DNA of 35,772 nucleotides from Gallionellaceae bacterium. GTDB taxonomy: Bacteria > Pseudomonadota > Gammaproteobacteria > Burkholderiales > Gallionellaceae. Positions within the stretch are counted from its first letter, which is position 1; every line of letters begins with the position of its first letter. The stretch covers positions 1 to 35,772 of the forward strand of contig DATFUZ010000066.1 in assembly GCA_035260545.1 (NCBI GenBank). The letters run 5' to 3'. Made by a program: the position numbers and the translations under genes. The notes below the pieces were generated by a model, which was not told the DNA's origin, did not search any database, and saw only the letters and a program-made list of their open reading frames with translations. Positions 1 through 35,772 of this stretch are shown piece by piece.

Positions 1-1
1 G

Positions 2-1372
2 ATCCTGAAACACGTTTCAATTCCAAGCGATGCATCCGGCGCGGAACTTATTCAGATACTGGAACAAGTTATCGGAAGTAACGAACAACAGCGAAAGAAC
101 CGAGAGAAACTCCAAAGAGAGCTTAGCCACGGAGTCGCGCCACTCCCATATGCTTGGCGCCCTCGCAATGTTCTCGACGGCATATCCGATTTGCCAATGT
201 TATGGGAAATCTCGAAGGTTTCATCGTGGGGTGCGCGCCATCTGCATTTGACGATGGCAACAAACGACTGGAAGCCGACGGATCTCCCCGCTATGCGGTG
301 CCGTGTTCCGCTGCTAGATTTACTGTCGTTGATGGTGATTTCCGATCTTGATTTGTTTCGTCCACTATTTGGGCTATTTCCGAAGATTGCAGTTGGCAAG
401 GCTACAATGACAGAATTGCAGCGGCTGCTGACGCCCTTATCGGGGACCCTGTATCGGAATAAGATTGCCGCTATTCAAGTAGCACTAAAGGAGCATTTTT
501 CGCAAATTGAACAGCCCGAGGCTTCGCAGCCATCGAACGACCGCTTCGTTAGTGACCAATGGGACTCGTTAGAACTCATCGAAATAGCGAAGAGCGGGAG
601 GTACCTGGTTTACTCTGATGACGTGCTATTTAGAATCTATTCGCAACAGCCGGGAATTTGTACTCTGGACTTGCTCTGCGCGCTAGACGACACAGGCGAA
701 TTCTCTGCAAGGGACGTCGCAATGAAGATAGCAACGCTCTGCTCGTGGCGCGTCGGGCTGTCGATCACACTACGCTATCAACTCGCGATATTACCGGACG
801 CGTTAGGCGGAGCAAAAAGCATCAAAGAAGGGATCAATGTATTGTCTGCTGACGAGCACTGCAATGCACTTTTCAGCGCAATCTGGAATATTGAAAAGCC
901 ATTTGGCGATCTGCAAGGCCACGCGGGGTTGATTCTCAGGAAACTCGCCGACGACAAGAACAATTCAATAAAGAGCGTCGCGGCCCTGGCAGGTTTCTGG
1001 CTCAGCAAAGCTAAGCTGCATAAACAAGCTCCAGCGCCGATTGATCGCATGGTAGCGCTTTTAATTGGGCAGGCAACCTTTATCGAGCACCCAGTCACGG
1101 CGGAGGCTGCACATCGACTGTGGAGCGTGTATACGGATCTTATCGAGGACATCCATGGCCACCATATGGATGACGAGAAACTTTGGCAGTCTATTCGCAT
1201 CTTAGGAGAGGTAGCGGCAGAAAGCGATAGGCATCACTCGCATAGTGGCGCTAGATCATTGGGGACAAGGCTCGCCAGCGGCTTAATAACAGGCACAAGC
1301 GATTATGAGTTATTTAGCAAGGCGTACAACAGCAAGCTCATTTCTTTAGCGGCGCAAGACAAGCGGAAATGA
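2..1372 (+). CDS. Hypothetical protein, 5'-partial. Its reading frame is open from the window edge. The first ATG is at 191 and the stop is at 1372.
   Basis: This is the frame of the ORF-track entry 191..1372. I read codons from position 2 to 190 and found no stop, so the gene probably starts upstream of the window. The region is roughly 50% GC against a backbone near 65%. I recognised no family motif. Confidence 0.5.
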   Translation: MLKHVSIPSDASGAELIQILEQVIGSNEQQRKNREKLQRELSHGVAPLPYAWRPRNVLDGISDLPMLWEISKVSSWGARHLHLTMATNDWKPTDLPAMRCRVPLLDLLSLMVISDLDLFRPLFGLFPKIAVGKATMTELQRLLTPLSGTLYRNKIAAIQVALKEHFSQIEQPEASQPSNDRFVSDQWDSLELIEIAKSGRYLVYSDDVLFRIYSQQPGICTLDLLCALDDTGEFSARDVAMKIATLCSWRVGLSITLRYQLAILPDALGGAKSIKEGINVLSADEHCNALFSAIWNIEKPFGDLQGHAGLILRKLADDKNNSIKSVAALAGFWLSKAKLHKQAPAPIDRMVALLIGQATFIEHPVTAEAAHRLWSVYTDLIEDIHGHHMDDEKLWQSIRILGEVAAESDRHHSHSGARSLGTRLASGLITGTSDYELFSKAYNSKLISLAAQDKRK

Positions 1373-1528
1373 CAGTATTGCGCGAAGCTCTCGACGCTCG
1401 ACTAGCCCAGGGTTTCAATTTTAATCAGCATATGTGGGGGCTTGTACATTATCATTGTAGCGGCCAAGCTCGCATTTTCTCTCGAGAGCAGAACTGCAAG
1501 TCGAGCCTAGCACCTTTAATTTGTTAAT

Positions 1529-1963
1529 TTAGCTGGCGGAGGCTATCAGAGCGAGAATGCCTAGAACCGCGAGAAATCCGGTCCACTCCCTTGTTTGCGA
1601 GCTCTCAGAGGCGCCGCCGGTGACCCGATTGGCAAAGGTCTCACAGTTGTTGTCCAGCAAGTGGTAACCCGTACGGCCGGATACTTCCTGCTCGATCCGT
1701 CGCAAGGTCGCATCGTGCTCAGACATCGGCACCTCGCGAACTTTCTTGACCGGTTTCCCTGCGGTAAACTGTTCATACGTCACATAGTGTGGCCCCTTGT
1801 CACTGGTACTATGGGCAACGGTTCCGTCGAGAAGATGCACGCCCCAATGCTCGCCAGGTCCCGATAGCTTTGGTCGCACGATGAGTGAAATGGCGGAAGA
1901 TTGCGGAAAAGTAAGCCAACTGTAGAGACTCATAAGATCACCTATTCGAGAGGAGCCAGACAA
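1529..1963 (-). CDS. LRAT/PLAAT-like (circularly permuted NlpC/P60 papain-fold) acyltransferase/phospholipase-type enzyme with a C-terminal transmembrane anchor
   Basis: The 144-aa product has His-containing segments GEHWGVH and GYHLL upstream of a C-terminal NCETFANRV motif. That matches the LRAT-family NCEHF catalytic Cys box. A hydrophobic tail WTGFLAVLGILALIASAS follows. This His...His...Cys order with a C-terminal transmembrane helix is the LRAT/HRASLS architecture. The gene overlaps the upstream XRE gene by 26 nt, which suggests a shared operon. Composition is low-GC. Confidence 0.6.
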   Translation of the reverse strand: MSGSSRIGDLMSLYSWLTFPQSSAISLIVRPKLSGPGEHWGVHLLDGTVAHSTSDKGPHYVTYEQFTAGKPVKKVREVPMSEHDATLRRIEQEVSGRTGYHLLDNNCETFANRVTGGASESSQTREWTGFLAVLGILALIASAS

Positions 1964-2201
1964 GTGCGGCTATTACGCCAGCACCTATCAGGAGGTTTTT
2001 AACTTCGGTTTTTGCCTGCTCTGCTTGCTGTTCAGCTTTCTGCTTGAAATGTTCCATCAGTGAAACCTGGTAAGCAGACGGCACCGCCACCCCACGCTCC
2101 CATTTACTGATCGTCATAACGTGAGCATCAAATAGCTGTGCGAAATCAGCTTGGGTCAAACCAAGCGATTTCCTTAATACGGCAATCTCAGATGGCGTCA
2201 T
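1938..2201 (-). CDS. XRE-family helix-turn-helix transcriptional regulator with a C-terminal transmembrane helix
   Basis: The product starts MTPSEIAVLRKSLGLTQADFAQLFDAHVMTISKWERGVAVPSAY, a classic HTH_XRE. A coiled/charged linker (QKAEQQAEQAKTE) and a hydrophobic helix LLIGAGVIAALVWLL follow. I chose the ATG at complement(2199..2201). The ORF track extends to a TTG at 2237. Confidence 0.65.
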   Translation of the reverse strand: MTPSEIAVLRKSLGLTQADFAQLFDAHVMTISKWERGVAVPSAYQVSLMEHFKQKAEQQAEQAKTEVKNLLIGAGVIAALVWLLSNR

Positions 2202-2235
2202 TACTAAGCCCTTAAGTATGTTTAAGCATAAGCTC

Positions 2236-2261
2236 AAACTTAGTCTAAGTTTAAACTTAGG
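2236..2261. promoter_or_regulatory. Operator-like palindrome AAACTTAG-T-CTAAGTTT followed by a third direct copy AAACTTAG, immediately upstream of the XRE gene
   Basis: The arms are 8 bp, perfect, with a 1-nt spacer (2236-2252). A direct repeat of the half-site lies at 2253-2260. The element sits 35-60 nt upstream of the XRE start. That position fits an autoregulatory operator. Confidence 0.35.
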
Positions 2262-2403
2262 TCGTTGTCAATAGGCCGAATACAAGAAAAATGTTCCACC
2301 TAATGAATTAACAACACCTGACGGCCAAAAGGTGGCGTCGTGCGGTTCGCAGCGAATGACCAGAATGCGCCGCACAAATCGACACGGTCCGGGTTCTATC
2401 CGC

Positions 2404-3996
<1,593 letters not shown>

Positions 3997-4133
3997 GACT
4001 ATCTAATGAGATAATGTTATATCTTTATTTATATAGTTTTCGCATTCTCCCACGACAGCCCAGCGCCTGCAATAATACATTTCCCCCGTTATTTCAAAAC
4101 ACTATTAACTTTTTTCGGCCCTGACCGGCGCGC

Positions 4134-4149
4134 TGGCACGCTTTTCGCA
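4134..4149 (+). promoter_or_regulatory. Sigma-54 (-24/-12) promoter TGGCACG-N4-TCGCA driving the rtc operon
   Basis: The sequence is TGGCACGCTTTTCGCA. The consensus is TGGCACG-N4-TTGCA, so there is one mismatch in the -12 element. It lies in the AT-rich divergent intergenic region between rtcR and the rtc genes, where RtcR-dependent promoters sit. Confidence 0.55.
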
Positions 4150-4323
4150 AATAGGTATGCGGTCGCCGACCTGACGCAAGGCCCACGGGAAAGGGGTTCT
4201 AAGCCCCGCCGGTGCGCTGCAGCCGGATTCGGTTCTGTCGTTGCGGTGTATGCCGCCCCGCAGGAAAGTGATCACTGGCTAGAGGGCAATTTCAGTGAGT
4301 ACTCATCCTCACGAGTTGCCTGC

Positions 4324-4397
4324 CACTGGATAGCTCAGTTCGGTAGAGCAATCGACTGTTAATCGATTAGTCGCGGGTTCGAATCCCGCTCCAAAAA
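4324..4397 (+). ncRNA. tRNA-Asn-like (GUU anticodon) non-coding RNA element. It has an intact D-arm, anticodon arm and T-arm, but a degenerate acceptor stem and no CCA. It is a Y-RNA-like tRNA mimic in the rtc leader.
   Basis: The D-arm is GCTC-AGTTCGGTA-GAGC. The anticodon stem ATCGA/TCGAT carries the loop CTGTTAA (4356-4362), with the GTT anticodon at 4358-4360. The T-arm is GCGGG-TTCGAAT-CCCGC. The would-be acceptor strands are CACTGGA and TCCAAAA, which pair for only 4 bp. The 3' side continues AACTG rather than CCA. The element is on the same strand as rtcB, about 160-175 nt downstream of the sigma-54 promoter. Confidence 0.6.
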
Positions 4398-4657
4398 CTG
4401 TCTTGAACAGGCAGCTTTTAAAAACGCAGTACCCGCCGGTTGTGGCATGCGCAAGCATCCACCGCCGGCCCGGCCCGGCGCCCGGACCGCGATTGCGGCA
4501 AGGCCATGCCGGCCCGCGGCAGCGATGTAAGCCCTCATGCTTCGGCACGTGGGCAAGCAGAGCCGCCGAGGGCTCGCGGAAGCCTCCCCGCAATCGCCGA
4601 ACGGGTTGCCCGCCGGGCCGGCGCCAGACCGGCACATTTACATAAGGAGAATGGAAC

Positions 4658-5803
4658 ATGGCTATGCTGAAGCGTTTTGTGATCAAGAAGAATGAAAAGG
4701 GCGCGTTGCTGCGCAACGGCGACTTTGAGCGCATCCTGAGCGCGGGCCGCCATTACTTCTTCGACCCGCTGGGCCAGCTTTCGGTGCAGGTGTGGAAGAT
4801 CGACACCCCCATGCACGACCTGGCGACGGTGGACTACCTGGCGGAGCATGATCCGGAGGAGTTGGATGAGCACTTTGTTTGCATGACGTTGAACGAGGAC
4901 CAGGCCGGCTTGCGCTACGAGAACGATGTGCTGGTGGAGGTGCTGCCTCCCGCGTCGCGCCTGGTGCTGTGGAAGGGTTTCATGAAGCACCGCCTGGAGG
5001 TGGTAGACCTGACGCAGGACTACACGGTGAAGCCCGCGCTGGTGCGCCACCTGGCGCAGACCGCCCCGCGCGGCCGCCTGGTGAACGGGCTGAACGGCGT
5101 GCTGGTGGCGCAGGTGCCGCCCTACCATGTGGGCATGCTGAAGGTGGACGGCAAGATCGAACGCCTGCTGCAGCCCGGCGTGGAAGCGTTCTGGCGCTTC
5201 AACCGCAACATCGACGTGGTGCTGGTGGATACCCGCCTGCAAGCCATGGAGGTGAGCGGGCAGGAGATCCTCACCCATGACAAGGTGGGGCTGCGCCTGA
5301 ACCTGGCGGCGACCTGGCGCTACACCGATGTGCTGCTGGCGCACGAGAAGCTGGCGCGTCCGGCCGAGCATCTGTACCGCGAGCTGCAGTTCGGCTTGCG
5401 TGAGGCAGTGGGCACGCGCACTCTGGACGAGCTGCTGGAAAACAAGCAGGTCATCGACGAGGTGGTGGGCGCCCACGTCGCGCAGAAGCTGGCCGGCTTC
5501 GGGCTGGAGGTAGGCGGTGTCGGCGTGAAGGACATCGTGCTGCCGGGCGAGATGAAGACCATCCTGGCCCAGGTGGTGGAGGCGGAGAAGGCGGCGCAAG
5601 CCAACGTGATCCGCCGCCGCGAGGAAACCGCCGCCACCCGCTCGCTGCTGAACACGGCGAAGGTGATGGAGGAAAACCCCGTCGCCCTGCGCCTGAAGGA
5701 GCTGGAGACGCTGGAACGTGTGGCCGAGCGTATCGACCGCATCAGCGTGTTCGGCGGTCTGGACCAGGTGCTGAATGGCCTGGTGCAGATCAAGGGCGCG
5801 TAA
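4658..5803 (+). CDS. SPFH/band-7 (slipin/flotillin-like) domain protein with a ~190-aa N-terminal extension and no predicted N-terminal transmembrane helix
   Basis: The C-terminal half has the typical SPFH/band-7 segments VKDIVLPGEMKTILAQVVEAEKAAQANVIRRREETAATRSLLNTAKV and ALRLKELETLERVAERIDRISVF. The ribosome-binding site AAGGAG lies 8 nt upstream of the ATG at 4658. I could see no hydrophobic N-terminal helix. Confidence 0.8.
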   Translation: MAMLKRFVIKKNEKGALLRNGDFERILSAGRHYFFDPLGQLSVQVWKIDTPMHDLATVDYLAEHDPEELDEHFVCMTLNEDQAGLRYENDVLVEVLPPASRLVLWKGFMKHRLEVVDLTQDYTVKPALVRHLAQTAPRGRLVNGLNGVLVAQVPPYHVGMLKVDGKIERLLQPGVEAFWRFNRNIDVVLVDTRLQAMEVSGQEILTHDKVGLRLNLAATWRYTDVLLAHEKLARPAEHLYRELQFGLREAVGTRTLDELLENKQVIDEVVGAHVAQKLAGFGLEVGGVGVKDIVLPGEMKTILAQVVEAEKAAQANVIRRREETAATRSLLNTAKVMEENPVALRLKELETLERVAERIDRISVFGGLDQVLNGLVQIKGA

Positions 5804-5863
5804 TACCATGCCGCTGCCGGAAGGCGGCGGCATGGCCCATAATGAAACAAAGAGGAAGCAATC

Positions 5864-7081
5864 ATGGATTACCAACTGCTGGAAGTCGCAAACGGCAAGC
5901 CGATCAAGATGTGGACCGAAGGCGTGCCGGTGGAAGGCGAGGCGCAGAAGCAGCTGATGAACACGGCGCAGATGCCCTTCATCTACAAGCATCTGGCGGT
6001 GATGCCGGACGTGCACCTGGGTAAGGGCTCGACCATCGGCAGCGTGATTCCCACCCAGGGCGCGGTGATTCCCGCGGCCGTGGGCGTGGACATCGGCTGC
6101 GGGATGATGGCCGTGCGCACGACCCTTCAAGCCACGGACCTGCCGGATAACCTGCTGGGCCTGCGCTCCGCCATTGAGCGCGCGGTGCCGCACGGGCGCA
6201 GCAACTCCCGCGGCGGACGCGACAAGGGTGCGTGGGAAACGCCGCCGCAAAGCGTAGATGCGCATTGGGCGCAGTTGCTGCCGGGTTTCGAGCGCATCAC
6301 GGAGAAGCACCCCAAGCTCAAGAACACCAACAACCATAAGCATCTGGGGACGCTGGGAACTGGCAACCACTTCATCGAGGTGTGCCTGGACCAGGCGGAC
6401 GCGGTATGGTTCATGCTGCACTCCGGTTCGCGCGGGGTGGGGAATGCAATCGGCTCCCGCTTCATCGAGCTGGCGCAGCAGGATATGCGAGAGCACCTGG
6501 CCAACCTGCCGGACCGCGACCTGGCCTACCTGAAGGAAGGCACGCAGCACTTCGATGACTATATCGAGGCGGTGGGCTGGGCGCAAGATTTCGCCCGGCG
6601 TAACCGCGAGGTGATGATGGCCAATGTTGTGGCGGCCGCGCGCAGCGTGATCGCCAAGCCCTTCGAGACGGATGTGGCGGCGGTGAACTGCCACCACAAC
6701 TACGTGCAGAAGGAAACCCACTTCGGCGCGGAGGTGCTGGTGACCCGCAAGGGCGCGGTGTCGGCGCGGAAGGGGCAACTGGGCATCATCCCCGGCTCGA
6801 TGGGCGCGAAGAGCTACATCGTGCGCGGCCTGGGCAACGAGGAGTCGTTCTGCTCGTGCAGCCACGGCGCGGGACGCACCATGAGCCGGAACGAGGCCAA
6901 GCGCCGCTATACGGTGGACGACCAGATCAGCGCCACGGCGCATGTGGAATGCCGCAAGGATGCCGCGGTGATCGACGAGATCCCGATGGCCTACAAGGAC
7001 ATCGATGCGGTGATGCAGGCGCAGCGCGCGCTGGTCGAAGTGGTGCATACGCTGCGCCAGGTGGTCTGCGTGAAGGGCTGA
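5864..7081 (+). CDS. rtcB: RtcB RNA-splicing ligase (3'-phosphate/2',3'-cyclic phosphate to 5'-OH RNA ligase)
   Basis: The 405-aa product is near-identical in layout to E. coli RtcB. Matching segments are MPDVHLGKGSTIGSVIP, GVDIGCGM, HLGTLGTGNHFIE, CHHNYV, SCSHGAGR and the tail LRQVVCVKG. The ribosome-binding site GAGGAAG lies upstream. Confidence 0.95.
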   Translation: MDYQLLEVANGKPIKMWTEGVPVEGEAQKQLMNTAQMPFIYKHLAVMPDVHLGKGSTIGSVIPTQGAVIPAAVGVDIGCGMMAVRTTLQATDLPDNLLGLRSAIERAVPHGRSNSRGGRDKGAWETPPQSVDAHWAQLLPGFERITEKHPKLKNTNNHKHLGTLGTGNHFIEVCLDQADAVWFMLHSGSRGVGNAIGSRFIELAQQDMREHLANLPDRDLAYLKEGTQHFDDYIEAVGWAQDFARRNREVMMANVVAAARSVIAKPFETDVAAVNCHHNYVQKETHFGAEVLVTRKGAVSARKGQLGIIPGSMGAKSYIVRGLGNEESFCSCSHGAGRTMSRNEAKRRYTVDDQISATAHVECRKDAAVIDEIPMAYKDIDAVMQAQRALVEVVHTLRQVVCVKG

Positions 7082-7210
7082 AAAACTACTGCGGAAACCG
7101 CCTGCGGCGTTGTTCGGTGCTCGGCATCCTCATGTACTTAAACGTACACTGCGGTGCCTGCGCGCCGTGCGCCTTGCATCCGGCCTTCTCGCCACGTCTT
7201 TTTACCAACC

Positions 7211-7242
7211 GGAAGGTCCGGAGATTGACCTTCCTTTTTCTT
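7211..7242 (+). terminator. Rho-independent terminator or attenuator between rtcB and the downstream nucleotidyltransferase gene
   Basis: The stem is GGAAGGTC (7211-7218). The 8-nt loop is CGGAGATT. The second stem arm is GACCTTCC (7227-7234). A T-tract TTTTTCTT (7235-7242) follows immediately. Confidence 0.5.
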
Positions 7243-7243
7243 G

Positions 7244-7259
7244 AGACACAAAAGTGTGT
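7244..7259. promoter_or_regulatory. Perfect palindrome GACACA-AAAG-TGTGTC just upstream of the nucleotidyltransferase gene ribosome-binding site. It is a candidate operator or internal promoter element.
   Basis: The palindrome is 16 bp with 6-bp arms. It lies directly after the terminator and about 20 nt before the ribosome-binding site GGAGAG. Confidence 0.25.
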
Positions 7260-7278
7260 CAGTTTAATTCTGGAGAGC

Positions 7279-8100
7279 ATGATGGACAGCATCAAACCAA
7301 CCATACTCAGTGCACACCCGATACAGCCGGAGGTGCGCGCGCGCATCGTCGAGGCGCTGGAGCAGATCGAGGCGGAACACCAGGTAAAGGTGCTGTTCGC
7401 CTGCGAGTCGGGCAGCCGCGGCTGGGGCTTCGCCTCGCCGGACAGCGACTACGACGTGCGCTTCGTCTATGTGCACAAGCTGCCGTGGTACCTGACGGTG
7501 CACGCGCCGCGCGATGTGATCGAATTGCCGATCAGCGACGAGCTGGACGTGAGCGGCTGGGAACTGCGCAAGGCGCTGCAACTGCTGCGCAAATCCAACC
7601 CCACGCTGCTGGAATGGCTGGATTCGCCCGTGGTGTATCGCGAGGACGCGGCTTTCGCCGAGCGCATGCGCCGCTTCGTGCCGGAATTCTTCTCCGGACA
7701 GGGGGTGCGCCACCACTATCTGTCGATGGCGAAGAAGAACTTTCGCGGCTATCTGCAGGGCGAGAGCGTGCGGCTGAAGAAGTACCTCTACGTGCTGCGC
7801 CCGCTGCTGGCGGTGCGCTGGATAGACGGCGGGCGCGGCATGCCTCCGATGCGCTTTGCCGACCTGGCGCAGGCGACGGTGGACGACGCCGCGCTGGCGC
7901 ATGAAATCAACCGCCTGCTGGAAATCAAGATGCGCGCGGGCGAGGCGGAGTACAGCGCACGCTGGCCGGCCATCCACGACTTCATCGCGGCCGAGCTGGC
8001 GCGGGTGGAGCGCAGCCCGGAGCACGCGAGGCCGGCCGGGAGCACGGCGGTGCTGGACCGCTTCCTCGCTGAAACGGTGCGCGCGTTTTCGCGCGCCTGA
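7279..8100 (+). CDS. Pol-beta-superfamily nucleotidyltransferase domain protein (predicted NTase family associated with RNA-repair loci)
   Basis: The N-terminal segment is VLFACESGSRGWGFASPDSDYDVRFVY. This is the G[SG]-x9-13-D-x-D minimal nucleotidyltransferase signature. I chose the ATG at 7279, which has the ribosome-binding site GGAGAG 2-7 nt upstream. The ORF track extends further upstream, but that extension has GC-artefact composition. Confidence 0.8.
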   Translation: MMDSIKPTILSAHPIQPEVRARIVEALEQIEAEHQVKVLFACESGSRGWGFASPDSDYDVRFVYVHKLPWYLTVHAPRDVIELPISDELDVSGWELRKALQLLRKSNPTLLEWLDSPVVYREDAAFAERMRRFVPEFFSGQGVRHHYLSMAKKNFRGYLQGESVRLKKYLYVLRPLLAVRWIDGGRGMPPMRFADLAQATVDDAALAHEINRLLEIKMRAGEAEYSARWPAIHDFIAAELARVERSPEHARPAGSTAVLDRFLAETVRAFSRA

Positions 8101-8119
8101 GGATTAACACAGGAACTGG

Positions 8120-9148
8120 ATGGATGACATGAACATGCTGAATCTGGACGGATCGCAAGGCGAAGGCGGCGGGCAAATCCTGCGCAGCGCGCTGACGCTT
8201 TCCACGATCACCGGCACGCCGTTCCGCATCGAGCGCATTCGTGGGGGACGCGCCAAGCCTGGCTTGCTGCGCCAGCACCTGACGGCGGTCACGGCCGCCG
8301 CGGCAGTCAGCGGCGCGCAGGTGTCCGGGAACGCGCCGGGGTCGCAGACCCTGGAATTCGTTCCCGGCGCCATCCGCGGCGGCGACTACCGTTTCGACAT
8401 CGGCACGGCGGGGAGCTGCACGCTGGTGCTGCAGACGGTGCTGCCCGCGCTGTGGTTCGCCGACGGCCCGAGCACGATCACTGTCAGCGGCGGCACACAC
8501 AACGGCGCCGCGCCGCCCGCGGATTTCCTGATCCGCTCCTGGCTGCCGCTGATGCGGCGCATGGGGGTGGAGATGGACATCGAACTGGAGCGCCACGGGT
8601 TCTACCCGGCGGGCGGCGGGCGGGTGCGCGCATCGGTCACGCCTTGCGGGAGCTTGCTGCCCCTGCATCTCGAGGCGCGTGGAGAGCATATCGCCACCCG
8701 CGCCGTCGCGGTCGTCGCAGGTCTGCCGGCCGAGATTGCGGGCCGCGAACTGGATCATCTCGCGGCGACATTCAGCGAGGCGGAATGCGAAACACGGGTG
8801 CTGAGTTCGCGCGAAGGCCCGGGCAACGTGGTGATGGTCGAAATCAGCCACGCCAGCCACACCGAGGTCTTCACCGGTTTCGGCGAAAAGGGGCTGCCTG
8901 CCAAAACCGTGGCCGCACGGACCGCACACGCGGCCGCGAGCTGGCTGGCCAGCGGCGCAGCGGTGGGCGAGCATCTGGCGGACCAGCTGCTGCTGCCGAT
9001 GGCGCTGGCAAAGGGGGGCGCTTTTACGACCGCGCTGCTGTCCTCGCACACGCGGACCAACATCGGCGTGATCGAGAAGTTTCTGCCATTGGAGTTCGAT
9101 GTCGCGCAGGAAGACGGCATCCACCGGGTAAGCCTTACCCGGGAATAG
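8120..9148 (+). CDS. rtcA: RtcA RNA 3'-terminal phosphate cyclase
   Basis: The 342-aa product is collinear with E. coli RtcA. Matching segments are LDGSQGEGGGQILRSALTLS, RAKPGLLRQHLTAV, GGDYRFDIGTAGSCTLVLQTVLPALWFADGPS, RHGFYPAGGG and AVGEHLADQLLLPMALA. Confidence 0.9.
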   Translation: MDDMNMLNLDGSQGEGGGQILRSALTLSTITGTPFRIERIRGGRAKPGLLRQHLTAVTAAAAVSGAQVSGNAPGSQTLEFVPGAIRGGDYRFDIGTAGSCTLVLQTVLPALWFADGPSTITVSGGTHNGAAPPADFLIRSWLPLMRRMGVEMDIELERHGFYPAGGGRVRASVTPCGSLLPLHLEARGEHIATRAVAVVAGLPAEIAGRELDHLAATFSEAECETRVLSSREGPGNVVMVEISHASHTEVFTGFGEKGLPAKTVAARTAHAAASWLASGAAVGEHLADQLLLPMALAKGGAFTTALLSSHTRTNIGVIEKFLPLEFDVAQEDGIHRVSLTRE

Positions 9149-9159
9149 TGGCCGCGCAC

Positions 9160-9187
9160 GTGCAGGGGGGAGTATCATCCCCTGCAC
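9160..9187 (+). terminator. GC-rich stem-loop downstream of rtcA (9-bp stem GTGCAGGGG/CCCCTGCAC). It is a possible terminator with no U-tract.
   Basis: A perfect 9-bp stem with a 10-nt loop lies 12 nt after the rtcA stop. No T-run follows, so a terminator function is uncertain. Confidence 0.3.
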
Positions 9188-9227
9188 GGCACTCACGCCG
9201 CTTATCCCATCATAGCAGAGGTGTCAT

Positions 9228-9746
9228 ATGAACAAACTTCTTGCTACATTGTTGTTGTCCGCCGCCTTCATGCCGTCAGCCTTTGCCACCGGTTTTGCCG
9301 ACGGTGTGGTGGGCAGCAAGTATGCCGTGGTCGATCTCGGCTCCATCAGCTACAACGAGGGCAGCGCCACCGCGCTGAGCATAGGCGGCGGCGTGCAGGT
9401 GCACCCCGCCGTGGCGGTCGAGGTGGATTATCTCATGGGCGGATCCGCCAGCTACGGTCCGATCAACGTCGGGTCCTACAAGCTGTCGGCGCTGCAAGTG
9501 ATGGCCGTCGGCCATTACACGTTCAATGACCAGTTCACCGCCTACGCCAAGGCCGGTCTGGCGATAAACGACCAGTCGCTGACCAATCCGTTCAACGGCT
9601 TCCAGTATTCGATGTCCTCGACCGATGTGGCAATGGCGATCGGCGGCCTGTTCAATGTCTCGCCGGGATTCGCCCTGCGCGCGCAATACATGGACACCGG
9701 CGTGTCGTCCAACGTATTGTCCATCGGGGCGCTGTTCAGCTTCTAA
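9228..9746 (+). CDS. Small outer-membrane beta-barrel protein (OmpW/opacity-porin-like family) with a signal peptide
   Basis: The N-terminus has a signal peptide MNKLLATLLLSAAFMPSAFA. The body shows an alternating hydrophobic beta-strand pattern, is Gly/Ser/Tyr-rich, and ends in the aromatic residue F (…GALFSF). Those are typical outer-membrane protein features. Confidence 0.75.
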   Translation: MNKLLATLLLSAAFMPSAFATGFADGVVGSKYAVVDLGSISYNEGSATALSIGGGVQVHPAVAVEVDYLMGGSASYGPINVGSYKLSALQVMAVGHYTFNDQFTAYAKAGLAINDQSLTNPFNGFQYSMSSTDVAMAIGGLFNVSPGFALRAQYMDTGVSSNVLSIGALFSF

Positions 9747-9827
9747 GCCGCGAGGCGACAGCCGCGACGTTTGTTCGATTGTGTAGCGGGCAAGCCACGG
9801 TATGCGGGTGCGACGGACGACACAGGG

Positions 9828-9833
9828 TATAAT
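9828..9833 (+). promoter_or_regulatory. Candidate -10 box (GGTATAATT context) for the DUF4197-like gene
   Basis: TATAAT lies about 30 nt upstream of the start codon. The same GGTATAAT context recurs upstream of the RNB exoribonuclease gene and aroE. Confidence 0.3.
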
Positions 9834-9863
9834 TTTGCGCACCCTGTCATTGTGGAGTCCGTA

Positions 9864-10547
9864 ATGCGCAAAATTTTTCTGATCTTGCTGTGCGTTGTGT
9901 GCAGCGCCCCCGCTGGCGCCCTCAGCCTGTCGCAGTTGTCCAACAAGGACGCCGTTGACGGCCTGAAAGCCGCCCTGGACAAGGGCACGGTGGCCGCGGT
10001 CGGAAAACTGGGCAAGGTGGACGGCTTCCTGGGCAACCCGCGCGTGCGCATCCCGCTGCCGCAGTCGCTGCAGCGCGCAGACCACGTGCTCAGCCGTTTC
10101 GGCATGGGCAACTATACGCAGGATCTGGAAGTGCGCATGAATCGCGCGGCGGAACTTGCGGTGCCCGAGGCCAAGTCGCTGCTGCTGCAGGCCATCAAGC
10201 AGATGAGCTTCAAGGATGCGAAGGCCATCCTGACCGGCGGCAACACCGCCGCCACCGACTATTTCCGCCGCACCACGTCCCAGCCGCTGGCCGCGAAATT
10301 CCTGCCCATCGTGCAGCGCGCCACCGCCAAGGTGCAGCTCGCGCAAAAGTATGACGAATTCGCGGGCAAGGCCGCGCGCTTCGGGCTGCTGGACAAGAGC
10401 CAGGCCAACCTGGAGCAATACGTCACGCAGAAGGCGCTGGACGGCCTGTTCCTGATGATGGCCGACGAGGAAAAAGCAATCCGCCGCGACCCCGTGGGCC
10501 AGGCCAGCAAGCTCATATCCAAGGTGTTCGGCGCGCTGCGGCAATAG
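9864..10547 (+). CDS. DUF4197-like secreted/periplasmic protein of unknown function
   Basis: The ATG at 9864 has the ribosome-binding site GGAG upstream. The N-terminus MRKIFLILLCVVCSAPAGA reads as a signal peptide. The remainder resembles the DUF4197 family, which is my recollection and not a search result. The ORF track extends upstream to 9771 without support. Confidence 0.7.
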   Translation: MRKIFLILLCVVCSAPAGALSLSQLSNKDAVDGLKAALDKGTVAAVGKLGKVDGFLGNPRVRIPLPQSLQRADHVLSRFGMGNYTQDLEVRMNRAAELAVPEAKSLLLQAIKQMSFKDAKAILTGGNTAATDYFRRTTSQPLAAKFLPIVQRATAKVQLAQKYDEFAGKAARFGLLDKSQANLEQYVTQKALDGLFLMMADEEKAIRRDPVGQASKLISKVFGALRQ

Positions 10548-10790
10548 CGCCCTGTGCTTCCGGCGGCATGCCGTTCAAACGGCAAGGCCGGCGCGAGCCC
10601 AAGCCCAAGCCCCTCTCAAATCGGGCTGATTTCCGGGGGAGCCAGCCAGCCCATATGCCCTGCCAGAAATGGCGGGGCTTTTTTCTGGTGCATGGCCGCT
10701 TTGCGATGTTCCATTCGCTGAGTATCAGGCCGGCAGCGTGCCCGGAACGGACATGATGTTTGCAGATAAGCGGACCTTTTGTAGATTAAT

Positions 10791-10855
10791 GGGTGGAGCG
10801 TAGCGATACCCAACAGCTTATCCCCGAACTTGATGGGTATCGCTGCGCTCCACCC
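10791..10855. repeat. 22-bp inverted repeat (GGGTGGAGCGTAGCGATACCCA ... TGGGTATCGCTGCGCTCCACCC, 1 mismatch) with a 21-nt spacer. It is a large stem-loop at the boundary of the low-GC islet.
   Basis: I read the arms directly at 10791-10812 and 10834-10855. The element lies 25 nt downstream, on the minus strand, of the stop of the 391-aa gene. No U-tract follows on either strand. Confidence 0.5.
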
Positions 10856-10879
10856 ATCCCACGCTCGCTCATCTGCGCT

Positions 10880-12055
10880 TCAGTTTGAGCTAGGCTCAGC
10901 CTTTTTGGCCTTTGCCGCATAAGCCGGATCGAACGATGATATTGGCTTCAGCTTTAAGTCGAATGGCTCGTACTTGCCCTTGAACTGAGGCTCTCCCGGC
11001 AGGCGAGCGATGTCCCTCCAGTAGGTCGGCTCCGCCCTCGCCTCACTTTCCGTGCGAGATCTCCTAATGCATCTAGCAACGACTTGACGACACGTGTCGT
11101 CGAGCAGCAACATGTTCTTGTAGCCGCTCGCACACGCAGAGAGCAGTTGGAGCAGCGCAGTGAGCGCGGCTGTTGCAGCAGGCAAGTCTGGTTGAGACCC
11201 GCGGTGTATAAACTCATTGCGGGCTTTACGAGCAATGTTAAGCCATCGATACGTTTCCGCCTCGATGAACCCTTTCTGAAACATCATTTCGATACGGGCC
11301 GAGGTGGTCCAGACCCGATAGTCCTTGAGAAATGCGCTTCGATTGGGGATAGCATCGACCGACACCTTCGACTCGACTTCGACGCTCCACATTCGACTAA
11401 TTACCTGTTCTATTGAGGTCCAAAGACAAGTTAACGCTTCAGCCAGTGCGCCAGCGACATAGTGCGTTGTGCCAGCCAACGCTATTTCAGGACTAAAGGG
11501 TTCGCACTTATCCAGTATCGCGCGTCCGCGAGCGATGGCCTTTTTTAGGGCCGCAAGGGTGATTGGCGTATTATCGAGCAGTACGATGTTGTCGCTGATG
11601 CTGGCGCTGCGATCTCGGAGGGAAAAATGCAGCGCTGTTTTTCGGCTCGTGCCACCAAACATTCGTATGTAGCCGGTATTAAAGAGCCATCCCCTACAAA
11701 TATCAGAGGGTGCCGCCCCCTCTGTGTATACCCCGCCAAGAAGCATCTCGAGAAATACGCGATTGAAAAGTTTTAGGGCGGCATCCGGCTTTGAGAACTC
11801 CGGCAGCGCAGGCATAGCCAAGCTTCCATCGAAGCCGACCAGCATCATGTACGGCGCCACGTTGCCATCGATAAACCCACTTGCACGATTGAGTTTCAAG
11901 TAGTCGTAGGTCGACCGATTGATGTCCTGCAACGAAGGCTTCCAACTGTCGCGCCCGTCTTTCGCAATGAGCTTTAGTGGTCCACTTACGGCCATTACAA
12001 GAGGCACTCCATCGGGCATGGTCGGTTCGGTCATCGTTTGCATTGTCCTATTCAC
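10880..12055 (-). CDS. Hypothetical protein (391 aa) with a HEPN-like R-N-x3-H motif (…ARKARNEFIHRG…). It is a candidate Abi/HEPN-type RNase. The start codon is uncertain. It is a GTG at 12055, with in-frame ATGs at 12043 and 12034.
   Basis: The gene lies in a low-GC islet. I recognised no named family for the N-terminal half. The RNEFIH motif at residues 279-284 (nt 11204-11221) matches the HEPN Rx4-6H signature. The protein has no transmembrane segments. Confidence 0.55.
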   Translation of the reverse strand: MNRTMQTMTEPTMPDGVPLVMAVSGPLKLIAKDGRDSWKPSLQDINRSTYDYLKLNRASGFIDGNVAPYMMLVGFDGSLAMPALPEFSKPDAALKLFNRVFLEMLLGGVYTEGAAPSDICRGWLFNTGYIRMFGGTSRKTALHFSLRDRSASISDNIVLLDNTPITLAALKKAIARGRAILDKCEPFSPEIALAGTTHYVAGALAEALTCLWTSIEQVISRMWSVEVESKVSVDAIPNRSAFLKDYRVWTTSARIEMMFQKGFIEAETYRWLNIARKARNEFIHRGSQPDLPAATAALTALLQLLSACASGYKNMLLLDDTCRQVVARCIRRSRTESEARAEPTYWRDIARLPGEPQFKGKYEPFDLKLKPISSFDPAYAAKAKKAEPSSN

Positions 12056-12155
12056 TGTACGCTTTGGCTATCCTGATAACGCCGATCAGACGGATTTCAA
12101 TCCTGTTCCTCGAAACTACTGAGGCTTAACAGAGCTCGCGGGGCGCAATAAGCGT

Positions 12156-12243
12156 GCGTAGCCCGGATGCAGCGGAGCGGAATCCGGGTTGAGTCCGCAG
12201 GTTAACCCATCCCGGATTCAATTGCATTGCATCCGGGCTACGC
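12156..12243. repeat. Nested inverted-repeat element. An outer 16-bp perfect inverted repeat GCGTAGCCCGGATGCA/TGCATCCGGGCTACGC encloses an inner 9-bp inverted repeat GAATCCGGG/CCCGGATTC.
   Basis: The outer arms are at 12156-12171 and 12228-12243. The inner arms are at about 12180-12188 and 12211-12219. The element lies immediately 3', on the minus strand, of the 180-aa gene's stop at 12248. It is upstream of the 391-aa gene's promoter region. Confidence 0.5.
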
Positions 12244-12247
12244 TTGC

Positions 12248-12790
12248 TCAAAGGAGGGTTTTGCGTTTTCCCCGTTCCGGGTCGGTAAGCCAGAAAATAA
12301 GCACGGCCGCCAGCAAGGCCATGAGGGCGGCGGATTGCCCCCAAGCTACGCTCCCAAAATAGCGAAGGTATATGCCGGCAATAGCCAATACCACACCGAG
12401 CGCGCCGGCCGCCACGCGCAGCGCGGATGGCCACTGGCGTACCTGCGCCGGTAGCCGGGACGCAGGCCGCGGCTGGTCTATCTGCTCGCCGCTCTCGCAC
12501 GTCTCGCCGTCGTCTCCCTGCACCTTTGCTGCGAATTCGCGCGCCATGACCACCATCTTGTCGACGATCGCCTTGTCCGGGTTCTTGGTATAAATTTGCC
12601 CGTTTTTCCAGTCGAACCATGGCTCCGCATATTCGCACTTGCCGTGCCACATCGTGAAATATGGTCCTTGGTCCGGCAACAACTGTAGTTCTGAATCGCG
12701 TTCGACGTAGGCCAGCCATTCGGCGGCGGTGATCTCATTACCTTCGTCAATCCAGTGGTCGCGTCGAGTTATATGAAAATCGTAGCCCAC
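12248..12790 (-). CDS. Hypothetical membrane protein (180 aa). It has a ~110-aa N-terminal soluble domain and two C-terminal transmembrane helices.
   Basis: The GTG start at 12790 is preceded by the ribosome-binding site AGGAA with 5-nt spacing. The hydrophobic helices are ALRVAAGALGVVLAIAGIYL and SAALMALLAAVLIFWL. The gene is low-GC. I recognised no family. Confidence 0.55.
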   Translation of the reverse strand: MGYDFHITRRDHWIDEGNEITAAEWLAYVERDSELQLLPDQGPYFTMWHGKCEYAEPWFDWKNGQIYTKNPDKAIVDKMVVMAREFAAKVQGDDGETCESGEQIDQPRPASRLPAQVRQWPSALRVAAGALGVVLAIAGIYLRYFGSVAWGQSAALMALLAAVLIFWLTDPERGKRKTLL

Positions 12791-13345
12791 GTCTGTTCCT
12801 ATCGATTGAAATCGGTCTTCAAGGGCGATTCAAAGTCCGGCGCCCTTATAAAAGAAACAGCACGGCGGACGTCGGTTTATGGGACAACTCCGTCCTTCTG
12901 GATCGTCCGCTTGCGAGCAGTCTACTTGAGGGGGCAATCGGCTGCAATCGTGGAGCATTGGGGATCAGGCAGCGTTTTATTGAAGACCGTTGCGGGGTAT
13001 GGAATGCCAGGCGGCTTGCCGGGTGCTGCCGGCGAAATCGCTTTCGCGATGTGGATGTGCGCTTTCCCGACCGGCAAGGCACTTTCGGTAGCTTGCCCCT
13101 TCACAACACGATTTGAGAGGGGCTGGGCGCGAGCCGGCCTTGTTTTGATCCGGCCGGGCAGGCCTGCATTATCCTCCGGTGGCGCCGCCTGTCGCCCGGG
13201 CGCCGGCGCGCAAATGGTGCGATGGCGAACGTCGGGCATTCCGCCGCGATCGCATTGCAAACCCACTGTTTCGCCCCCATCTCCGGGCTATCTGCCCCCT
13301 TCCGCGGGGCGGAACTCGTGCTGCCTGCGGGCGCCCAAGCCGGGG

Positions 13346-13351
13346 TATAAT
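13346..13351 (+). promoter_or_regulatory. Candidate -10 box (GGTATAATT context) for the RNB exoribonuclease gene
   Basis: TATAAT lies 30 nt upstream of the start at 13381. Confidence 0.3.
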
Positions 13352-13380
13352 TCCGTATGGATTTCGGCGCAGTTTGGTAA

Positions 13381-15231
13381 ATGAATGTATTTTATGAAGA
13401 GGACGGGGGCTTCAAGGTCGGCACCGTCTTGACGGACAACACGACCTCGATGCACGTGGAAAGCCTGCACGGCAAGCGCAGCAAGATCAAGGCAGCCAAT
13501 GTGCTGTTGCGATTTACCCAGCCCGGCCTGAGCGAGTTCCTGGCTCAGGCGGAGGACGTTGCCGGCGGGATGGATGTGGAGTTTCTCTGGGAGTGCAGCC
13601 CGCCGGAGGAATTCGCCTTCGAAACGCTGGCGGCGGAGTATTTCGGCCACCCCCCCAGCCCGGCGGAGGCCGCGGGCGCGCTGATCCGACTGCATTCGGC
13701 CCCGATGTACTTCTACAAGAAGGGCAAGGGCCATTACAAGGCGGCGCCGCCGGATGCGCTCAAGGCAGCCCTGGCCGGTGCGGAGAGGAAGCGCTTGCTC
13801 GCGGAGCAGCAGGCGCAATTCACGGCGCAACTGTCGGACTTCACCCTGCCCGCGGAATTCGAGGGCAAGATACCGGAGCTGCTGTACAAGCCCGACCGCA
13901 ATACGATTGAAGTGAAGGCGCTTGAGGCGGCGTGCGCCGCGACCCATCTTTCGGCGGCGCACCTGCTGGAGCGCTGCGGGGCGATCCCGTCCAGCCACGA
14001 CTATCATTTGCAGCGCTTCCTGTTCGAGCATTTCCCGCGGGGCACGGGTTTTCCGCAGGTGAGCGTGGACATGCACCCGGAGCTGCCGCTGGCCGAGGCG
14101 CGCGCCTTCAGCATAGACGACGCGGCAACGACGGAAATCGACGATGCCTTCTCGGTGGTGCCGCTTCCCGGCGGCAACTGGCGCGTGGGCGTGCACATTG
14201 CGGCGCCCGCCTTGACCATCGCGCCCGGCTCGCCCGTGGACGAGATCGCGGGGCAACGGCTGTCCACCGTCTATATGCCGGGCAGCAAGATCACGATGCT
14301 GCCGGACAACGTGGTGCAGGCCTTCACCCTGAACGAGGATACGACCTGCCCGGCCGTGTCCATGTACCTGGAAGTGGATGCGGACACGCTGGAGATCAGG
14401 GGCACAGAAAGCCGCATCGAGCGCATCCACATCGCGAACAATCTGCGCCACGACACGCTGGAGCCGCTGTTCAACGAGGCGACACTCGCTGCGGGCAAAC
14501 GTGACTATCCCTACGCCGCCGAACTCGCGCTGCTGTGGAATCTCGCCGGCAAGCTGGAAGCGTTGCGCGGGAAATCCGCCGATAGCAACGCGCAGCAAAT
14601 GGATTATAATTTCCATGTTGAAGACGACCGCATCGCCATCAGCGAACGCAGGCGCGGCTCGCCGATAGACAAGGTGGTGAGCGAGCTGATGATCTTCGTC
14701 AACAGCGCGTGGGGCAAGCTGCTGGCCGAGCACAATGCAGCCGGGATTTACCGCACCCAGAACGGCGGCAAGGTCAAGATGAGCACGGTGCCCGGACCGC
14801 ATCAGGGGCTGGGCGTGGCGCAATATCTGTGGTCGAGTTCGCCGCTGCGGCGCTACGTGGATCTCATCAACCAGCGCCAGATCGCGGCCGTGCTGCGCGG
14901 GGAAACGCCGCCCTATGCGCCGAATGATCCGGCGATCTTCGCCGCGATGCGCGATTTCGACGCCGCTTATGCGGTCTACAACGAGTTCCAGCGCGGCATG
15001 GAGCGCTACTGGTGCCTGCGCTGGCTGCTGCAGGAGAACGTGAAGGAGGCCGAGGCCGTGGTGCAGCGCGAAAACCTGGTGAAGCTGGCGCGCATTCCGT
15101 TTTACGCACGCATTCCGTCCCTGCCGGAATCGCCGCCCAATACCCGCGTCATGCTGGAGATCGGCGACATCGACCTGCTGGACATGGAATTCAAGGCGCG
15201 ATACATCAATACCGTGGAGGCAACTGCTTGA
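13381..15231 (+). CDS. RNB-domain 3'-5' exoribonuclease (RNase II/R family)
   Basis: The RNB catalytic motif FSIDDAATTEIDDAFSV is present. The C-terminal signature YLWSSSPLRRYVDLINQRQ matches the RNase II/R SPIRRY region. The product is 616 aa. Confidence 0.85.
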   Translation: MNVFYEEDGGFKVGTVLTDNTTSMHVESLHGKRSKIKAANVLLRFTQPGLSEFLAQAEDVAGGMDVEFLWECSPPEEFAFETLAAEYFGHPPSPAEAAGALIRLHSAPMYFYKKGKGHYKAAPPDALKAALAGAERKRLLAEQQAQFTAQLSDFTLPAEFEGKIPELLYKPDRNTIEVKALEAACAATHLSAAHLLERCGAIPSSHDYHLQRFLFEHFPRGTGFPQVSVDMHPELPLAEARAFSIDDAATTEIDDAFSVVPLPGGNWRVGVHIAAPALTIAPGSPVDEIAGQRLSTVYMPGSKITMLPDNVVQAFTLNEDTTCPAVSMYLEVDADTLEIRGTESRIERIHIANNLRHDTLEPLFNEATLAAGKRDYPYAAELALLWNLAGKLEALRGKSADSNAQQMDYNFHVEDDRIAISERRRGSPIDKVVSELMIFVNSAWGKLLAEHNAAGIYRTQNGGKVKMSTVPGPHQGLGVAQYLWSSSPLRRYVDLINQRQIAAVLRGETPPYAPNDPAIFAAMRDFDAAYAVYNEFQRGMERYWCLRWLLQENVKEAEAVVQRENLVKLARIPFYARIPSLPESPPNTRVMLEIGDIDLLDMEFKARYINTVEATA

Positions 15232-16094
15232 AGTTGGTTTGGCCCAAGTCGTTCCTGCCCAAACATCACCTGGCGCTGGCCTTGGCGATTTCGCTCGGCG
15301 TGCACGCGTTCGCCCTGTATGGCATTGCCTTGGCGCCGCCTGACCCGATCAAGTTCACCCAGGCACTGAAGCCGCTTCAGGTTGCGCTGGTGAACAGCCG
15401 CACCGAGTCCCGCCCCGAACACGCCGACGCGCTGGCGCAGTACAACCTGAACGGCGGCGGCAACACCAGTGACGATCGCGTGGCCAAGAGCCCGATGCCG
15501 ACGCTGGAAGACGGCAAGCAGTTCACGCCCGAGCAATCGGCCATGCGCGTGCGCATGCTGGAACAGGAGGTGAAACGCATGATCACGCGGATGCGCAGCA
15601 CGCATACCGTGGCCATGGACAAGAACATCCGCAATCAGGCGGCAGGGCAGCAGGACAACGACCTGGTGCAGCGCAGCCTGGAGATTGCCCGCCTGGAAGC
15701 GCAGATCAATAAGCAATACGACGCCTACCAGAAGCTGCCGCGCCGCCGCTTCATCGGGGCGCGCACCCAGGAATACCGCTTCGCGCAATACGTGGAGGAC
15801 TGGCGCATCAAGGTGGAGCGCATCGGCAACCTCAACTATCCGGCGGCCGCGCGCCAGCAGCATCTGGTCGGCAACCTGCTGCTGACCGTGTCCATCCGCG
15901 CCGACGGCAGCCTCGAAAACGTCGAAATCAACCGCTCTTCCGGCAAGAGCCTGCTCGATGCCGCCGCCATCCGCATCGTCAGGCTGGCCGCGCCGTTCTC
16001 CCCGCTGCCGCCGAACATCCGCCGCGACACCGACATACTCAGCATCACCCGCACCTGGACCTTCACCGAAAACGACAAGCTGGAGAGCGAATAA
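15228..16094 (+). CDS. TonB-family C-terminal-domain protein. It has an N-terminal transmembrane anchor, a Q/R-rich coiled linker and a TonB_C-like domain.
   Basis: A TTG start at 15228 overlaps the RNB gene's stop (cTTGAa). A GGAGG ribosome-binding site lies 8 nt upstream, which suggests translational coupling. The product begins MKLVWPKSFLPKHHLALALAISLGVHAFALY. The C-terminus has the TonB_C-like segment GNLLLTVSIRADGSLENVEINRSSGKSLLDAAAIRIVRLAAPFSPLP. The ORF-track start at 15012 lies inside the upstream gene. Confidence 0.7.
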   Translation: MKLVWPKSFLPKHHLALALAISLGVHAFALYGIALAPPDPIKFTQALKPLQVALVNSRTESRPEHADALAQYNLNGGGNTSDDRVAKSPMPTLEDGKQFTPEQSAMRVRMLEQEVKRMITRMRSTHTVAMDKNIRNQAAGQQDNDLVQRSLEIARLEAQINKQYDAYQKLPRRRFIGARTQEYRFAQYVEDWRIKVERIGNLNYPAAARQQHLVGNLLLTVSIRADGSLENVEINRSSGKSLLDAAAIRIVRLAAPFSPLPPNIRRDTDILSITRTWTFTENDKLESE

Positions 16095-16176
16095 GGCCTG
16101 TGCCGGCACCGCAGCGCCCTTGCGCAGCGGGTGGAATCTCCCGGGCAGGCGGCTCGCGACGGCATGCGGCCCACGG

Positions 16177-16182
16177 TATAAT
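16177..16182 (+). promoter_or_regulatory. Candidate -10 box (CGGTATAATT) for aroE
   Basis: TATAAT lies 40 nt upstream of the aroE start. Confidence 0.3.
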
Positions 16183-16221
16183 TTCACCCTCTGTATCTCC
16201 TGAAGCGCAGCGCCCCCAACC

Positions 16222-17034
16222 ATGACCGACAAGTATGCCGTGATCGGCAATCCCGTTGCCCACAGCAAATCGCCGCTGATCCACCGCCTGTTCGCCGAGC
16301 AGACCGGGCAGGACATCAGCTACGAGGCCATCGAAGCGCCGCTGGATGGCTTTGCCGCCACGGTCGCGCGGCTGCGCGCCGAGGGTTACCGGGGCTGCAA
16401 CGTGACGGTGCCGTTCAAGTTCGAGGCATTTGCCATGTGCGCGATGCAGACGGGCCGCGCGCGGGAAGCGAAATCGGCCAATACGCTGCTGTTCCAGAGC
16501 GATGAGATCTGGGGCGACAACACCGATGGCGCGGGGTTGATCAACGACATCCAGAACAACATCGGCTTCAAGCTGATGTTCAAGGACGCGCTGCTGATGG
16601 GCGCGGGCGGCGCTGCGGCGGGCGTGATCTGGCCGCTGTTCAACGCCGGGCTGGGGGTGGTCATCGCCAACCGCACGCTGGAGCGGGCGCAAATTCTCGC
16701 GCAGCCGTTCGAGGGCGCGGGCACCGTGTTTGCAAAGCGTTATGACGAGCTGGCGGGCCGCCGCTTCGACCTGGTGATCAATGCCACGTCGAGCAGCTTG
16801 TCCGGCGAGCTGCCGCCGCTGCCCGACGGCCTGTTCAAGCCGGGCGCGCTGGCCTATGACATGATGTACGGCCGCGAAACGCCGTTCATGAAGTTCGCGC
16901 GGGCACAGGGTGCGGCCATCGTATCCGACGGACTCGGCATGCTGGTGGAGCAGGCCGCGGAGGCGTTCTTCAAGTGGCGCGAGGTGCGGCCCGACACCGC
17001 CCCCGTGCTCGCCCGCCTGCGCCGGGGCGGCTAG
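16222..17034 (+). CDS. aroE: Shikimate dehydrogenase
   Basis: The N-terminus is YAVIGNPVAHSKSPLIHRLFAEQTG. The motifs GCNVTVPFK, the NTDG box and a GAGGAA Rossmann motif are present. These are canonical AroE features. Confidence 0.9.
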   Translation: MTDKYAVIGNPVAHSKSPLIHRLFAEQTGQDISYEAIEAPLDGFAATVARLRAEGYRGCNVTVPFKFEAFAMCAMQTGRAREAKSANTLLFQSDEIWGDNTDGAGLINDIQNNIGFKLMFKDALLMGAGGAAAGVIWPLFNAGLGVVIANRTLERAQILAQPFEGAGTVFAKRYDELAGRRFDLVINATSSSLSGELPPLPDGLFKPGALAYDMMYGRETPFMKFARAQGAAIVSDGLGMLVEQAAEAFFKWREVRPDTAPVLARLRRGG

Positions 17035-17049
17035 ACGGACGCTTGCGGG

Positions 17050-17754
17050 ATGGCCAGGAAGAAGACACGCTGGCGCTGGACCAGGCGCATTCTGGGCTTG
17101 CTGGTGCTGGCTGTGCTGGCCTACCAGGGCTGGATCGCCGCGCACATCTGGTGGTGGGTGGATCACAACCCGGCTTCCAGCGCCTTCATGGACACCCGCC
17201 TGGAAACGCTGCAGGAAAACAATCCGCATGCAAAGCTCCACCACAAGTGGGTGCCCTACCGCGCCATTTCCGATAACTTGAAGCGCGCGCTAATCACGGC
17301 GGAGGATGCGAAGTTCGTCGACCACGACGGTTTCGACTGGGAAGGCATCGCCCTCGCCTACGAGAAGGACCGCAAGAAGGGCCGCATCGTCGCCGGCGGC
17401 TCGACCATCAGCCAGCAACTGGCGAAGAACCTCTTCCTGTCCACCCGGCGCACACCGTGGCGCAAGGGGGAAGAGGTGCTGATCACGGTGATGCTGGAAC
17501 ACATCATGGACAAGCGGCGGATCTTCGAGATCTACCTCAACGTGATCGAATGGGGCAACGGCATCTTCGGCGCGGAAGCCGCGGCACGCCACTATTTCGG
17601 CGTCAGCGCCGCGGCGCTCTCGCCCGAACAGGCGGCCAAGCTGGCGGCCATGGTGCCCAATCCACGGTACTACGACACGCATCGCGACGCGCCCGGGCTG
17701 ATGCGCAAGACGGCGATCATCCTGGACAACATGCCCTATGCAGACATCCCCTGA
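17050..17754 (+). CDS. mtgA: Monofunctional biosynthetic peptidoglycan transglycosylase
   Basis: The product has an N-terminal transmembrane segment. The GT51 motifs RALITAEDAKFVDHDGFDW, GGSTISQQLAKNLFL and EIYLNVIEWGNGIFGAEAAARHYF are present. Confidence 0.9.
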   Translation: MARKKTRWRWTRRILGLLVLAVLAYQGWIAAHIWWWVDHNPASSAFMDTRLETLQENNPHAKLHHKWVPYRAISDNLKRALITAEDAKFVDHDGFDWEGIALAYEKDRKKGRIVAGGSTISQQLAKNLFLSTRRTPWRKGEEVLITVMLEHIMDKRRIFEIYLNVIEWGNGIFGAEAAARHYFGVSAAALSPEQAAKLAAMVPNPRYYDTHRDAPGLMRKTAIILDNMPYADIP

Positions 17755-19510
17755 TGCCGCCTATGCCGAGATCGATTTTCCCGGCACAGCGTCATCATCC
17801 GAAAGGCTGACCGCCGTCTTTGCGGGCGCGCAGCGCTTGCTCACCGCCGCAAGCGCGGCCGCCGTGCCCGGCGTGCTGGACGAAGCGGAATACTGGGCGC
17901 GGGCCGGCCACTGGGTGCTGGGCTTCGTCGCCTACGAGGCGGCACCGGCCTTCGACCATGCACTGCACACCCATGCGGCGCCGCCCGACGGCATGCCTTA
18001 TGCCCTGTTCGCCGTATTCGGCGCGCCCGCCGCCATGCCGCGCGGGCGGCAGGAATATCTCTGTGGCGCGTGGCGCGATGCCACCCCGCGCGCGGACTTT
18101 GACGCCAGCGTGCAGCACATCCGGGACGGCATCGCCGCAGGCGATTTCTACCAGGTGAATTACACCACGCGGCTGCGTGCGCCGTTCTTCGGCGACAGCC
18201 TGGCGTTCTTCGACGGGCTGCGCGCCAGCCAGGCGGAGGCGTATTGCACCTATCTGAATATCGGAAAGTGGGCCGTCTGCTCGGTGTCGCCAGAGCTGTT
18301 TTTCGACTGGAGCGGCGGGCAGGACGCGGCGGGCCTGCGCCCCCTGGTCTGCCGCCCGATGAAGGGCACGGCGGCACGGCACAGCGATCCCGGGCGGGAC
18401 CAGGCGGCGGCCGCGGCGCTGCGCCAGTCGCCCAAGGAGCGCGCGGAAAACCTGATGATAGTGGACTTGATGCGCAACGATCTGTCGCGCATCGCGAACC
18501 GCGGCACGGTCAAGGCCGACGAACTCTTTTCCATCGAGGCATGGCCCACGGTATGGCAGATGACCTCTACCGTCCGCTGCGAGACCGCCCCCGGCGCGCG
18601 CCTGCGCGACGTGTTTCATGCGCTATTCCCCTGCGGCTCGGTCACCGGCGCGCCCAAGGCGGCCGCCATGTCCGCCATCCGCACACTGGAGCCCGCAGCG
18701 CGCGGGCTGTACTGCGGGGCCACCGGCGCGCTCATGCCCGGCGGCGATGCCGTGTTCAGCGTAGGCATCCGCACCGCCGTCGTCAATGCCGCCGCACATG
18801 CCGCGGAATGCGGGATCGGCAGCGGCATTACGTTTGATTCCGCGCCCGATCCGGAATACGCGGAGTGGCTCGCCAAGCAGGCGTTCCTGCGGCAGGCCTC
18901 CCCGGAGTATGAATTGCTGGAGACCCTGCGCCTGCACCAGGGACGCTATTGGCTGCTGCGCGGCCACCTCGCGCGGCTGGCGCGCAGCGCCCGCGCGCTG
19001 GATTTTGACTTCAACGCGGAAGGGCTCGGCGAACGCTTGCGCGCCGTGGCGCGGCAATACCCGTCCGGGCACTGGCGCGCAAGGCTGCGCGTGTCCGCAA
19101 ACGGCGCGGCGGCCATCGACGTTCTGCCGCTGGATGCGCTGCCGGCCGCGCCGCGCTTTGCCCTGGCTACGGCGCCGGTCACCAGCGGCGATCCCTGGCT
19201 GCGCCACAAGACCACGCGGCGCGAACGCTATGCGCAACTCTCCAGCCGGGAGGCGGGAATCTTTGACACGCTGCTGCACAACGAACGCGGAGAGCTGACC
19301 GAATTCACGCGCGGCAATCTGGTGGTGGAAAAAGACGGCCGGCTGCTTACCCCGCATGCGGAGTGCGGGCTGCTGCCCGGCGTCTTGCGCGCCGCGCTGC
19401 TCGCCCGCGGGCGGATAGCGGAGGAAATCTTGCGGCAGGAAGATCTGGCGCACGCACGCCGTATCTGGTTCATCAACAGCGTACGCGGCGCGGTGCCGCT
19501 GCTGCAGTAA
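17738..19510 (+). CDS. pabB: Bifunctional aminodeoxychorismate synthase component I (PabB) fused to aminodeoxychorismate lyase (PabC, class IV aminotransferase fold)
   Basis: The N-terminal two-thirds has chorismate-binding-enzyme motifs (PELFF, MIVDLMRNDLSRI, FPCGSVTGAPK, LYCGA.G). The C-terminal ~210 aa has class-IV aminotransferase-like segments (LLETLRL…G…L..HL.RL, KTT.R, TEFTRGNLVV…LLTP…CGLLPGVLR). The start overlaps the 3' end of mtgA by 17 nt. Confidence 0.8.
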   Translation: MQTSPDAAYAEIDFPGTASSSERLTAVFAGAQRLLTAASAAAVPGVLDEAEYWARAGHWVLGFVAYEAAPAFDHALHTHAAPPDGMPYALFAVFGAPAAMPRGRQEYLCGAWRDATPRADFDASVQHIRDGIAAGDFYQVNYTTRLRAPFFGDSLAFFDGLRASQAEAYCTYLNIGKWAVCSVSPELFFDWSGGQDAAGLRPLVCRPMKGTAARHSDPGRDQAAAAALRQSPKERAENLMIVDLMRNDLSRIANRGTVKADELFSIEAWPTVWQMTSTVRCETAPGARLRDVFHALFPCGSVTGAPKAAAMSAIRTLEPAARGLYCGATGALMPGGDAVFSVGIRTAVVNAAAHAAECGIGSGITFDSAPDPEYAEWLAKQAFLRQASPEYELLETLRLHQGRYWLLRGHLARLARSARALDFDFNAEGLGERLRAVARQYPSGHWRARLRVSANGAAAIDVLPLDALPAAPRFALATAPVTSGDPWLRHKTTRRERYAQLSSREAGIFDTLLHNERGELTEFTRGNLVVEKDGRLLTPHAECGLLPGVLRAALLARGRIAEEILRQEDLAHARRIWFINSVRGAVPLLQ

Positions 19511-19532
19511 GGAGGAGCTGGCGCGGAAGCCG

Positions 19533-19622
<90 letters not shown>

Positions 19623-19672
19623 GCCCATCCGCCCGGATGGGCCGGGATTGTATCACAGGCCCCGTGCCGGCA

Positions 19673-21967
19673 TCAGGCGGCCTGCGCCGCGCGCAGATAG
19701 GCCGCGATCTCCAGGGTGGGCAGCGGCCGGCTGAATAGATAGCCCTGGGCAATGTCGCAGCCCTGCCCCATCAGGATGCTCATTTGCTGCTGGGTTTCCA
19801 CGCCCTCGGCCACGACGGTGAGGTGCAGGCCGTGCGCAAGCTGGATGATGGTGTTCGAAATTTCCCGGTCGTTTTCCTCGGCGGCGATGTCCTGCACGAA
19901 TGTCTTGTCGATCTTGAGCTTCTTGATGGGCAGGTGCTTCAGGTAGGCCAGGCTGGAATGGCCGGTGCCGAAATCGTCCACCGAAAAGCTGACGCCCATG
20001 CCGCCCACCCTGTTCATGACCTCCACGGCGTTGTCGACGTCCGTCATCACCGCGCGCTCCGTCAGTTCGAGTTCGAGGTAGCGGGCATCCAGTCCGGTCT
20101 TGCGCAATGCGGACTCCACGGAATCGAAGAAGCTTTCATGGCGCATTTGCCGGGCCGACACATTCACCGCTACCGGCAATGCCATCAGGCCGGCACGCTG
20201 CCATTGCCGCATCTGGCGGCATGCTTCGTGTATGGACCATTCGCCGAGCTGAATGATGAGGTCGCTGTCCTCTGCGATGGGGATGAACTGGTCGGGGGGG
20301 ATCATGTTGAGGCTCGCGTGCGGCCAGCGCACCAGCGCTTCCAGGCCGACCACCCGGCGGGTCTTCATCGAGATCTGCGGCTGGTAATAGAGCACCAGTT
20401 CCTCGTTCAGCAGCGCGTTGCGCAGGTCGTTTTCCAGCCGCAGCCGCTCGAGCGCGAGCACGTTGAGTTTTTCGGTGAAGAAGGCGAAATCGTTCTTGCC
20501 CTTGCCCTTGGCCTGGTACAGCGCCAGTTCGGCATTCTTGATGATGGATTCTACGTCACTGCCATCCTTGGGGAACACGCCAATGCCGACGCTCGCCGTC
20601 ATCGAAATCTTGTGCAGGCCGATGCCTATGGTATTGGTCACGTGGCCGATCACCTTGCGCGCGACCTGCTTGGCGCCCTCGGCCCCCACTTCCGGAACGA
20701 CCAGCACGAATTCATCCCCGCCCATGCGCGCGACCATGTCCATTTCGCGCACCACCCCTTTGAGCCTGCTGGCCAAGGTTTGCAGAATCAGGTCACCGAC
20801 ATGGTGGCCCAGCGAATCGTTGATGTTCTTGAAGTTGTCGATGTCGATGATCAGCAGGGCGAACTCGCGCCGGTCGCGCTGAGACGAGGCAATCAACTGG
20901 TTTACGCGGTCACGCATGAGACCGCCGTTGGGCAGCCCGGTCAATTGGTCGTAATAGGCGAGGTGCCGCACCCGGTCCTGCGCCAGCTTGAATTCGGTAA
21001 TGTCGCTGGTGACGCCGACGTAGTGAGTCACGCGGCCGCTTTCGTCGCGCAGCGCGCTGATGGCCAGGCGGCCGGCATAATGCGCCCCGTTCTTGCGCCG
21101 GTTCCACACCTCTCCCTCCCAGTAGCCGTCCCGCAGCAGACTGGCCCACATGTCCGTGTATAATTCCGTGCGCTGCTTGCCCGAATTCAGAATCCGCGGG
21201 TTCTTGCCGATGACTTCCTCGGGCGTGTAGCCGGTAATCCGCGTGAAGGCCGGGTTGACGGAGATGATCGTTCCGTCCGTTTCGGTGATGATGATGGAGT
21301 CGTGGCTCTTCTCGAAGATCTTGGCGGTGAGCCGCATCTGCTCTTCCGATTTCCGGCGCGCGGTAATATCGAGCACGTAGCCGGCGATGCCCAGCAGTTT
21401 GCCTTGCGCATCCGTAATCGGATTGCGATAGACTTCGAGCCACTGATGCTCACCCCCGCCCGGCGTATGCAGCTCGGTGAGCGTCTGCCGGCCGGACGCC
21501 ATGATGGCCTGGTCGTCGTCGCGGAAGCCTTCCATCATCCACTGCGGGCAGACTTCGGCGCTGGTCTTGCCTATCACCTCGGAAGCGTCAGTCTTGCCGC
21601 AAGCGGCGACGAACTTCTGGTTTACCGCAAGATACCGCCCTTCCACGTTCTTGAGCCACGCCATGGAGGGCAGATTGTCCAGCATCGCATGCAATCTGGC
21701 CTCGTGCTCGCGGCGGCTCTCGTTCGCGCGTTCAAGACTCCGGATGGTCTCGACCAGGGGGCGATACACCAGAAAGTAGACGACCGGAAACAGGATGATC
21801 GCAAGTGCCGACGCATCGAGGACATCCTCCCCCCAGGGCGGCATTTGCGGCACCAGGGGGAGCGCGGCCATGACCAGTATCTCGATGGAGAATACGGTGA
21901 CCAGCACCGCCAGCAGCAGCCGCAACGGCGAAGGAATGCGCGCAGGCTTGCCGCCGTGTGGCGTCAT
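19673..21967 (-). CDS. Membrane-anchored PAS-PAS-GGDEF-EAL sensor (bifunctional diguanylate cyclase/phosphodiesterase)
   Basis: Two N-terminal transmembrane helices follow the start MTPHGGKPARIPSPLRLLLAVLVTVFSIEILVMAALPLV. PAS repeats are present. The GGDEF motif is intact (ARMGGDEFVLV). The EAL motif is intact (VVGLEALVRW). I placed the start at the ATG complement(21965..21967). The longer ORF extending to 22240 adds an Arg/Pro/Ala-rich segment that looks like a GC artefact. Confidence 0.8.
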   Translation of the reverse strand: MTPHGGKPARIPSPLRLLLAVLVTVFSIEILVMAALPLVPQMPPWGEDVLDASALAIILFPVVYFLVYRPLVETIRSLERANESRREHEARLHAMLDNLPSMAWLKNVEGRYLAVNQKFVAACGKTDASEVIGKTSAEVCPQWMMEGFRDDDQAIMASGRQTLTELHTPGGGEHQWLEVYRNPITDAQGKLLGIAGYVLDITARRKSEEQMRLTAKIFEKSHDSIIITETDGTIISVNPAFTRITGYTPEEVIGKNPRILNSGKQRTELYTDMWASLLRDGYWEGEVWNRRKNGAHYAGRLAISALRDESGRVTHYVGVTSDITEFKLAQDRVRHLAYYDQLTGLPNGGLMRDRVNQLIASSQRDRREFALLIIDIDNFKNINDSLGHHVGDLILQTLASRLKGVVREMDMVARMGGDEFVLVVPEVGAEGAKQVARKVIGHVTNTIGIGLHKISMTASVGIGVFPKDGSDVESIIKNAELALYQAKGKGKNDFAFFTEKLNVLALERLRLENDLRNALLNEELVLYYQPQISMKTRRVVGLEALVRWPHASLNMIPPDQFIPIAEDSDLIIQLGEWSIHEACRQMRQWQRAGLMALPVAVNVSARQMRHESFFDSVESALRKTGLDARYLELELTERAVMTDVDNAVEVMNRVGGMGVSFSVDDFGTGHSSLAYLKHLPIKKLKIDKTFVQDIAAEENDREISNTIIQLAHGLHLTVVAEGVETQQQMSILMGQGCDIAQGYLFSRPLPTLEIAAYLRAAQAA

Positions 21968-22038
21968 TTGCGGTCCGCCCCGCGTAGCGTGCAATGCCGG
22001 AAAATGCCGCCATGACCGGGCCGCGCGTCGACAACCCG

Positions 22039-22052
22039 GTGCGCGCGCGCGC
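22039..22052. repeat. Perfect 14-nt alternating-GC palindrome GTGCGCGCGCGCAC in the upstream region of the GGDEF-EAL gene
   Basis: I read this directly from the sequence. Flanking CCG/GGG partially extend it. It lies about 70 nt upstream of the chosen start codon of the GGDEF-EAL gene. Confidence 0.4.
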
Positions 22053-22322
22053 ACGGGACGCAGCGCGGGCTGGCGCGCACCCAAAGTGATATTGCAGCAA
22101 CCATTACTTCCTCCCAGTGAACCGGCGCCTGGCAACATCGCGAGGCCCCGGAACATGCCGCTCTTATAATATATATCCTGCGCTGCACCGGCATCCGTGC
22201 AGTAACTGATACTAACCCAAATCAAGTCATGGGAAAACAATCCGGTTGGACGAGACGGCGCCCCGGCGACCGTTGAACCGGCACGCGGCCAGCACCGGTC
22301 CGGATGGCTTTATTGAATATAT

Positions 22323-23315
22323 TCAGTGAACTAGAAAATCGATGACGTTGCGCCCGTGGGCGCGGCCCTGAATCAGATCCTGGCATGTCTCGGGCAGCTG
22401 GCCCAGGGTCAGCACGCGGGTCACCGCAGTCAGTTGCGCCGGACGCAGGTCCGTCGCCAGGCGGCGCCAGATTTTCCTGCGCAACGGCATGTCCGTCGCG
22501 GCCGAATCCACTCCCAGCAGCTTGACGCCGCGCAGGATGAAAGGAAAGACGCTGGTGTGCAGCTCCACTCCGCCGGCATTGCCGAAACTGGCGATCGCCC
22601 CGTCCTGCGCCATGGTGCGGAGCAGCCAGGCCAGCATGGGGCCGCCCACGGCATCCAGCGCACCCGCCCATTGTGCGGATTCGAGAGGGCGCTTGCTCTC
22701 CAGGTCTATGGCGGCACGCGGCAGGATCTCCGCCGCCCCCAGTTCCCTGAGGTAGGCGTGTTCGCTGTCCTTTCCGGTCACAGCCACCACATGGTAGCCG
22801 AGCTGCGCCAGCATCTGCACAGCCAGGCTGCCCACGCCGCCGGTCGCACCGGTGACCACGACTTTGCCACGCTCCGGCGCAAGCTCGTTCTGCTCCAGGC
22901 GATGGATGGCCAGCGCGGCGGTGAACCCCGCCGTGCCCAGCGCCATCGCATCGAGCAGGGTCAACCCATCCGGCAGCGGCACCGCCCAGTCGGCAGGCAC
23001 GCGCACATACTCGGCGAATCCGCCGTCGTGCGACACGCCCATGCCATAGCCGGTGACCACCACTTCATCGCCCGCCTTGAAGCGGTCATCGGACGAAGTT
23101 TCGACCACCCCTGCGGCGTCCACGCCGCCCACGCAGGGAATACGCCGGATGATCTTGCCCGCCCCGGTCGCGGCCAGCGCATCCTTGTAGTTCACGCTGG
23201 AATAGCGCGTGCGTATCACCACCTCGCCCGGATCGAGATCGGCCAGTTCGAGATTTACCAGACGCCCGGCCGATTTGCCGTTCTCCTCGAAGATTCTGTA
23301 CGCCCGGAAGCTCAT
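22323..23315 (-). CDS. YhdH/AcuI-family MDR NAD(P)H-dependent oxidoreductase (quinone oxidoreductase/acrylyl-CoA reductase-like)
   Basis: The product has the YhdH-type N-terminal GroES-like domain (SVNYKDALA…GVDAAGVV) and a Rossmann motif VTGATGGVGSLAVQ. The start (MSFRAY…) lies 8 nt downstream of the sucB stop. Confidence 0.75.
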   Translation of the reverse strand: MSFRAYRIFEENGKSAGRLVNLELADLDPGEVVIRTRYSSVNYKDALAATGAGKIIRRIPCVGGVDAAGVVETSSDDRFKAGDEVVVTGYGMGVSHDGGFAEYVRVPADWAVPLPDGLTLLDAMALGTAGFTAALAIHRLEQNELAPERGKVVVTGATGGVGSLAVQMLAQLGYHVVAVTGKDSEHAYLRELGAAEILPRAAIDLESKRPLESAQWAGALDAVGGPMLAWLLRTMAQDGAIASFGNAGGVELHTSVFPFILRGVKLLGVDSAATDMPLRRKIWRRLATDLRPAQLTAVTRVLTLGQLPETCQDLIQGRAHGRNVIDFLVH

Positions 23316-23323
23316 GGGCATCC

Positions 23324-24496
23324 TCACAGGTCCAGCAGGACGCGCCCGGGGTACTCCAGCGCCTCCTTCAGCGCCACCAGGAACAGCACGGCATCGCGCC
23401 CGTCGACAATGCGGTGGTCGTAGGAAAGCGCAAGATAATTCATGGGACGGATGACCACCTGGCCGTTTTCGGCCACGGGCCTGTCCTTGGTCGCGTGGAT
23501 GCCGAGGATGGCGCTCTGCGGCGGATTGAGGATGGGCGTGGACAGCATGGACCCGAACACGCCGCCGTTGGTGATGGAGAATGTCCCGCCCGTGAGTTCC
23601 TCCATGGTCAGCTTGCCGGTTTTGGCGCGCGCGGCAAAGTCGGTGATCTGCCGTTCGATGTCGGCCATCGACAGCTTGTCGGCATCGCGGATGATGGGCA
23701 CCACCAGGCCGCGCTCGCTGCCGATGGCTACGCCTACATCGTAATAGCCGTGATAGATGATGTCGGTTCCGTCGATGGAGGCGTTCACGACGGGAAACTG
23801 CTGCAACGCGGATACCGCCGCCTTGACGAAGAACGAGGAGAAACCCAGCTTCACGCCGTGCTTTTTCTCGAAGGCATCCTTGTAGCGCGCACGCAGGTCC
23901 ATCACCGGCTGCATGTTCACTTCATTGAAGGTGGTGAGGATGGCGGCGTTTTGTTGCGATTGCAGCAGGCGTTCGGCAATGCGCTGGCGTATGCGCGTCA
24001 TCGGCACGCGCTGCTCGGGACGGTTGCCGCCAGGCAGGACTGCGGTGGGCTGGACCACGGCGGGGCGGGATACGGCGGCGGGGCGCGATACGGCGGCCAG
24101 CACGTCCCCCCGGGTCACCACGCCATGACGGCCGGTGCCCTGGATCTCGCTGGTGTCTATCTCCGCCGCGTGCGCCGCGCGGCGCGCCGAGGGCGTGGTC
24201 GCGCCGGGCGGGGGCGCGGCCGCTTCGACCGCGGGCGCCGCTGCGGCCTCGGCCACGGCCTCGGTATCCAGCGCCGCGATTACCTCGTTGCTCCCGACCT
24301 TCGCCCCGTTCTGCTTGCTGATGCTCACCAGCACGCCGCTCTTGGGCGCCGGCAGTTCGAGCACAACCTTGTCGGTTTCGATGTCGATGAGGTTTTCACC
24401 CTCCTCCACGGCCTGGCCGACCTGCTTGTTCCAGGTAAGCAGGGTGGCTTCGGTGACGGACTCCGAGAGCTGCGGAACCTTGATGTCGATTTTCAT
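23324..24496 (-). CDS. sucB: Dihydrolipoyllysine-residue succinyltransferase (E2 of 2-oxoglutarate dehydrogenase)
   Basis: A lipoyl domain is present ([13 protein letters not shown]), then an Ala/Pro-rich linker. The C-terminal catalytic domain carries the [11 protein letters not shown] motif. Confidence 0.95.
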
Positions 24497-24557
24497 GTTT
24501 GCACCTTGGTATATTCAGTTACGCGATCTACGCCTGCCAGTGCGGCGACAGCGACGC

Positions 24558-27431
24558 TCAATGGGGAGCATGGCGCCGCGCCGCGGGATTGTTGGTCTGG
24601 CTGATGTCCGGCCGGAAAGCAGCCGCTATCACCGCATTCTGCTGTTCGTTATGCACCGCAAGGTAGCCCGCGGCCGGCGCGGCGGCGGAGGCGCGCAAGG
24701 CGTAGCCCAGTTTCATCTCGCGGCGCATGTGGCGCAGCAGGTAATGCTGGATGCGGTGCCAGGCGCCCTGGTTGCCCGGCTCTTCCTGGCACCACAGCAC
24801 CTCGGTGGCATTCGGGTAGGCCGCGATCTGGGCGGCAAAGGCGTCATGCGGGAAGGGATAGAGCTGTTCCAGGCGGATGACCGCCATGTCGGTGATCTTG
24901 CGCTCCTGCCGCGCCGCAATCAGTTCGTAATAGATCTTGCCGCTGCAGGCGATGATGCGCTTCACCTTGCTTGCCTCCAGCGCTTCGGCTTCGGCGATCA
25001 CCGGCTGAAAGCCGCCTTCCGCGAGGTGCTGCATGGGCGAGGCCGCCGCTTTGCTGCGCAGCAGGCTTTTCGGCGTGAATACGATGAGCGGGCGGCGCAT
25101 GTTGCGGCGCATCTGGCGCCGCAACAGGTGGAACATCTGCGCGGGGGTGGACGGGATGCACACCTGGAGGTTGTAATCCGCGCACAGTTGCAGGTAGCGC
25201 TCGATGCGCCCCGAGGAATGCTCCGCGCCCTGCCCCTCGTAGCCATGCGGCAGCAGCATGACCAGCCCGCACAGGCGCCCCCACTTCACCTCGCCGGAGG
25301 CGATGAACTGGTCTATCACGACCTGGGCGCCGTTGGCGAAGTCGCCGAACTGCGCCTCCCAGATGGTGAGCGTCTCCGGGTCGGCCGTGGCGTAGCCATA
25401 CTCGTAGGCAAGCACGGCCTCTTCCGACAGGATGGAATTGATCACCACAAAATTGGCCTGGTCCGGCGCCAGGTTGGAGAGCGGCACGTAGGGCGGCTCG
25501 CGCCAGTTCGTCCGCCCCTGGTTGTGCAGTTCGGCGTGGCGGTGGAAGAAGGTGCCGCGGCCGACATCCTGGCCCGACAGGCGAACCGGATAGCCCTCGG
25601 TGAGCAGCGTGGCGTAGGCCAGGTTTTCCGCCATGCCCCAGTCCAGCGCGAGTTCGCCGCGCCCCATCGCGCGCCGGTCCGCGATGACCTTCTCCACGCG
25701 CGAATGCAGCGTGATGTTTCCGGGCACATCGGTGAGCCGTTCCGCCAGGAGTTGCAGCCGCTCCAGCGGCACCGCGGTTTCGACTGCGGCATTCCACGGA
25801 TCGCCCGGATTGTATTTCTGCCAGCGCGCGGTATCGACCGAGCCGCCGTCACGCGGCACCGTGTGCACCGGGCTGATGCCCTCGTCCATCATCTTGCGGT
25901 AGGCCGCCACCATTTCGTCGGGCTCTTCCGGCTTGATCACCCCCTCCTGCTGCAGGCGCTGGGCGTAAAGCGCCCGGGTGCCGGGGTGCTTGTTGATGTA
26001 GCGGTACATGAAGGGCTGGGTCACCAGCGGCTCATCCTGTTCGTTGTGCCCCAGCTTGCGGAAACAGACCAGGTCGATCACCACATCGCTGTGGAACTGC
26101 ATGCGGTAATCGAAAGCGATCTCGGTCACCAGCACCACCGCCTCCGGATCGTCGGCATTGACGTGGATGATCGGCGCCTCGATCATTTTCGCGACATCGC
26201 TGCAATACAGCGAGGAACGTGCATCGCGCGCATCCGACGTAGTGAAGCCGATCTGGTTGTTGATGATGACATGCACCGTGCCGCCGGTGCGGAACCCGCG
26301 CGTCTGCGACAGGTTGAGGGTCTCCATCACCACGCCCTGCCCGGCAAAGGCCGCGTCGCCATGGATCAGGACCGGGATGACCGCGTCTCCTTCGTGATCG
26401 CCGCGCGCGTGCTGACGCGCGCGCACCGACCCTTCCACCACCGGATTGACGATCTCGAGGTGCGAGGGATTGAAGGCGAGTGCGACGTGCATCTGCCCGC
26501 CCTGTGTAACGATATTCGAAGAAAAACCGTTGTGGTATTTCACGTCGCCGGAGCTCAGGTTCCCGGCGTGATGCCCCTCGAATTCGGCGAACAGCATGGA
26601 AGGCAGCTTGCCCAGGATATTGACCAGCACGTTGAGCCGCCCGCGGTGGGCCATGCCGATCACCGTCTCCTTCACGCCGGCGCTTGCCGCACGCTGCAGC
26701 AGATGATCGAGCAGCGGAATGAGGGTTTCCCCGCCTTCCAGCGAGAAGCGCTTCTGCCCGACGTACTTGGTATGCAGGTAGCGCTCCAGCCCTTCCGCGG
26801 CGGTAAGCCGCTCGAGAATGCGGCGGCGCATGGCGGGCTCATAGTGGGCGGCGCCGCGCACGCCCTCGAGGCGCTGCTGAATCCAGCGCTTCTGGGCGTA
26901 GTCTCCGATGTACATGTACTCCGCACCGATCGAGCCGCAATAGGTCTGGCGCAACAGCTGCAGGATCTCGCGCAAGGTCATGCGCTGCGCGGCCACCAGC
27001 GAGCCGGTCTCGAACGTCGTATCCATGTCCGCCTCGGTGAAACCGTAAAACTCGGGATCGAGTTCAGGCACGTCCGGCTTGACGTGCCGGGCCAGCGGAT
27101 CGAGGTCGGCGTTGCGCACGCCGAGGAAGCGGTAGGCGTTGATGAGTTGCAGGACCGCAACCTGCCTGCGGTCGGGCGCGGCCTCGGCGGCCGGCGTCAT
27201 CGCCTGGCGGGGCAGGGCTGCAAATGCCCTCACGATCGGGCTATGCGGCACCTCGCGCGCGGCGTCCGGCCCGGAGCGGATGCGGTCGAAAAAGGCGCGC
27301 CAGCCGTCCGGCACCGAGGCCGGGTCGGCCAGGTAATCCTCGTACAGGCCCTCGACGAACAGATCGTTCATGCCGAACAGGGCGGACGACGACACCATCG
27401 CTTGTATATCGTTTTTTTCCTGTCCGGCCAT
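24558..27431 (-). CDS. sucA: 2-oxoglutarate dehydrogenase E1 component
   Basis: The 957-aa product carries the thiamine-diphosphate enzyme motifs GMAHRGRLNVL and HGDAAFAGQG. It is collinear with SucA/OdhA. Confidence 0.95.
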   Translation of the reverse strand: MAGQEKNDIQAMVSSSALFGMNDLFVEGLYEDYLADPASVPDGWRAFFDRIRSGPDAAREVPHSPIVRAFAALPRQAMTPAAEAAPDRRQVAVLQLINAYRFLGVRNADLDPLARHVKPDVPELDPEFYGFTEADMDTTFETGSLVAAQRMTLREILQLLRQTYCGSIGAEYMYIGDYAQKRWIQQRLEGVRGAAHYEPAMRRRILERLTAAEGLERYLHTKYVGQKRFSLEGGETLIPLLDHLLQRAASAGVKETVIGMAHRGRLNVLVNILGKLPSMLFAEFEGHHAGNLSSGDVKYHNGFSSNIVTQGGQMHVALAFNPSHLEIVNPVVEGSVRARQHARGDHEGDAVIPVLIHGDAAFAGQGVVMETLNLSQTRGFRTGGTVHVIINNQIGFTTSDARDARSSLYCSDVAKMIEAPIIHVNADDPEAVVLVTEIAFDYRMQFHSDVVIDLVCFRKLGHNEQDEPLVTQPFMYRYINKHPGTRALYAQRLQQEGVIKPEEPDEMVAAYRKMMDEGISPVHTVPRDGGSVDTARWQKYNPGDPWNAAVETAVPLERLQLLAERLTDVPGNITLHSRVEKVIADRRAMGRGELALDWGMAENLAYATLLTEGYPVRLSGQDVGRGTFFHRHAELHNQGRTNWREPPYVPLSNLAPDQANFVVINSILSEEAVLAYEYGYATADPETLTIWEAQFGDFANGAQVVIDQFIASGEVKWGRLCGLVMLLPHGYEGQGAEHSSGRIERYLQLCADYNLQVCIPSTPAQMFHLLRRQMRRNMRRPLIVFTPKSLLRSKAAASPMQHLAEGGFQPVIAEAEALEASKVKRIIACSGKIYYELIAARQERKITDMAVIRLEQLYPFPHDAFAAQIAAYPNATEVLWCQEEPGNQGAWHRIQHYLLRHMRREMKLGYALRASAAAPAAGYLAVHNEQQNAVIAAAFRPDISQTNNPAARRHAPH

Positions 27432-27481
27432 AGCCTGTCTTCTTTATGTACGCGTTGCGATGGCGCCCCGCATCGTTTTCG

Positions 27482-27509
27482 GGCGCGGGCGGCGCCCCGC
27501 GCCCGCGCC
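27482..27509. other. GC-rich 10-bp stem-loop (GGCGCGGGCG/CGCCCGCGCC) in the gltA-sucA intercistronic region
   Basis: I read this directly from the sequence. It is a possible processing or attenuation structure between gltA and sucA. Its function is unknown. Confidence 0.25.
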
Positions 27510-27519
27510 GGTCCCTGTT

Positions 27520-28806
27520 TCAGCGTCCCTCTATGGGAACATAGTCGCGCTTTTGCGCGCCCAGGTAGAGCTGGCGCGGACGGCCGATCTTGCGCTCGTT
27601 GTCGGCCATCATCTCGTTCCATTGCGAAATCCAGCCTATGCTGCGCGCCACCGCAAAGAACACCGTGAACATGTTGGTCGGCACCCCCAGCGCCTTGAGC
27701 ACGATGCCGGAGTAGAAGTCGACGTTGGGATAAAGCTTGCGCTCGATGAAATAGGGATCGGAAAGCGCGGCCTTCTCCAGCGCCATGGCCAGTTCGAACA
27801 GCTTGCTGTTACCCAGGCCCAGTTCGTGGAGCACCTCGTAGCAGGTCTCGCGCATGACGCTCGCGCGCGGATCCATGTTCTTGTATACGCGGTGGCCGAA
27901 ACCCATCAGCCGGTACTTCTTGTCCTTGACGCCCTGCACGTATTCCGGGACGCGCGACACGTCGCCGATCTCCTCCAGCATCTTGAGCGCGGCCTCGTTC
28001 GCCCCGCCATGCGCCGGGCCCCACAGGGCCGCGATGCCGGAGGCGATGCAGGCGAAGGGATTCGCGCCGCTGGAGCCGGCCAGGCGCACCGTCGACGTGG
28101 AGGCATTCTGCTCGTGGTCCGCGTGCAGGATGAAGATGCGCTCCAGCGCGCGCACCAGCACGGGATTGGGCACGTACTCCTCGGCCGGGGTGCCGAACAT
28201 CATGTACATGAAGTTCTCGACGTAGTTGTAACGGTTCTGGGGAAACATGAACGGCTCGCCGATACTGTACTTGTACGTCATGGCGGCGATCGTGGGCACC
28301 TTGGCCAGCAGGCGGTGCGCGGACACCCTGCGGTGCTCGGGGTCGCTGATGTCCAGGGAATCGTGATAAAACGCCGACAATGCGCCCACCACGCCCACCA
28401 TCACGGCCATGGGATGCGCATCGCGCCGGAAGCCGCTGAAAAATCGCGCGAGCTGGTCGTGCAGCATGGTGTGGTAGGTGATGGTCCGGGCGAAAGCAGC
28501 CTTCTCCGCGACGCTGGGCAACTCGCCGTTCAGCAGCAGGTAGCAAACCTCGATGAAGTCGGACTGCGCCGCCAGTTGCTCGATGGGATAGCCCCGGTAA
28601 TACAGCAGTCCGGCATCGCCGTCGATATAGGTGATGGCCGAACTGCAGCTCGCGGTTGCCATGAATGCGGGGTCGTAGCTGAACAGGCCAAGCTGGTTGA
28701 TGCCGCGGATGTCCACGACATCCGGCCCCAGTGTGCCGGACAGAATGGGCAGTTCCACGCTACGGCCGTCGTCCAGTGTCAATGTTGCGACGCGATTTTT
28801 TGTCAT
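27520..28806 (-). CDS. gltA: Citrate synthase (type II)
   Basis: The 428-aa product is collinear with E. coli GltA. Matching segments are [28 protein letters not shown] and [15 protein letters not shown]. Confidence 0.95.
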
Positions 28807-28840
28807 ACTCTCTCCAACTCCCGTTCGGGCCAGCCGCTGC

Positions 28841-29077
28841 TCAGGCTGCCCGGATCAACTTCAGCACCGCAGCCTGGCTGGCGGCTGGCGGCGCAATCTC
28901 CTCGGACGTAATGATATCCCAGAGTTCCGCATCCGGCATATCCAGCAGGGCGTCAAATGCTTCGCGGCCGGCTTTATCCAGTTCTTCATAGTGCCGCTCC
29001 ACAAACCGGCCCAGGACGATGTCCAGCTCCAGCATGCCGCGGCGGCAACGCCAGCGTACGCGCTCCAGTTCCTTCAT
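28841..29077 (-). CDS. sdhE: FAD assembly factor SdhE (succinate dehydrogenase flavinylation factor)
   Basis: The 78-aa product has the conserved RGxxE motif in [11 protein letters not shown]. Its position between sdhB and gltA is typical. Confidence 0.8.
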
Positions 29078-29093
29078 CGGAATAACAGGGCCG

Positions 29094-29795
29094 CTATACG
29101 GCCCGCTTCGCCATCATGCACTTGATCTTGCCGATGGCCTCGGTGGGATTCAACTCCTTCGGGCATACCTCGGCGCAACTCATGATGGTATGGCAGCGAA
29201 ACAGGCGATAGGGATCTTCCAGATTGTCCAGCCGCTCGGCCGTGGCCTGGTCGCGCGTATCCGCAAGGAAGCGATAGGCCTGAAGCAGGCCGGCCGGCCC
29301 GACGAACTTGTCCGGATTCCACCAGAACGAGGGGCAGGCCGTCGAACAGCATCCGCACAGGATGCATTCGTACAGCCCGTCCAGTTCGCTGCGGTCTTCG
29401 GGGGACTGCAGGCGCTCCGTTTCGGGCGGCGGGTCATTGTTCACGAGGTAGGGCTTGATCGATTCATACTGACGGAAGAACTGCGTCATGTCCACTATCA
29501 GATCGCGGACAACCGGCAGGCCGGGCAGCGGCCGCAGCTCGACCGGCTGCTTCAGGCCGGACAGCGGGGTAATGCAGGCCAGCCCGTTGCGGCCATTGAT
29601 ATTCATGGCGTCCGACCCGCACACTCCCTCGCGGCAGGAGCGGCGGAATGCGATGCTGTCGTCCTGCTCCTTGAGCAGCAGCAGGGCATCGAGCAGCATG
29701 CCCCCGCGTGCCCCCATATCGAGATCGTAGTCCCGCATGACAGGCCGCGCATCAGTTTCGGGGTTGTATCGGTAGATCCTGAATTTCATGCCCAT
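29094..29795 (-). CDS. sdhB: Succinate dehydrogenase iron-sulfur subunit. The start may be at the ATG at 29789 (MKFRIYRYNPE).
   Basis: The Cys clusters CREGVCGSDAMN, CILCGCCSTACPSFWWN and CHTIMSCAEVCPK are present. The product is collinear with E. coli SdhB. Confidence 0.95.
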   Translation of the reverse strand: MGMKFRIYRYNPETDARPVMRDYDLDMGARGGMLLDALLLLKEQDDSIAFRRSCREGVCGSDAMNINGRNGLACITPLSGLKQPVELRPLPGLPVVRDLIVDMTQFFRQYESIKPYLVNNDPPPETERLQSPEDRSELDGLYECILCGCCSTACPSFWWNPDKFVGPAGLLQAYRFLADTRDQATAERLDNLEDPYRLFRCHTIMSCAEVCPKELNPTEAIGKIKCMMAKRAV

Positions 29796-29870
29796 GTCCC
29801 GGCGGAATTGCCCATGGTGGAGAGTTTAGTTGATTCGCCCGCCTCCGGCACGCACTTTGTGCGGCGGGCC

Positions 29871-32243
29871 TCAGGCGGATTTCTGCGGTGACCAGAATTC
29901 GGGCAGGGCATATTTTTTTTTCTCGAACACCGTGACGCAGGCATCCACCACGTCAGGATCGTAATGGGTTCCCCGGTGCTCACGGATTTCCTGCATCGCC
30001 GCCGGCAACCCCAGTGCCGGACGGTAGGGCCGGTGCGAGGCCATGGCCTCGACCACATCGGACACCGCCAGAATGCGCGCCTCCAGCAGAATTTCCTCGC
30101 CCTTCAGGCCGAGCGGGTAGCCCGACCCGTCCACGCGCTCGTGATGCTGCAATATTGTCTGCGCGATGGGCCAGGGAAATTCGATATTCTTGAGGATTTC
30201 GTACCCGGTCTCGGGATGCTGCCGGATCAACCGGTACTCGACCTCGCTCAGCTTGCCCGGCTTGCTGAGGATTTCGGCGGGCACCCGGATCTTGCCGAGG
30301 TCGTGGATGGTAGCTGCAAGATGAATGCCGCGCACCTGATCCTCGGGCAACCCCATCTCCCGGGCGATGGCCTCGGCGAGTCCGGCAACGCGCCGTTCGT
30401 GCCCGGCAGTATAGGGATCACGCATCTCGACCATGGAGGAAACCGCCTGTACCGTGCCCTCGAGTTCGGCACGCAGCTGCTTCAGCATGCGCTCCTGGCC
30501 CTGCCGCAAGCGCATGGTGCCGATGCCGAAGCCCAGGTCGTCCGCCAGTTCCTTCAGCATTGCGACCTCTTCCTCGCCGAATCCGCCGACCTCGTGGGCA
30601 TAGATGTTCAGGCTGCCTATCGTCGAGGTTTTTTCCCTGAGCGGCAAGGCGATGCAGGACGCGGCACCGGCATGCGCCGGCCATTGCCCGCTGAAGACCG
30701 GTTCCGCAGCAACGTCCGCGGACATCTCCGCCTGCCCGCTGCGTATGGCGCGCCCCGCCGGCCATTTTCCGTGCTCGTCATCCGCCCAGGTCAATCTGAC
30801 TCCCTGCAGGGCCGCCTCGTCCAGGCCATGTTGCGCACGCAACTGCAGAGTCTTGCCCGCATCCTGCTCGGCATAGCCGACCCACGCCGCGCGGTAGCCG
30901 CCGCTCTCCACGATCACCGCGCACATGTCCCGCAGCAACTGCTGTTCGTCCTCGGCGAAAACCAGGGTCCGGTTACAGTCGCCTATGGTCTTCAGGGCCT
31001 GGTTGAGCTTGACCAGCCGCTCTTCGCTGCGCTTGCGCTCGGTGATGTCCTCGAAGGAAACGATGGCCGCCGCGACCTCTCGCATGTCTTCGATAAACAG
31101 GGGCTCGGCATTCACGTTTAACCACTGCGTTTCGCCCCCGGGCAATTCAAGACCGACCACGACATTGGTCACGGCTGTGCCGGCCCGCAGGGTACGGAAC
31201 GCAGGCAAGTCATCCTGCGCAAACGGCGTCCCGTCCTCGCGCCGCACCGCCCTGCCGGCAACGGCGCGCGTGGCGCCCACGATCCGCTCGCGGCTCATGC
31301 CGAGCATGCGTTCGGCGGCAGGATTGCAGAGCTGGATCACGCCGCTCTTGCTGTACAACAACACCCCCTCCGCCAGCGACTCGAACATGGAGCGGAATCT
31401 CGCCTCACTGTTGCTGAGCGCCAGTTCCGCCCGCTTGCGTTCGGTGATGTCGGTCATGACGCCCAGCATGCGCAGAGGCTTGCCCTGCTTGTCCCATCGC
31501 ACCACCTTGGCGATCCCGCTCAGCCAGATCCACGCGCCCTGCTGCGAGCTGCGCCGGAATTCCATCGAGACCGGCCCGCCGTTCGCCAGGCACCGCCCGA
31601 AAGCGCGCACCACCGCTTCCTTGTCTTCGGGGTGGAGGCTGTCCATCCACTGTGCCAGCGTCGGCTCAAAGGCTGCCGGGTCGTAACCTATCATCGCGGC
31701 ATATTCCGGACTCACCGCGGCCTTGCCCGTGCGGACATTCAGGTCGAACCACGCCTGGTGCGCCGCGCTGAAGGCCAGCCTGAGCCTTTCCTCGCCGTCG
31801 CGCACCGCCTGCTCCATCAGCTTGCGCTCGGTGATGTCGTACATGATGTGCAGCGAATACAGGTAGCGCCCGTCGCCGTCGGTCACCGCGGCGGCGCGCG
31901 AAAGGTAGATCTGGCCGTTGTCCAGCCTGATTTCCTCTTCCCCCGTTCCGCCCTGTTCGATCAGGGCGGCACACAACGGCAGCGGACCGCTGCGTTTGGG
32001 AAACATCTCGTAATAGGGTTTGCCCACCACCTCCTTCACCGACAGGCCGGCCAGGTCGGCGTAGGCGCGATTGGATCGCGTCACCTTGCATTCCGCGTCA
32101 TGCAGGAAGATGGGATCCTGGATGGTATCCAGGGCGGCAAGCCATTCGTGATGCGCCTTCTTGATGCGCTGGCTGATCTCGTCGGCCGGCATCATGAACA
32201 TCAGCGCCGTACGCTCGCCTATCGAGTCATCCCGGTCGGCCAT
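29871..32243 (-). CDS. Cytoplasmic multi-PAS/GAF sensor with a C-terminal HD-GYP c-di-GMP phosphodiesterase domain
   Basis: The 790-aa product has at least three PAS-like repeats and a GAF-like segment. The C-terminal HD domain has HDLGKI and HHERVDGSGYP (HD-GYP signature). It has no transmembrane segments. The gene lies between sdhA and sdhB. Confidence 0.85.
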   Translation of the reverse strand: MADRDDSIGERTALMFMMPADEISQRIKKAHHEWLAALDTIQDPIFLHDAECKVTRSNRAYADLAGLSVKEVVGKPYYEMFPKRSGPLPLCAALIEQGGTGEEEIRLDNGQIYLSRAAAVTDGDGRYLYSLHIMYDITERKLMEQAVRDGEERLRLAFSAAHQAWFDLNVRTGKAAVSPEYAAMIGYDPAAFEPTLAQWMDSLHPEDKEAVVRAFGRCLANGGPVSMEFRRSSQQGAWIWLSGIAKVVRWDKQGKPLRMLGVMTDITERKRAELALSNSEARFRSMFESLAEGVLLYSKSGVIQLCNPAAERMLGMSRERIVGATRAVAGRAVRREDGTPFAQDDLPAFRTLRAGTAVTNVVVGLELPGGETQWLNVNAEPLFIEDMREVAAAIVSFEDITERKRSEERLVKLNQALKTIGDCNRTLVFAEDEQQLLRDMCAVIVESGGYRAAWVGYAEQDAGKTLQLRAQHGLDEAALQGVRLTWADDEHGKWPAGRAIRSGQAEMSADVAAEPVFSGQWPAHAGAASCIALPLREKTSTIGSLNIYAHEVGGFGEEEVAMLKELADDLGFGIGTMRLRQGQERMLKQLRAELEGTVQAVSSMVEMRDPYTAGHERRVAGLAEAIAREMGLPEDQVRGIHLAATIHDLGKIRVPAEILSKPGKLSEVEYRLIRQHPETGYEILKNIEFPWPIAQTILQHHERVDGSGYPLGLKGEEILLEARILAVSDVVEAMASHRPYRPALGLPAAMQEIREHRGTHYDPDVVDACVTVFEKKKYALPEFWSPQKSA

Positions 32244-32498
32244 GATTTCACTCGGCGGAAGCAGTGCGCCACCCGCTGGCGGCAGGCCAGACGATGGCGC
32301 TATGAGTCGGGTGCTGACGGATGCAATGCATTACGTCTCCCTCAGGCTGGGTGCGCCTCTAATGTAGCACCAACAAGACTTGAACGGTATGGCTTTCCCC
32401 AGCCATATCATGGCGTTATGCGTTTTGCATATCTGGCCGGGCGACCCTCGTAGCGCGTGGCGGCGCCGAGGCAAGCGCGCCCATCACCAGTGCGCCAA

Positions 32499-34262
32499 TC
32501 AATAGACGCGGGGCTTGGGCGGGAACGATTCCACGGTCAGCGGTTTTAGCCGCACCGGTTTGTAGTCAAGCTGCCAGCCCTCGCTGAAATACAGCGAATG
32601 CCTGAGCCAGTTGCCATCGTCCCGTTCCGGAAAATCGTTGCGTGCGTGCGCGCCGCGGCTCTCCTGGCGGACGGCGGCGGCGTGCATGGTGGCCTGCGCC
32701 ACTTCGATCAGGTTGTCCAGCTCCAGCGCTTCGACGCGCGCCGTATTGAACACCCGGCTCTTGTCGCCGATCGCTGTCCGCCGTGCGCGTTCCGCGACCT
32801 CGCGAATCTTCGCGACGCCCTCCGCCAGCAAGTCGGGAAAGCGGAACACGCCGCAATGCGTCTGCATCACGCGGCGCATTTCCGCGGCGACGTCCGGCAC
32901 GCGCTCGCCGCCCTGCTGCCCATCCAGCCGCGCCAGGCGCGCCAGCGAAAACTCCCCGGCGTCGGCGGGCAGGGGCTTGGGGTGCGGGTTGCGCTGCAAG
33001 TCCTCGGCGATCTGCCGCGCCGCCTCCCGGCCGAACACGATGAGGTCGAGCAGGGAGTTGCAGCCCAGCCGGTTCGCCCCGTGCACCGACACGCAGGCGC
33101 ACTCGCCGACCGCGTAAAAGCCCTGCACGATCTCCTCCGGTCCGGTGTGATAGGGTGCGACGACCTGGCCATGGTAATTGGCCGGAATGCCGCCCATCAT
33201 GTAGTGCGCGGTGGGCACCACGGGAATGGGCGCCTGCGCCGGGTCAACGTGCGCGAACTTCATCGCGATGTCGCGTATGCCGGGCAGGCGGTGGCGAATG
33301 ACTTCTTCACCGATGTGATCGACCTTGAGCAGCACGTGGTCGCCATGCGGCCCGCAGCCGCGCCCTTCCTTGATTTCGGTGGCGATGGCGCGCGATACCA
33401 CATCTCGGCTGGCGAGATCCTTCGCGGTGGGGGCATACCTGAGCATGAAGCGCTCCCCGTCCTTGTTGATGAGGTAACCGCCCTCGCCGCGCACGCCTTC
33501 CGAGATCAGCACGCCTGCTCCATATACCCCGGTGGGATGAAACTGGAAAAATTCCATGTCTTGCAGCGGGATGCCGGCGCGGGCGGCCATGCCGAGACCG
33601 TCGCCGGTGTTGATGTAGGCGTTGGTGCTGGAGGCGAAGATGCGCCCGGCGCCGCCGGTGGCAAACAGCGTGGCTCGCGCCTGGAAGATCATCACGTCGC
33701 CGGTCTCGATCTCCATGGCGGTCACTCCGACCACGTCGCCGTCCGCGTCCCGGATCAGGTCCAGCGCCATCCATTCGACGAAAAAGTGGGTGTTGATGCG
33801 CAGGTTCTGCTGGTACAGCGTATGCAGCAGGGCATGGCCGGTGCGGTCCGCGGCGGCGCAGGCGCGCTGCACCGGCGCCTTGCCGTAGTCCTGCATGTGG
33901 CCGCCGAACGGCCGCTGGTAGATCTTGCCGCTGTCCAGCCGGTCAAACGGCATGCCGTAATGTTCCAGTTCGTACACCACCTCGGGCGCTGCGCGGCACA
34001 TGAACTCGATCGCATCCTGGTCGCCAAGATAATCCGATCCCTTGACCGTGTCATACATATGCCAGTGCCAATTGTCCTCGTGCACATTGCCCAGCGCGGC
34101 GGCAATGCCGCCCTGCGCCGCGACGGTATGCGAGCGGGTGGGAAACACCTTGGACAGCACGGCAACTTTCAGTCCGGCCTCGGACAGCGCCAGCGCCGCG
34201 CGCATGCCCGCGCCGCCGGCGCCGACCACCACCACGTCAAATGTGCGCTTCGCGATCTTCAT
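32499..34262 (-). CDS. sdhA: Succinate dehydrogenase flavoprotein subunit
   Basis: The N-terminus is [18 protein letters not shown], and the [10 protein letters not shown] motif carries the FAD-attachment His. The 587-aa product is collinear with SdhA. Confidence 0.95.
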
Positions 34263-34297
34263 TTATCTCCGTCCCATGTCATGGTGGCCGCCTTCCG

Positions 34298-34645
34298 TCA
34301 GAACGCCCACAGGATCTGCACCGACCAGACAATGTACAGGATCAGCGCCATGATCACCACGGCGTAGATCGCCAGCCTGATGAGCGCCGGCTTGACGTAG
34401 TCCATCACGATGTCGCGCACGCCGACCCAGGCGTGATAGAACATCGCCAGCAGCGTCAGCAGGGTGAACGAACGCATGACGTCGCCTGCAAACAGGCCGG
34501 TCCACGCGTCATACCGCACCGGAGCATGGATCAGCACCCATCCGGCAATGAACAGCGCATATGCAGCCATCACCGCCGCGCTGACGCGCTGGACGATCCA
34601 GTCGCGCAGGCCGTAGTGGGCGCCGGTTACAATGCGGTTCACCAT
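34298..34645 (-). CDS. sdhD: Succinate dehydrogenase hydrophobic membrane anchor subunit
   Basis: The product starts at [16 protein letters not shown]… and has 3 transmembrane helices. The start overlaps the sdhC stop. The longer ORF-track extension is a GC artefact. Confidence 0.85.
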   Translation of the reverse strand: MVNRIVTGAHYGLRDWIVQRVSAAVMAAYALFIAGWVLIHAPVRYDAWTGLFAGDVMRSFTLLTLLAMFYHAWVGVRDIVMDYVKPALIRLAIYAVVIMALILYIVWSVQILWAF

Positions 34646-35013
34646 AGCATGGCTCCCGCGGCGGCGGTCAGCACGAAGCTGACGACGAGCACCCACTTGG
34701 CGGAGGTGCGCGCCCGCCTGAGCTTCACCCCCGCGCCCAGGTCGATTGCCAGAAAGCGCAGTCCGGCGCAAAAGTGGTGCGCCAGCGCCCACAGCACGAC
34801 GAGCAGGACGGCCTTGCTGAGCGGGTGTCCGAGCAGGCGCACGAGCGCGGTATAGGTTTCGATGGAGCGCAGGCTGTATTGCAGCATCCACAGCGCGAAA
34901 GGCAGCGCCAGGAACAACACGGCGCCGCTAATACGGTGCAGAATGGAGATCACGCCCGGCAAGGGCAGCTGAATCAGGAGCAAATCCAGGAATTTCGGGC
35001 GGCTGTTGTGCAT
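34639..35013 (-). CDS. sdhC: Succinate dehydrogenase cytochrome b556 subunit
   Basis: The product starts at [11 protein letters not shown]… and carries the conserved ILHRISG motif. It has 3 transmembrane helices. The upstream ORF-track extension is unsupported. Confidence 0.8.
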
Positions 35014-35197
35014 GCGAGGGTCCTGCCCTGATCTCAGAACGCGACACGCGCATATTACCATCATCACCCGCCTCCCGGTCAAAGGCGGTTTTGCCGGCGA
35101 CTGGCCTGGCAAGGACGCCGGGATCCGGACCGCACCCTTTGCGACGGACGCTGAACACTGGCAGAATGTATCTTCGAGAACTTGCGGGAGAATGAAG

Positions 35198-35772
35198 ATG
35201 AAATCCCCCATCCGCGTTGCCGTTACCGGAGCCGCGGGCCAGATCGGCTACAGCCTGGTGTTCCGCATCGCCAACGGCGACATGCTGGGCCGCGAACAGC
35301 CCATCATCCTGCAGTTGCTCGATGTGGCGCAGGCGCAGCAGGTGCTGCGCGGCGTGGCCATGGAGCTGGAGGACTGCGCGTTTCCCTTGCTGCAGCAGGT
35401 CATTACGACGGACGACCCCAGAGTCGCCTTCCGCGACGCGGAAGTCGCGCTGCTGGTCGGCGCGCGCCCGCGCAGCAAGGGGATGGAACGCAAGGACCTG
35501 CTGGAAGCCAACGGTGCGATCTTTTCCGAGCAGGGGCAGATGCTCAATGAATTCGCGGCACGGCACGTGAAGGTGCTGGTGGTGGGCAATCCTGCGAACA
35601 CCAACGCCCTGATCGCGATGAAGAATGCGCCCGATCTCGATCCCAAGAATTTCAGCGCGATGATGCGCCTGGACCACAACCGCGCCATCGCGCAGGTGGC
35701 GGCCAGGCTGTTTCAGCCGGTGCGCGACGTAAAGAAGATGGTGGTCTGGGGCAACCACTCCGGCACGCAGTA
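35198..35772 (+). CDS. mdh: Malate dehydrogenase (NAD-dependent), 3'-partial at the window edge
   Basis: My manual translation gives [31 protein letters not shown]…, the MDH Rossmann N-terminus. The frame stays open to the end of the window. The ribosome-binding site GGGAG lies 7 nt upstream. The gene is divergent from sdhC. It is absent from the ORF track because no stop lies in the window. Confidence 0.85.

Follow-up and report, generated by a model that had tools for sequence, protein, structure and literature searches.

A conserved gene pair of a predicted membrane-tethered HTH repressor and an LRAT/PLAAT-like enzyme as a candidate bacterial conflict module

Human PLAAT enzymes have roles in the degradation of organelle membranes, in picornavirus entry and in the restriction of pathogens. 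In the toxin-antitoxin (TA) systems higBA and mqsRA, the toxin gene precedes the antitoxin gene. ToxR, CadC and TcpP are one-component regulators whose DNA-binding domain is tethered to the membrane by a single helix while regulating a promoter. Tox-Act1 and TseH are permuted NlpC/P60 toxins and proven phospholipases that cleave PE/PG, and the permuted NlpC/P60 members assayed to date work on acyl chains (PMC12994826). In bacteria, LnsA is an LRAT-like N-acyltransferase with a constructive role (PMC13559823).

We analyzed a 35,772-nt stretch of a Gallionellaceae bacterium (contig DATFUZ010000066.1, hereafter the window), in which a gene for an LRAT/PLAAT-like protein with a hydrophobic C-terminus (LRAT-TM) follows one for a helix-turn-helix protein that also ends in a hydrophobic helix (HTH-TM).

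Gene pair, operator and low-GC islet

Two co-directional minus-strand genes were found where an initial annotation of the window had placed them: an 87-aa HTH gene (2201–1938) and then a 134-aa LRAT/PLAAT-family gene (1933–1529). The locus contains the following features.

1529–1933, minus strand: gene of the LRAT/PLAAT-like enzyme with a predicted tail anchor (134 aa); the range covers the stop codon
1938–2201, minus strand: gene of the HTH-TM repressor (87 aa); the range covers the stop codon
1938–1943, minus strand: Shine-Dalgarno AGGTGA of the enzyme gene, read directly from the sequence
2242–2271, minus strand: sigma-70-type promoter, 10 of 12 matches in a consensus scan
2246–2259, no strand: operator O1, perfect palindrome TAAGTTTAAACTTA, within the -35/-10 spacer
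2229–2242, no strand: operator O2, TAAGTTTGAGCTTA on the gene strand, over the -10 end and the +1 region

The annotation had given the two proteins 99 and 144 aa and let their genes overlap by 26 nt. All homologues begin at positions matching the ATGs at 2201 and 1933, and with these likely starts the proteins have 87 and 134 aa, and 4 nt lie between the genes, as read from the sequence, instead of an overlap. The TTG codons at 1963 and 2237 were ruled out as starts, since the homologues start at the ATGs and a Shine-Dalgarno sequence precedes 1933; TTG 2237 moreover lies inside the operator and promoter. The AGGTGA overlaps the TGA stop codon of the repressor gene and is followed by 4 nt (TCTT) and the ATG of the enzyme gene, an arrangement compatible with translational coupling of the enzyme to the repressor gene.

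The promoter consists of a -35 TTGACA (2271–2266), an 18-nt spacer and a -10 TAGACT (2247–2242), and homologous loci preserve both the TTGACA and the spacing between it and the operator. The annotation had described a triple-repeat palindromic operator. Repeats of AAACTTAG/CTAAGTTT are present at 2237–2261, but their number and unit required correction: the real unit is a 14-bp TAAGY-N4-RCTTA palindrome, present twice, with O2 lying 17 nt from O1. The motif matched the window twice against 0.04 matches expected, and none of 100 shuffles reached two. Of 29 homologous loci, 22 carried it ahead of the HTH gene; across 231 kb, none of its 26 matches fell away from the regions upstream of HTH genes, so that the palindromic operator is kept across homologous loci. 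Judging from these sequences, the repressor would bind the palindromes of its own promoter and thereby autorepress the operon.

GC content was 0.44–0.55 across positions 1–2300 of the window and 0.60–0.69 beyond, consistent with the low-GC islet of the annotation; the islet nevertheless exceeds the pair and also contains the 3' end of a 1319-aa DUF4365 gene. The RNA-repair locus named as a neighbor does adjoin (RtcR, RtcB, RtcA). A tRNA integration site for the islet was ruled out, as the only tRNA (Asn, 4324–4398) is parted from it by rtcR. Neither secretion genes nor a CD-NTase cyclase were found within 10 kb of the pair.

The acyl enzyme and its regulator

The assignment of the second protein to the LRAT/PLAAT enzymes was upheld by profile, solved-structure sequence and fold searches. 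The enzyme scored 35 bits against Pfam PF04970 (LRAT; gathering threshold 24.3), which is precomputed on nearly all of its homologues. Its best sequence and fold matches were PLAAT2/3/4; Foldseek matched it to HRASLS2/PLAAT3 with a probability of 1.0 and TMt of 0.62–0.70, and its papain-like alpha+beta fold is superposable on PLAAT structures. The permuted His...His...NCE[HT]F order is present, as annotated, and H29, H41 and C97 (in NNCETF) align with H23, H35 and C113 of PLAAT3. Among 28 enzyme homologues, H29, C97, N96, E98 and Y90 were invariant, and H41 was 93% conserved, with Asp in its place in two. No nucleotide-sensing domain was recognizable in the LRAT-TM proteins of 127–134 aa.

1847–1849, minus strand: catalytic codon H29, read directly
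1811–1813, minus strand: catalytic codon H41, read directly
1643–1645, minus strand: catalytic codon C97, read directly
1532–1585, minus strand: enzyme C-terminal hydrophobic anchor, residues 117–134, WTGFLAVLGILALIASAS, from hydropathy
1947–1994, minus strand: repressor C-terminal hydrophobic helix, residues 70–85, LLIGAGVIAALVWLLS, followed by N-R

Hydropathy analysis also recovered the annotated C-terminal anchor of the enzyme (Kyte-Doolittle mean 2.08 over 17 residues), after which no residues follow, and a helix was predicted at residues 112–132. An uncharged C-terminal helix of 18 residues was present in 28/28 homologues, as judged by hydropathy rather than a dedicated TM predictor. The anchor is hydrophobic yet poorly conserved in sequence (0.25–0.57 across the 28 homologues). 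As the catalytic domain carries its anchor at the C-terminus and lacks a signal peptide, the active site would be cytoplasmic, which would place peptidoglycan out of the enzyme's reach. The enzyme may act on lipid through phospholipase A1/2 or O/N-acyltransferase chemistry via an acyl-Cys.

The upstream protein had been annotated as an XRE regulator ending in a transmembrane helix. It scored 31.1 bits against Pfam HTH_3 (gathering threshold 23), and the hydrophobic C-terminus was found; an N-terminal XRE HTH of HigA2/MqsA type is followed by a long stalk helix and the C-terminal hydrophobic helix. In the AF2 model (pLDDT 90.3), a single helix runs across residues 43–85. Profile matches in the PDB were HigA-2 and MqsA (E about 3e-6), and Foldseek aligned the repressor to HigA2 and to MqsA C-terminal domains (TMt 0.76–0.81), as well as to P22 c2 and other repressors. 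By sequence and model comparison, the HTH is nearest to those of type II antitoxins (HigA2/MqsA). Membership of the MqsA family was ruled out: TIGR03830 gave 51 bits, under its cutoff of 61.8, and covered only profile positions 65–122 of 127, PF15731 gave 27 against 30, and the N-terminal zinc-ribbon domain is absent, as the HTH starts at residue 3.

The C-terminal helix of the repressor has a Kyte-Doolittle mean of 2.11 over 17 residues and is followed by 2–5 residues; from hydropathy, this tail of 15–16 residues is predicted to span the membrane. It carries a nearly invariant small-residue motif, GAGV[IV]AAL, and conservation reached 0.89–1.00 at L70, L71, G73, A74, G75, V76, A78, A79, L80, W82, L83 and L84. 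The contrast between this near-invariant helix and the variable enzyme anchor argues against a co-evolving TM-TM neutralizing interface and favors control mainly at transcription.

Conservation, genomic contexts and competing readings

The two genes are kept as a unit elsewhere, as the initial annotation would have it. All 29 unique HTH-TM genes found have an LRAT-TM gene immediately downstream (gap -28 to +15 nt), as do the four more distant homologues that we looked up (4/4), and sequence identities, taken pair by pair, correlate between the partners (r = 0.80; Mantel 0/5000). The pair is thus small, adjacent, coupled and conserved in the manner of type II TA systems. It occurs across Beta- and Gammaproteobacteria in many unrelated contexts, with a patchy and horizontal distribution; Aquabacterium lacunae KMB7 and Undibacterium sp. 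TS12 are among its hosts. A scan of viral_contigs and a phage tblastn returned no relatives on phages or viral contigs. Plasmid tblastn returned a single distant LRAT gene, accompanied by a divergent HTH in a different arrangement (Vibrio anguillarum p15), and no match to the HTH-TM protein. Mean identity was 62% for the HTH-TM protein and 41% for the enzyme, the opposite of typical antitoxin/toxin pairs. The family has about 1375 representatives. Some LRAT-TM homologues are solitary or have other partners, suggesting that the enzyme may not be intrinsically lethal.

The contexts of the pair vary by locus and are rich in defense or mobility genes. They include a retron-type RT (6e-131) with Dam methylase plus PDDEXK and an OLD-family protein; GajA (5.6e-248; Gabija) with a UvrD-family helicase and PLDc_2; an integrase with SLFN_AlbA_2; BilB/BilD with Peptidase_M78; and Fic with a PycTIR-like TIR protein and transposases. 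One pair adjoins a fatty-acid desaturase, and several contexts show no obvious defense genes, for example L005 (after rpoD) and L079. Sister LRAT-TM genes, which stand outside the pair, follow a CBASS-type cyclase (E 1.4e-99) at a distance of 37 nt, the cyclase adjoining the sister gene only (L046, L084–87), and, in another clade, lie directly after Prok-E2_A+ThiF+JAB (E2-E1-JAB) fusions. A 382–403-aa protein upstream of these fusions was not detectably a cyclase (BLASTP against the L046 cyclase, E 0.72); it gave only weak LmuA/RTasMBL matches in PADLOC and no match in a PDB sequence search. No PADLOC-DB v2 family matched the enzyme or the sister-clade members, the repressor gave only generic HTH matches there (RmrA N-terminus, 1.2e-6), and the literature searched contained no account of an HTH-TM plus LRAT-TM pairing, in agreement with the annotators' view that this is not a described system.

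The resemblance to toxin/immunity or abortive-infection modules proposed in the annotation gains strength because the HTH is of antitoxin type (HigA2/MqsA), because the pair lies in defense-island contexts and because, behind the CBASS-type cyclase and the E2-E1-JAB fusions, sister LRAT-TM genes stand where an effector would. We put at slightly better than even the chance that the two genes make up a self-contained conflict module that moves horizontally, TA- or abortive-infection-like, with a lipid-targeting effector; within it, we infer toxicity, a lipid substrate, a trigger, a phage-defense role and protein-level neutralization by HTH-TM. In the proposed mechanism, a repressor dimer, probably formed via the invariant GAGVxAAL membrane helix, would bind the two tandem TAAGY-N4-RCTTA palindromes overlapping -10 and +1 and hold the bicistronic operon nearly silent, with translation of the enzyme coupled to that of the repressor gene. 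The tail-anchored Cys-His-His acyl enzyme would direct its catalytic domain toward the cytoplasmic leaflet of the inner membrane. Once repression or neutralization by HTH-TM was lost, possibly through proteolysis, membrane perturbation or loss of the element, the enzyme would accumulate and cleave or transacylate inner-membrane phospholipids, and the resulting membrane damage would lead to growth arrest or death.

We consider it unlikely that the pair instead serves membrane-lipid homeostasis or envelope stress, with a tethered repressor that senses the bilayer and induces a benign acyltransferase (N-acyl-PE formation, lysophospholipid re-acylation). LRAT/PLAAT enzymes include both acyltransferases and phospholipases, LnsA is a precedent for constructive LRAT-like acyl transfer (PMC13559823), and the invariant membrane helix of the repressor would suit a lipid or bilayer sensor; the higher conservation of the HTH, the solitary LRAT-TM genes and the desaturase beside one locus fit as well. 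The patchy horizontal distribution and the low-GC islet around the window's copy speak against it, however, as do neighbors that change between loci and are often defense or mobility genes, an HTH of antitoxin type, and the sister genes behind the CBASS cyclase and the E2-E1-JAB fusions; moreover, no lipid-biosynthesis genes are conserved near the pair loci.

A classical addiction-type type II TA system, which would only stabilize a mobile island through direct HTH-TM:LRAT-TM binding in the membrane and have no phage-defense role, overlaps with the conflict module and differs from it in biological role only. It would account for the antitoxin-type HTH, the tight gene coupling, the palindromic operator, the co-inheritance of the two genes and the location in mobile, low-GC DNA. 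We nevertheless regard it as rather improbable: conservation is higher in the antitoxin than in the toxin, no co-variation links the two anchors, the pair is nearly absent from plasmids (one distant match with a different arrangement), and its repeated placement in defense islands suggests a role beyond addiction.

A papain-fold peptidase or deconjugating enzyme (isopeptidase, thioesterase) acting on a membrane-proximal protein, as in PPPDE/DeSI, with HTH-TM as regulator or substrate, is less probable still, for while a weak Peptidase_C97/PPPDE match (1.4e-4, 22 bits), the sister clade directly after the E2-E1-JAB conjugation enzymes and the Bil genes beside one pair point that way, the match stays below gathering (29.2) whereas LRAT exceeds its own, PLAAT2/3/4 rank first by sequence and by fold, an NCE[TI]F motif together with a tail anchor typifies the lipid-acting LRAT/PLAAT branch, and the tested permuted NlpC/P60 members act on acyl chains (PMC12994826).

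If the enzyme of the conflict module is a self-directed phospholipid degrader, it would add a novel class of toxins to those of TA-like or abortive-infection modules, and the repressor would, as far as our searches show, be the first tail-anchored HTH repressor or antitoxin. The occurrence of LRAT-TM behind a CBASS-type cyclase and E2-E1-JAB fusions points to a reusable membrane-killing effector that is missing from current defense catalogues. A wider and tentative reading, which we doubt more than we believe, is that tail-anchored PLAAT-type acyl enzymes are widespread, uncatalogued bacterial immune or conflict effectors under at least three control modules, and a possible source of eukaryotic PLAAT/H-REV107 and of picornaviral 2A H-box/NC proteins; the three modules may be a HigA2/MqsA-like tethered repressor reporting the membrane state, CBASS-type cyclases and E2-E1-JAB operons. 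Such an ancestry would add another lineage leading from bacterial immunity to eukaryotes. The system is compact and testable (about 740 bp, proteins of 87 and 134 aa); it could reveal how a membrane-tethered, DNA-bound repressor works and whether the membrane state gates transcription directly, and it gives a bacterial model in which to study how human PLAAT enzymes are activated, a step that is poorly understood.

Comparison with known systems

The enzyme is closest to the PLAAT/HRASLS enzymes of eukaryotes (PLAAT1–5, LRAT; PF04970), with which it has in common the permuted NlpC/P60 fold, the His-His-Cys order, a His-His spacing (H29/H41) equal to that of PLAAT3 (H23/H35), the NCE[HT]F motif, a length of about 130–160 aa, and a C-terminal transmembrane anchor (predicted here) with a cytosol-facing catalytic domain. 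Sequence identity is about 20%. Unlike these, the enzyme is bacterial and encoded in an operon downstream of a dedicated repressor, and it occurs in mobile or defense contexts rather than in those of lipid metabolism.

With type II TA systems that have HigA2/MqsA-type antitoxins, the pair shares the HTH type (closest to the HigA2/MqsA C-terminal domains), two small coupled genes and palindromic operators overlapping the promoter. However, the repressor has a stalk helix and a hydrophobic tail in place of the N-terminal toxin-binding/zinc-ribbon domain, its gene comes first, unlike in higBA and mqsRA, its partner is a papain-fold, predicted lipid enzyme rather than an RNase, and conservation is higher for the HTH than for the putative toxin.

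Tox-Act1 and TseH are likewise permuted NlpC/P60 Cys-His enzymes with a membrane-associated protective partner (PMC12994826). They are secreted, periplasmic and T6SS/T5SS-linked, whereas the enzyme has 134 aa, is tail-anchored and faces the cytoplasm by prediction, and belongs to the LRAT clade, outside the Tox-Act1, TseH and DUF4105 clades; association with or fusion to a secretion system and periplasmic action do not apply to it. The membrane-disrupting effectors of CBASS, such as the patatin phospholipase CapV, resemble it in presumed phospholipid-degrading, membrane-targeted killing, but the window's module has no cyclase and would be controlled by the HTH-TM repressor. As in ToxR, CadC and TcpP, a single transmembrane helix (predicted here) would tether a DNA-binding domain to the inner membrane; those proteins are winged-helix activators with periplasmic sensor domains, whereas the protein described here is an 87-aa XRE repressor.

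Gene layout and candidate operator

The contig derives from a Gallionellaceae metagenome-assembled genome, and the ORF listing placed the two genes on the minus strand at 1938-2237 and 1529-1963, with the 26-nt overlap reported in the initial annotation. Homologue alignments begin at internal ATG codons in both ORFs, so we took these as the true starts. The junction, read directly (...AAT AGG TGA TCTT ATG), revealed a 4-nt gap instead of an overlap, and the AGGTGA Shine-Dalgarno sequence contains the regulator stop codon. The features were as follows.

191-1372, plus strand: 3' end of the gene for a 1319-aa DUF4365 protein (the window begins inside the gene)
1369-1527, plus strand: 52-aa ORF
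ATG at 1933, minus strand: LRAT-TM enzyme gene, 134 aa
ATG at 2201, minus strand: HTH-TM regulator gene, 87 aa
2229-2242: O2, 14-bp palindrome TAAGY-N4-RCTTA, over the end of the -10 element and the +1 region
2247-2242, gene strand: -10 element TAGACT
2246-2259: O1, 14-bp palindrome TAAGY-N4-RCTTA, within the -35/-10 spacer
2271-2266, gene strand: -35 element TTGACA
2404-3996, minus strand: rtcR
4324-4398, plus strand: tRNA-Asn(GTT) (ARAGORN; Rfam 58.5 bits)

The promoter, identified by consensus scan, has an 18-nt spacer. An operator of triple AAACTTAG repeats had been described earlier; the repeats are real, but they resolve into the two palindromes O1 and O2. The pattern matched exactly twice in the window (0.04 expected), and two matches were reached in 0/100 shuffles. 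At 22 of 29 unique homologous loci it occurred in the 150 nt ahead of the HTH gene, and none of the 26 matches in 231 kb fell outside these upstream regions. TTGACA and additional RCTTA half-sites were also kept. This comparative evidence is strong for TAAGY-N4-RCTTA as a predicted autoregulatory operator.

GC content was 0.44-0.55 over positions 1-2300 and 0.60-0.69 past 2300, which, together with the adjoining rtcR / tRNA-Asn / Band_7 / rtcB / RlaP / rtcA locus, agrees with the earlier description of a low-GC islet beside RNA-repair genes. The tRNA-Asn lies in the intergenic stretch between rtcR and the Band_7/SPFH - rtcB - RlaP - rtcA operon; for an Rtc RNA-repair locus, this make-up and placement are unusual. 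The islet also carries the DUF4365 gene end; the full gene is found in L001, a retrieved homologous stretch (10562-14521, minus strand). Its product has DUF4365 at the N-terminus (1.1e-12), and a PIN domain of PIN-TPR-GreABC type scored below threshold (3.6e-5); the protein did not match PADLOC and could be an uncharacterised conflict protein. The 52-aa ORF overlaps the DUF4365 stop (ATGA) and ends 2 nt short of the stop of the convergent enzyme gene; it had no Pfam match, is missing from the public gene calls and is therefore unlikely to be a real gene.

The regulator and the enzyme

The regulator is an XRE HTH protein of HigA2/MqsA type. It scored 31.1 bits against Pfam HTH_3 (gathering 23), its closest solved relatives by sequence were the antitoxins HigA-2 and MqsA (E about 3e-6), and its closest relatives by fold were the HigA2 and MqsA C-terminal domains (TMt 0.76-0.81). 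Membership of the MqsA family was rejected: the MqsA models matched only through their C-terminal HTH half, below threshold, and the protein has no zinc-ribbon domain. The AF2 model (pLDDT 90.3) showed three short helices followed by one unbroken helix (43-85) that takes in the final helix of the HTH, a charged stalk and, just before a terminal N-R, the hydrophobic stretch LLIGAGVIAALVWLLS with a Kyte-Doolittle value of 2.11.

The enzyme belongs to the LRAT/PLAAT family, as first proposed. It scored 35 bits against Pfam LRAT (PF04970; gathering 24.3), and an 11-homologue profile had meaningful relatives among solved structures only in PLAAT3, HRASLS2 and related chains (E 3.5e-4), aligning GEHWGV...VAH onto PLAAT3 H23...H35 and NNCETF onto the NCEHF Cys113 helix. 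Similarly, the top five Foldseek hits of its AlphaFold2 model (pLDDT 80.5) were HRASLS2/PLAAT3 (probability 1.0; TMt 0.62-0.70). R20, H29, G31, F56, Y90, N96, C97, E98 and S111 were invariant among 28 paired homologues, and H41 was 93% conserved (Asp in two). At E<=1e-3 an exhaustive profile search returned 1375 cluster representatives, of which 248 reached E<=1e-10; almost all have 120-135 aa and align as far as the C-terminal tail.

Both proteins end in the putative transmembrane helices that the initial annotation had noted, as assigned by hydropathy. The last 18 enzyme residues (WTGFLAVLGILALIASAS) form a predicted helix (Kyte-Doolittle mean 2.08), and every homologue has such a tail followed by 0-4 residues. 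Its sequence is poorly conserved, whereas that of the regulator stretch hardly varies (0.89-1.00 at twelve positions, 28-31 homologues), suggesting that the regulator tail does something sequence-specific and arguing against a co-evolving contact between the two anchors. Nothing else in the 87-aa protein could serve for dimerisation, so the simplest idea is that it may self-associate via a small-residue face of its tail. The enzyme lacks a signal peptide, so its catalytic domain should face the cytoplasm, as in human PLAAT enzymes, which share the architecture of catalytic domain plus C-terminal tail. This orientation would exclude peptidoglycan as substrate, and inner-leaflet phospholipids are the most likely target.

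Distribution and partners

Motif-based scans, which covered metagenomes and a single genome from each species and were biased towards close relatives, returned 76 loci; by HMM scan there were 29 unique HTH-TM + LRAT-TM pairs, always with HTH first and with gaps of -28 to +15 nt. Four more distant HTH-TM homologues were each followed by a 117-138-aa gene, all LRAT-TM by the HMM scan. Pairwise identities of the partners correlated (r = 0.80; Mantel 0/5000), with HTH the more conserved (mean 62% vs 41%). The pair is therefore conserved as a unit elsewhere. Hosts include Gallionellaceae, Sideroxydans, Aquabacterium lacunae, Undibacterium, Comamonadaceae and Steroidobacter. No relatives were found in phage records and viral contigs, and the plasmid search gave one distant, differently arranged copy. 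This copy, on Vibrio anguillarum plasmid p15 (NZ_CP023056.1, 13791-14773; 31% identity), and the gene of a 130-aa HTH regulator point away from each other, next to genes annotated as type I restriction-modification hsdR and restriction endonuclease. The HTH+LRAT theme recurs there in another arrangement.

Neighbours differed in every paired locus: a retron-type RT (PADLOC 6e-131), Dam methylase + PDDEXK and an OLD-family protein; GajA (5.6e-248), a UvrD-family helicase and PLDc_2; integrase, SLFN_AlbA_2 and a UvrD/M78 protein; BilB/BilD-like genes and HTH + Peptidase_M78; Fic, a PycTIR-like TIR effector (7e-93) and transposases; NERD; or a site downstream of rpoD.

LRAT-TM genes without an HTH-TM partner showed other recurrent arrangements, and a few stood alone. 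In L046 and L084-L087, an oligonucleotide cyclase of CBASS type (PADLOC Cyclase PDLC00772, E 1.4e-99; 3-857 in L084, cut by the contig end) is followed 37 nt downstream by a 127-aa LRAT-TM gene (894-1277 in L084), which adjoins a YhaV/PrlF toxin-antitoxin pair. No nucleotide-sensing domain is obvious in the 127-aa protein, and the operon would be CBASS-like with a kind of effector missing from the catalogues. Additionally, LRAT-TM (126-143 aa) directly follows a 750-780-aa Prok-E2_A + ThiF + Prok-JAB fusion (L011 1580-4360; L038; L047/L048 1688-4372; L090 1540-5381). Ahead of the fusion comes a 382-403-aa protein that weakly resembles LmuA/RTasMBL in PADLOC, and the L090 operon has BrxR/WYL regulators and an integrase on its flanks. 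This looks like a conjugation-type conflict system with the same membrane enzyme as terminal gene. The third kind of partner is HTH + Peptidase_M78: a near-identical element in Comamonadaceae-type genomes (L012-L016, L020, L041-L045, L049-L051, L056; for example L013 1977-4372) encodes a 416-aa ImmA/IrrE-like protein, a Ser/Lys-rich 52-aa ORF and a 122-aa LRAT-TM.

Proposed mechanism and comparison with known systems

All evidence for the module is computational. In the best-supported model, HTH-TM would be held at the inner membrane, probably dimerised via its invariant helix, and would occupy O1 and O2, shutting off its own bicistronic operon. LRAT-TM would be a translationally coupled, tail-anchored Cys-His-His acyl enzyme; if repression or neutralisation failed, it would hydrolyse or transacylate inner-membrane phospholipids, and the membrane damage could end in growth arrest, abortive infection or post-segregational killing. 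The analysis shows the fold, catalytic residues, hydrophobic tails, promoter and operator, joint inheritance of the genes and their genomic context, whereas substrate, toxicity, trigger and physical neutralisation by HTH-TM are what we infer here. Phospholipid-damaging chemistry is plausible because Tox-Act1 and TseH, other permuted NlpC/P60 proteins, have proven phospholipase toxicity (PMC12994826).

In the cyclase and E2-E1-JAB operons, LRAT-TM occupies the usual position of the killing effector, which independently supports an effector role. Among the rival readings, a benign lipid-remodelling or stress module is unlikely. Somewhat less likely still is a pure addiction TA, which overlaps the main model. 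Three observations speak against a textbook TA system: the putative toxin changes faster than the putative antitoxin HTH-TM, the anchors do not co-vary, and some LRAT-TM homologues lack an HTH-TM partner. For these reasons we favour control that acts chiefly on transcription and that membrane state may gate. Peptidase or deconjugase activity of the enzyme, which scored under threshold against Peptidase_C97 (Pfam), is improbable.

The module matched no catalogued PADLOC system, and the literature searched gave no description of the HTH-TM + LRAT-TM pairing, consistent with the first impression that it was not a described system. A putative tail-anchored repressor, a putative PLAAT-like effector and the reuse of this effector behind CBASS-type and E2-E1-JAB modules would surprise specialists. 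By analogy, the predicted module would resemble type II TA or abortive-infection cassettes in how it works.

Follow-up and report, generated by a model that had tools for sequence, protein, structure and literature searches.

The window analysed here, i.e., a stretch of 35,772 nucleotides from a Gallionellaceae bacterium (contig DATFUZ010000066.1), harbors an RNA-repair gene cluster in which rtcR (2404-3996, minus strand) is divergent from a plus-strand operon. The rtcR product is a sigma-54-dependent activator with an N-terminal RtcR/CARF domain (Pfam RtcR, 2.6e-88, and Sigma54_activat, 1.5e-49) and passes the cut-off of the NCBIfam RtcR equivalog (650 bits) with 847 bits. The first gene of the operon (4658-5803) encodes an SPFH/Band-7, slipin/stomatin-like protein (Pfam Band_7, 9e-29); because its homologues are 379 residues long, translation more likely starts at Met 4664, which yields 379 aa, than at 4658. 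It is followed on the same strand by rtcB (5864-7081), encoding an RNA 3'-phosphate/2',3'-cyclic-phosphate ligase that is matched over its full length (Pfam RtcB, 2.1e-132), by rlaP (7279-8100), encoding an RNA-ligase-associated Pol-beta nucleotidyltransferase (NTase) of 273 aa with the motif GS...DSDYD (Pfam RlaP, PF10127, 4e-98), and by rtcA (8120-9148), encoding RNA 3'-terminal phosphate cyclase (Pfam RTC, 3.4e-83, and RTC_insert; NCBIfam equivalog, 461 bits). The start of rlaP was corrected to the ATG at 7279, with the ribosome-binding site GGAGAG at 7272-7277 read from the sequence. A Pfam scan of the 30 open reading frames of the window found no TROVE/Ro60 domain, and no Y RNA family matched the window. 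The anatomy put forward in the original prediction, i.e., an RtcR/sigma-54 RNA-repair operon without Ro60 to which a tRNA mimic, a soluble SPFH protein and a Pol-beta NTase have been added, is borne out by Pfam, ARAGORN and Rfam matches, and each component (rtcR, sigma-54 promoter, tRNA-like element, SPFH protein, RtcB, RlaP and RtcA) lies at or near the position where it had been placed.

The further claim that the locus represents a third architecture did not hold. The locus is a stress-inducible, RtcR/sigma-54-controlled RNA-repair cluster of an already known class, composed of Band-7/SPFH, b7a-tRNA, RtcB, RlaP and RtcA, which was predicted in 2016 and is present also in Pseudomonas aeruginosa. 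An RtcB gene adjoining that of a Band-7 protein and a predicted noncoding RNA strongly resembling tRNA, the "band 7-associated tRNA", was described by Burroughs and Aravind (2016, Nucleic Acids Res), as cited in a 2018 preprint (10.1101/312249); as far as that citation conveys, those systems also include RlaP as the ligase-associated NTase, lack Ro60 and do not differ from the window in gene set. In P. aeruginosa PAO1, the genes PA4581-PA4585, namely PA4581 (rtcR) and PA4582-rtcB-PA4584-rtcA, have the same order and orientation as the genes of the window, except that the window has an extra 197-nt spacer between rtcB and rlaP. PA4582 and PA4584 have been counted among the genes of the rtcBA operon, PA4582 is induced 3.2-fold by H2O2, along with pyocin genes, and the Pseudomonas rtcR/rtcB-rlaP-rtcA arrangement has been reported (PMC12776372). 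The E. coli rtcR/rtcBA locus shares RtcR, the sigma-54 promoter, RtcB and RtcA with the window, but has a short leader only and lacks the SPFH gene, RlaP and the tRNA-like RNA.

The sigma-54 promoter is found at 4134-4149 (plus strand, TGGCACGCTTTTCGCA), with TGGCAC as the -24 and TCGCA as the -12 element, and transcription probably starts near 4160. This is the single match to TGGCAC-N5-TYGCW in the whole window, where 0.11 are expected. Among related loci the motif is retained in 61 of 69, at 119-176 nt from the rtcR start (282 nt at one locus), and it is invariant in alignment A1. The distance between rtcR and the SPFH gene is also narrowly distributed (600-759 nt, median 664), the window having 664 nt. 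The presence of a sigma-54 promoter ahead of the operon, as originally predicted, is thus supported both by its uniqueness and by its conservation. In Salmonella the signal for RtcR consists of tRNA fragments with 2',3'-cyclic phosphate ends, which are sensed via the CARF domain. Activation of RtcR by damaged tRNAs is described in the Salmonella work of Hughes et al. and in the abstract of a further study.

Between promoter and SPFH gene lies a structured leader RNA of ~500 nt, composed of a 5' domain, an acceptor/T-arm minihelix, a cloverleaf and a 200-nt hairpin. The 5' domain (4156-4265) folds into a nested hairpin plus a long stem and contains the invariant stretch GUAUGCCGCC; it was matched by nhmmer at 4156-4257 (E 4e-22) and found in 79 of 83 sequences, and its helices 1-4 display compensatory changes. 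It is followed by module 1 (4284-4325), in which a 7-bp acceptor-like stem (GGGCAAU/GUUGCCU) surrounds a hairpin and is followed by GCCA, a fold that is reproduced by the minimum-energy structure of 4276-4420 and whose helices 5 and 6 covary. Related loci carry CCGGGTTCGATTCCCGG at this position, and the Pseudomonas loci L061, L072 and L074 have a complete second tRNA-like element there, i.e., two in tandem, whereas the window has an acceptor-stem hairpin without a T-loop. Module 1 of the window is a degenerate tRNA minihelix that has lost the T-loop of its relatives. The loss is common to the window and one relative only, the closest (SPFH protein identity 95%), which indicates that some of the RNA is dispensable.

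Module 2 (4327-4393), the b7a-tRNA, is a cloverleaf with a 4-bp acceptor stem, a D arm, an anticodon arm (loop CUGUUAA) and a T arm, all conserved or covarying. ARAGORN identifies it as tRNA-Asn(GTT) at 4324-4398, and the Rfam tRNA model scores 58.5 bits (gathering score 29) over model positions 4-67 only. The original prediction had called this element tRNA-Asn-like; the tRNA-like fold stands, but the Asn identity is an accident of lineage, as the anticodon loop varies widely in sequence among related elements or gives way to a GNRA tetraloop. Directly 3' of the cloverleaf is a short conserved hairpin (4398-4414; helix 11, compensatory changes in 5 of 5 pairs), which at some loci only is followed by a U tract. 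The 3' domain (4426-4633), which was found by nhmmer in 78 of the 83 sequences, contains the conserved GCAGUACCC and is closed by a helix between 4435-4440 and 4628-4633. It is supported by inverted repeat I2, with 42-nt arms, and includes a side hairpin with a GNRA cap as well as an irregular ~190-nt hairpin whose tip varies; in helix 14, compensatory changes were found in 30 of 31 pairs.

Taken as a whole, the leader is conserved in length and is a covarying structure. Paired cells make up 93.1% of the consensus structure (36-44% in slid controls), 70 of 98 pairs show compensatory changes (30-45 in slid controls), and the covariation score is 0.414 (0.07-0.10 in controls); none of 500 shuffles reached the observed values. 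The fold of the window's own leader has a z of -6.8. The Rfam match of the leader is limited to its tRNA part, i.e., the tRNA-like module noticed earlier is present but is not the whole element, only the center of a conserved structured leader. No description of this folded RNA was found in the literature searched, in which the 2016 paper is represented by the preprint that cites it. A P. paraeruginosa locus (L048), with an SPFH protein 66% identical to that of the window, has a leader of the same plan.

The SPFH protein lacks a transmembrane segment, as predicted: no 19-residue hydrophobic stretch was found, and the maximum Kyte-Doolittle value is 1.20. Its AlphaFold model displays an N-terminal beta region, an SPFH domain and a 65-residue helix. 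Stomatin structures in the PDB match residues 178-377, and Foldseek matches of the model include stomatin, HflK/C, prohibitin and the shoulder of the major vault protein (MVP; E values 2e-11 to 2e-8). In the eukaryotic vault, which is composed of MVP and vault RNA, the SPFH-like shoulder domain is likewise followed by a long cap helix, in a soluble cage with small RNAs. Linkage between the SPFH gene and the leader RNA is strict. The 5' domain and tRNA-like module are found upstream of the SPFH gene in all 79 loci with enough upstream sequence, and the 3' domain in all but three of these. The pairing is retained at six loci without rtcB and rtcR nearby and also at 14 metagenome loci that were found from the RNA side.

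Comparison of gene order in 80 genomes (counts over 71 loci for rtcR and 64 for the other genes) showed a divergent rtcR near the SPFH gene in 67/71 loci and RtcB with it in 58/64, while RlaP (28/64) and RtcA (24/64) are less frequent. Hence, of the proposed co-occurrence with rtcB, the SPFH part is well supported and the NTase part holds less often. As to the internal terminator of the original prediction, a hairpin (7211-7234) and T run, together 7211-7242 on the plus strand, are present in the consensus scan within the 197-nt rtcB-rlaP spacer, but the four terminator-like hairpins of the region compare with 4.1 expected by chance, and L001, L002 and L010, the closest relatives, have either no such spacer or a different one. 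Spacer and terminator are thus lineage-specific rather than a conserved part of the system; the hairpin could possibly act as a partial attenuator.

Several explanations of the leader and its protein have to be weighed. That 4324-4398 is simply a functional tRNA-Asn gene, placed between rtcR and the operon by chance, is extremely improbable. The ARAGORN assignment and an Rfam score well above the gathering score would favor such a gene, but the acceptor stem has only four base pairs (UGGA/UCCA), positions 1-3 and 70-72 are unpaired, a discriminator-CCA end is lacking, and the element is part of a larger covarying RNA that follows a sigma-54 promoter; a real tRNA-Asn identity was rejected on the basis of the short acceptor stem and the variable anticodon loop. 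Also very unlikely is that the SPFH gene is a passenger that serves membrane scaffolding or protease regulation and has no part in RNA repair, as database annotations ("slipin family protein", "HflC-like regulator of protease activity") and detection of PA4582 in an envelope proteome might suggest. Against this stand the lack of a transmembrane segment, the location of the gene, with the sigma-54 promoter on one side and rtcB on the other, conserved in 58 of 64 genomes, and the strict linkage to the structured RNA.

The leader might instead be a decoy or sentinel for ribotoxins, its modules being cut by, or titrating, anticodon nucleases, so that cyclic-phosphate fragments act back on RtcR via its CARF domain or real tRNAs are competitively protected by the mimic. 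About 25 loci indeed have canonical 7-nt anticodon-like loops with "anticodons" including CAU, AAU, GAU, GUU, ACG and UUU, some of which resemble known ribotoxin targets. Colicin E5, for example, targets GUU, colicin D targets Arg and PrrC targets Lys. [quoted passage not shown] YrlA is, however, not cleaved in Salmonella, and at least 23 loci, probably ~31 given that eight GAAA loops were parsed wrongly, have a GNRA tetraloop, and a few a UUCG-type loop, in place of the anticodon loop, such that an anticodon nuclease could not recognize the element. Furthermore, the RNA stays with SPFH where rtcR and rtcB are missing, which places its primary tie with the protein rather than with RtcR signaling, and we consider the decoy role unlikely. 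Similarly doubtful is a purely cis-acting 5' untranslated region that controls how the SPFH-rtcB mRNA is stabilized, translated or processed, with no separate noncoding RNA released. This explanation accounts for a leader that invariably precedes the SPFH gene, immediately and in the same orientation, at a conserved distance from the start codon, and with no conserved intrinsic terminator before that gene in the alignment of related loci. Yet the closing helix of the 3' domain is separated by ~10 nt from the ribosome-binding site (by ~25 nt from the start codon) and leaves the site free; known attenuators are far less elaborate than this 500-nt RNA, with its several covarying domains and its tRNA mimicry, and the analogous Salmonella Y RNAs, embedded in their operon, act in trans.

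We favor, with a probability of about 0.6 for the explanation as a whole, a model where leader RNA and SPFH protein form a scaffold to aid tRNA repair, in analogy to Ro60-Y RNA. Like the window, the Salmonella rsr-yrlBA-rtcBA operon combines RtcR/sigma-54 control, a tRNA-mimicking noncoding RNA inside the operon and, upstream of rtcB, an RNA-associated protein forming a ring or cage (predicted for the window). It differs in that the protein of the window is SPFH rather than TROVE, that its RNA matches no Y RNA family, and that its mimic has a full anticodon arm and resides in the 5' leader instead of between genes. By this analogy, the RtcR CARF domain would sense damaged tRNA and RtcR would then activate the promoter at 4134-4149, yielding a transcript that begins with the ~500-nt leader and its two tRNA-like modules. 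The leader, whole or processed, would be the cognate partner bound by the soluble stomatin-like protein, which probably oligomerizes into a ring or cage via its long C-terminal helix, as other SPFH proteins do. This ribonucleoprotein would fill the role of Rsr-YrlA in Salmonella-type operons, as a tRNA-mimicking scaffold that recruits or organizes repair enzymes and broken tRNAs. RtcA would turn 3'-phosphate ends into 2',3'-cyclic phosphates, which can be sensed by RtcR CARF and joined by RtcB; RlaP, whose Pseudomonas orthologues were shown in 2025 to add 1-2 nucleotides (NMP) to RNA 3'-OH ends (PMC12776372), would replace 1-2 nucleotides lost from such ends, and RtcB would seal the break. Because RlaP and RtcA are each missing in more than half of the related loci, this full five-gene pathway would be one variant among several.

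The rtcR gene (2404-3996, minus strand) encodes a protein that has an RtcR domain (CARF-like) at its N-terminus as well as a sigma-54 AAA+ domain (Pfam RtcR and Sigma54_activat), and that matches the NCBIfam RtcR equivalog with 847 bits (cut-off 650 bits). A -24/-12 motif, TGGCACGCTTTTCGCA (4134-4149, plus strand; TGGCAC-N5-TCGCA), is located at a distance of 137 nt from the start codon of rtcR. The pattern TGGCAC-N5-TYGCW occurs once in the 35.8-kb window, where 0.11 matches are expected, and a sigma-54 motif is present at the matching place in 61 of 69 related loci. The other genes of the operon are located on the plus strand: a gene for a Band_7/SPFH protein of 381 aa (4658-5803; Band_7 9e-29), 60 nt upstream of rtcB (5864-7081; Pfam RtcB 2e-132), then rlaP (PF10127, ATG at 7279, RBS GGAGAG, 273 aa; Pfam 4e-98) and rtcA (8120-9148; Pfam RTC 3e-83 and an NCBIfam equivalog), i.e., both the RtcB ligase and the RtcA cyclase are encoded in the operon. 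RlaP displays the nucleotidyltransferase (NTase) motif GS...DSD (sequence stretch GSRGWGFASPDSDYD), and no PDB sequence match was found for this protein. Every part listed in the original prediction, i.e., rtcR, the sigma-54 promoter, a tRNA-like element, the SPFH gene, rtcB, the NTase gene and rtcA, was recovered. The absence of Ro60 was confirmed as well: a Pfam scan of 30 window ORFs, those of the operon included, gave no TROVE/Ro60/Rsr domain, and the Rfam Y RNA families gave no match in 4000-4700, even at E up to 10.

The locus harbors the sequence features of the RtcR/sigma-54 rtcBA operon, i.e., a divergent RtcR, a -24/-12 promoter, RtcB and RtcA. It also harbors the gene-level features of the Band-7/SPFH, b7a-tRNA, RtcB system, a Band-7 gene beside RtcB and an adjacent predicted gene for an ncRNA with strong likeness to a tRNA. 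[quoted passage not shown] According to its citation in a later preprint (10.1101/312249), where the b7a RNA is referred to as a predicted ncRNA, an analysis from 2016 (Burroughs and Aravind) had already predicted this system; the 2016 analysis also gave PF10127 the name RlaP because it adjoins RNA ligase genes. According to a preprint from 2025 (PMC12776372), the gene order rtcR/rtcB-rlaP-rtcA is found in Pseudomonas (P.) fluorescens and P. aeruginosa, and rlaP is located between rtcB and rtcA, in the same operon as the RNA ligase, also here. Thus, the operon adds one more example to a system that was predicted in 2016 and is present in P. aeruginosa, so that the finding shows no new kind of system and the earlier claim of a third, novel architecture does not hold. 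The Pseudomonas RlaP orthologues add one or two NMPs to RNA 3'-OH ends, and RlaP restores aminoacylation of over-trimmed, repaired tRNA (PMC12776372). In P. aeruginosa PAO1 the SPFH gene PA4582 is upregulated 3.2-fold with H2O2, together with pyocin genes, and in Salmonella RtcR is activated by damaged tRNA ends.

Elsewhere, the window contains ordinary housekeeping genes of the chromosome (sucAB, gltA, sdhA, aroE, mtgA and pabB, among others). Just past rtcR are two ORFs (191-1372, plus strand, and 1529-1963, minus strand), one that matches PIN-TPR-GreABC weakly (27.1 bits, slightly below the cut-off of 27.8) and one that is LRAT/NlpC-P60-like, which could be a toxin or conflict-system neighbor. 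A gene for an RNB-domain (RNase II/R-type) exoribonuclease (13381-15231, plus strand) is found about 4 kb downstream of rtcA. Strong local inverted repeats are seen outside the operon at 12151-12248 and 10789-10857, one with 44-nt arms (77% complementarity) and the other with 27-nt arms (93%).

The rtcB-rlaP spacer (7082-7278, 197 nt) contains hairpins at about 7133-7152 and 7211-7234, and an internal terminator had been proposed as a component of the operon. This spacer is specific to the lineage of the window; the related loci L002 and L010 are almost without a spacer, and that of L001 differs in sequence and contains a hairpin and a T run of its own. The count of terminator-type hairpins in the region matches that of shuffled sequence. 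Because the spacer is not conserved and the hairpin number equals that obtained by chance, a terminator as a designed operon feature was ruled out. The hairpin at 7211-7234 may attenuate read-through in the lineage of the window; it is not part of the design of the system. Genes for a HEAT-repeat protein (470 aa) or a class I methyltransferase are found between rtcB and rlaP in some related loci (L017:8904-10316, L018:3730-5142 and L042:9345-10025).

The intergenic region between rtcR and the SPFH gene is 600-759 nt long in 69 loci (median 664 nt, which is also the length in the window) and contains the predicted leader RNA. A 5' domain (about 4156-4265), composed of a nested hairpin and a long stem, is followed by module 1 (4284-4325), an acceptor-like 7-bp stem around a hairpin and then GCCA, by module 2 (4327-4393), a cloverleaf, and by a short hairpin (4398-4414) immediately 3' of the cloverleaf. 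The 3' domain (4426-4633) is closed by pairs of 4435-4440 with 4628-4633; within it are a side hairpin with a GNRA cap and a second hairpin, about 190 nt long, that corresponds to inverted repeat I2. In an alignment of 35 leaders with pairwise identity below 80%, conservation reaches well beyond the cloverleaf, and RNAalifold predicted 94 pairs, with compensatory changes in 67. The consensus was edited by removing four spurious pairs involving the promoter and adding the module-1 helices, and was compared with controls in which the pairing partners were slid by 1-3 columns and with 500 shuffles. In the edited structure, 93.1% of the cells are paired (36-44% in the slid controls), changes on both sides are seen in 70 of 98 pairs (30-45 in the slid controls) and the covariation score is 0.414 (0.07-0.10 in the slid controls); none of the 500 shuffles attained the observed values. 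The covariation support for the leader structure is strong. The window leader by itself folds with z = -6.8, and both modules are recovered when 4276-4420 is folded.

Most relatives have a canonical T arm (CCGGGUUCGAUUCCCGG) as the hairpin of module 1, and in most betaproteobacteria the first tRNA-like element is cut down to the acceptor stem and T arm, followed by NCCA. In some Pseudomonas loci (L061, L072 and L074), module 1 has the form of a second, complete tRNA-like element in tandem with the cloverleaf; two complete tandem elements are located at L061:5577-5722, L072:5603-5745, L074:5614-5754, L062:1979-2121 and L069:1161-1311. In the window (4290-4315) and in a relative at 95% SPFH identity, the module-1 T-loop GGUUCGAUUCC is swapped for an unrelated 5-bp hairpin. 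The T-loop is retained in relatives at 90% and 87% identity (the loci compared were L081, L082 and L001), and the loss therefore represents recent decay of one RNA module. Rfam 15 holds no family for any part of the leader except tRNA. A search of the remaining leader at E up to 10 gave only chance-level matches (Burkholderiales-2, 18 bits, threshold 68; BTH_s19, 11 bits, threshold 153), and in 10 related loci tRNA was the sole match. The main texts of three large Breaker-lab surveys of bacterial RNA motifs contain no mention of rtcB, rtcR, SPFH, stomatin, band 7 or tRNA-like.

A search with the SPFH protein yielded 293 genomic relatives, and the best 80 of these 293 loci were analyzed (62-87% SPFH protein identity; Gallionellaceae, Rhodocyclales, Burkholderia, Ralstonia and Pseudomonas). 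When only loci flanked by sufficient sequence are counted, 67 of 71 have a divergent rtcR, and RtcB, RlaP and RtcA are encoded downstream of SPFH in 58, 28 and 24 of 64, respectively. The expected co-occurrence with rtcB in relatives is thus borne out for SPFH, but RlaP is found in fewer than half of the loci. Only 12 of the 64 loci have all three downstream genes, and the window therefore represents one variant among several. In many relatives a gene for a treble-clef zinc-finger protein (PF13451 zf_Tbcl, 130-165 aa) is inserted between SPFH and rtcB (e.g., L006:7231-7626, L011:7152-7637, L016:7184-7630 and L061:7178-7576); the window lacks this gene and has only a 60-nt gap (5804-5863) at that position.

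Among 83 sequences, profile searches detected the 5' domain and module 2 in 79, whereas the number for the 3' domain was 78. The four loci without the 5' domain and module 2 (L003, L029, L046 and L052) end too early upstream, and the 3' domain was not detected by these searches in L048, L051 and L074. The tRNA-like element adjoins the SPFH gene in 79 of 79 assessable loci. Six loci have an SPFH gene but no rtcB in at least the next 5 kb, and in the three of these that were examined (L032, L038 and L062) rtcR is also absent and the neighbors are unrelated. The RNA is therefore found with the SPFH gene wherever this could be assessed, stand-alone pairs included. The conserved unit is the RNA and the SPFH gene rather than SPFH and RtcB. 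Metagenomes were also scanned from the RNA side for RNA without SPFH, using a 20-nt motif of the 3' domain (GCAGTACCCGYCGGYYGYGG). This motif is unspecific and about 16 of 119 matches were true leaders; 14 of the true leaders have sufficient sequence downstream, and an SPFH gene is present in each of them. The motif also occurs, without other leader parts and without an SPFH gene, on about 100 metagenome contigs (within L083-L201). Stand-alone pairs were also seen in the metagenome loci L128 and L191, with no rtcR or rtcB nearby. Genes found next to stand-alone pairs encode, among others, a TIR-methyltransferase fusion (L032:5911-7239) and, in another locus, a DUF2201 vWA-like/metallopeptidase protein (L062:85-1116).

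The SPFH protein, called "slipin family protein" or "HflC-like" in public databases, has a maximum Kyte-Doolittle value of 1.20 over 19 residues and no segment long enough for a membrane helix, as anticipated for a protein described as transmembrane-less. Residues 178-377 match stomatin in a sequence search of solved structures. In the AlphaFold model (mean pLDDT 80), the N-terminal region (1-115) is all-beta, and the SPFH domain and a helix at 295-360 are also seen; Foldseek matches include the cage-forming stomatin, HflK/C, prohibitin and erlin as well as the shoulder and cap-helix region of the major vault protein (MVP). The protein shares with MVP the SPFH-like shoulder followed by a cap helix (Foldseek E 2e-11 to 2e-8 against MVP chains) and differs from it in the N-terminal array of MVP repeat domains, which it does not have; the vault likeness is an analogy, not membership.

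The cloverleaf itself was assigned by ARAGORN as tRNA-Asn(GTT) (4324-4398, plus strand, 260 nt upstream of the SPFH start; Rfam tRNA 58.5 bits), which would be consistent with a genuine tRNA-Asn gene between rtcR and the operon. However, its acceptor stem is 4 bp (UGGA/UCCA) instead of 7, the Rfam alignment is restricted to model positions 4-67, and its 3' end is followed by AAAAC instead of a discriminator base and CCA. By comparison, the tRNA-Leu(TAG) of the window (19534-19618, minus strand) is normal-looking, with a full 7-bp acceptor stem and Rfam model positions 1-71. Nor is the anticodon conserved among the orthologous copies: loops of 7 nt are found in about 25 loci with at least 12 different triplets, GNRA tetraloops (GCAA, GAAA or GCGA) replace the anticodon loop in at least 23 loci (probably about 31 with eight mis-parsed GAAA loops added), and a few loci have UUCG-type loops. 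The GUU "anticodon" is common only to the window and its closest relative (95% SPFH identity). The element is tRNA-like, as originally predicted, but the Asn identity is not conserved; it is not a decoding tRNA, and the anticodon loop of the leader RNA is dispensable.

The data above contradict both a genuine tRNA gene and an SPFH gene that is a passenger. Two further explanations concern the function of the leader, which could serve as a decoy or sentinel for ribotoxins or could act purely in cis; each of these appears unlikely. A bolder reading, with a probability of about 0.4, is that the b7a-tRNA is the core of a multi-domain RNA of about 500 nt whose evolution is strictly tied to that of a soluble SPFH protein of the cage type, also outside rtc operons. 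This RNA may be composed of the 5' domain, an NCCA-ending acceptor/T-arm minihelix, the cloverleaf, the short hairpin and an irregular hairpin of 200 nt from which a GNRA arm branches off.

In the mechanism that we consider most likely, damaged tRNA ends would activate RtcR, which would lead to sigma-54 transcription of a message that opens with the structured leader. The leader, either whole or processed, would then pair with the SPFH protein, presumably an oligomer, to form a tRNA-mimicking scaffold equivalent to Ro60-YrlA, and RtcA, RlaP and RtcB would next prepare and seal the broken tRNAs.

The finding points at the role of the soluble SPFH protein and its predicted tRNA-like RNA. The leader has a defined, strongly covarying architecture of about 500 nt, and its strict coupling to an SPFH protein is worth experimental follow-up. 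Tractable organisms such as P. aeruginosa (PA4581-PA4585) and Burkholderia harbor gene-for-gene orthologues, in which the scaffold, decoy and cis-leader models are separable. If the bolder reading is correct, the RNA-SPFH pair would constitute a large ribonucleoprotein not described before in bacteria, comparable to Ro60-Y RNA but vault-like, and the leader would be one of the few bacterial ncRNAs that exceed 400 nt.

Follow-up and report, generated by a model that had tools for sequence, protein, structure and literature searches.

A tRNA-like element, very probably of the b7a-tRNA family, in the leader of a Band-7/rtc operon of a Gallionellaceae bacterium

The stretch of DNA analysed, referred to here as the window, comprises 35,772 nucleotides of contig DATFUZ010000066.1 (assembly GCA_035260545.1, Gallionellaceae bacterium). 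It carries an rtc operon with the gene order RtcR, leader, Band-7/SPFH, RtcB, RlaP and RtcA. The gene rtcR (2404..3996, minus strand), divergent from the operon, encodes a sigma-54 enhancer-binding activator with the RtcR/CARF N-terminal domain (Pfam RtcR, E 2.6e-88; Sigma54_activat, E 1.5e-49). The plus-strand genes code for a Band-7/SPFH (slipin) protein predicted to be soluble (4658..5803; Pfam Band_7, E 9e-29), the RNA ligase RtcB (5864..7081; Pfam RtcB, E 2e-132), the RNA-ligase-associated Pol-beta-family nucleotidyltransferase RlaP (7279..8100; Pfam RlaP PF10127, E 2e-98) and the RNA 3'-phosphate cyclase RtcA (8120..9148; Pfam RTC, E 3e-83). The frame of rlaP was picked by conservation across loci; the open reading frame 7254-7904, a candidate for the gene in the rtcB–rtcA interval, was rejected as lying in the wrong frame, and the conserved frame, that of 6856-8100, is the one of RlaP. 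The Band-7 gene has a Shine–Dalgarno (SD) sequence, AAGGAG, at 4645-4650 and starts at the ATG at 4658, or at 4664 by homology.

Upstream of these genes, a putative sigma-54-type -24/-12 promoter, TGGCACGCTTTTCGC, was read from the sequence at 4134..4148 (plus strand), with the form TGGCACG-N4-TCGC. In all the checked related loci having rtcR the -24/-12 element lies 454-566 nt 5' of the Band-7 start. Its consensus and the synteny with RtcR suggest that it acts as a promoter, and its location before the leader, together with the divergent rtcR, implies control by RtcR. No terminator-like site was found in the window between this promoter and the Band-7 gene. The features of an RtcR/sigma-54-type rtc operon are thus all present (divergent rtcR, candidate -24/-12 promoter, downstream rtcB and rtcA), and the initial annotation had correctly placed the element under study, at 4324-4397, in an rtc operon leader, the first gene being Band-7/SPFH rather than rtcB.

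The leader is about 500 nt long and multi-domain. It contains a tandem pair of tRNA-like modules, of which the element is the second, and all of these features lie on the plus strand. The leader consensus contained 109 pairs, 83 of them with double changes (covariation 0.412 vs 0.186). Domain A (4171..4263), consisting of nested hairpins, was delimited by RNAalifold on 40 leaders and by pair counts; it comprises the helices 4188-4210 and 4211-4254, closed by 4171-4182/4255-4263. Helices 3 and 4 of this domain were 96% and 93% paired in the 40 leaders, with double changes at 6/7 and 11/15 pairs. Domain E (4435..4633), a long, branched extended helix delimited in the same way, is composed of 4435-4440/4628-4633, a GCAA-capped hairpin at 4442-4462, 4463-4473/4613-4623 and 4475-4504/4582-4612; its helices 12, 15 and 16 were 99%, 95% and 85% paired, with double changes at 3/6, 11/11 and 23/24 pairs, and its base ends approximately 12-25 nt upstream of the SD. 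No Rfam family reached the gathering score for domains A and E in the window and in 12 whole related loci, nor was any convincing match for them obtained up to E = 10 with positions 4000-4700 of the window.

A leader of this kind could be a cis-regulatory sensor, the 5' UTR with its tRNA mimic binding some protein or RNA (for instance RtcB, RtcA, another enzyme acting on tRNA, or damaged tRNA) and so tuning translation or transcript elongation of Band-7/rtcB. The constant placement with respect to the Band-7 start and SD, with the base of domain E so close to the latter, is consistent with this, as is the fact that the RNA stays with the Band-7 gene even without RtcB or RtcR. Against it, the leader showed neither a conserved alternative pairing that would hide the SD nor a conserved terminator, and Rfam gave no match to a known riboswitch or leader family. 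Riboswitch-like logic (SD sequestration or a leader terminator) was dropped because neither feature is conserved, and the sensor role is considered rather unlikely.

The first of the tandem modules, Module 1 (4284..4325), is a tRNA-like minihelix recognised by the T-loop spacing across loci, the NCCA junction and the MFE and centroid folds, both of which recovered its stem and hairpin. The stem GGGCAA/TTGCCT surrounds the hairpin GTGAG-TACTCATC-CTCAC and is followed by G-CCA. In nearly all loci the T-loop motif occurs twice, at a spacing of about 72-76 nt, but in the window only once: the consensus GGTTCGAnTCC, found at this place in most relatives, is missing from its Module 1. This module adjoins Module 2, the element at 4324-4397, with an NCCA-like sequence at the junction in 49/76 loci. 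On the other side, directly 3' of Module 2, lies Hairpin D (4398..4414), CUGUCU-UGAAC-AGGCAG, which was found in the MFE fold and is kept in 71/76 loci with 33 distinct stem sequences (leader alignment columns 318:328: CG 16, UA 16, UG 3). It starts at position 74-75 of the tRNA numbering and thus occupies the place of CCA after position 73. A helix between the flanking CTGCC and GGCAG had been proposed as an extension of the acceptor; this did not hold, since the upstream flank is able to pair in only 14/71 loci and the covariation supports the local hairpin. GGCAG (4410-4414) pairs with CUGUC (4398-4402) to form Hairpin D, and CTGCC is the 3' strand and NCCA-like tail of the Module 1 minihelix.

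Module 2 was recognised as a tRNA-like cloverleaf by ARAGORN, the Rfam tRNA model and family covariation. It consists of a 4-bp acceptor stem (4327-4330/4390-4393), a D arm (4333-4349), an anticodon arm (4351-4367) and a T arm (4373-4389). The D stem is GCTC/GAGC with the loop AGTTCGGTA, as read from the sequence; the anticodon stem is ATCGA/TCGAT with the loop CTGTTAA and the triplet GTT; the variable loop is TAGTC; and the T stem is GCGGG/CCCGC with the loop TTCGAAT. The elbow nucleotides U8, A14, GG (G18G19) and GGTTCGAATCC are all present. Only 4/7 pairs form between the acceptor strands CACTGGA/TCCAAAA, from 4:69 to 7:66 (U-A, G-C, G-C and A-U), with mismatches at 1:72 (C-A), 2:71 (A-A) and 3:70 (C-A). 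The 3' end continues as A-CTG instead of NCCA, so that CCA is not encoded. ARAGORN called tRNA-Asn(gtt) at 4324-4398. The Rfam tRNA model scored 58.5 bits (gathering score 29, E 2.5e-10), far beyond chance, in a local match restricted to model positions 4-67, and the outer three acceptor pairs were therefore dropped. Each sequence detail in the initial annotation (the tRNA arms, GUU anticodon, T-loop, 4/7 acceptor pairs and lack of CCA) was confirmed.

A tRNA-like element was found in 78/78 Band-7 loci with sufficient upstream sequence, about 280 nt before the gene (260 nt in the window, on the same strand). The window element was aligned with 75 others (76 sequences, mean column identity 70%); 91% of the cells in cloverleaf pairs were paired, and covariation was 0.369, compared with 0.133 for shuffles and ≤0.10 for slid partners. 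Double changes occurred at 5/5 pairs of the anticodon stem. Conservation is concentrated in the elbow (U8, A14, G18G19, GGTTCGAnTCC) and in a short, open acceptor end, usually of 4-6 bp, with pair 1:72 formed in 18-19% and unpaired in approximately 81% of the family. None of the family's copies encodes CCA. The view of the element as a retained tRNA-shaped module under selection is supported by the conserved and covarying arms in 76 loci. The arm conservation whose absence would have marked a decaying remnant is therefore present, and a decaying pseudo-tRNA was rejected in view of conservation and compensatory changes.

These data also bear on the possibility that the element is a genuine though unusual tRNA gene, as annotated in Pseudomonas aeruginosa (e.g. 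tRNA-Arg4, PA4581.1). Both ARAGORN and Rfam score it as a tRNA, encoded CCA is not required in bacterial tRNA genes, and all seven acceptor pairs form in 9/79 orthologues. On the other hand, the acceptor of the window element is incomplete, 1:72 is open in most of the family, a hairpin begins directly after position 73, neither the anticodon nor its loop length is conserved among orthologues, and synteny with Band-7 is strict. A genuine tRNA is therefore extremely improbable. The claim that this is no functional decoding tRNA is supported by the 4/7 acceptor pairs and the variation of the anticodon among orthologues.

The anticodon loop varies freely in content. Eighteen different triplets were present among the 76 copies, GTT in only three of them. 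The anticodon arm ends in a 4-nt loop in 24/76 copies (UUCG 9, GAAA 6, GCAA 3, GCGA 2, others 4) and in loops of 3, 5, 6 or 8-17 nt in a further 13/76. Loops of 7 nt with Y32-U33 and R37-A38 are present in half of the orthologues. The Asn anticodon of the window element is incidental. It had been proposed that an Asn/GUN identity makes the element a decoy or sentinel, cut by anticodon nucleases to yield cyclic-phosphate halves for RtcR activation or RtcB repair. RtcR is indeed activated by tRNA halves with 2',3'-cyclic phosphate ends (PMC7790460), the half of the orthologues with such a 7-nt loop could be read in the same direction, and an arms race could in principle explain the diversity of triplets. 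However, because the triplets vary and UUCG/GNRA tetraloops replace the 7-nt loop in about a third of the copies, a decoy or sentinel for GUN-anticodon nucleases cannot be the family function; the 4-nt loops and the 13 loops of other lengths cannot mimic an anticodon loop, although conservation extends over the remainder of the module. Furthermore, a sentinel made only after RtcR activation (positive feedback) could not be the initial sensor, and an SOS-induced anticodon nuclease left Salmonella YrlA uncut. The decoy or sentinel role is very unlikely.

The element is distributed with the Band-7 gene, not with RtcB or RtcR. It persists in loci without rtcR or the sigma-54 promoter, and also where a ClpP-like ORF follows Band-7 and RtcB is absent; an RtcB neighbourhood is thus not universal in the family, although the window has RtcB, RlaP, RtcA and RtcR. 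An RNA-first metagenome scan with a domain-E motif gave 52 matches, of which 27 were due to chance, mostly in GC-rich coding sequence, and the 25 with upstream T-loops were true leaders; Band-7 was present at every true leader with enough downstream sequence.

A purely cis role, in processing, stability or translation, accounts equally well for the fixed 5' UTR position. The tandem modules could recruit RNase P, RNase Z or the CCA-adding enzyme, which would cut the leader from the Band-7/rtcB mRNA, or could shield the 5' end, with no RNA function in trans. The location of the modules in a 5' UTR with no terminator ahead of the first gene, the abutting of Modules 1 and 2 with the NCCA-like junction, and the precedent of Mycobacterium smegmatis YrlA, which is cut by RNase P and given CCA (PMC4201824), are in agreement with this. 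Nevertheless, according to Chen et al. (PMC4201824), RNase P depends to a large extent on a 7-bp stem, so that Module 2, usually with 4-6 bp and 1:72 open, would be a poor substrate, and the heavily covarying domains A and E would be superfluous for a cleavage signal. Moreover, processing would also fit the preferred explanation given below, as the step that releases the RNA. As a complete account, a cis processing or stability element is unlikely.

The Band-7 protein has 381 aa and is mildly acidic (pI about 6). No transmembrane segment was detected (maximum KD19 1.2), and Pfam recognised no RNA-binding domain. Its AF2 model, of moderate quality (pLDDT 70, C-terminus poor), consists of beta-repeats, then the SPFH domain and then a long helix, and matches stomatin cages and the major vault protein (MVP), in the latter case over more than 400 alignment columns with E about 4e-9 and low TM-scores. 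This modelled likeness to the vault is a resemblance and not a test. An unlikely reading built on it is that the whole leader of about 500 nt is one ncRNA (A, tandem modules, D and E) which would form a vault-like ribonucleoprotein cage with the soluble Band-7 protein; the cage would capture damaged tRNAs or present them to RtcB, RlaP and RtcA, and a ClpP-like protease may replace RtcB.

The window element is very probably a copy of the b7a-tRNA family, a ncRNA strongly resembling tRNA that was predicted beside Band-7 and RtcB by Burroughs and Aravind (NAR 2016), as described by Wang et al. in 2018 (bioRxiv 10.1101/312249). It resembles a tRNA, it has an adjacent Band-7 gene on the same strand and an RtcB repair neighbourhood, and its homologues can be aligned and covary. 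The best explanation as a whole is that this copy is a non-decoding tRNA mimic serving Band-7 in RNA repair, a proposal to which about even confidence is given. The element would neither decode nor accept an amino acid; its role would be that of a structural tRNA mimic, whether as a processed, free RNA or within the leader RNA. It may belong to a complex with an oligomeric, vault-protein-like Band-7 protein, as its RNA component or as a tRNA-shaped handle, and this complex would scaffold or modulate the repair of damaged tRNA-like substrates by RtcB, RlaP and RtcA. This complex is conceived by supposed analogy with YrlA and Ro60 of the Salmonella rsr-yrlBA-rtcBA operon. The ribonucleoprotein-cofactor mechanism itself is tentative and held at somewhat less than even confidence.

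As pipelines label such elements as tRNA genes of arbitrary identity (Asn here, Arg in P. aeruginosa), tRNA gene counts and the inferences on codon usage are distorted. The comparative anatomy sharpens the target: the elbow and the short, open acceptor end are conserved and the anticodon is not, and the RNA is tandem, embedded in a far larger covarying leader and tied to Band-7 over RtcB or RtcR.

With respect to known systems, the vault particle (an MVP cage with small vault RNAs) is similar to the Band-7 system in the predicted protein architecture and in a genetically tied small structured RNA. The Band-7 protein is much shorter than MVP, and its cage is putative. Vault RNAs have no tRNA-like cloverleaf and are bound via TEP1 rather than MVP.

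The P. aeruginosa counterpart PA4581.1, annotated as tRNA-Arg4, has been discussed as an odd CCA-less tRNA located between rtcR (PA4581) and PA4582-PA4585 (PMC13637947), and was detected by qRT-PCR and RNA-seq (PMC13637947, PMC8743555). It shares with the window element the genomic slot, the lack of encoded CCA and odd tRNA features, but has an Arg instead of an Asn 'anticodon'. Levels of tRNA-Arg4 were similar with and without rtc induction (PMC13637947), which disagrees with the prediction for a strictly sigma-54-dependent leader. Related Pseudomonas loci in the comparison set carry homologous modules, with a longer acceptor (5-6 bp) than in the window and a first module that is complete, D arm included.

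YrlA, the Ro60/Rsr partner encoded in rsr-yrlBA-rtcBA, likewise mimics a tRNA and conserves the elbow nucleotides of the D and T arms; it is not known to decode, and its RtcB operon is under RtcR/sigma-54 control. In YrlA, however, the stem that binds Ro60 is formed by the two RNA ends and stands where a tRNA has its anticodon arm, and the 'acceptor' is a closed stem-loop (PMC4201824), whereas the window element has an intact, covarying anticodon arm and an open acceptor end, and the flanking helix that had been proposed for it is not conserved. Scans of the operon genes and of ten other large ORFs gave no TROVE/Ro60 domain, and no Y-RNA family was among the Rfam matches up to E = 10 for 4000-4700. 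Membership in the Y RNAs or YrlA was rejected on the missing TROVE gene and the different topology, and the likeness to YrlA that had been noted stands as a conceptual kinship. The absence of a Ro60 partner was also borne out in the ORFs scanned, but published work predicts the neighbouring Band-7/SPFH protein as the partner.

In comparison with b7a-tRNA as summarised by Wang et al. (bioRxiv 10.1101/312249), no defining feature differs in the window, where RlaP, RtcA and RtcR are also neighbours; its partner Module 1 has lost the T-loop. The element is real and conserved, but its class had already been predicted in 2016, according to the same summary. The window thus adds a new member of b7a-tRNA and not a new class, and bacterial RtcB operons often carry a tRNA-shaped RNA: YrlA with Ro60, and b7a-tRNA with Band-7.

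The tRNA-like element at positions 4324-4397 of the forward strand, designated module 2, reads CACTGGA-TA-GCTC-AGTTCGGTA-GAGC-A-ATCGA-CTGTTAA-TCGAT-TAGTC-GCGGG-TTCGAAT-CCCGC-TCCAAAA-A. All three arms are canonical, pairing of the acceptor strands is confined to 4:69-7:66, and the 3' continuation is A-CTG, not NCCA. ARAGORN called a tRNA-Asn(gtt) at 4324-4398, and the Rfam tRNA model scored it at 58.5 bits (E 2.5e-10; gathering score 29) in a local match that covers model positions 4-67 and thus rejects the outer three acceptor pairs. The tRNA-shaped element described in the initial annotation, with intact arms, a partly unpaired acceptor and no CCA, is confirmed, and its resemblance to tRNA is far beyond chance. 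Module 2 is extremely improbable as a genuine tRNA. An ordinary tRNA-Leu(tag) on the minus strand of the same window (19534-19618, full-length Rfam match of 57.7 bits, 7-bp acceptor stem) offers an internal contrast.

A Pfam scan located RtcR (2404-3996, minus strand), the Band-7/SPFH protein (4658-5803), RtcB (5864-7081), RlaP (PF10127, 7279-8100, E 2e-98) and RtcA (8120-9148). A -24/-12 element, TGGCACG-N4-TCGC, was found at 4134-4148, the leader is about 500 nt long, and no terminator-like or sigma-70-like site was detected between this promoter and the Band-7 gene. The latter has two in-frame ATGs, 4658 and 4664, both compatible with the Shine-Dalgarno sequence AAGGAG (4645-4650); homologues begin MLKRF..., corresponding to 4664. 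ORF 7254-7904 was rejected as the gene between rtcB and rtcA because the overlapping RlaP frame, unlike this ORF, is conserved across related loci. The rtcB-rlaP spacer (197 nt) carries a terminator-like hairpin at 7211-7244 (GGAAGGTC-CGGAGATT-GACCTTCC, then TTTTTCTT) and a second small hairpin at 7245-7260, which could cause transcription attenuation or differential expression of rlaP and rtcA. In line with the initial annotation, no TROVE/Ro60 domain was found in the operon or in ten further large ORFs scanned. The remaining window is ordinary chromosome (sucAB, gltA, sdhA, signalling proteins), including a same-strand RNB-domain exoribonuclease of the RNase II/R family (13381-15231) about 4 kb 3' of the rtc operon, a link that may be incidental. 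Upstream of rtcR, an ORF with a sub-threshold PIN-TPR-GreABC match (191-1372; 27.1 bits, cut-off 27.8) and an LRAT/NlpC-P60-like ORF (1529-1963) may represent a conflict-system neighbourhood.

Close homologues of the Band-7 protein number in the thousands; an alignment of 20 served to retrieve 80 genomic loci from Betaproteobacteria and Pseudomonas. ARAGORN reported a tRNA-like element about 250-350 nt upstream of the Band-7 gene in most of them, with an 'anticodon' that differs almost everywhere, and anchoring on the T-loop recovered the element at every locus with sufficient upstream sequence, the only two exceptions having just 107 and 259 nt. Among 76 distinct sequences, 91% of cloverleaf cells are paired and covariation scores 0.369; shuffled alignments score 0.133, with none of 500 attaining the real value, and slid partners at most 0.10. 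No change occurs in the D stem, and compensatory changes affect three of five pairs in the T stem and all five in the anticodon stem, which is 98.7% paired. Since the arms are kept and covary in homologues, module 2 is a selected RNA, and a decaying tRNA remnant is ruled out.

The anticodon arm is retained as a helix whose loop content is free. Loops of 7 nt occur in 39 of the 76 copies, with 18 different triplets (CAT in nine, GTT in three); 24 copies have 4-nt loops, 20 of them of UUCG or GNRA type (UUCG 9, GAAA 6, GCAA 3, GCGA 2), and the others have loops of 3, 5, 6 or 8-17 nt. This freedom takes away the grounds for seeing the family function as that of a tRNA-Asn or GUN-anticodon sentinel. 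The decoy or sentinel for anticodon nucleases proposed initially, for which the window copy does carry a GTT triplet, is thus very unlikely, and would be conceivable only as a lineage-specific use.

The 'crippled' acceptor end is likewise a trait of the whole family. Pairs 4:69 to 7:66 are paired in at least 95% of copies (5:68 switching between GC, 50, and CG, 25), pair 3:70 in 65%, 2:71 in 47-49% and 1:72 in 18-19%; only 9 of 79 copies have seven pairs, the commonest state being four, as in the window. CCA never follows position 73 in the copies compared. Instead, hairpin D (window 4398-4414, CUGUCU/AGGCAG) follows it in 71 of 76 loci, and its stem exists in 33 sequence variants. The suggested CTGCC...GGCAG extension of the acceptor would use the 3' strand of this hairpin, and full pairing with the upstream flank is possible in only 14 of 71 loci, so this helix is unsupported.

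Two T-loop motifs lie 72-76 nt apart at nearly all loci, the first belonging to a preceding tRNA-like module 1. Module 1 abuts module 2 as a full cloverleaf in Pseudomonas, and in most Betaproteobacteria it is a minihelix made up of an acceptor-like stem of 5-7 bp, a short insert and a T arm. In the window (4284-4325) the stem GGGCAA/TTGCCT and G-CCA are kept, the T-loop consensus is lost and the T arm is remodelled to GTGAG-TACTCATC-CTCAC; CCGGGTTCGATTCCCGG is retained in the closest relative and at most other loci. An NCCA-like sequence marks the junction of the modules in 49 of 76 loci (GCCA, 4322-4325, in the window), often 7-8 nt past the module 1 T stem, as at the 3' end of mature tRNAs. 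The CA of this CCA often doubles as nominal positions 1-2 of module 2, which helps explain why these positions are unpaired.

Forty leaders, from predicted start site to ATG, were aligned and folded. Of the 109 consensus pairs, 83 vary on both sides, and 90% of cells are paired; covariation was 0.412, against 0.186 shuffled and at most 0.10 with slid partners, for a structure derived from the same alignment. Domain A (4171-4263) and the long, branched domain E (4435-4633) were delimited, and module 2 is one part of this larger RNA. A tRNA-like acting purely as a processing or stability signal, for which the NCCA-like junction would be suitable, is unlikely beside such a multi-domain leader. 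Rfam gave no family except tRNA at gathering score in the window or in 12 whole related loci, and no convincing non-tRNA match at positions 4000-4700 up to E = 10.

The sigma-54 element was found wherever rtcR adjoins. Sphaerotilaceae-type loci are without rtcR and this promoter, yet retain both modules and domain A, the leader being placed after an HNH endonuclease gene and an array of up to 13 tRNA genes. In two Roseateles-type loci (L064 and L038), the tRNA-like is present, the ORF after Band-7 (7180-8208 in both) is weakly ClpP-like (SDH_protease), and no RtcB lies within 6 kb; the RNA/Band-7 pair is therefore not confined to RtcB operons. An RNA-first metagenome scan with the domain-E motif gave 52 matches: 27 were unrelated chance matches, mostly in coding sequence, and 25, with upstream T-loops, were true leaders, followed by Band-7 in all with sufficient downstream sequence. 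The RNA is kept without rtcR, the sigma-54 promoter or RtcB, so its tightest link is to Band-7. A cis-regulatory sensor leader is rather improbable.

The tRNA arrays of the Sphaerotilaceae-type loci without rtcR comprise 5-14 same-strand genes situated 1-2.5 kb before Band-7 (L041, L038, L042, L055, L056, L062, L074-L076 and L078). In L041 (3135-4813 and 4856-5428) the array has Rfam tRNA scores of 33-63 bits and precedes the HNH gene; a tRNA-supply and RNA-repair island is possible.

Hydrophobic segments are absent from the Band-7 protein (KD19 at most 1.2), whose pI is about 6. In its AlphaFold2 model (overall pLDDT 70) the SPFH domain and a long helix follow residues 1-135, which are beta-rich and predicted with confidence (pLDDT about 88); the N-terminal third has no Pfam match and is modelled as beta-sheet repeats. 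In the PDB, Foldseek aligned it with the cages of stomatin, HflK/C and prohibitin (about 215-250 columns) and, at low TM-scores, with major vault protein (408-473 columns, E about 4e-9 to 3e-6). The model suggests a soluble, oligomeric, vault-like scaffold, by resemblance only.

Module 2 is thus a conserved, predicted non-decoding tRNA mimic within a conserved multi-domain leader, and is linked genetically to a soluble SPFH protein and, in the usual case, to RtcB, RlaP, RtcA and RtcR. The initial observation stands, and its interpretation holds for a selected tRNA-shaped module, not for the Asn/GUN sentinel or the CTGCC/GGCAG helix. The best-supported reading, still tentative, follows Burroughs & Aravind: the RNA, as a released species or as leader, would be the cofactor or handle of a Band-7 complex that assists RNA repair. 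Against it, the Band-7 protein is without a known RNA-binding domain, and the RNA of Pseudomonas aeruginosa PA4581.1, seen by qRT-PCR, was at a similar level with and without rtc induction (PMC13637947).

PA4581.1, annotated as tRNA-Arg4, occupies the same slot in P. aeruginosa, between rtcR (PA4581) and PA4582-PA4585, and is described in that 2026 paper as without CCA and with an atypical D loop (PMC13637947). In a late cystic-fibrosis isolate it ranked among the most up-regulated genes (PMC8743555). PA4582 encodes the SPFH protein PaFlo8 (PMC13086221), and in vitro RlaP extends RNA 3'-OH ends by adding nucleotides (PMC12776372). By this slot and the class as summarised by Wang et al. [quoted passage not shown] The 2016 description by Burroughs & Aravind may already cover some of the anatomy, namely the tandem modules, NCCA junction, tetraloop-capped arms, domains A and E and RtcB-independent Band-7 linkage. 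The proposed pairing of Band-7 with a tRNA-like RNA would find its parallel in YrlA with Ro60.

Follow-up and report, generated by a model that had tools for sequence, protein, structure and literature searches.

Do two neighbouring genes that stand out from their surroundings in composition, each followed by a long hairpin, form a defence system, or do they merely lie next to each other? The question is raised by an islet of atypical GC content in a contig of a Gallionellaceae bacterium (the window, i.e., the whole stretch of 35,772 nucleotides that was analysed), which an earlier note had read as a candidate RNase effector with a membrane partner, bracketed by unusual structured repeats. We call the two genes A and B. 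The features used below are these.

10657 to 10688, plus strand: site that resembles an intrinsic terminator and belongs to the DUF4197 gene of the backbone, at the left edge of the islet.
10789 to 10857: REP-type inverted doublet (REPIN-like hairpin) downstream of A, with 27-nt arms that are 93% complementary.
10880 to 12055, minus strand: gene A (GenBank HKB60174.1), encoding 391 aa from a GTG or 384 aa from the ATG at 12034, delimited by the ORF and by full-length alignment of homologues.
10883 to 11065, minus strand: C-terminal tail of A (residues 331-391), with a conserved W346 ... P353-G354-E355 motif and a model of fair confidence.
11066 to 11503, minus strand: HEPN (DUF4145-like) helical domain of A (residues ~185-330).
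11204 to 11221, minus strand: R279-N280-E-F-I-H284, an Rx4H motif of catalytic type, read from the sequence and from its invariance in 58 homologues.
11561 to 12013, minus strand: N-terminal alpha/beta domain of A (residues ~15-165), with N98 invariant and R57 and Y129 nearly so.
12151 to 12248: second REP-type inverted doublet, between B and A and touching the stop codon of B, with 44-nt arms (77% complementary).
12248 to 12790, minus strand: gene B (GenBank HKB60175.1), an ORF of 180 aa with no consistent Pfam match.

Both genes are atypical in composition relative to the flanking genes. The range of 52-55% GC given for them previously holds for A (53.7% GC, GC3 0.60) but not for B (59.1% GC, GC3 0.69); the window has 63% GC, and the flanking genes both have a GC3 of 0.84. 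A search for insertion scars around the islet returned just short direct repeats at chance level. The product of A matches database entry P0001 at 100%, and its start is annotated by NCBI at M8 (384 aa), which is also the conserved start among homologues.

Protein A carries a HEPN domain around RNEFIH (minus-strand codons CGC AAT GAG TTT ATA CAC). By our own estimate, R-N-x3-H alone has a chance expectation of about 0.02 per protein of A's length and the looser R-x4-6-H would be common by chance; RNEFIH counts as evidence only when its invariance and the fold predicted around it are considered as well. Five residues of this domain (R279, N280 and H284 in the motif, W212 and E216 elsewhere) are invariant across 58 diverse homologues (22-62% identity to the window protein). 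The Pfam family DUF4145 (PF13643) matches 30 of these 58 proteins (E<=0.1; best 3.6e-6) over the Rx4H region, and other HEPN models give 10 further matches, with a few proteins matching HEPN_Swt1, RiboL-PSP-HEPN or Apea-HEPN. The window protein itself reaches 13.3 bits against DUF4145 (E 0.086), below the gathering threshold of 23.1 bits; one homologue has a precomputed PF13643 match (P0037), and that of Piscinibacter is named 'DUF4145 domain-containing protein' by NCBI. DUF4145 is a HEPN family of the HEPN/KNTase_C clan (Anantharaman et al. 2013, PMC3710099). Structure prediction, which the earlier note had proposed as a check, places a HEPN-type helical bundle around the motif (AF2 model with pLDDT 92.2 and pTM 0.91). 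Two marks of the HEPN superfamily, a conserved Rx4-6H motif and the core up-and-down helical bundle common to solved HEPN domains, are thus both present in A, and the motif picked out from the sequence at the outset is borne out.

Apart from its HEPN domain, A consists of the N-terminal alpha/beta domain and the tail. The former (~165 aa, with neither conserved cysteines nor a cysteine cluster) is presumed to be a sensor or regulatory domain. The latter, in which P353 is invariant and G354 nearly invariant among the 58 homologues, might serve as an interface or in autoinhibition; its pLDDT per block of 10 residues is 71 at 331-340, 83-94 over 341-380 and 65 at 381-390. Alternative architectures were considered as well: homologues that seem to be extended at the N-terminus, or that consist of the N-terminal domain alone, match no Pfam domain, and the six sequences that we inspected appear to be fragments or to have wrongly assigned starts.

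If the N-terminal domain is a sensor, it might bind a small molecule and not a phage protein, making A a ligand-gated RNase comparable to the CARF-HEPN proteins Csm6 and Csx1. A does match Csm6 in fold searches, over 143-153 residues that we take to be the helical HEPN part. The best 60 fold-search matches include no CARF-type match for the N-terminal domain, and the only trace of a cas context among the 122 nearest neighbours of A loci is one match to Cas1_IIIb, so that A is not assigned to the CARF-HEPN proteins. We regard ligand gating as improbable. Examples of such small molecules would be a metabolite formed under stress and a second messenger of nucleotide type supplied in trans.

Is B the partner of A? 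Its product has a conserved, hydrophilic N-terminal domain of ~100 aa (MGYDxHITRR...VQGDDGE) and two hydrophobic C-terminal segments (residues about 120-142 and 146-172, nt ~12275-12433), in line with the earlier description of two minus-strand genes, the second encoding a soluble domain plus two transmembrane helices. Matches to B were found neither in the PDB by sequence nor, consistently across the 21 members of its family, in Pfam. A two-gene defence or toxin-antitoxin module, in which A would be the RNase effector and B the membrane protein, bounded by structured repeats, draws on the fact that the genes are adjacent, on one strand and both compositionally atypical. Moreover, the single promoter-like site that was found lies upstream of B, so A and B may be co-transcribed through the hairpin; however, this hairpin is a REP doublet of -67 kcal/mol that separates the two genes. 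The membrane region of B weakly matches the Cpta_toxin model (E 0.062), but this match is confined to the hydrophobic helices and lies far below the cut-off. The GC3 values of the two genes (0.60 in A versus 0.69 in B) differ, which suggests separate acquisitions. Above all, the association is not conserved. In 36 loci with a homologue of A, tblastn detected no homologue of B over flanks of at most 8 kb (less on short contigs), and the genes called in another three such loci include none either (0/39 in total), and no homologue of A occurs in six contexts of the B family, including that of the closest relative of B (P0082; 81% identity, same architecture). Linkage in other genomes, on which the earlier note had let its proposal depend, was found in none of the genomes examined, and the conserved adjacency that characterises type II toxin-antitoxin systems and two-gene defence operons is not seen. 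We therefore consider the module very improbable, and gene B is best read as independently acquired, unrelated to A and adjoining it by happenstance. Adjacency and low GC of genes are not evidence of a module.

The hairpins had been read as brackets of the putative pair. They are very stable: folded as RNA, they reach -55 kcal/mol (10789-10857; z-score -6.5 versus shuffles) and -67 kcal/mol (12151-12248; z-score -7.9). Like REPINs, the REP doublets of proteobacteria (a concept reportedly due to Bertels and Rainey in 2011), both lie in intergenic DNA, and in each a small palindromic unit of 22-31 nt is present twice, in inverted orientation, around a short spacer. The unit of the first, GGGTGGAGCGNAGCGATACCCA, is dispersed over unrelated contigs from metagenomes (at least 120), and the doublet arrangement often recurs with it: inverted doublets of GGGTGGAGCGNAGCGATACCCA occur in 49 of the contigs listed, mostly with an offset of 43-48 nt (43 nt in the window). 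Units related to the second are present in metagenome loci that carry the GGGTGGAGCGNAGCGATACCCA unit, and a single arm of it matches unannotated intergenic DNA on plasmids of Thiodictyon and Methylocalor; the first hairpin has no match on plasmids. Each doublet is single-copy within the 36-kb window. Of the marks of REP and REPIN elements, a short palindromic unit, inverted doublets and many intergenic sites are thus all found; further marks would be several copies per genome and a cognate RAYT transposase. An integron-cassette reading was also considered, for which attC sites would show RYYYAAC ... GTTRRRY at the outer ends of the hairpin, with an integron integrase nearby. By inspection, ACCCAAC and GATGGGT sit in the inner part of the first hairpin, off its boundaries, and the second has no RYYYAAC ... 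GTTRRRY boxes; no integrase gene was seen in the islet, and this reading was rejected. Far from being unusual structures that bracket a pair, both hairpins are best read as generic REP-doublet elements that settled in intergenic spaces; they were never seen beside A or B elsewhere, which again speaks against the module. These negative results are as important as the positive ones: neither the membrane 'partner' nor the hairpins should be treated as parts of a system.

What remains is gene A by itself, which, contrary to the earlier supposition, is no orphan. It has 80 close homologues and homologues in 1058 representative clusters at E<=1e-3, i.e., a family of about 1000 clusters at 50% identity that extends from Proteobacteria (Beta-, Gamma- and Alphaproteobacteria) to Bacteroidota and Acidobacteriota, with homologues also in Chloroflexota and Verrucomicrobiota. 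The distribution is patchy and the gene is solitary: across 36 loci, no ORF of at least 70 aa is conserved as a neighbour within 8 kb, nor is any small ORF conserved within 700 nt. The GC content of the gene falls below that of the distant flanks in 23 loci out of 28, which, like the wide range of taxa, points to horizontal spread. Carriage on mobile elements is occasional. A Stenotrophomonas prophage has a copy between replication genes and HNH/terminase genes, the copy in Burkholderia adjoins genes for a DUF927 primase and an integrase of P4 type, another belongs to an island that also encodes an integrase and a PLD nuclease, and four IMG/VR contigs have a homologue. Homologues that appear tractable include WP_096136070.1 of P. 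syringae, WP_175698838.1 of B. ambifaria and a prophage copy of Stenotrophomonas pigmentata on CP130832.1. Searches for A found no match among 50,697 phage genomes, in PHROGs or, at E<=1e-3, among the viral folds of BFVD, and just two weak ones on plasmids.

Phage_integrase is the commonest family among the 122 nearest neighbours (6 matches), and Dsr1, AbiE, a defence-type reverse transcriptase (DRT) and PD-Lambda-2 were found once each, an apparent, modest enrichment in defence genes by raw counts. Many A loci are small insertions amid housekeeping genes, with no known defence gene close by. A HEPN-MNT toxin-antitoxin system was discarded, since neither the 25 commonest of the 88 Pfam families among these neighbours nor the ORFs of the islet include a nucleotidyltransferase. 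At the Uliginosibacterium locus (L004), a 616-aa ORF upstream of the A homologue resembles the RNB gene of the window in length (also 616 aa) and could have indicated synteny; tblastx shows no similarity outside gene A, and the equal length is thus coincidental.

These contexts bear on whether A has a role outside defence. It might process RNA as an enzyme of housekeeping or stress, be an MtlR-like regulator built on a HEPN scaffold, or be a purely selfish, addictive element without benefit to the host. Certain HEPN proteins, such as MtlR, are indeed regulators and not nucleases. However, the strict invariance of R, N and H argues for catalysis, and the patchy distribution, the atypical GC content and the integrase and prophage contexts argue against a housekeeping role. 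A functional tie to the RNB gene and the Rtc RNA-repair operon close by was also rejected because it is conserved at no other A or B locus, which likewise counts against a role outside defence. A role outside defence seems to us unlikely, if less so than ligand gating.

We think it somewhat probable that A is a solitary, self-inhibited sensor-HEPN RNase, carried as a horizontally moving single gene and conferring immunity triggered by invaders. The gene would move alone, with neither antitoxin nor partner, and the protein by itself would be held inactive. Its N-terminal domain, perhaps with the conserved C-terminal tail, would sense a phage or another invading element and switch A on; HEPN domains, a superfamily marked by metal-independent endoribonuclease activity from a composite site in the dimer, would then assemble a working RNase centre with tRNA, rRNA or mRNA as its target, and the resulting growth arrest of the infected cell would amount to immunity of the abortive-infection type. 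Such single-protein immunity is the most likely mechanism by analogy with RAZR and HepS, on which it is modelled.

The family is widespread, uniformly two-domain and absent from PADLOC 2.0 and, as a full-length family, from Pfam. Protein A matches no PADLOC model at E<=1, candidate systems included; this library covers PD-series systems such as PD-Lambda-2, and presumably PD-T7-4 as well. There was no match in NCBIfam either, or in the PDB by sequence search with the family profile.

How does A then relate to the one-protein systems already described? [quoted passage not shown] Its N-terminal domain is a Cys4 zinc ribbon, whereas that of A is alpha/beta and lacks a cysteine cluster, and A is about twice as long, with an extra conserved tail; given this difference and the lack of a PADLOC match, A was not assigned to RAZR. 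HepS, an abortive-infection HEPN protein of the Gifsy-1 prophage (PDB 9oik), was also shown experimentally; it has ~218 aa, is essentially a HEPN domain alone, and acts as an anticodon nuclease triggered by a siphovirus tail-tip protein (PMC13043305). In contrast, A has a large additional N-terminal domain, and no sequence similarity between the two was detected. Also comparable are the anti-plasmid proteins Ishtar1/2, which have an alpha/beta second domain of 5-7 strands and are encoded in P4 satellites and near defence genes (bioRxiv 10.64898/2026.07.06.735840), and BxaP (PMC10799925): like A, these are single genes that join a HEPN domain of DUF4145 or DUF3644 type to an uncharacterised second domain. 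The HEPN domain is N-terminal in Ishtar and BxaP but C-terminal in A. The surveyed fusions of DUF4145 (REase, SF-II helicase, Sel1, zinc ribbon, TM+SH3, UvrD, TIR, sigma-HTH, DpnII-NTD and AbiJ-NTD1; PMC3710099) do not include the N-terminal domain of A.

More tentatively, this domain may be an undescribed sensor fold that, in permanent fusion with a HEPN nuclease of DUF4145 type and the conserved tail, would define a new, phylogenetically broad single-gene system of abortive infection or anti-plasmid defence, with a trigger unlike those of RAZR and HepS. Direct sensing of invaders by one-protein HEPN systems (RAZR, HepS and Ishtar) was shown just recently, and with every further sensor domain another molecular sign of infection comes into view. 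Being widespread, uncatalogued and endowed with a high-confidence structural model, A is a cheap and well-defined candidate for such tests, with R279A and H284A as catalytic-dead controls.

The islet encodes two minus-strand genes, A and B, whose proteins are 100% identical to HKB60174.1 and HKB60175.1 from a Gallionellaceae MAG, and contains two inverted repeats:

10789-10857, hairpin 1, inverted repeat downstream of A (folding z-score -6.5 against shuffled sequence)
10880-12055, minus strand, gene A, 391 aa from a GTG start (HKB60174.1)
11204-11221 exactly, minus strand, RNEFIH codons of A, read from the sequence
12151-12248, hairpin 2, inverted repeat between B and A (folding z-score -7.9 against shuffled sequence)
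12248-12790, minus strand, gene B, 180 aa (HKB60175.1)

GenBank and the family alignment favour a start of A at the ATG of M8 (384 aa). Both genes are foreign by composition, yet unlike each other too: GC is 53.7% in A (GC3 0.60) and 59.1% in B (GC3 0.69), and GC3 is 0.84 in each flanking gene of the islet (DUF4197 and RNB). The earlier note had seen here a candidate orphan HEPN RNase effector with a membrane partner, bracketed by structured repeats. Its observations largely hold, and its HEPN inference is correct; the reading as a bracketed pair is wrong. Between B and the divergent RNB gene lies a 590-bp gene-free stretch (12791-13380). It contains a terminator-like site (13119-13141, plus strand) and the region's single sigma-70-like promoter match (13195-13168, minus strand); RNA-family and tRNA detection in this stretch returned none.

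A is not an orphan. A word-index search recovered 80 full-length homologues (33-100% identity), and an exhaustive profile search gave 1058 clusters (50% identity) at E<=1e-3, 157 of them with E<=1e-30. When species-representative genomes were scanned, homologues turned up in Beta- and Alphaproteobacteria, Bacteroidota, Acidobacteriota, Chloroflexota, Verrucomicrobiota and Planctomycetota; those of Gammaproteobacteria (Pseudomonas, Stenotrophomonas) came from the word-index protein search. Such proteins are already in databases as "hypothetical" or "DUF4145 domain-containing" proteins, and we found no paper on the family. An alignment of 58 members (22-62% identity to the window protein) has just nine invariant columns: N98, G108, G177, W212, E216, R279, N280, H284 and P353. 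The window protein matches Pfam DUF4145 below threshold (E 0.086); when members were scanned one by one, 30 of the 58 matched this model (best E 3.6e-6) and others matched HEPN_Swt1, RiboL-PSP-HEPN or Apea-HEPN. A sits at the edge of DUF4145, which Anantharaman et al. assigned to the HEPN superfamily (PMC3710099), and on the testable features of that superfamily it behaves as a member. The HEPN domain is borne out by the invariant Rx4H motif and the DUF4145 matches.

In the predicted structure, residues ~15-165 of A fold into a mixed alpha/beta domain; it has seven strands or more, and its pLDDT exceeds 90. In none of the 58 members did this N-terminal domain match a Pfam model, and it is not listed in the 2013 catalogue of DUF4145 fusion partners (PMC3710099). 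PDB sequences searched with the A-family profile gave no match, and BFVD viral structures searched with A no significant one. The C-terminal tail is conserved (W346, P353-G354-E355) and modelled with fair confidence. This two-domain architecture is uniform throughout the family: homologues that seem to deviate have no Pfam domain, and the six among them whose sequences were read look like mis-called starts or fragments.

We compared all ORFs from up to 8 kb around A at 36 loci against each other, and no ORF family except A was common to unrelated loci. A finer search of small ORFs within 700 nt of A found none shared, tblastn with B against the 36 loci gave nothing, and among the called genes of three additional A contexts there was no B. 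The closest relative of B is P0082 (81% identity), which has the same two-helix C-terminus; it is flanked by a NADAR gene and a SnoaL-like gene, and five other B homologues sit in unrelated neighbourhoods. The conserved part of B is an N-terminal domain of ~100 aa, which either stands by itself or is joined to a small beta-rich C-terminal domain. The two hydrophobic helices (residues ~120-172) form a membrane C-terminus that, among the members aligned, only B and P0082 possess; neither Pfam nor PDB gave a consistent match for B. That A and B, neighbours in the islet, form one module is thus very improbable. SnoaL_3/DUF4440-like genes occur near B-family genes in three of six independent contexts, and one is directly downstream of the closest B relative:

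L042 2133-2519, SnoaL_3/DUF4440-like gene
L043 875-1261, SnoaL_3/DUF4440-like gene
L171 1-522, SnoaL_3/DUF4440-like gene
L172 6125-6556, SnoaL_3/DUF4440-like gene

The hairpins, taken earlier for unusual repeats bracketing a pair, are REP-type doublets (REPIN-like), a generic intergenic element and no part of a gene system. Every arm forms a small palindrome of its own (TGGGT...ACCCA in hairpin 1, CCCGGAT...ATCCGGG in hairpin 2). The 22-nt REP unit of hairpin 1, GGGTGGAGCGNAGCGATACCCA, is extremely widespread, being present in at least 120 metagenome contigs (L048-L127 among them). Among the matches listed, 49 contigs carry the inverted doublet, mostly at an offset of 43-48 nt (43 nt in the window), and none encodes an A or B homologue. 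The contigs listed come from many soil and freshwater samples and have 46-70% GC; that a single REP sequence is spread so broadly over what look like different organisms is noteworthy on its own. For hairpin 2, one arm has matches in intergenic DNA of two unrelated plasmids. The hairpins may act as transcript ends or stabilisers; a T-tract is absent from both.

The distribution of A is horizontally mobile. In Stenotrophomonas pigmentata, a homologue lies inside a prophage, between replication/RecA-dependent-nuclease and HNH/terminase genes. In Burkholderia latens (and a matching IMG/VR contig), it immediately follows a P4-type integrase (Arm-DNA-bind_3, Phage_int_M, Phage_integrase) and precedes a primase (PriCT_2-Toprim-DUF927), the gene order of a P4-like satellite or integrative element:

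L011 6670-12833 and L040, A homologue as cargo, Burkholderia latens

One metagenome contig carries a homologue on an island that also encodes an integrase and a PLD-family nuclease, and other loci are single-gene insertions amid housekeeping genes. Relative to its more distant flanks, A is poorer in GC at 23 of 28 loci. Neither 50,697 phage genome records nor PHROGs contain A, and plasmids hardly ever do. The Pfam family met most often in the 122 nearest neighbours at 31 loci is Phage_integrase (6 matches); Dsr1, AbiE, DRT (defence-type reverse transcriptase) and PD-Lambda-2 occur once each. A non-defence RNase, a regulator or a selfish element is a distinctly weaker possibility for A than a role in defence. 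Two loci have a further candidate downstream of the A homologue:

L001 7300-7791 (= L005 9195-9761), Piscinibacter koreensis, directly downstream, 163-188-aa protein with R-N-D-L-M-H and no Pfam match
L038 8116-8868, IMG/VR contig, downstream, 250-aa protein with a weak MtlR (HEPN-like) match (E 4e-4)

From this motif and this weak match, HEPN genes may stand in tandem in two lineages.

A combines a HEPN fold, an invariant Rx4H motif and a fixed two-domain architecture, and has no partner gene. HEPN domains that bear this motif act as dimeric, metal-independent RNases, and in the active state they are toxic (PMC3710099). With no antitoxin present, A would have to be kept inactive by its own additional domains. 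Precedents solved by experiment are RAZR, a zinc ribbon with DUF4145 that assembles around phage ring proteins, becomes active and cleaves RNA (PMC13017515), and HepS, an anticodon nuclease activated by a tail-tip protein (PMC13043305). Given these precedents and the self-inhibition argument, we lean somewhat towards A being an RNase triggered by an invader that its N-terminal domain, perhaps with the tail, would sense. Gating of the RNase by a ligand is quite unlikely.

A is not RAZR, as it lacks a zinc ribbon and PADLOC, whose library is assumed to hold the PD-T7-4 model, gave no match. HEPN-MNT and CARF-HEPN were likewise rejected, as were Ishtar and BxaP, in both of which, unlike in A, the HEPN domain is N-terminal. 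As a candidate for a new family of one-protein HEPN immunity, A is clean and testable, though not new in concept.

Other genes of the window include an Rtc RNA-repair locus 1.7 kb from A and, on the opposite side of A, an RNB gene:

191-1372, plus strand, 393-aa ORF, borderline match (27.1 bits, cut-off 27.8) to the PIN domain of the TPR-GreAB-C-PIN system
1529-1963, minus strand, 144-aa ORF, matches an LRAT/NlpC-like family
2404-3996, minus strand, RtcR sigma-54 activator
4324-4398, tRNA-Asn(GTT), between the divergent rtcR and Band_7-rtcB-rtcA genes
4658-5803, Band_7/SPFH protein
5864-7081, RtcB ligase
8120-9148, RtcA cyclase
13381-15231, RNB-family exoribonuclease

RtcB and RtcA act on 2',3'-cyclic-phosphate ends, as made by HEPN RNases. 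Their nearness to A, and that of RNB, looks like coincidence, since no other A or B locus examined has an Rtc or RNB gene. The placement of the tRNA-Asn(GTT) gene is unusual, as Rtc operons of other bacteria carry tRNA-like Y RNAs. Across the Rtc locus from A, the first low-GC islet (window 1-2500, 51-52% GC, two ORFs) holds another putative RNase-type conflict gene.

Follow-up and report, generated by a model that had tools for sequence, protein, structure and literature searches.

The window, that is, the whole stretch of 35,772 nucleotides that was analysed, carries a co-directional, minus-strand gene cluster with the order sdhCDA-X-sdhB-sdhE-gltA-sucAB, in which X is a gene for a multidomain sensor phosphodiesterase (Table 1). 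The original prediction, which placed an HD-GYP gene between sdhA and sdhB on their own strand, was confirmed in that respect, with a gap of 255 nt between sdhA and the sensor gene (gap 1) and one of 75 nt between the sensor gene and the first ATG of sdhB (gap 2), or of 81 nt if sdhB is taken to begin at MKF, the start chosen both by gene callers and by the orthologs. The SdhB protein encoded beyond the sensor is 81-86% identical to SdhB from Gallionellaceae with uninterrupted operons; further downstream, gltA, sucA and sucB follow each other in the same direction with spacers of 34-88 nt, and the minus strand is used throughout from sdhC to a PAS-GGDEF-EAL gene.

This organization recalls the sdhCDAB-sucABCD supra-operon of Escherichia coli, a similarly co-directional TCA cycle cluster in which transcriptional read-through operates together with an internal suc promoter and transcript processing, and which offers a precedent for the coexistence of read-through and internal promoters that is proposed here. 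The two clusters differ in that no foreign gene lies between sdhA and sdhB in E. coli, where gltA is divergent, whereas in the window sdhB is followed by sdhE and gltA before sucA, and sdhA is parted from sdhB by a signalling gene.

Table 1. Genes, protein domains and intergenic elements of the window (all on the minus strand)
Feature	Position (nt)	Strand	Details and basis
PAS-PAS-GGDEF-EAL gene	19673-22240 (19673-21967 by gene call)	minus	GGDEF and EAL matches
Acrylyl-CoA reductase-family gene	22323-23327	minus	TIGR02823, 446 bits
sucB	23324-24496	minus	Pfam
sucA	24558-27431	minus	Pfam
gltA	27520-28806	minus	Pfam
sdhE (Sdh5 flavinylation factor)	28841-29077	minus	78 aa; PF03937, E=5e-25
sdhB, iron-sulfur subunit	29094-29789	minus	231 aa from MKF start; longest ORF starts at 29795; Fer2_3 and Fer4
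Two-block motif GTGCCG-N17-TAAACT	29823-29851	minus	CGAATCAAC directly upstream of TAAACT; candidate sdhB promoter or RNA element
PAS-PAS-PAS-GAF-HD-GYP sensor phosphodiesterase gene	29871-32243	minus	790 aa; Pfam, alignment of 15 homologs (A2)
HD-GYP domain of sensor	29949-30446	minus	aa 600-765; Pfam HD_5/HD, E=4.5e-46
GAF domain of sensor	30522-30953	minus	aa 431-574; Pfam
PAS3 of sensor	31038-31370	minus	aa 292-402; Pfam
PAS2 of sensor	31455-31718	minus	aa 176-263; Pfam
PAS1 of sensor	31821-32132	minus	aa 38-141; Pfam
Gap 1 (sdhA to sensor)	32244-32498		
uORF	32248-32331	minus	27 codons and stop; SD GGGAG; ends 4 nt before sensor ATG
Extended -10-like element TGCTACATT	32361-32369	minus	candidate sensor promoter
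Hairpin TATGGCT-GGGGAA-AGCCATA	32388-32407	minus	3' arm overlaps conserved TATAcC block
15-bp palindrome TATGCAAAACGCATA	32417-32431	minus	TATGC-N5-GCATA; candidate operator
sdhA, flavoprotein subunit	32499-34262	minus	587 aa; FAD_binding_2, E=3e-120, and Succ_DH_flav_C; NCBI HKB60189.1
sdhD	34298-34645	minus	115 aa; Sdh_cyt; alignment A1
sdhC	34639-35013	minus	124 aa; Pfam Sdh_cyt, E=5.9e-25; gene call on identical contig L001

The sensor protein

The input domains of the sensor all exceed the Pfam gathering scores (PAS_4 at 98 bits, PAS_3 at 85, PAS_9 at 75 and GAF_2 at 72), and its PAS region is matched by TIGR00229 at 134.7 bits, while the match to HD_5 (PF13487) extends over the full model, from position 2 to position 170 of 170; the domains are thereby assigned without ambiguity. 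Both catalytic motifs, HDLGK and HHERVDGSGYP, are intact: the doublet H647-D648 within IHDLGK is invariant among the 15 homologs of alignment A2, and QHHERVDGSGYP (amino acids 699-710), also invariant in that alignment, conforms to the HHExxDGxGYP signature.

Among enzymes of solved structure the best relative of the sensor (146 bits) is PmGH, a GAF-like HD-GYP c-di-GMP phosphodiesterase from Persephonella marina (PDB 4MCW), which aligns with the end of the GAF domain and the entire HD-GYP domain. The two proteins share the HHExxDGxGYP motif as well as the His and Asp residues of the HD, H, HH and D motifs, which we take to be metal ligands and all of which are conserved in the sensor; the sensor differs in its three additional PAS domains and in the canonical form of its GAF domain, and PmGH, unlike the sensor, is not described within an sdh operon. 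Next among the enzymes of solved structure, with 137 bits overall and 118.6 for its best domain, comes V-cGAP3 of Vibrio cholerae (PDB 5Z7C), a 3'3'-cGAMP-specific enzyme that has the PYTAGH form of the N-terminal motif and HHExxDGxGYP in common with the sensor, but consists of tandem HD-GYP modules and is devoid of PAS or GAF input. In that N-terminal motif, Tyr611 of the sensor (DPYTAGH) stands opposite the Glu of DPETQNH in PmGH, and V-cGAP3 also has the Tyr version. The Glu in PmGH reportedly binds a third iron, and its replacement by Tyr611 suggests that the metal site of the sensor is binuclear rather than trinuclear.

Inspection of the PAS domains by eye found no NCRFLQ-type motif of LOV domains, and the matches of the sensor to FixL and MmoS in the PDB reflect generic PAS similarity; PAS domains resemble one another in fold in a way that would not point to a ligand. 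In its make-up the sensor is an ordinary signalling enzyme, predicted to be a PAS/GAF-regulated HD-GYP cyclic-dinucleotide phosphodiesterase; its substrate is probably c-di-GMP, although it could be 3'3'-cGAMP instead. Such a protein would be soluble and cytoplasmic, with three PAS domains and one GAF domain gating a catalytically intact output in response to signals.

A conserved arrangement at an insertion hotspot

The window comes from a metagenome-assembled genome, a circumstance that could favour its interpretation as a chimeric assembly, or the sensor gene might be imagined as the decaying remnant of an HD-GYP gene. Both possibilities are effectively refuted. An identical sensor protein is encoded on eight contigs from independent samples, assembled by ENA, JGI and Logan, and its neighbours are unchanged, as far as the contigs reach, in the six places shown; the window further matches an NCBI Gallionellaceae genome (HKB60184-HKB60189). 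Orthologs located between sdhA and sdhB form 11 clusters, comprising the window's own and 10 more at 47-92% identity, all of them full-length and free of frameshifts, and the sensor is under purifying selection, with dN/dS of 0.14-0.25 at dS of about 1, in addition to having intact catalytic motifs.

The sensor-bearing loci group together within the Gallionellaceae on a neighbour-joining tree of SdhA without support values, with one locus that lacks the sensor, L039, nested inside their clade. The subclade is one of iron-oxidiser-related Gallionellaceae. The gene has none of the hallmarks of a mobile element or of a recent horizontal insertion: no inverted repeat pairing gap 1 with gap 2 was found, so that the sensor is without terminal inverted repeats; no integrase or transposase gene is present within the sdh cluster of the window; and the GC content (0.643, and 0.82 at third codon positions) is the same as that of the neighbouring genes. 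A scan of genome contigs returned, among the matches listed, neither the window's own genome nor any other that bears the sensor, and a search of metagenome contigs with an alignment of PAS1 only (A3), from which the derived peptide patterns are generic PAS S-box motifs, gave no orthologs among the matches listed, the best being 36% identical. A literature search on the placement of such a sensor within an sdh operon found nothing relevant.

The premise of the original prediction, that sdhCDAB is normally uninterrupted, fails in this lineage. One or more genes directly follow sdhA in 17 of 39 species representatives of the Gallionellaceae and Nitrosomonadaceae, as opposed to none of 30 representatives of other Burkholderiales (Fisher p=9.5e-6), and the first gene identified by Pfam after sdhA is always on the sdhA strand. 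The sdhA-sdhB junction is a lineage-specific hotspot that tolerates same-strand cargo, and an insertion there is therefore much less surprising than it would otherwise appear. Among the cargo are hairpin-borne GxxExxY nucleases, NERD, GmrSD, DUF3617, a G6PD plus phosphorylase pair (G6PD/GlgP) and, in another Gallionellaceae lineage (L023), a CHASE3-GGDEF cyclase with an intact GGDEF motif and overlapping stop and start codons. In three loci (L015, L022 and L052) a GxxExxY reading frame (PDDEXK_3, TIGR04256) occupies the loop of a long hairpin of tandem 8-9-mers, and these inserts share with the sensor of the window their site but not their mechanism, the sensor being far larger and without flanking inverted repeats. 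They resemble the ORF-carrying intervening sequences of 23S rRNA genes, for example in Coxiella, in which a reading frame is likewise placed in a hairpin loop (PMC4990558).

Because the junction so often bears inserts in this family, the arrangement seen in the window is best regarded as a conserved lineage quirk, and not as proof of a new regulatory mechanism. It might even be supposed that the sensor is a neutral passenger, which landed in a permissive hotspot and stays there since its excision without damage to sdh is unlikely, the motifs in the gaps then serving the sensor and not sdhB. The hotspot statistics, the diversity of the cargo and the presence of different cargo at one and the same site in the sister species L022 and L018 are all in keeping with this supposition, yet every first insert is co-oriented with sdhA, which points to selection to preserve transcription into sdhB; on balance, we regard it as unlikely.

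Conserved elements in the two gaps

In both gaps, which have otherwise diverged, two-block promoter-like motifs persist at fixed spacings. Gap 1 contains three elements that are maintained among relatives of the window. The palindrome TATGC-N5-GCATA is conserved in six orthologous loci, in one of them imperfectly, and is located 51-70 nt upstream of a -10-like element. Its comparison with the binding sites of NsrR, FNR/CRP, IscR, Fur and LysR-type regulators gave no fit. The second element, TTGGTGCTAnATT, is invariant or nearly so across six loci at dS of about 1; its conserved form, TGCTAnATT, resembles an extended -10 element and is of the same type as one that is found upstream of sdhC (TGGTAATAT), and by eye it does not fit the sigma-54 pattern. 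The third is a short upstream reading frame (uORF) of 27-33 codons, which in seven loci has its ATG 88-94 nt upstream of that of the sensor gene and its stop codon within -7 to +8 of the sensor ATG, and which is preceded by an SD-like GGAG or GGGG in six of the seven, that is, wherever the upstream sequence is present. The peptide itself is not conserved, and the sensor gene's own SD sequence is weak. The more distant orthologs L011 and L179, and in part L012, are without these gap-1 elements, which are thus not essential to the arrangement.

The hairpin to which the original prediction had drawn attention is indeed present in gap 1. Its stem of 7 bp is AT-rich and is followed by CCGTTCAAG, with no T-tract; its sequence is not conserved in orthologs, and shuffling the gap yields a perfect 7-bp hairpin about 13% of the time. 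Having neither a GC-rich stem nor a T-run, and not being called by a terminator scan, it was rejected as an intrinsic terminator.

In gap 2, the two-block motif GTGCCG-N17-TAAACT is conserved in 10 loci, with a spacing of exactly 17 bp in nine of them and a spacer whose 5' half is variable, and is separated from the downstream sdhB ATG by 26-32 nt (by 51 in L175). Taken as a -35-like block, GTGCCG is far from TTGACA, and neither the sigma-54 nor the integron attC pattern was found by eye to fit the gap. The palindrome and the gap-2 motif each occur once in the window, as chance allows, with no further copies that might indicate a regulon. A terminator scan found no terminator-like site in 29796-29870 or 32244-32498; as RNA, neither gap folds better than shuffled sequences do (z of about -0.6); and an Rfam scan of 28800-35772 (E<=1) identified no known RNA element in the gaps, its sole match being a sub-threshold RT-15 within a coding region. 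Since neither gap gave a promoter call in a scan for the sigma-70 consensus, it is their conservation that suggests a promoter function for the motifs, which could instead be sites of RNA processing or stability, or binding sites for a regulator. That the sensor gene appears to possess promoter-like elements and a uORF of its own would suit a gene retained as a passenger; the gap-2 motif, which stands at a constant distance from the start of sdhB and persists even where gap 1 differs (for example in L012 and L177), argues against that idea.

Transcription of the cluster and its possible link to the TCA cycle

We consider it reasonably probable that the sensor is a vertically inherited, operon-embedded gene that is served both by read-through and by internal promoters. 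According to this proposal, the gene would have been captured once at the sdhA-sdhB junction, in an ancestor of an uncultured Gallionellaceae subclade, and thereafter passed on by vertical descent, in the same orientation as the rest of the cluster. Because no terminators were found, transcription most likely reads through from the sdhC promoter, and in the subclade of the window two internal promoters would probably supplement it: one in gap 1, comprising the palindrome, the extended -10 element and the translationally coupled uORF, that would drive the sensor gene, and one in gap 2, GTGCCG-N17-TAAACT, that would secure expression of sdhB-sdhE-gltA-sucAB. The original prediction had posed dependence on read-through and a split, rewired operon as a dilemma; it was right to raise both, but they are not alternatives, and both are probably true. 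Read-through is consistent with the use of one strand, with gaps free of terminators and with the stop and start codons that overlap in L179 and L023, and the rewired option is consistent with the conservation of the palindrome, TGCTAnATT, the coupled uORF and GTGCCG-N17-TAAACT. The overlaps themselves (in L179, a distant ortholog with a gap 1 of 46 nt, the sensor stop codon overlaps the sdhB ATG) would support co-transcription in the L179 and L023 lineages only. A shared arrangement and promoter-like motifs, both found among the relatives, are part of what the original prediction had itself named as evidence that would count against a special role.

A stronger proposal holds that the phosphodiesterase is an integral, co-transcribed member of a TCA super-operon, kept there since the turnover of c-di-GMP has to follow the expression of Sdh and the TCA cycle or the redox state, or to feed back on them. 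Flavin or redox state might then be what its PAS domains respond to, selection would act on the position itself, and the lineage with the CHASE3-GGDEF insert would have reached the same coupling independently. We judge this unlikely, although c-di-GMP and the TCA cycle may be functionally linked. Several observations speak for the proposal: (i) the sensor kept its position while its sequence diverged, down to 47% identity, and the PAS domains in its middle part were exchanged; (ii) the CHASE3-GGDEF insert of L023, with its overlapping stop and start codons, is an unrelated second c-di-GMP enzyme embedded at the same junction; and (iii) in the window as in L007 and L008, the last gene of this co-directional cluster is a PAS-GGDEF-EAL gene. 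Against these stand the unrelated cargo found at the junction (nucleases, DUF3617 and G6PD/GlgP), which indicates permissiveness and not specificity, and the PAS domains of the sensor, in which no cofactor-binding signature was identified. A second c-di-GMP insert would moreover be expected by chance with a probability of about 0.17, which is not significant (our own estimate from PMC3770913, given about nine other insert types and a gene frequency of about 2%). The original prediction also saw the TCA cluster as bracketed by c-di-GMP enzymes. The PAS-GGDEF-EAL gene does exist and is on the same strand, but the bracketing carries little weight as evidence, because in Gallionellaceae the GGDEF/EAL genes number 43-46 for every 3 Mb or so (PMC3770913) and the neighbour is not seen at the window's position in the sensor-bearing loci L010 and L012.

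If the position of the sensor is not functional, the locus represents a lineage-specific quirk of synteny that involves an ordinary sensor protein. Should the position prove functional, the locus would offer a rare example of a second-messenger enzyme built firmly into an operon of central metabolism, and would provide a direct handle on how the microaerophilic Gallionellaceae tie their energy metabolism to decisions on biofilm formation, stalk formation or motility. In either event, the spacer between sdhA and sdhB serves the Gallionellaceae and Nitrosomonadaceae as a landing site within an operon, one that takes up defence nucleases, signalling genes and metabolic genes, a result that is useful both for the annotation of genomes from these two families and for studies of the tolerance of operons to insertions.

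The sensor protein and the conservation of its position

The 790-residue product of the reading frame found between sdhA and sdhB (hereafter, the sensor) contains three PAS domains, one GAF domain and one HD-GYP domain (HD_5, E=4.5e-46), in which the HDLGK and HHERVDGSGYP motifs are both intact. Its best solved relatives are PmGH (4MCW; 146 bits, with an alignment that spans the end of the GAF domain and the HD-GYP domain) and V-cGAP3 (5Z7C), and the histidine and aspartate residues of the HD-GYP site are conserved at all aligned positions. PmGH contains a glutamate (DPETQNH), reportedly the ligand of its third iron, where the sensor has Tyr611 (DPYTAGH), and V-cGAP3 displays the same tyrosine version of the motif (SPYTAGH); because of that replacement, a binuclear metal centre appears more likely in the sensor than a trinuclear one. 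Its substrate may be c-di-GMP or 3'3'-cGAMP, between which sequence cannot discriminate. As judged by eye, the N-terminus has no hydrophobic segment of transmembrane type, and the protein has no LOV motif or other recognisable cofactor signature. NCBIfam matches above cut-off were at the domain level only, the NCBI annotation is merely "HD domain-containing phosphohydrolase", and a homology search recovered a large family (7104 of 8000 scored candidates at E<=0.001, many with the same architecture), of which the sensor is an ordinary member.

As first noted, the gene is codirectional with sdhA and sdhB and lies between them, with spacers of 255 nt (gap 1, following sdhA) and 75 or 81 nt (gap 2, preceding sdhB) that match the figures first given; mdh is located upstream of the sdh cluster in divergent orientation. 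The identical protein was found on eight contigs from different samples (ENA, JGI and Logan assemblies), with the same neighbours, to each contig's limit, in the six places shown, and the window's proteins correspond to NCBI entries HKB60184-HKB60189 from a "Gallionellaceae bacterium" MAG; the arrangement is no assembly artefact. The homology search further delineated a tight set of full-length relatives (47-92% identity), below which lay generic PAS/GAF/HD-GYP proteins. When genomic context was retrieved for ten further ortholog clusters (P0002, P0005, P0006, P0007, P0009, P0010, P0011, P0012, P0014 and P0018), a synteny comparison of the kind proposed with the original prediction demonstrated the order sdhA-sensor-sdhB, on one strand, in all ten, and the wider arrangement (acs-mdh beside sdhCDA-X-sdhB-sdhE-gltA-sucAB-acuI) was also kept on contigs of sufficient length. 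A 46%-identical Gallionellaceae protein without the N-terminal PAS1 domain is encoded elsewhere in its genome, not at sdh. PAS1 is the hallmark of the sdh-embedded sensors, with 61-83% identity among them, whereas the most divergent sensors have other domains in place of PAS2 and PAS3.

On a neighbour-joining tree of SdhA, the sensor-bearing loci group together within the Gallionellaceae, and nested among them is one locus without the sensor (L039), in which sdhA is followed by a putative minus-strand tRNA gene (tRNA-like by eye) and RNase R. Pairwise dN/dS values for the sensor were 0.14-0.25 (dS ~1), as compared to 0.05 for sdhA and 0.07-0.11 for sdhB and gltA; its GC content (0.643) and GC3 (0.82) are the same as those of neighbouring genes; and no inverted repeat pairing gap 1 with gap 2 was found. 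Together with the kept context and the grouping on the SdhA tree, these last three properties indicate that the gene was captured once, long ago, and has since been passed on vertically as a functional sensor gene.

Several additional features of the window were observed. The acrylyl-CoA-reductase-family gene overlaps sucB by 4 nt (22323-24496 for the pair) and is also found 3' of sucB in every related locus of sufficient length (L007, L008, L010 and L012), a position occupied in the textbook suc operon by the E3 gene lpdA. An RNA-repair cluster (2404-9148) contains rtcR and a divergent set of genes, and the adjoining low-GC stretch (~51%, versus ~64% elsewhere) is probably of foreign origin, or else a defence-type islet.

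Features of the window and of related sdh loci
Feature	Locus	Position	Strand
sdhC	window	34639-35013	minus
sdhD	window	34298-34645	minus
sdhA	window	32499-34262	minus
Palindrome, gap 1	window	32417-32431	
Hairpin, gap 1	window	32388-32407	
Candidate extended -10 element	window	32361-32369	
Sensor	window	29871-32243	minus
Two-block motif, gap 2	window	29823-29851	
sdhB (two alternative starts)	window	29094-29789/29795	minus
sdhE	window	28841-29077	minus
gltA	window	27520-28806	minus
sucA	window	24558-27431	minus
sucB	window	23324-24496	minus
Acrylyl-CoA-reductase-family gene (YhdH/AcuI, TIGR02823)	window	22323-23327	minus
PAS-PAS-GGDEF-EAL gene	window	19673-21967/22240	minus
Band 7 gene, rtcB, rlaP, rtcA	window	4658-9148	plus
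rtcR	window	2404-3996	minus
Low-GC stretch	window	1-2500	
LRAT/NlpC-like ORF	window	1529-1963	
Weak PIN-TPR-GreABC-like ORF	window	191-1372	
GGDEF-EAL and DUF3391-HD-GYP genes	L007	1086-3597	
GGDEF-EAL and DUF3391-HD-GYP genes	L008	977-3491	
Gap-2 motif and 32-codon ORF	L012	12472-12644	
Cargo: GxxExxY/PDDEXK_3	L015	9091-9561	
Cargo: GxxExxY/PDDEXK_3	L022	12108-12581	
Cargo: GxxExxY/PDDEXK_3	L052	12108-12719	
Cargo: DUF3617	L016, L048, L055		
Cargo: NERD	L018 (Ca. Ferrigenium straubiae)	12130-13206	
Cargo: GmrSD	L020, L021 (Ca. Nitrotoga)	12151-13548	
Cargo: GmrSD	L019 (betaproteobacterial MAG)		
Cargo: CHASE3-GGDEF	L023 (Nitrosomonadales MAG)	12118-13323	
Cargo: glucose-6-phosphate dehydrogenase, glycogen phosphorylase	L077 (Nitrosospira briensis)	12280-16409	
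Cargo: glucose-6-phosphate dehydrogenase, glycogen phosphorylase	L087		
Cargo: LuxR	L029		
Cargo: SH3 protein	L075, L076 (Nitrosomonas)		
Cargo: RNase R	L039		
Heptad-repeat hairpin spacers	L030, L036, L040, L047, L051, L054, L056, L066, L082		

Spacer anatomy and a proposed mode of expression

In neither gap was a terminator-like or sigma-70 consensus site called or an Rfam family matched, and neither was predicted to fold, as RNA, better than shuffled sequence. The hairpin originally noted in gap 1 is present, with a 7-bp stem and no T-run, but its stem sequence is not conserved and a comparable structure arises in ~13% of shuffles. Conservation of motifs was judged at a divergence of ~1 synonymous change per site. 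Across six loci (gap 1 of 249-311 nt), the conserved elements are a palindrome, TATGC-N5-GCATA, and a TATAcC block with TTGGTGCTAnATT 19-20 nt downstream of it, the latter being a candidate extended -10 element (TGCTACATT); a similar element (TGGTAATAT) is found upstream of sdhC. In seven loci a reading frame of 27-33 codons begins at an ATG 88-94 nt before that of the sensor, behind an SD-like GGAG or GGGG wherever upstream sequence is present, and stops between -7 and +8 relative to the sensor's start codon; its peptide is not conserved, and the SD of the sensor ATG itself is slight or missing in these loci.

Gap 2 displays, in ten loci, the motif GTGCCG-N17-TAAACT, with CGAATCnAC directly upstream of TAAACT, a variable 5' half of the spacer, and a spacing of exactly 17 bp in nine of the ten; the distance from the motif to the sdhB ATG, which follows it, is 26-32 nt, except for one locus with 51. 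As judged from conservation, such two-block motifs of fixed spacing look like promoters, although they may instead have a role at the RNA level. At the locus of a 49%-identical ortholog (L012), what stands at the usual distance past the motif is ATGAAATTT, and with it a 32-codon ORF (MKFSSGH...) opens. This ORF resembles a vestige of the 5' end of sdhB, whose actual start is ~100 nt further on.

Distant orthologs are more compact than the window's locus: in one (L011) the sensor has a strong SD of its own and the two gaps measure 80 and 86 nt, and in another (L179) gap 1 is 46 nt and the sdhB ATG overlaps the stop codon of the sensor. These layouts, and that of the cyclase gene in L023 described below, imply co-transcription with sdh in those loci.

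We regard as fairly probable a composite reading in which the sensor would act as a cytoplasmic, signal-gated HD-GYP phosphodiesterase, reached, like the rest of the TCA cluster, by transcripts that read through from the sdhC promoter and, in the window's subclade, probably also transcribed from an extra promoter under a putative regulator at the palindrome. Its translation would probably proceed via the coupled leader ORF, and sdhB-sdhE-gltA-sucAB would be served by continued read-through and, in gap 2, by a promoter-like element of their own. The scheme resembles the E. coli sdhCDAB-sucABCD supra-operon, in which an internal promoter coexists with read-through.

The sdhA-sdhB junction as an insertion hotspot

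One genome per GTDB species was scanned with an SdhD alignment, and sdhA, sdhB, gltA and sucA were placed by tblastn. Among the matches listed, the sensor was absent from sdh in all 80 loci, the nearest SdhA was at most 88% identical to that of the window, and one or more genes lay directly 3' of sdhA in 17 of 39 Gallionellaceae/Nitrosomonadaceae representatives, versus 0 of 30 other Burkholderiales/Rhodocyclales loci listed (gaps of 7-204 nt); the corresponding Fisher p=9.5e-6 is descriptive only, since species are not independent. The premise that sdhCDAB is normally uninterrupted therefore holds in general, but fails in this family, where the junction is a lineage-specific insertion hotspot. 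The first inserted gene is always on the sdh strand, and sister species on the SdhA tree carry differing cargo (GxxExxY in L022, NERD in L018).

The three GxxExxY ORFs, between sdhA and sdhB in hosts that are non-sisters on the SdhA tree, are mutually 75-78% identical. On either side of each ORF, three tandem 8-9-mers make up one arm of an inverted repeat (GTCCGCAGATTTCGCAGATTGACGCAGATT ... AATCTGCGTGAATCTGCGAAATCTGCGGAC), so that the ORF lies in the loop of a long hairpin of periodic build, a layout similar to that of ORF-carrying rRNA intervening sequences. In many other Gallionellaceae this spacer contains long periodic hairpins that lack an ORF. The nine heptad-repeat spacers tabulated are 55-120 nt in length and form long imperfect hairpins from heptad-like units (such as GCTTGTAGCTCGTAGCTTGTAGCGGGTAGC ... 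GCTACAAGCTACCGGCCACAGGCTACAAGC). They may be akin, though ORF-less, to the hairpins that carry cargo, and are a possible cause of the hotspot; sdhD-sdhA spacers are also enlarged in several of these loci.

Other inserts include same-strand, defence-type nucleases (a GmrSD N-terminal domain, or NERD with a zinc ribbon), which start 19-22 nt after sdhA in the two loci checked (L018 and L020), and a 4.5-kb pair of metabolic genes that part sdhA from sdhB; in L087, the glycogen phosphorylase of the pair apparently consists of two separate ORFs. In the two Nitrosomonas loci with an SH3 protein, no sdhB was found in the ~8 kb downstream of sdhA.

In L023, a CHASE3-TM-GGDEF diguanylate cyclase (RLGGDEF intact) starts 6 nt past the sdhA stop and its own stop overlaps the sdhB ATG (TAATG); it makes a second c-di-GMP enzyme at this junction, independent of the sensor. 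This insertion and the long retention of the sensor would favour the view that the sensor's position serves a physiological coupling of c-di-GMP to Sdh or the TCA cycle; both carry little weight, however, given the unrelated, diverse cargo at the same junction and the density of c-di-GMP genes in Gallionellaceae (43-46 GGDEF/EAL genes per ~3 Mb; PMC3770913), and such coupling seems unlikely. In two sensor-bearing relatives (L007 and L008), GGDEF-EAL and DUF3391-HD-GYP genes lie upstream of acs-mdh, a region that the window stops short of, so the wider neighbourhood is rich in c-di-GMP genes. A literature search found no paper on an HD-GYP gene within an sdh operon; the sensor's context, unusual across bacteria and unsurprising within this family, is a noteworthy lineage-specific one. 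The hotspot, with its hairpin-borne GxxExxY cargo and strict co-orientation, may be of interest for longer than the sensor itself.
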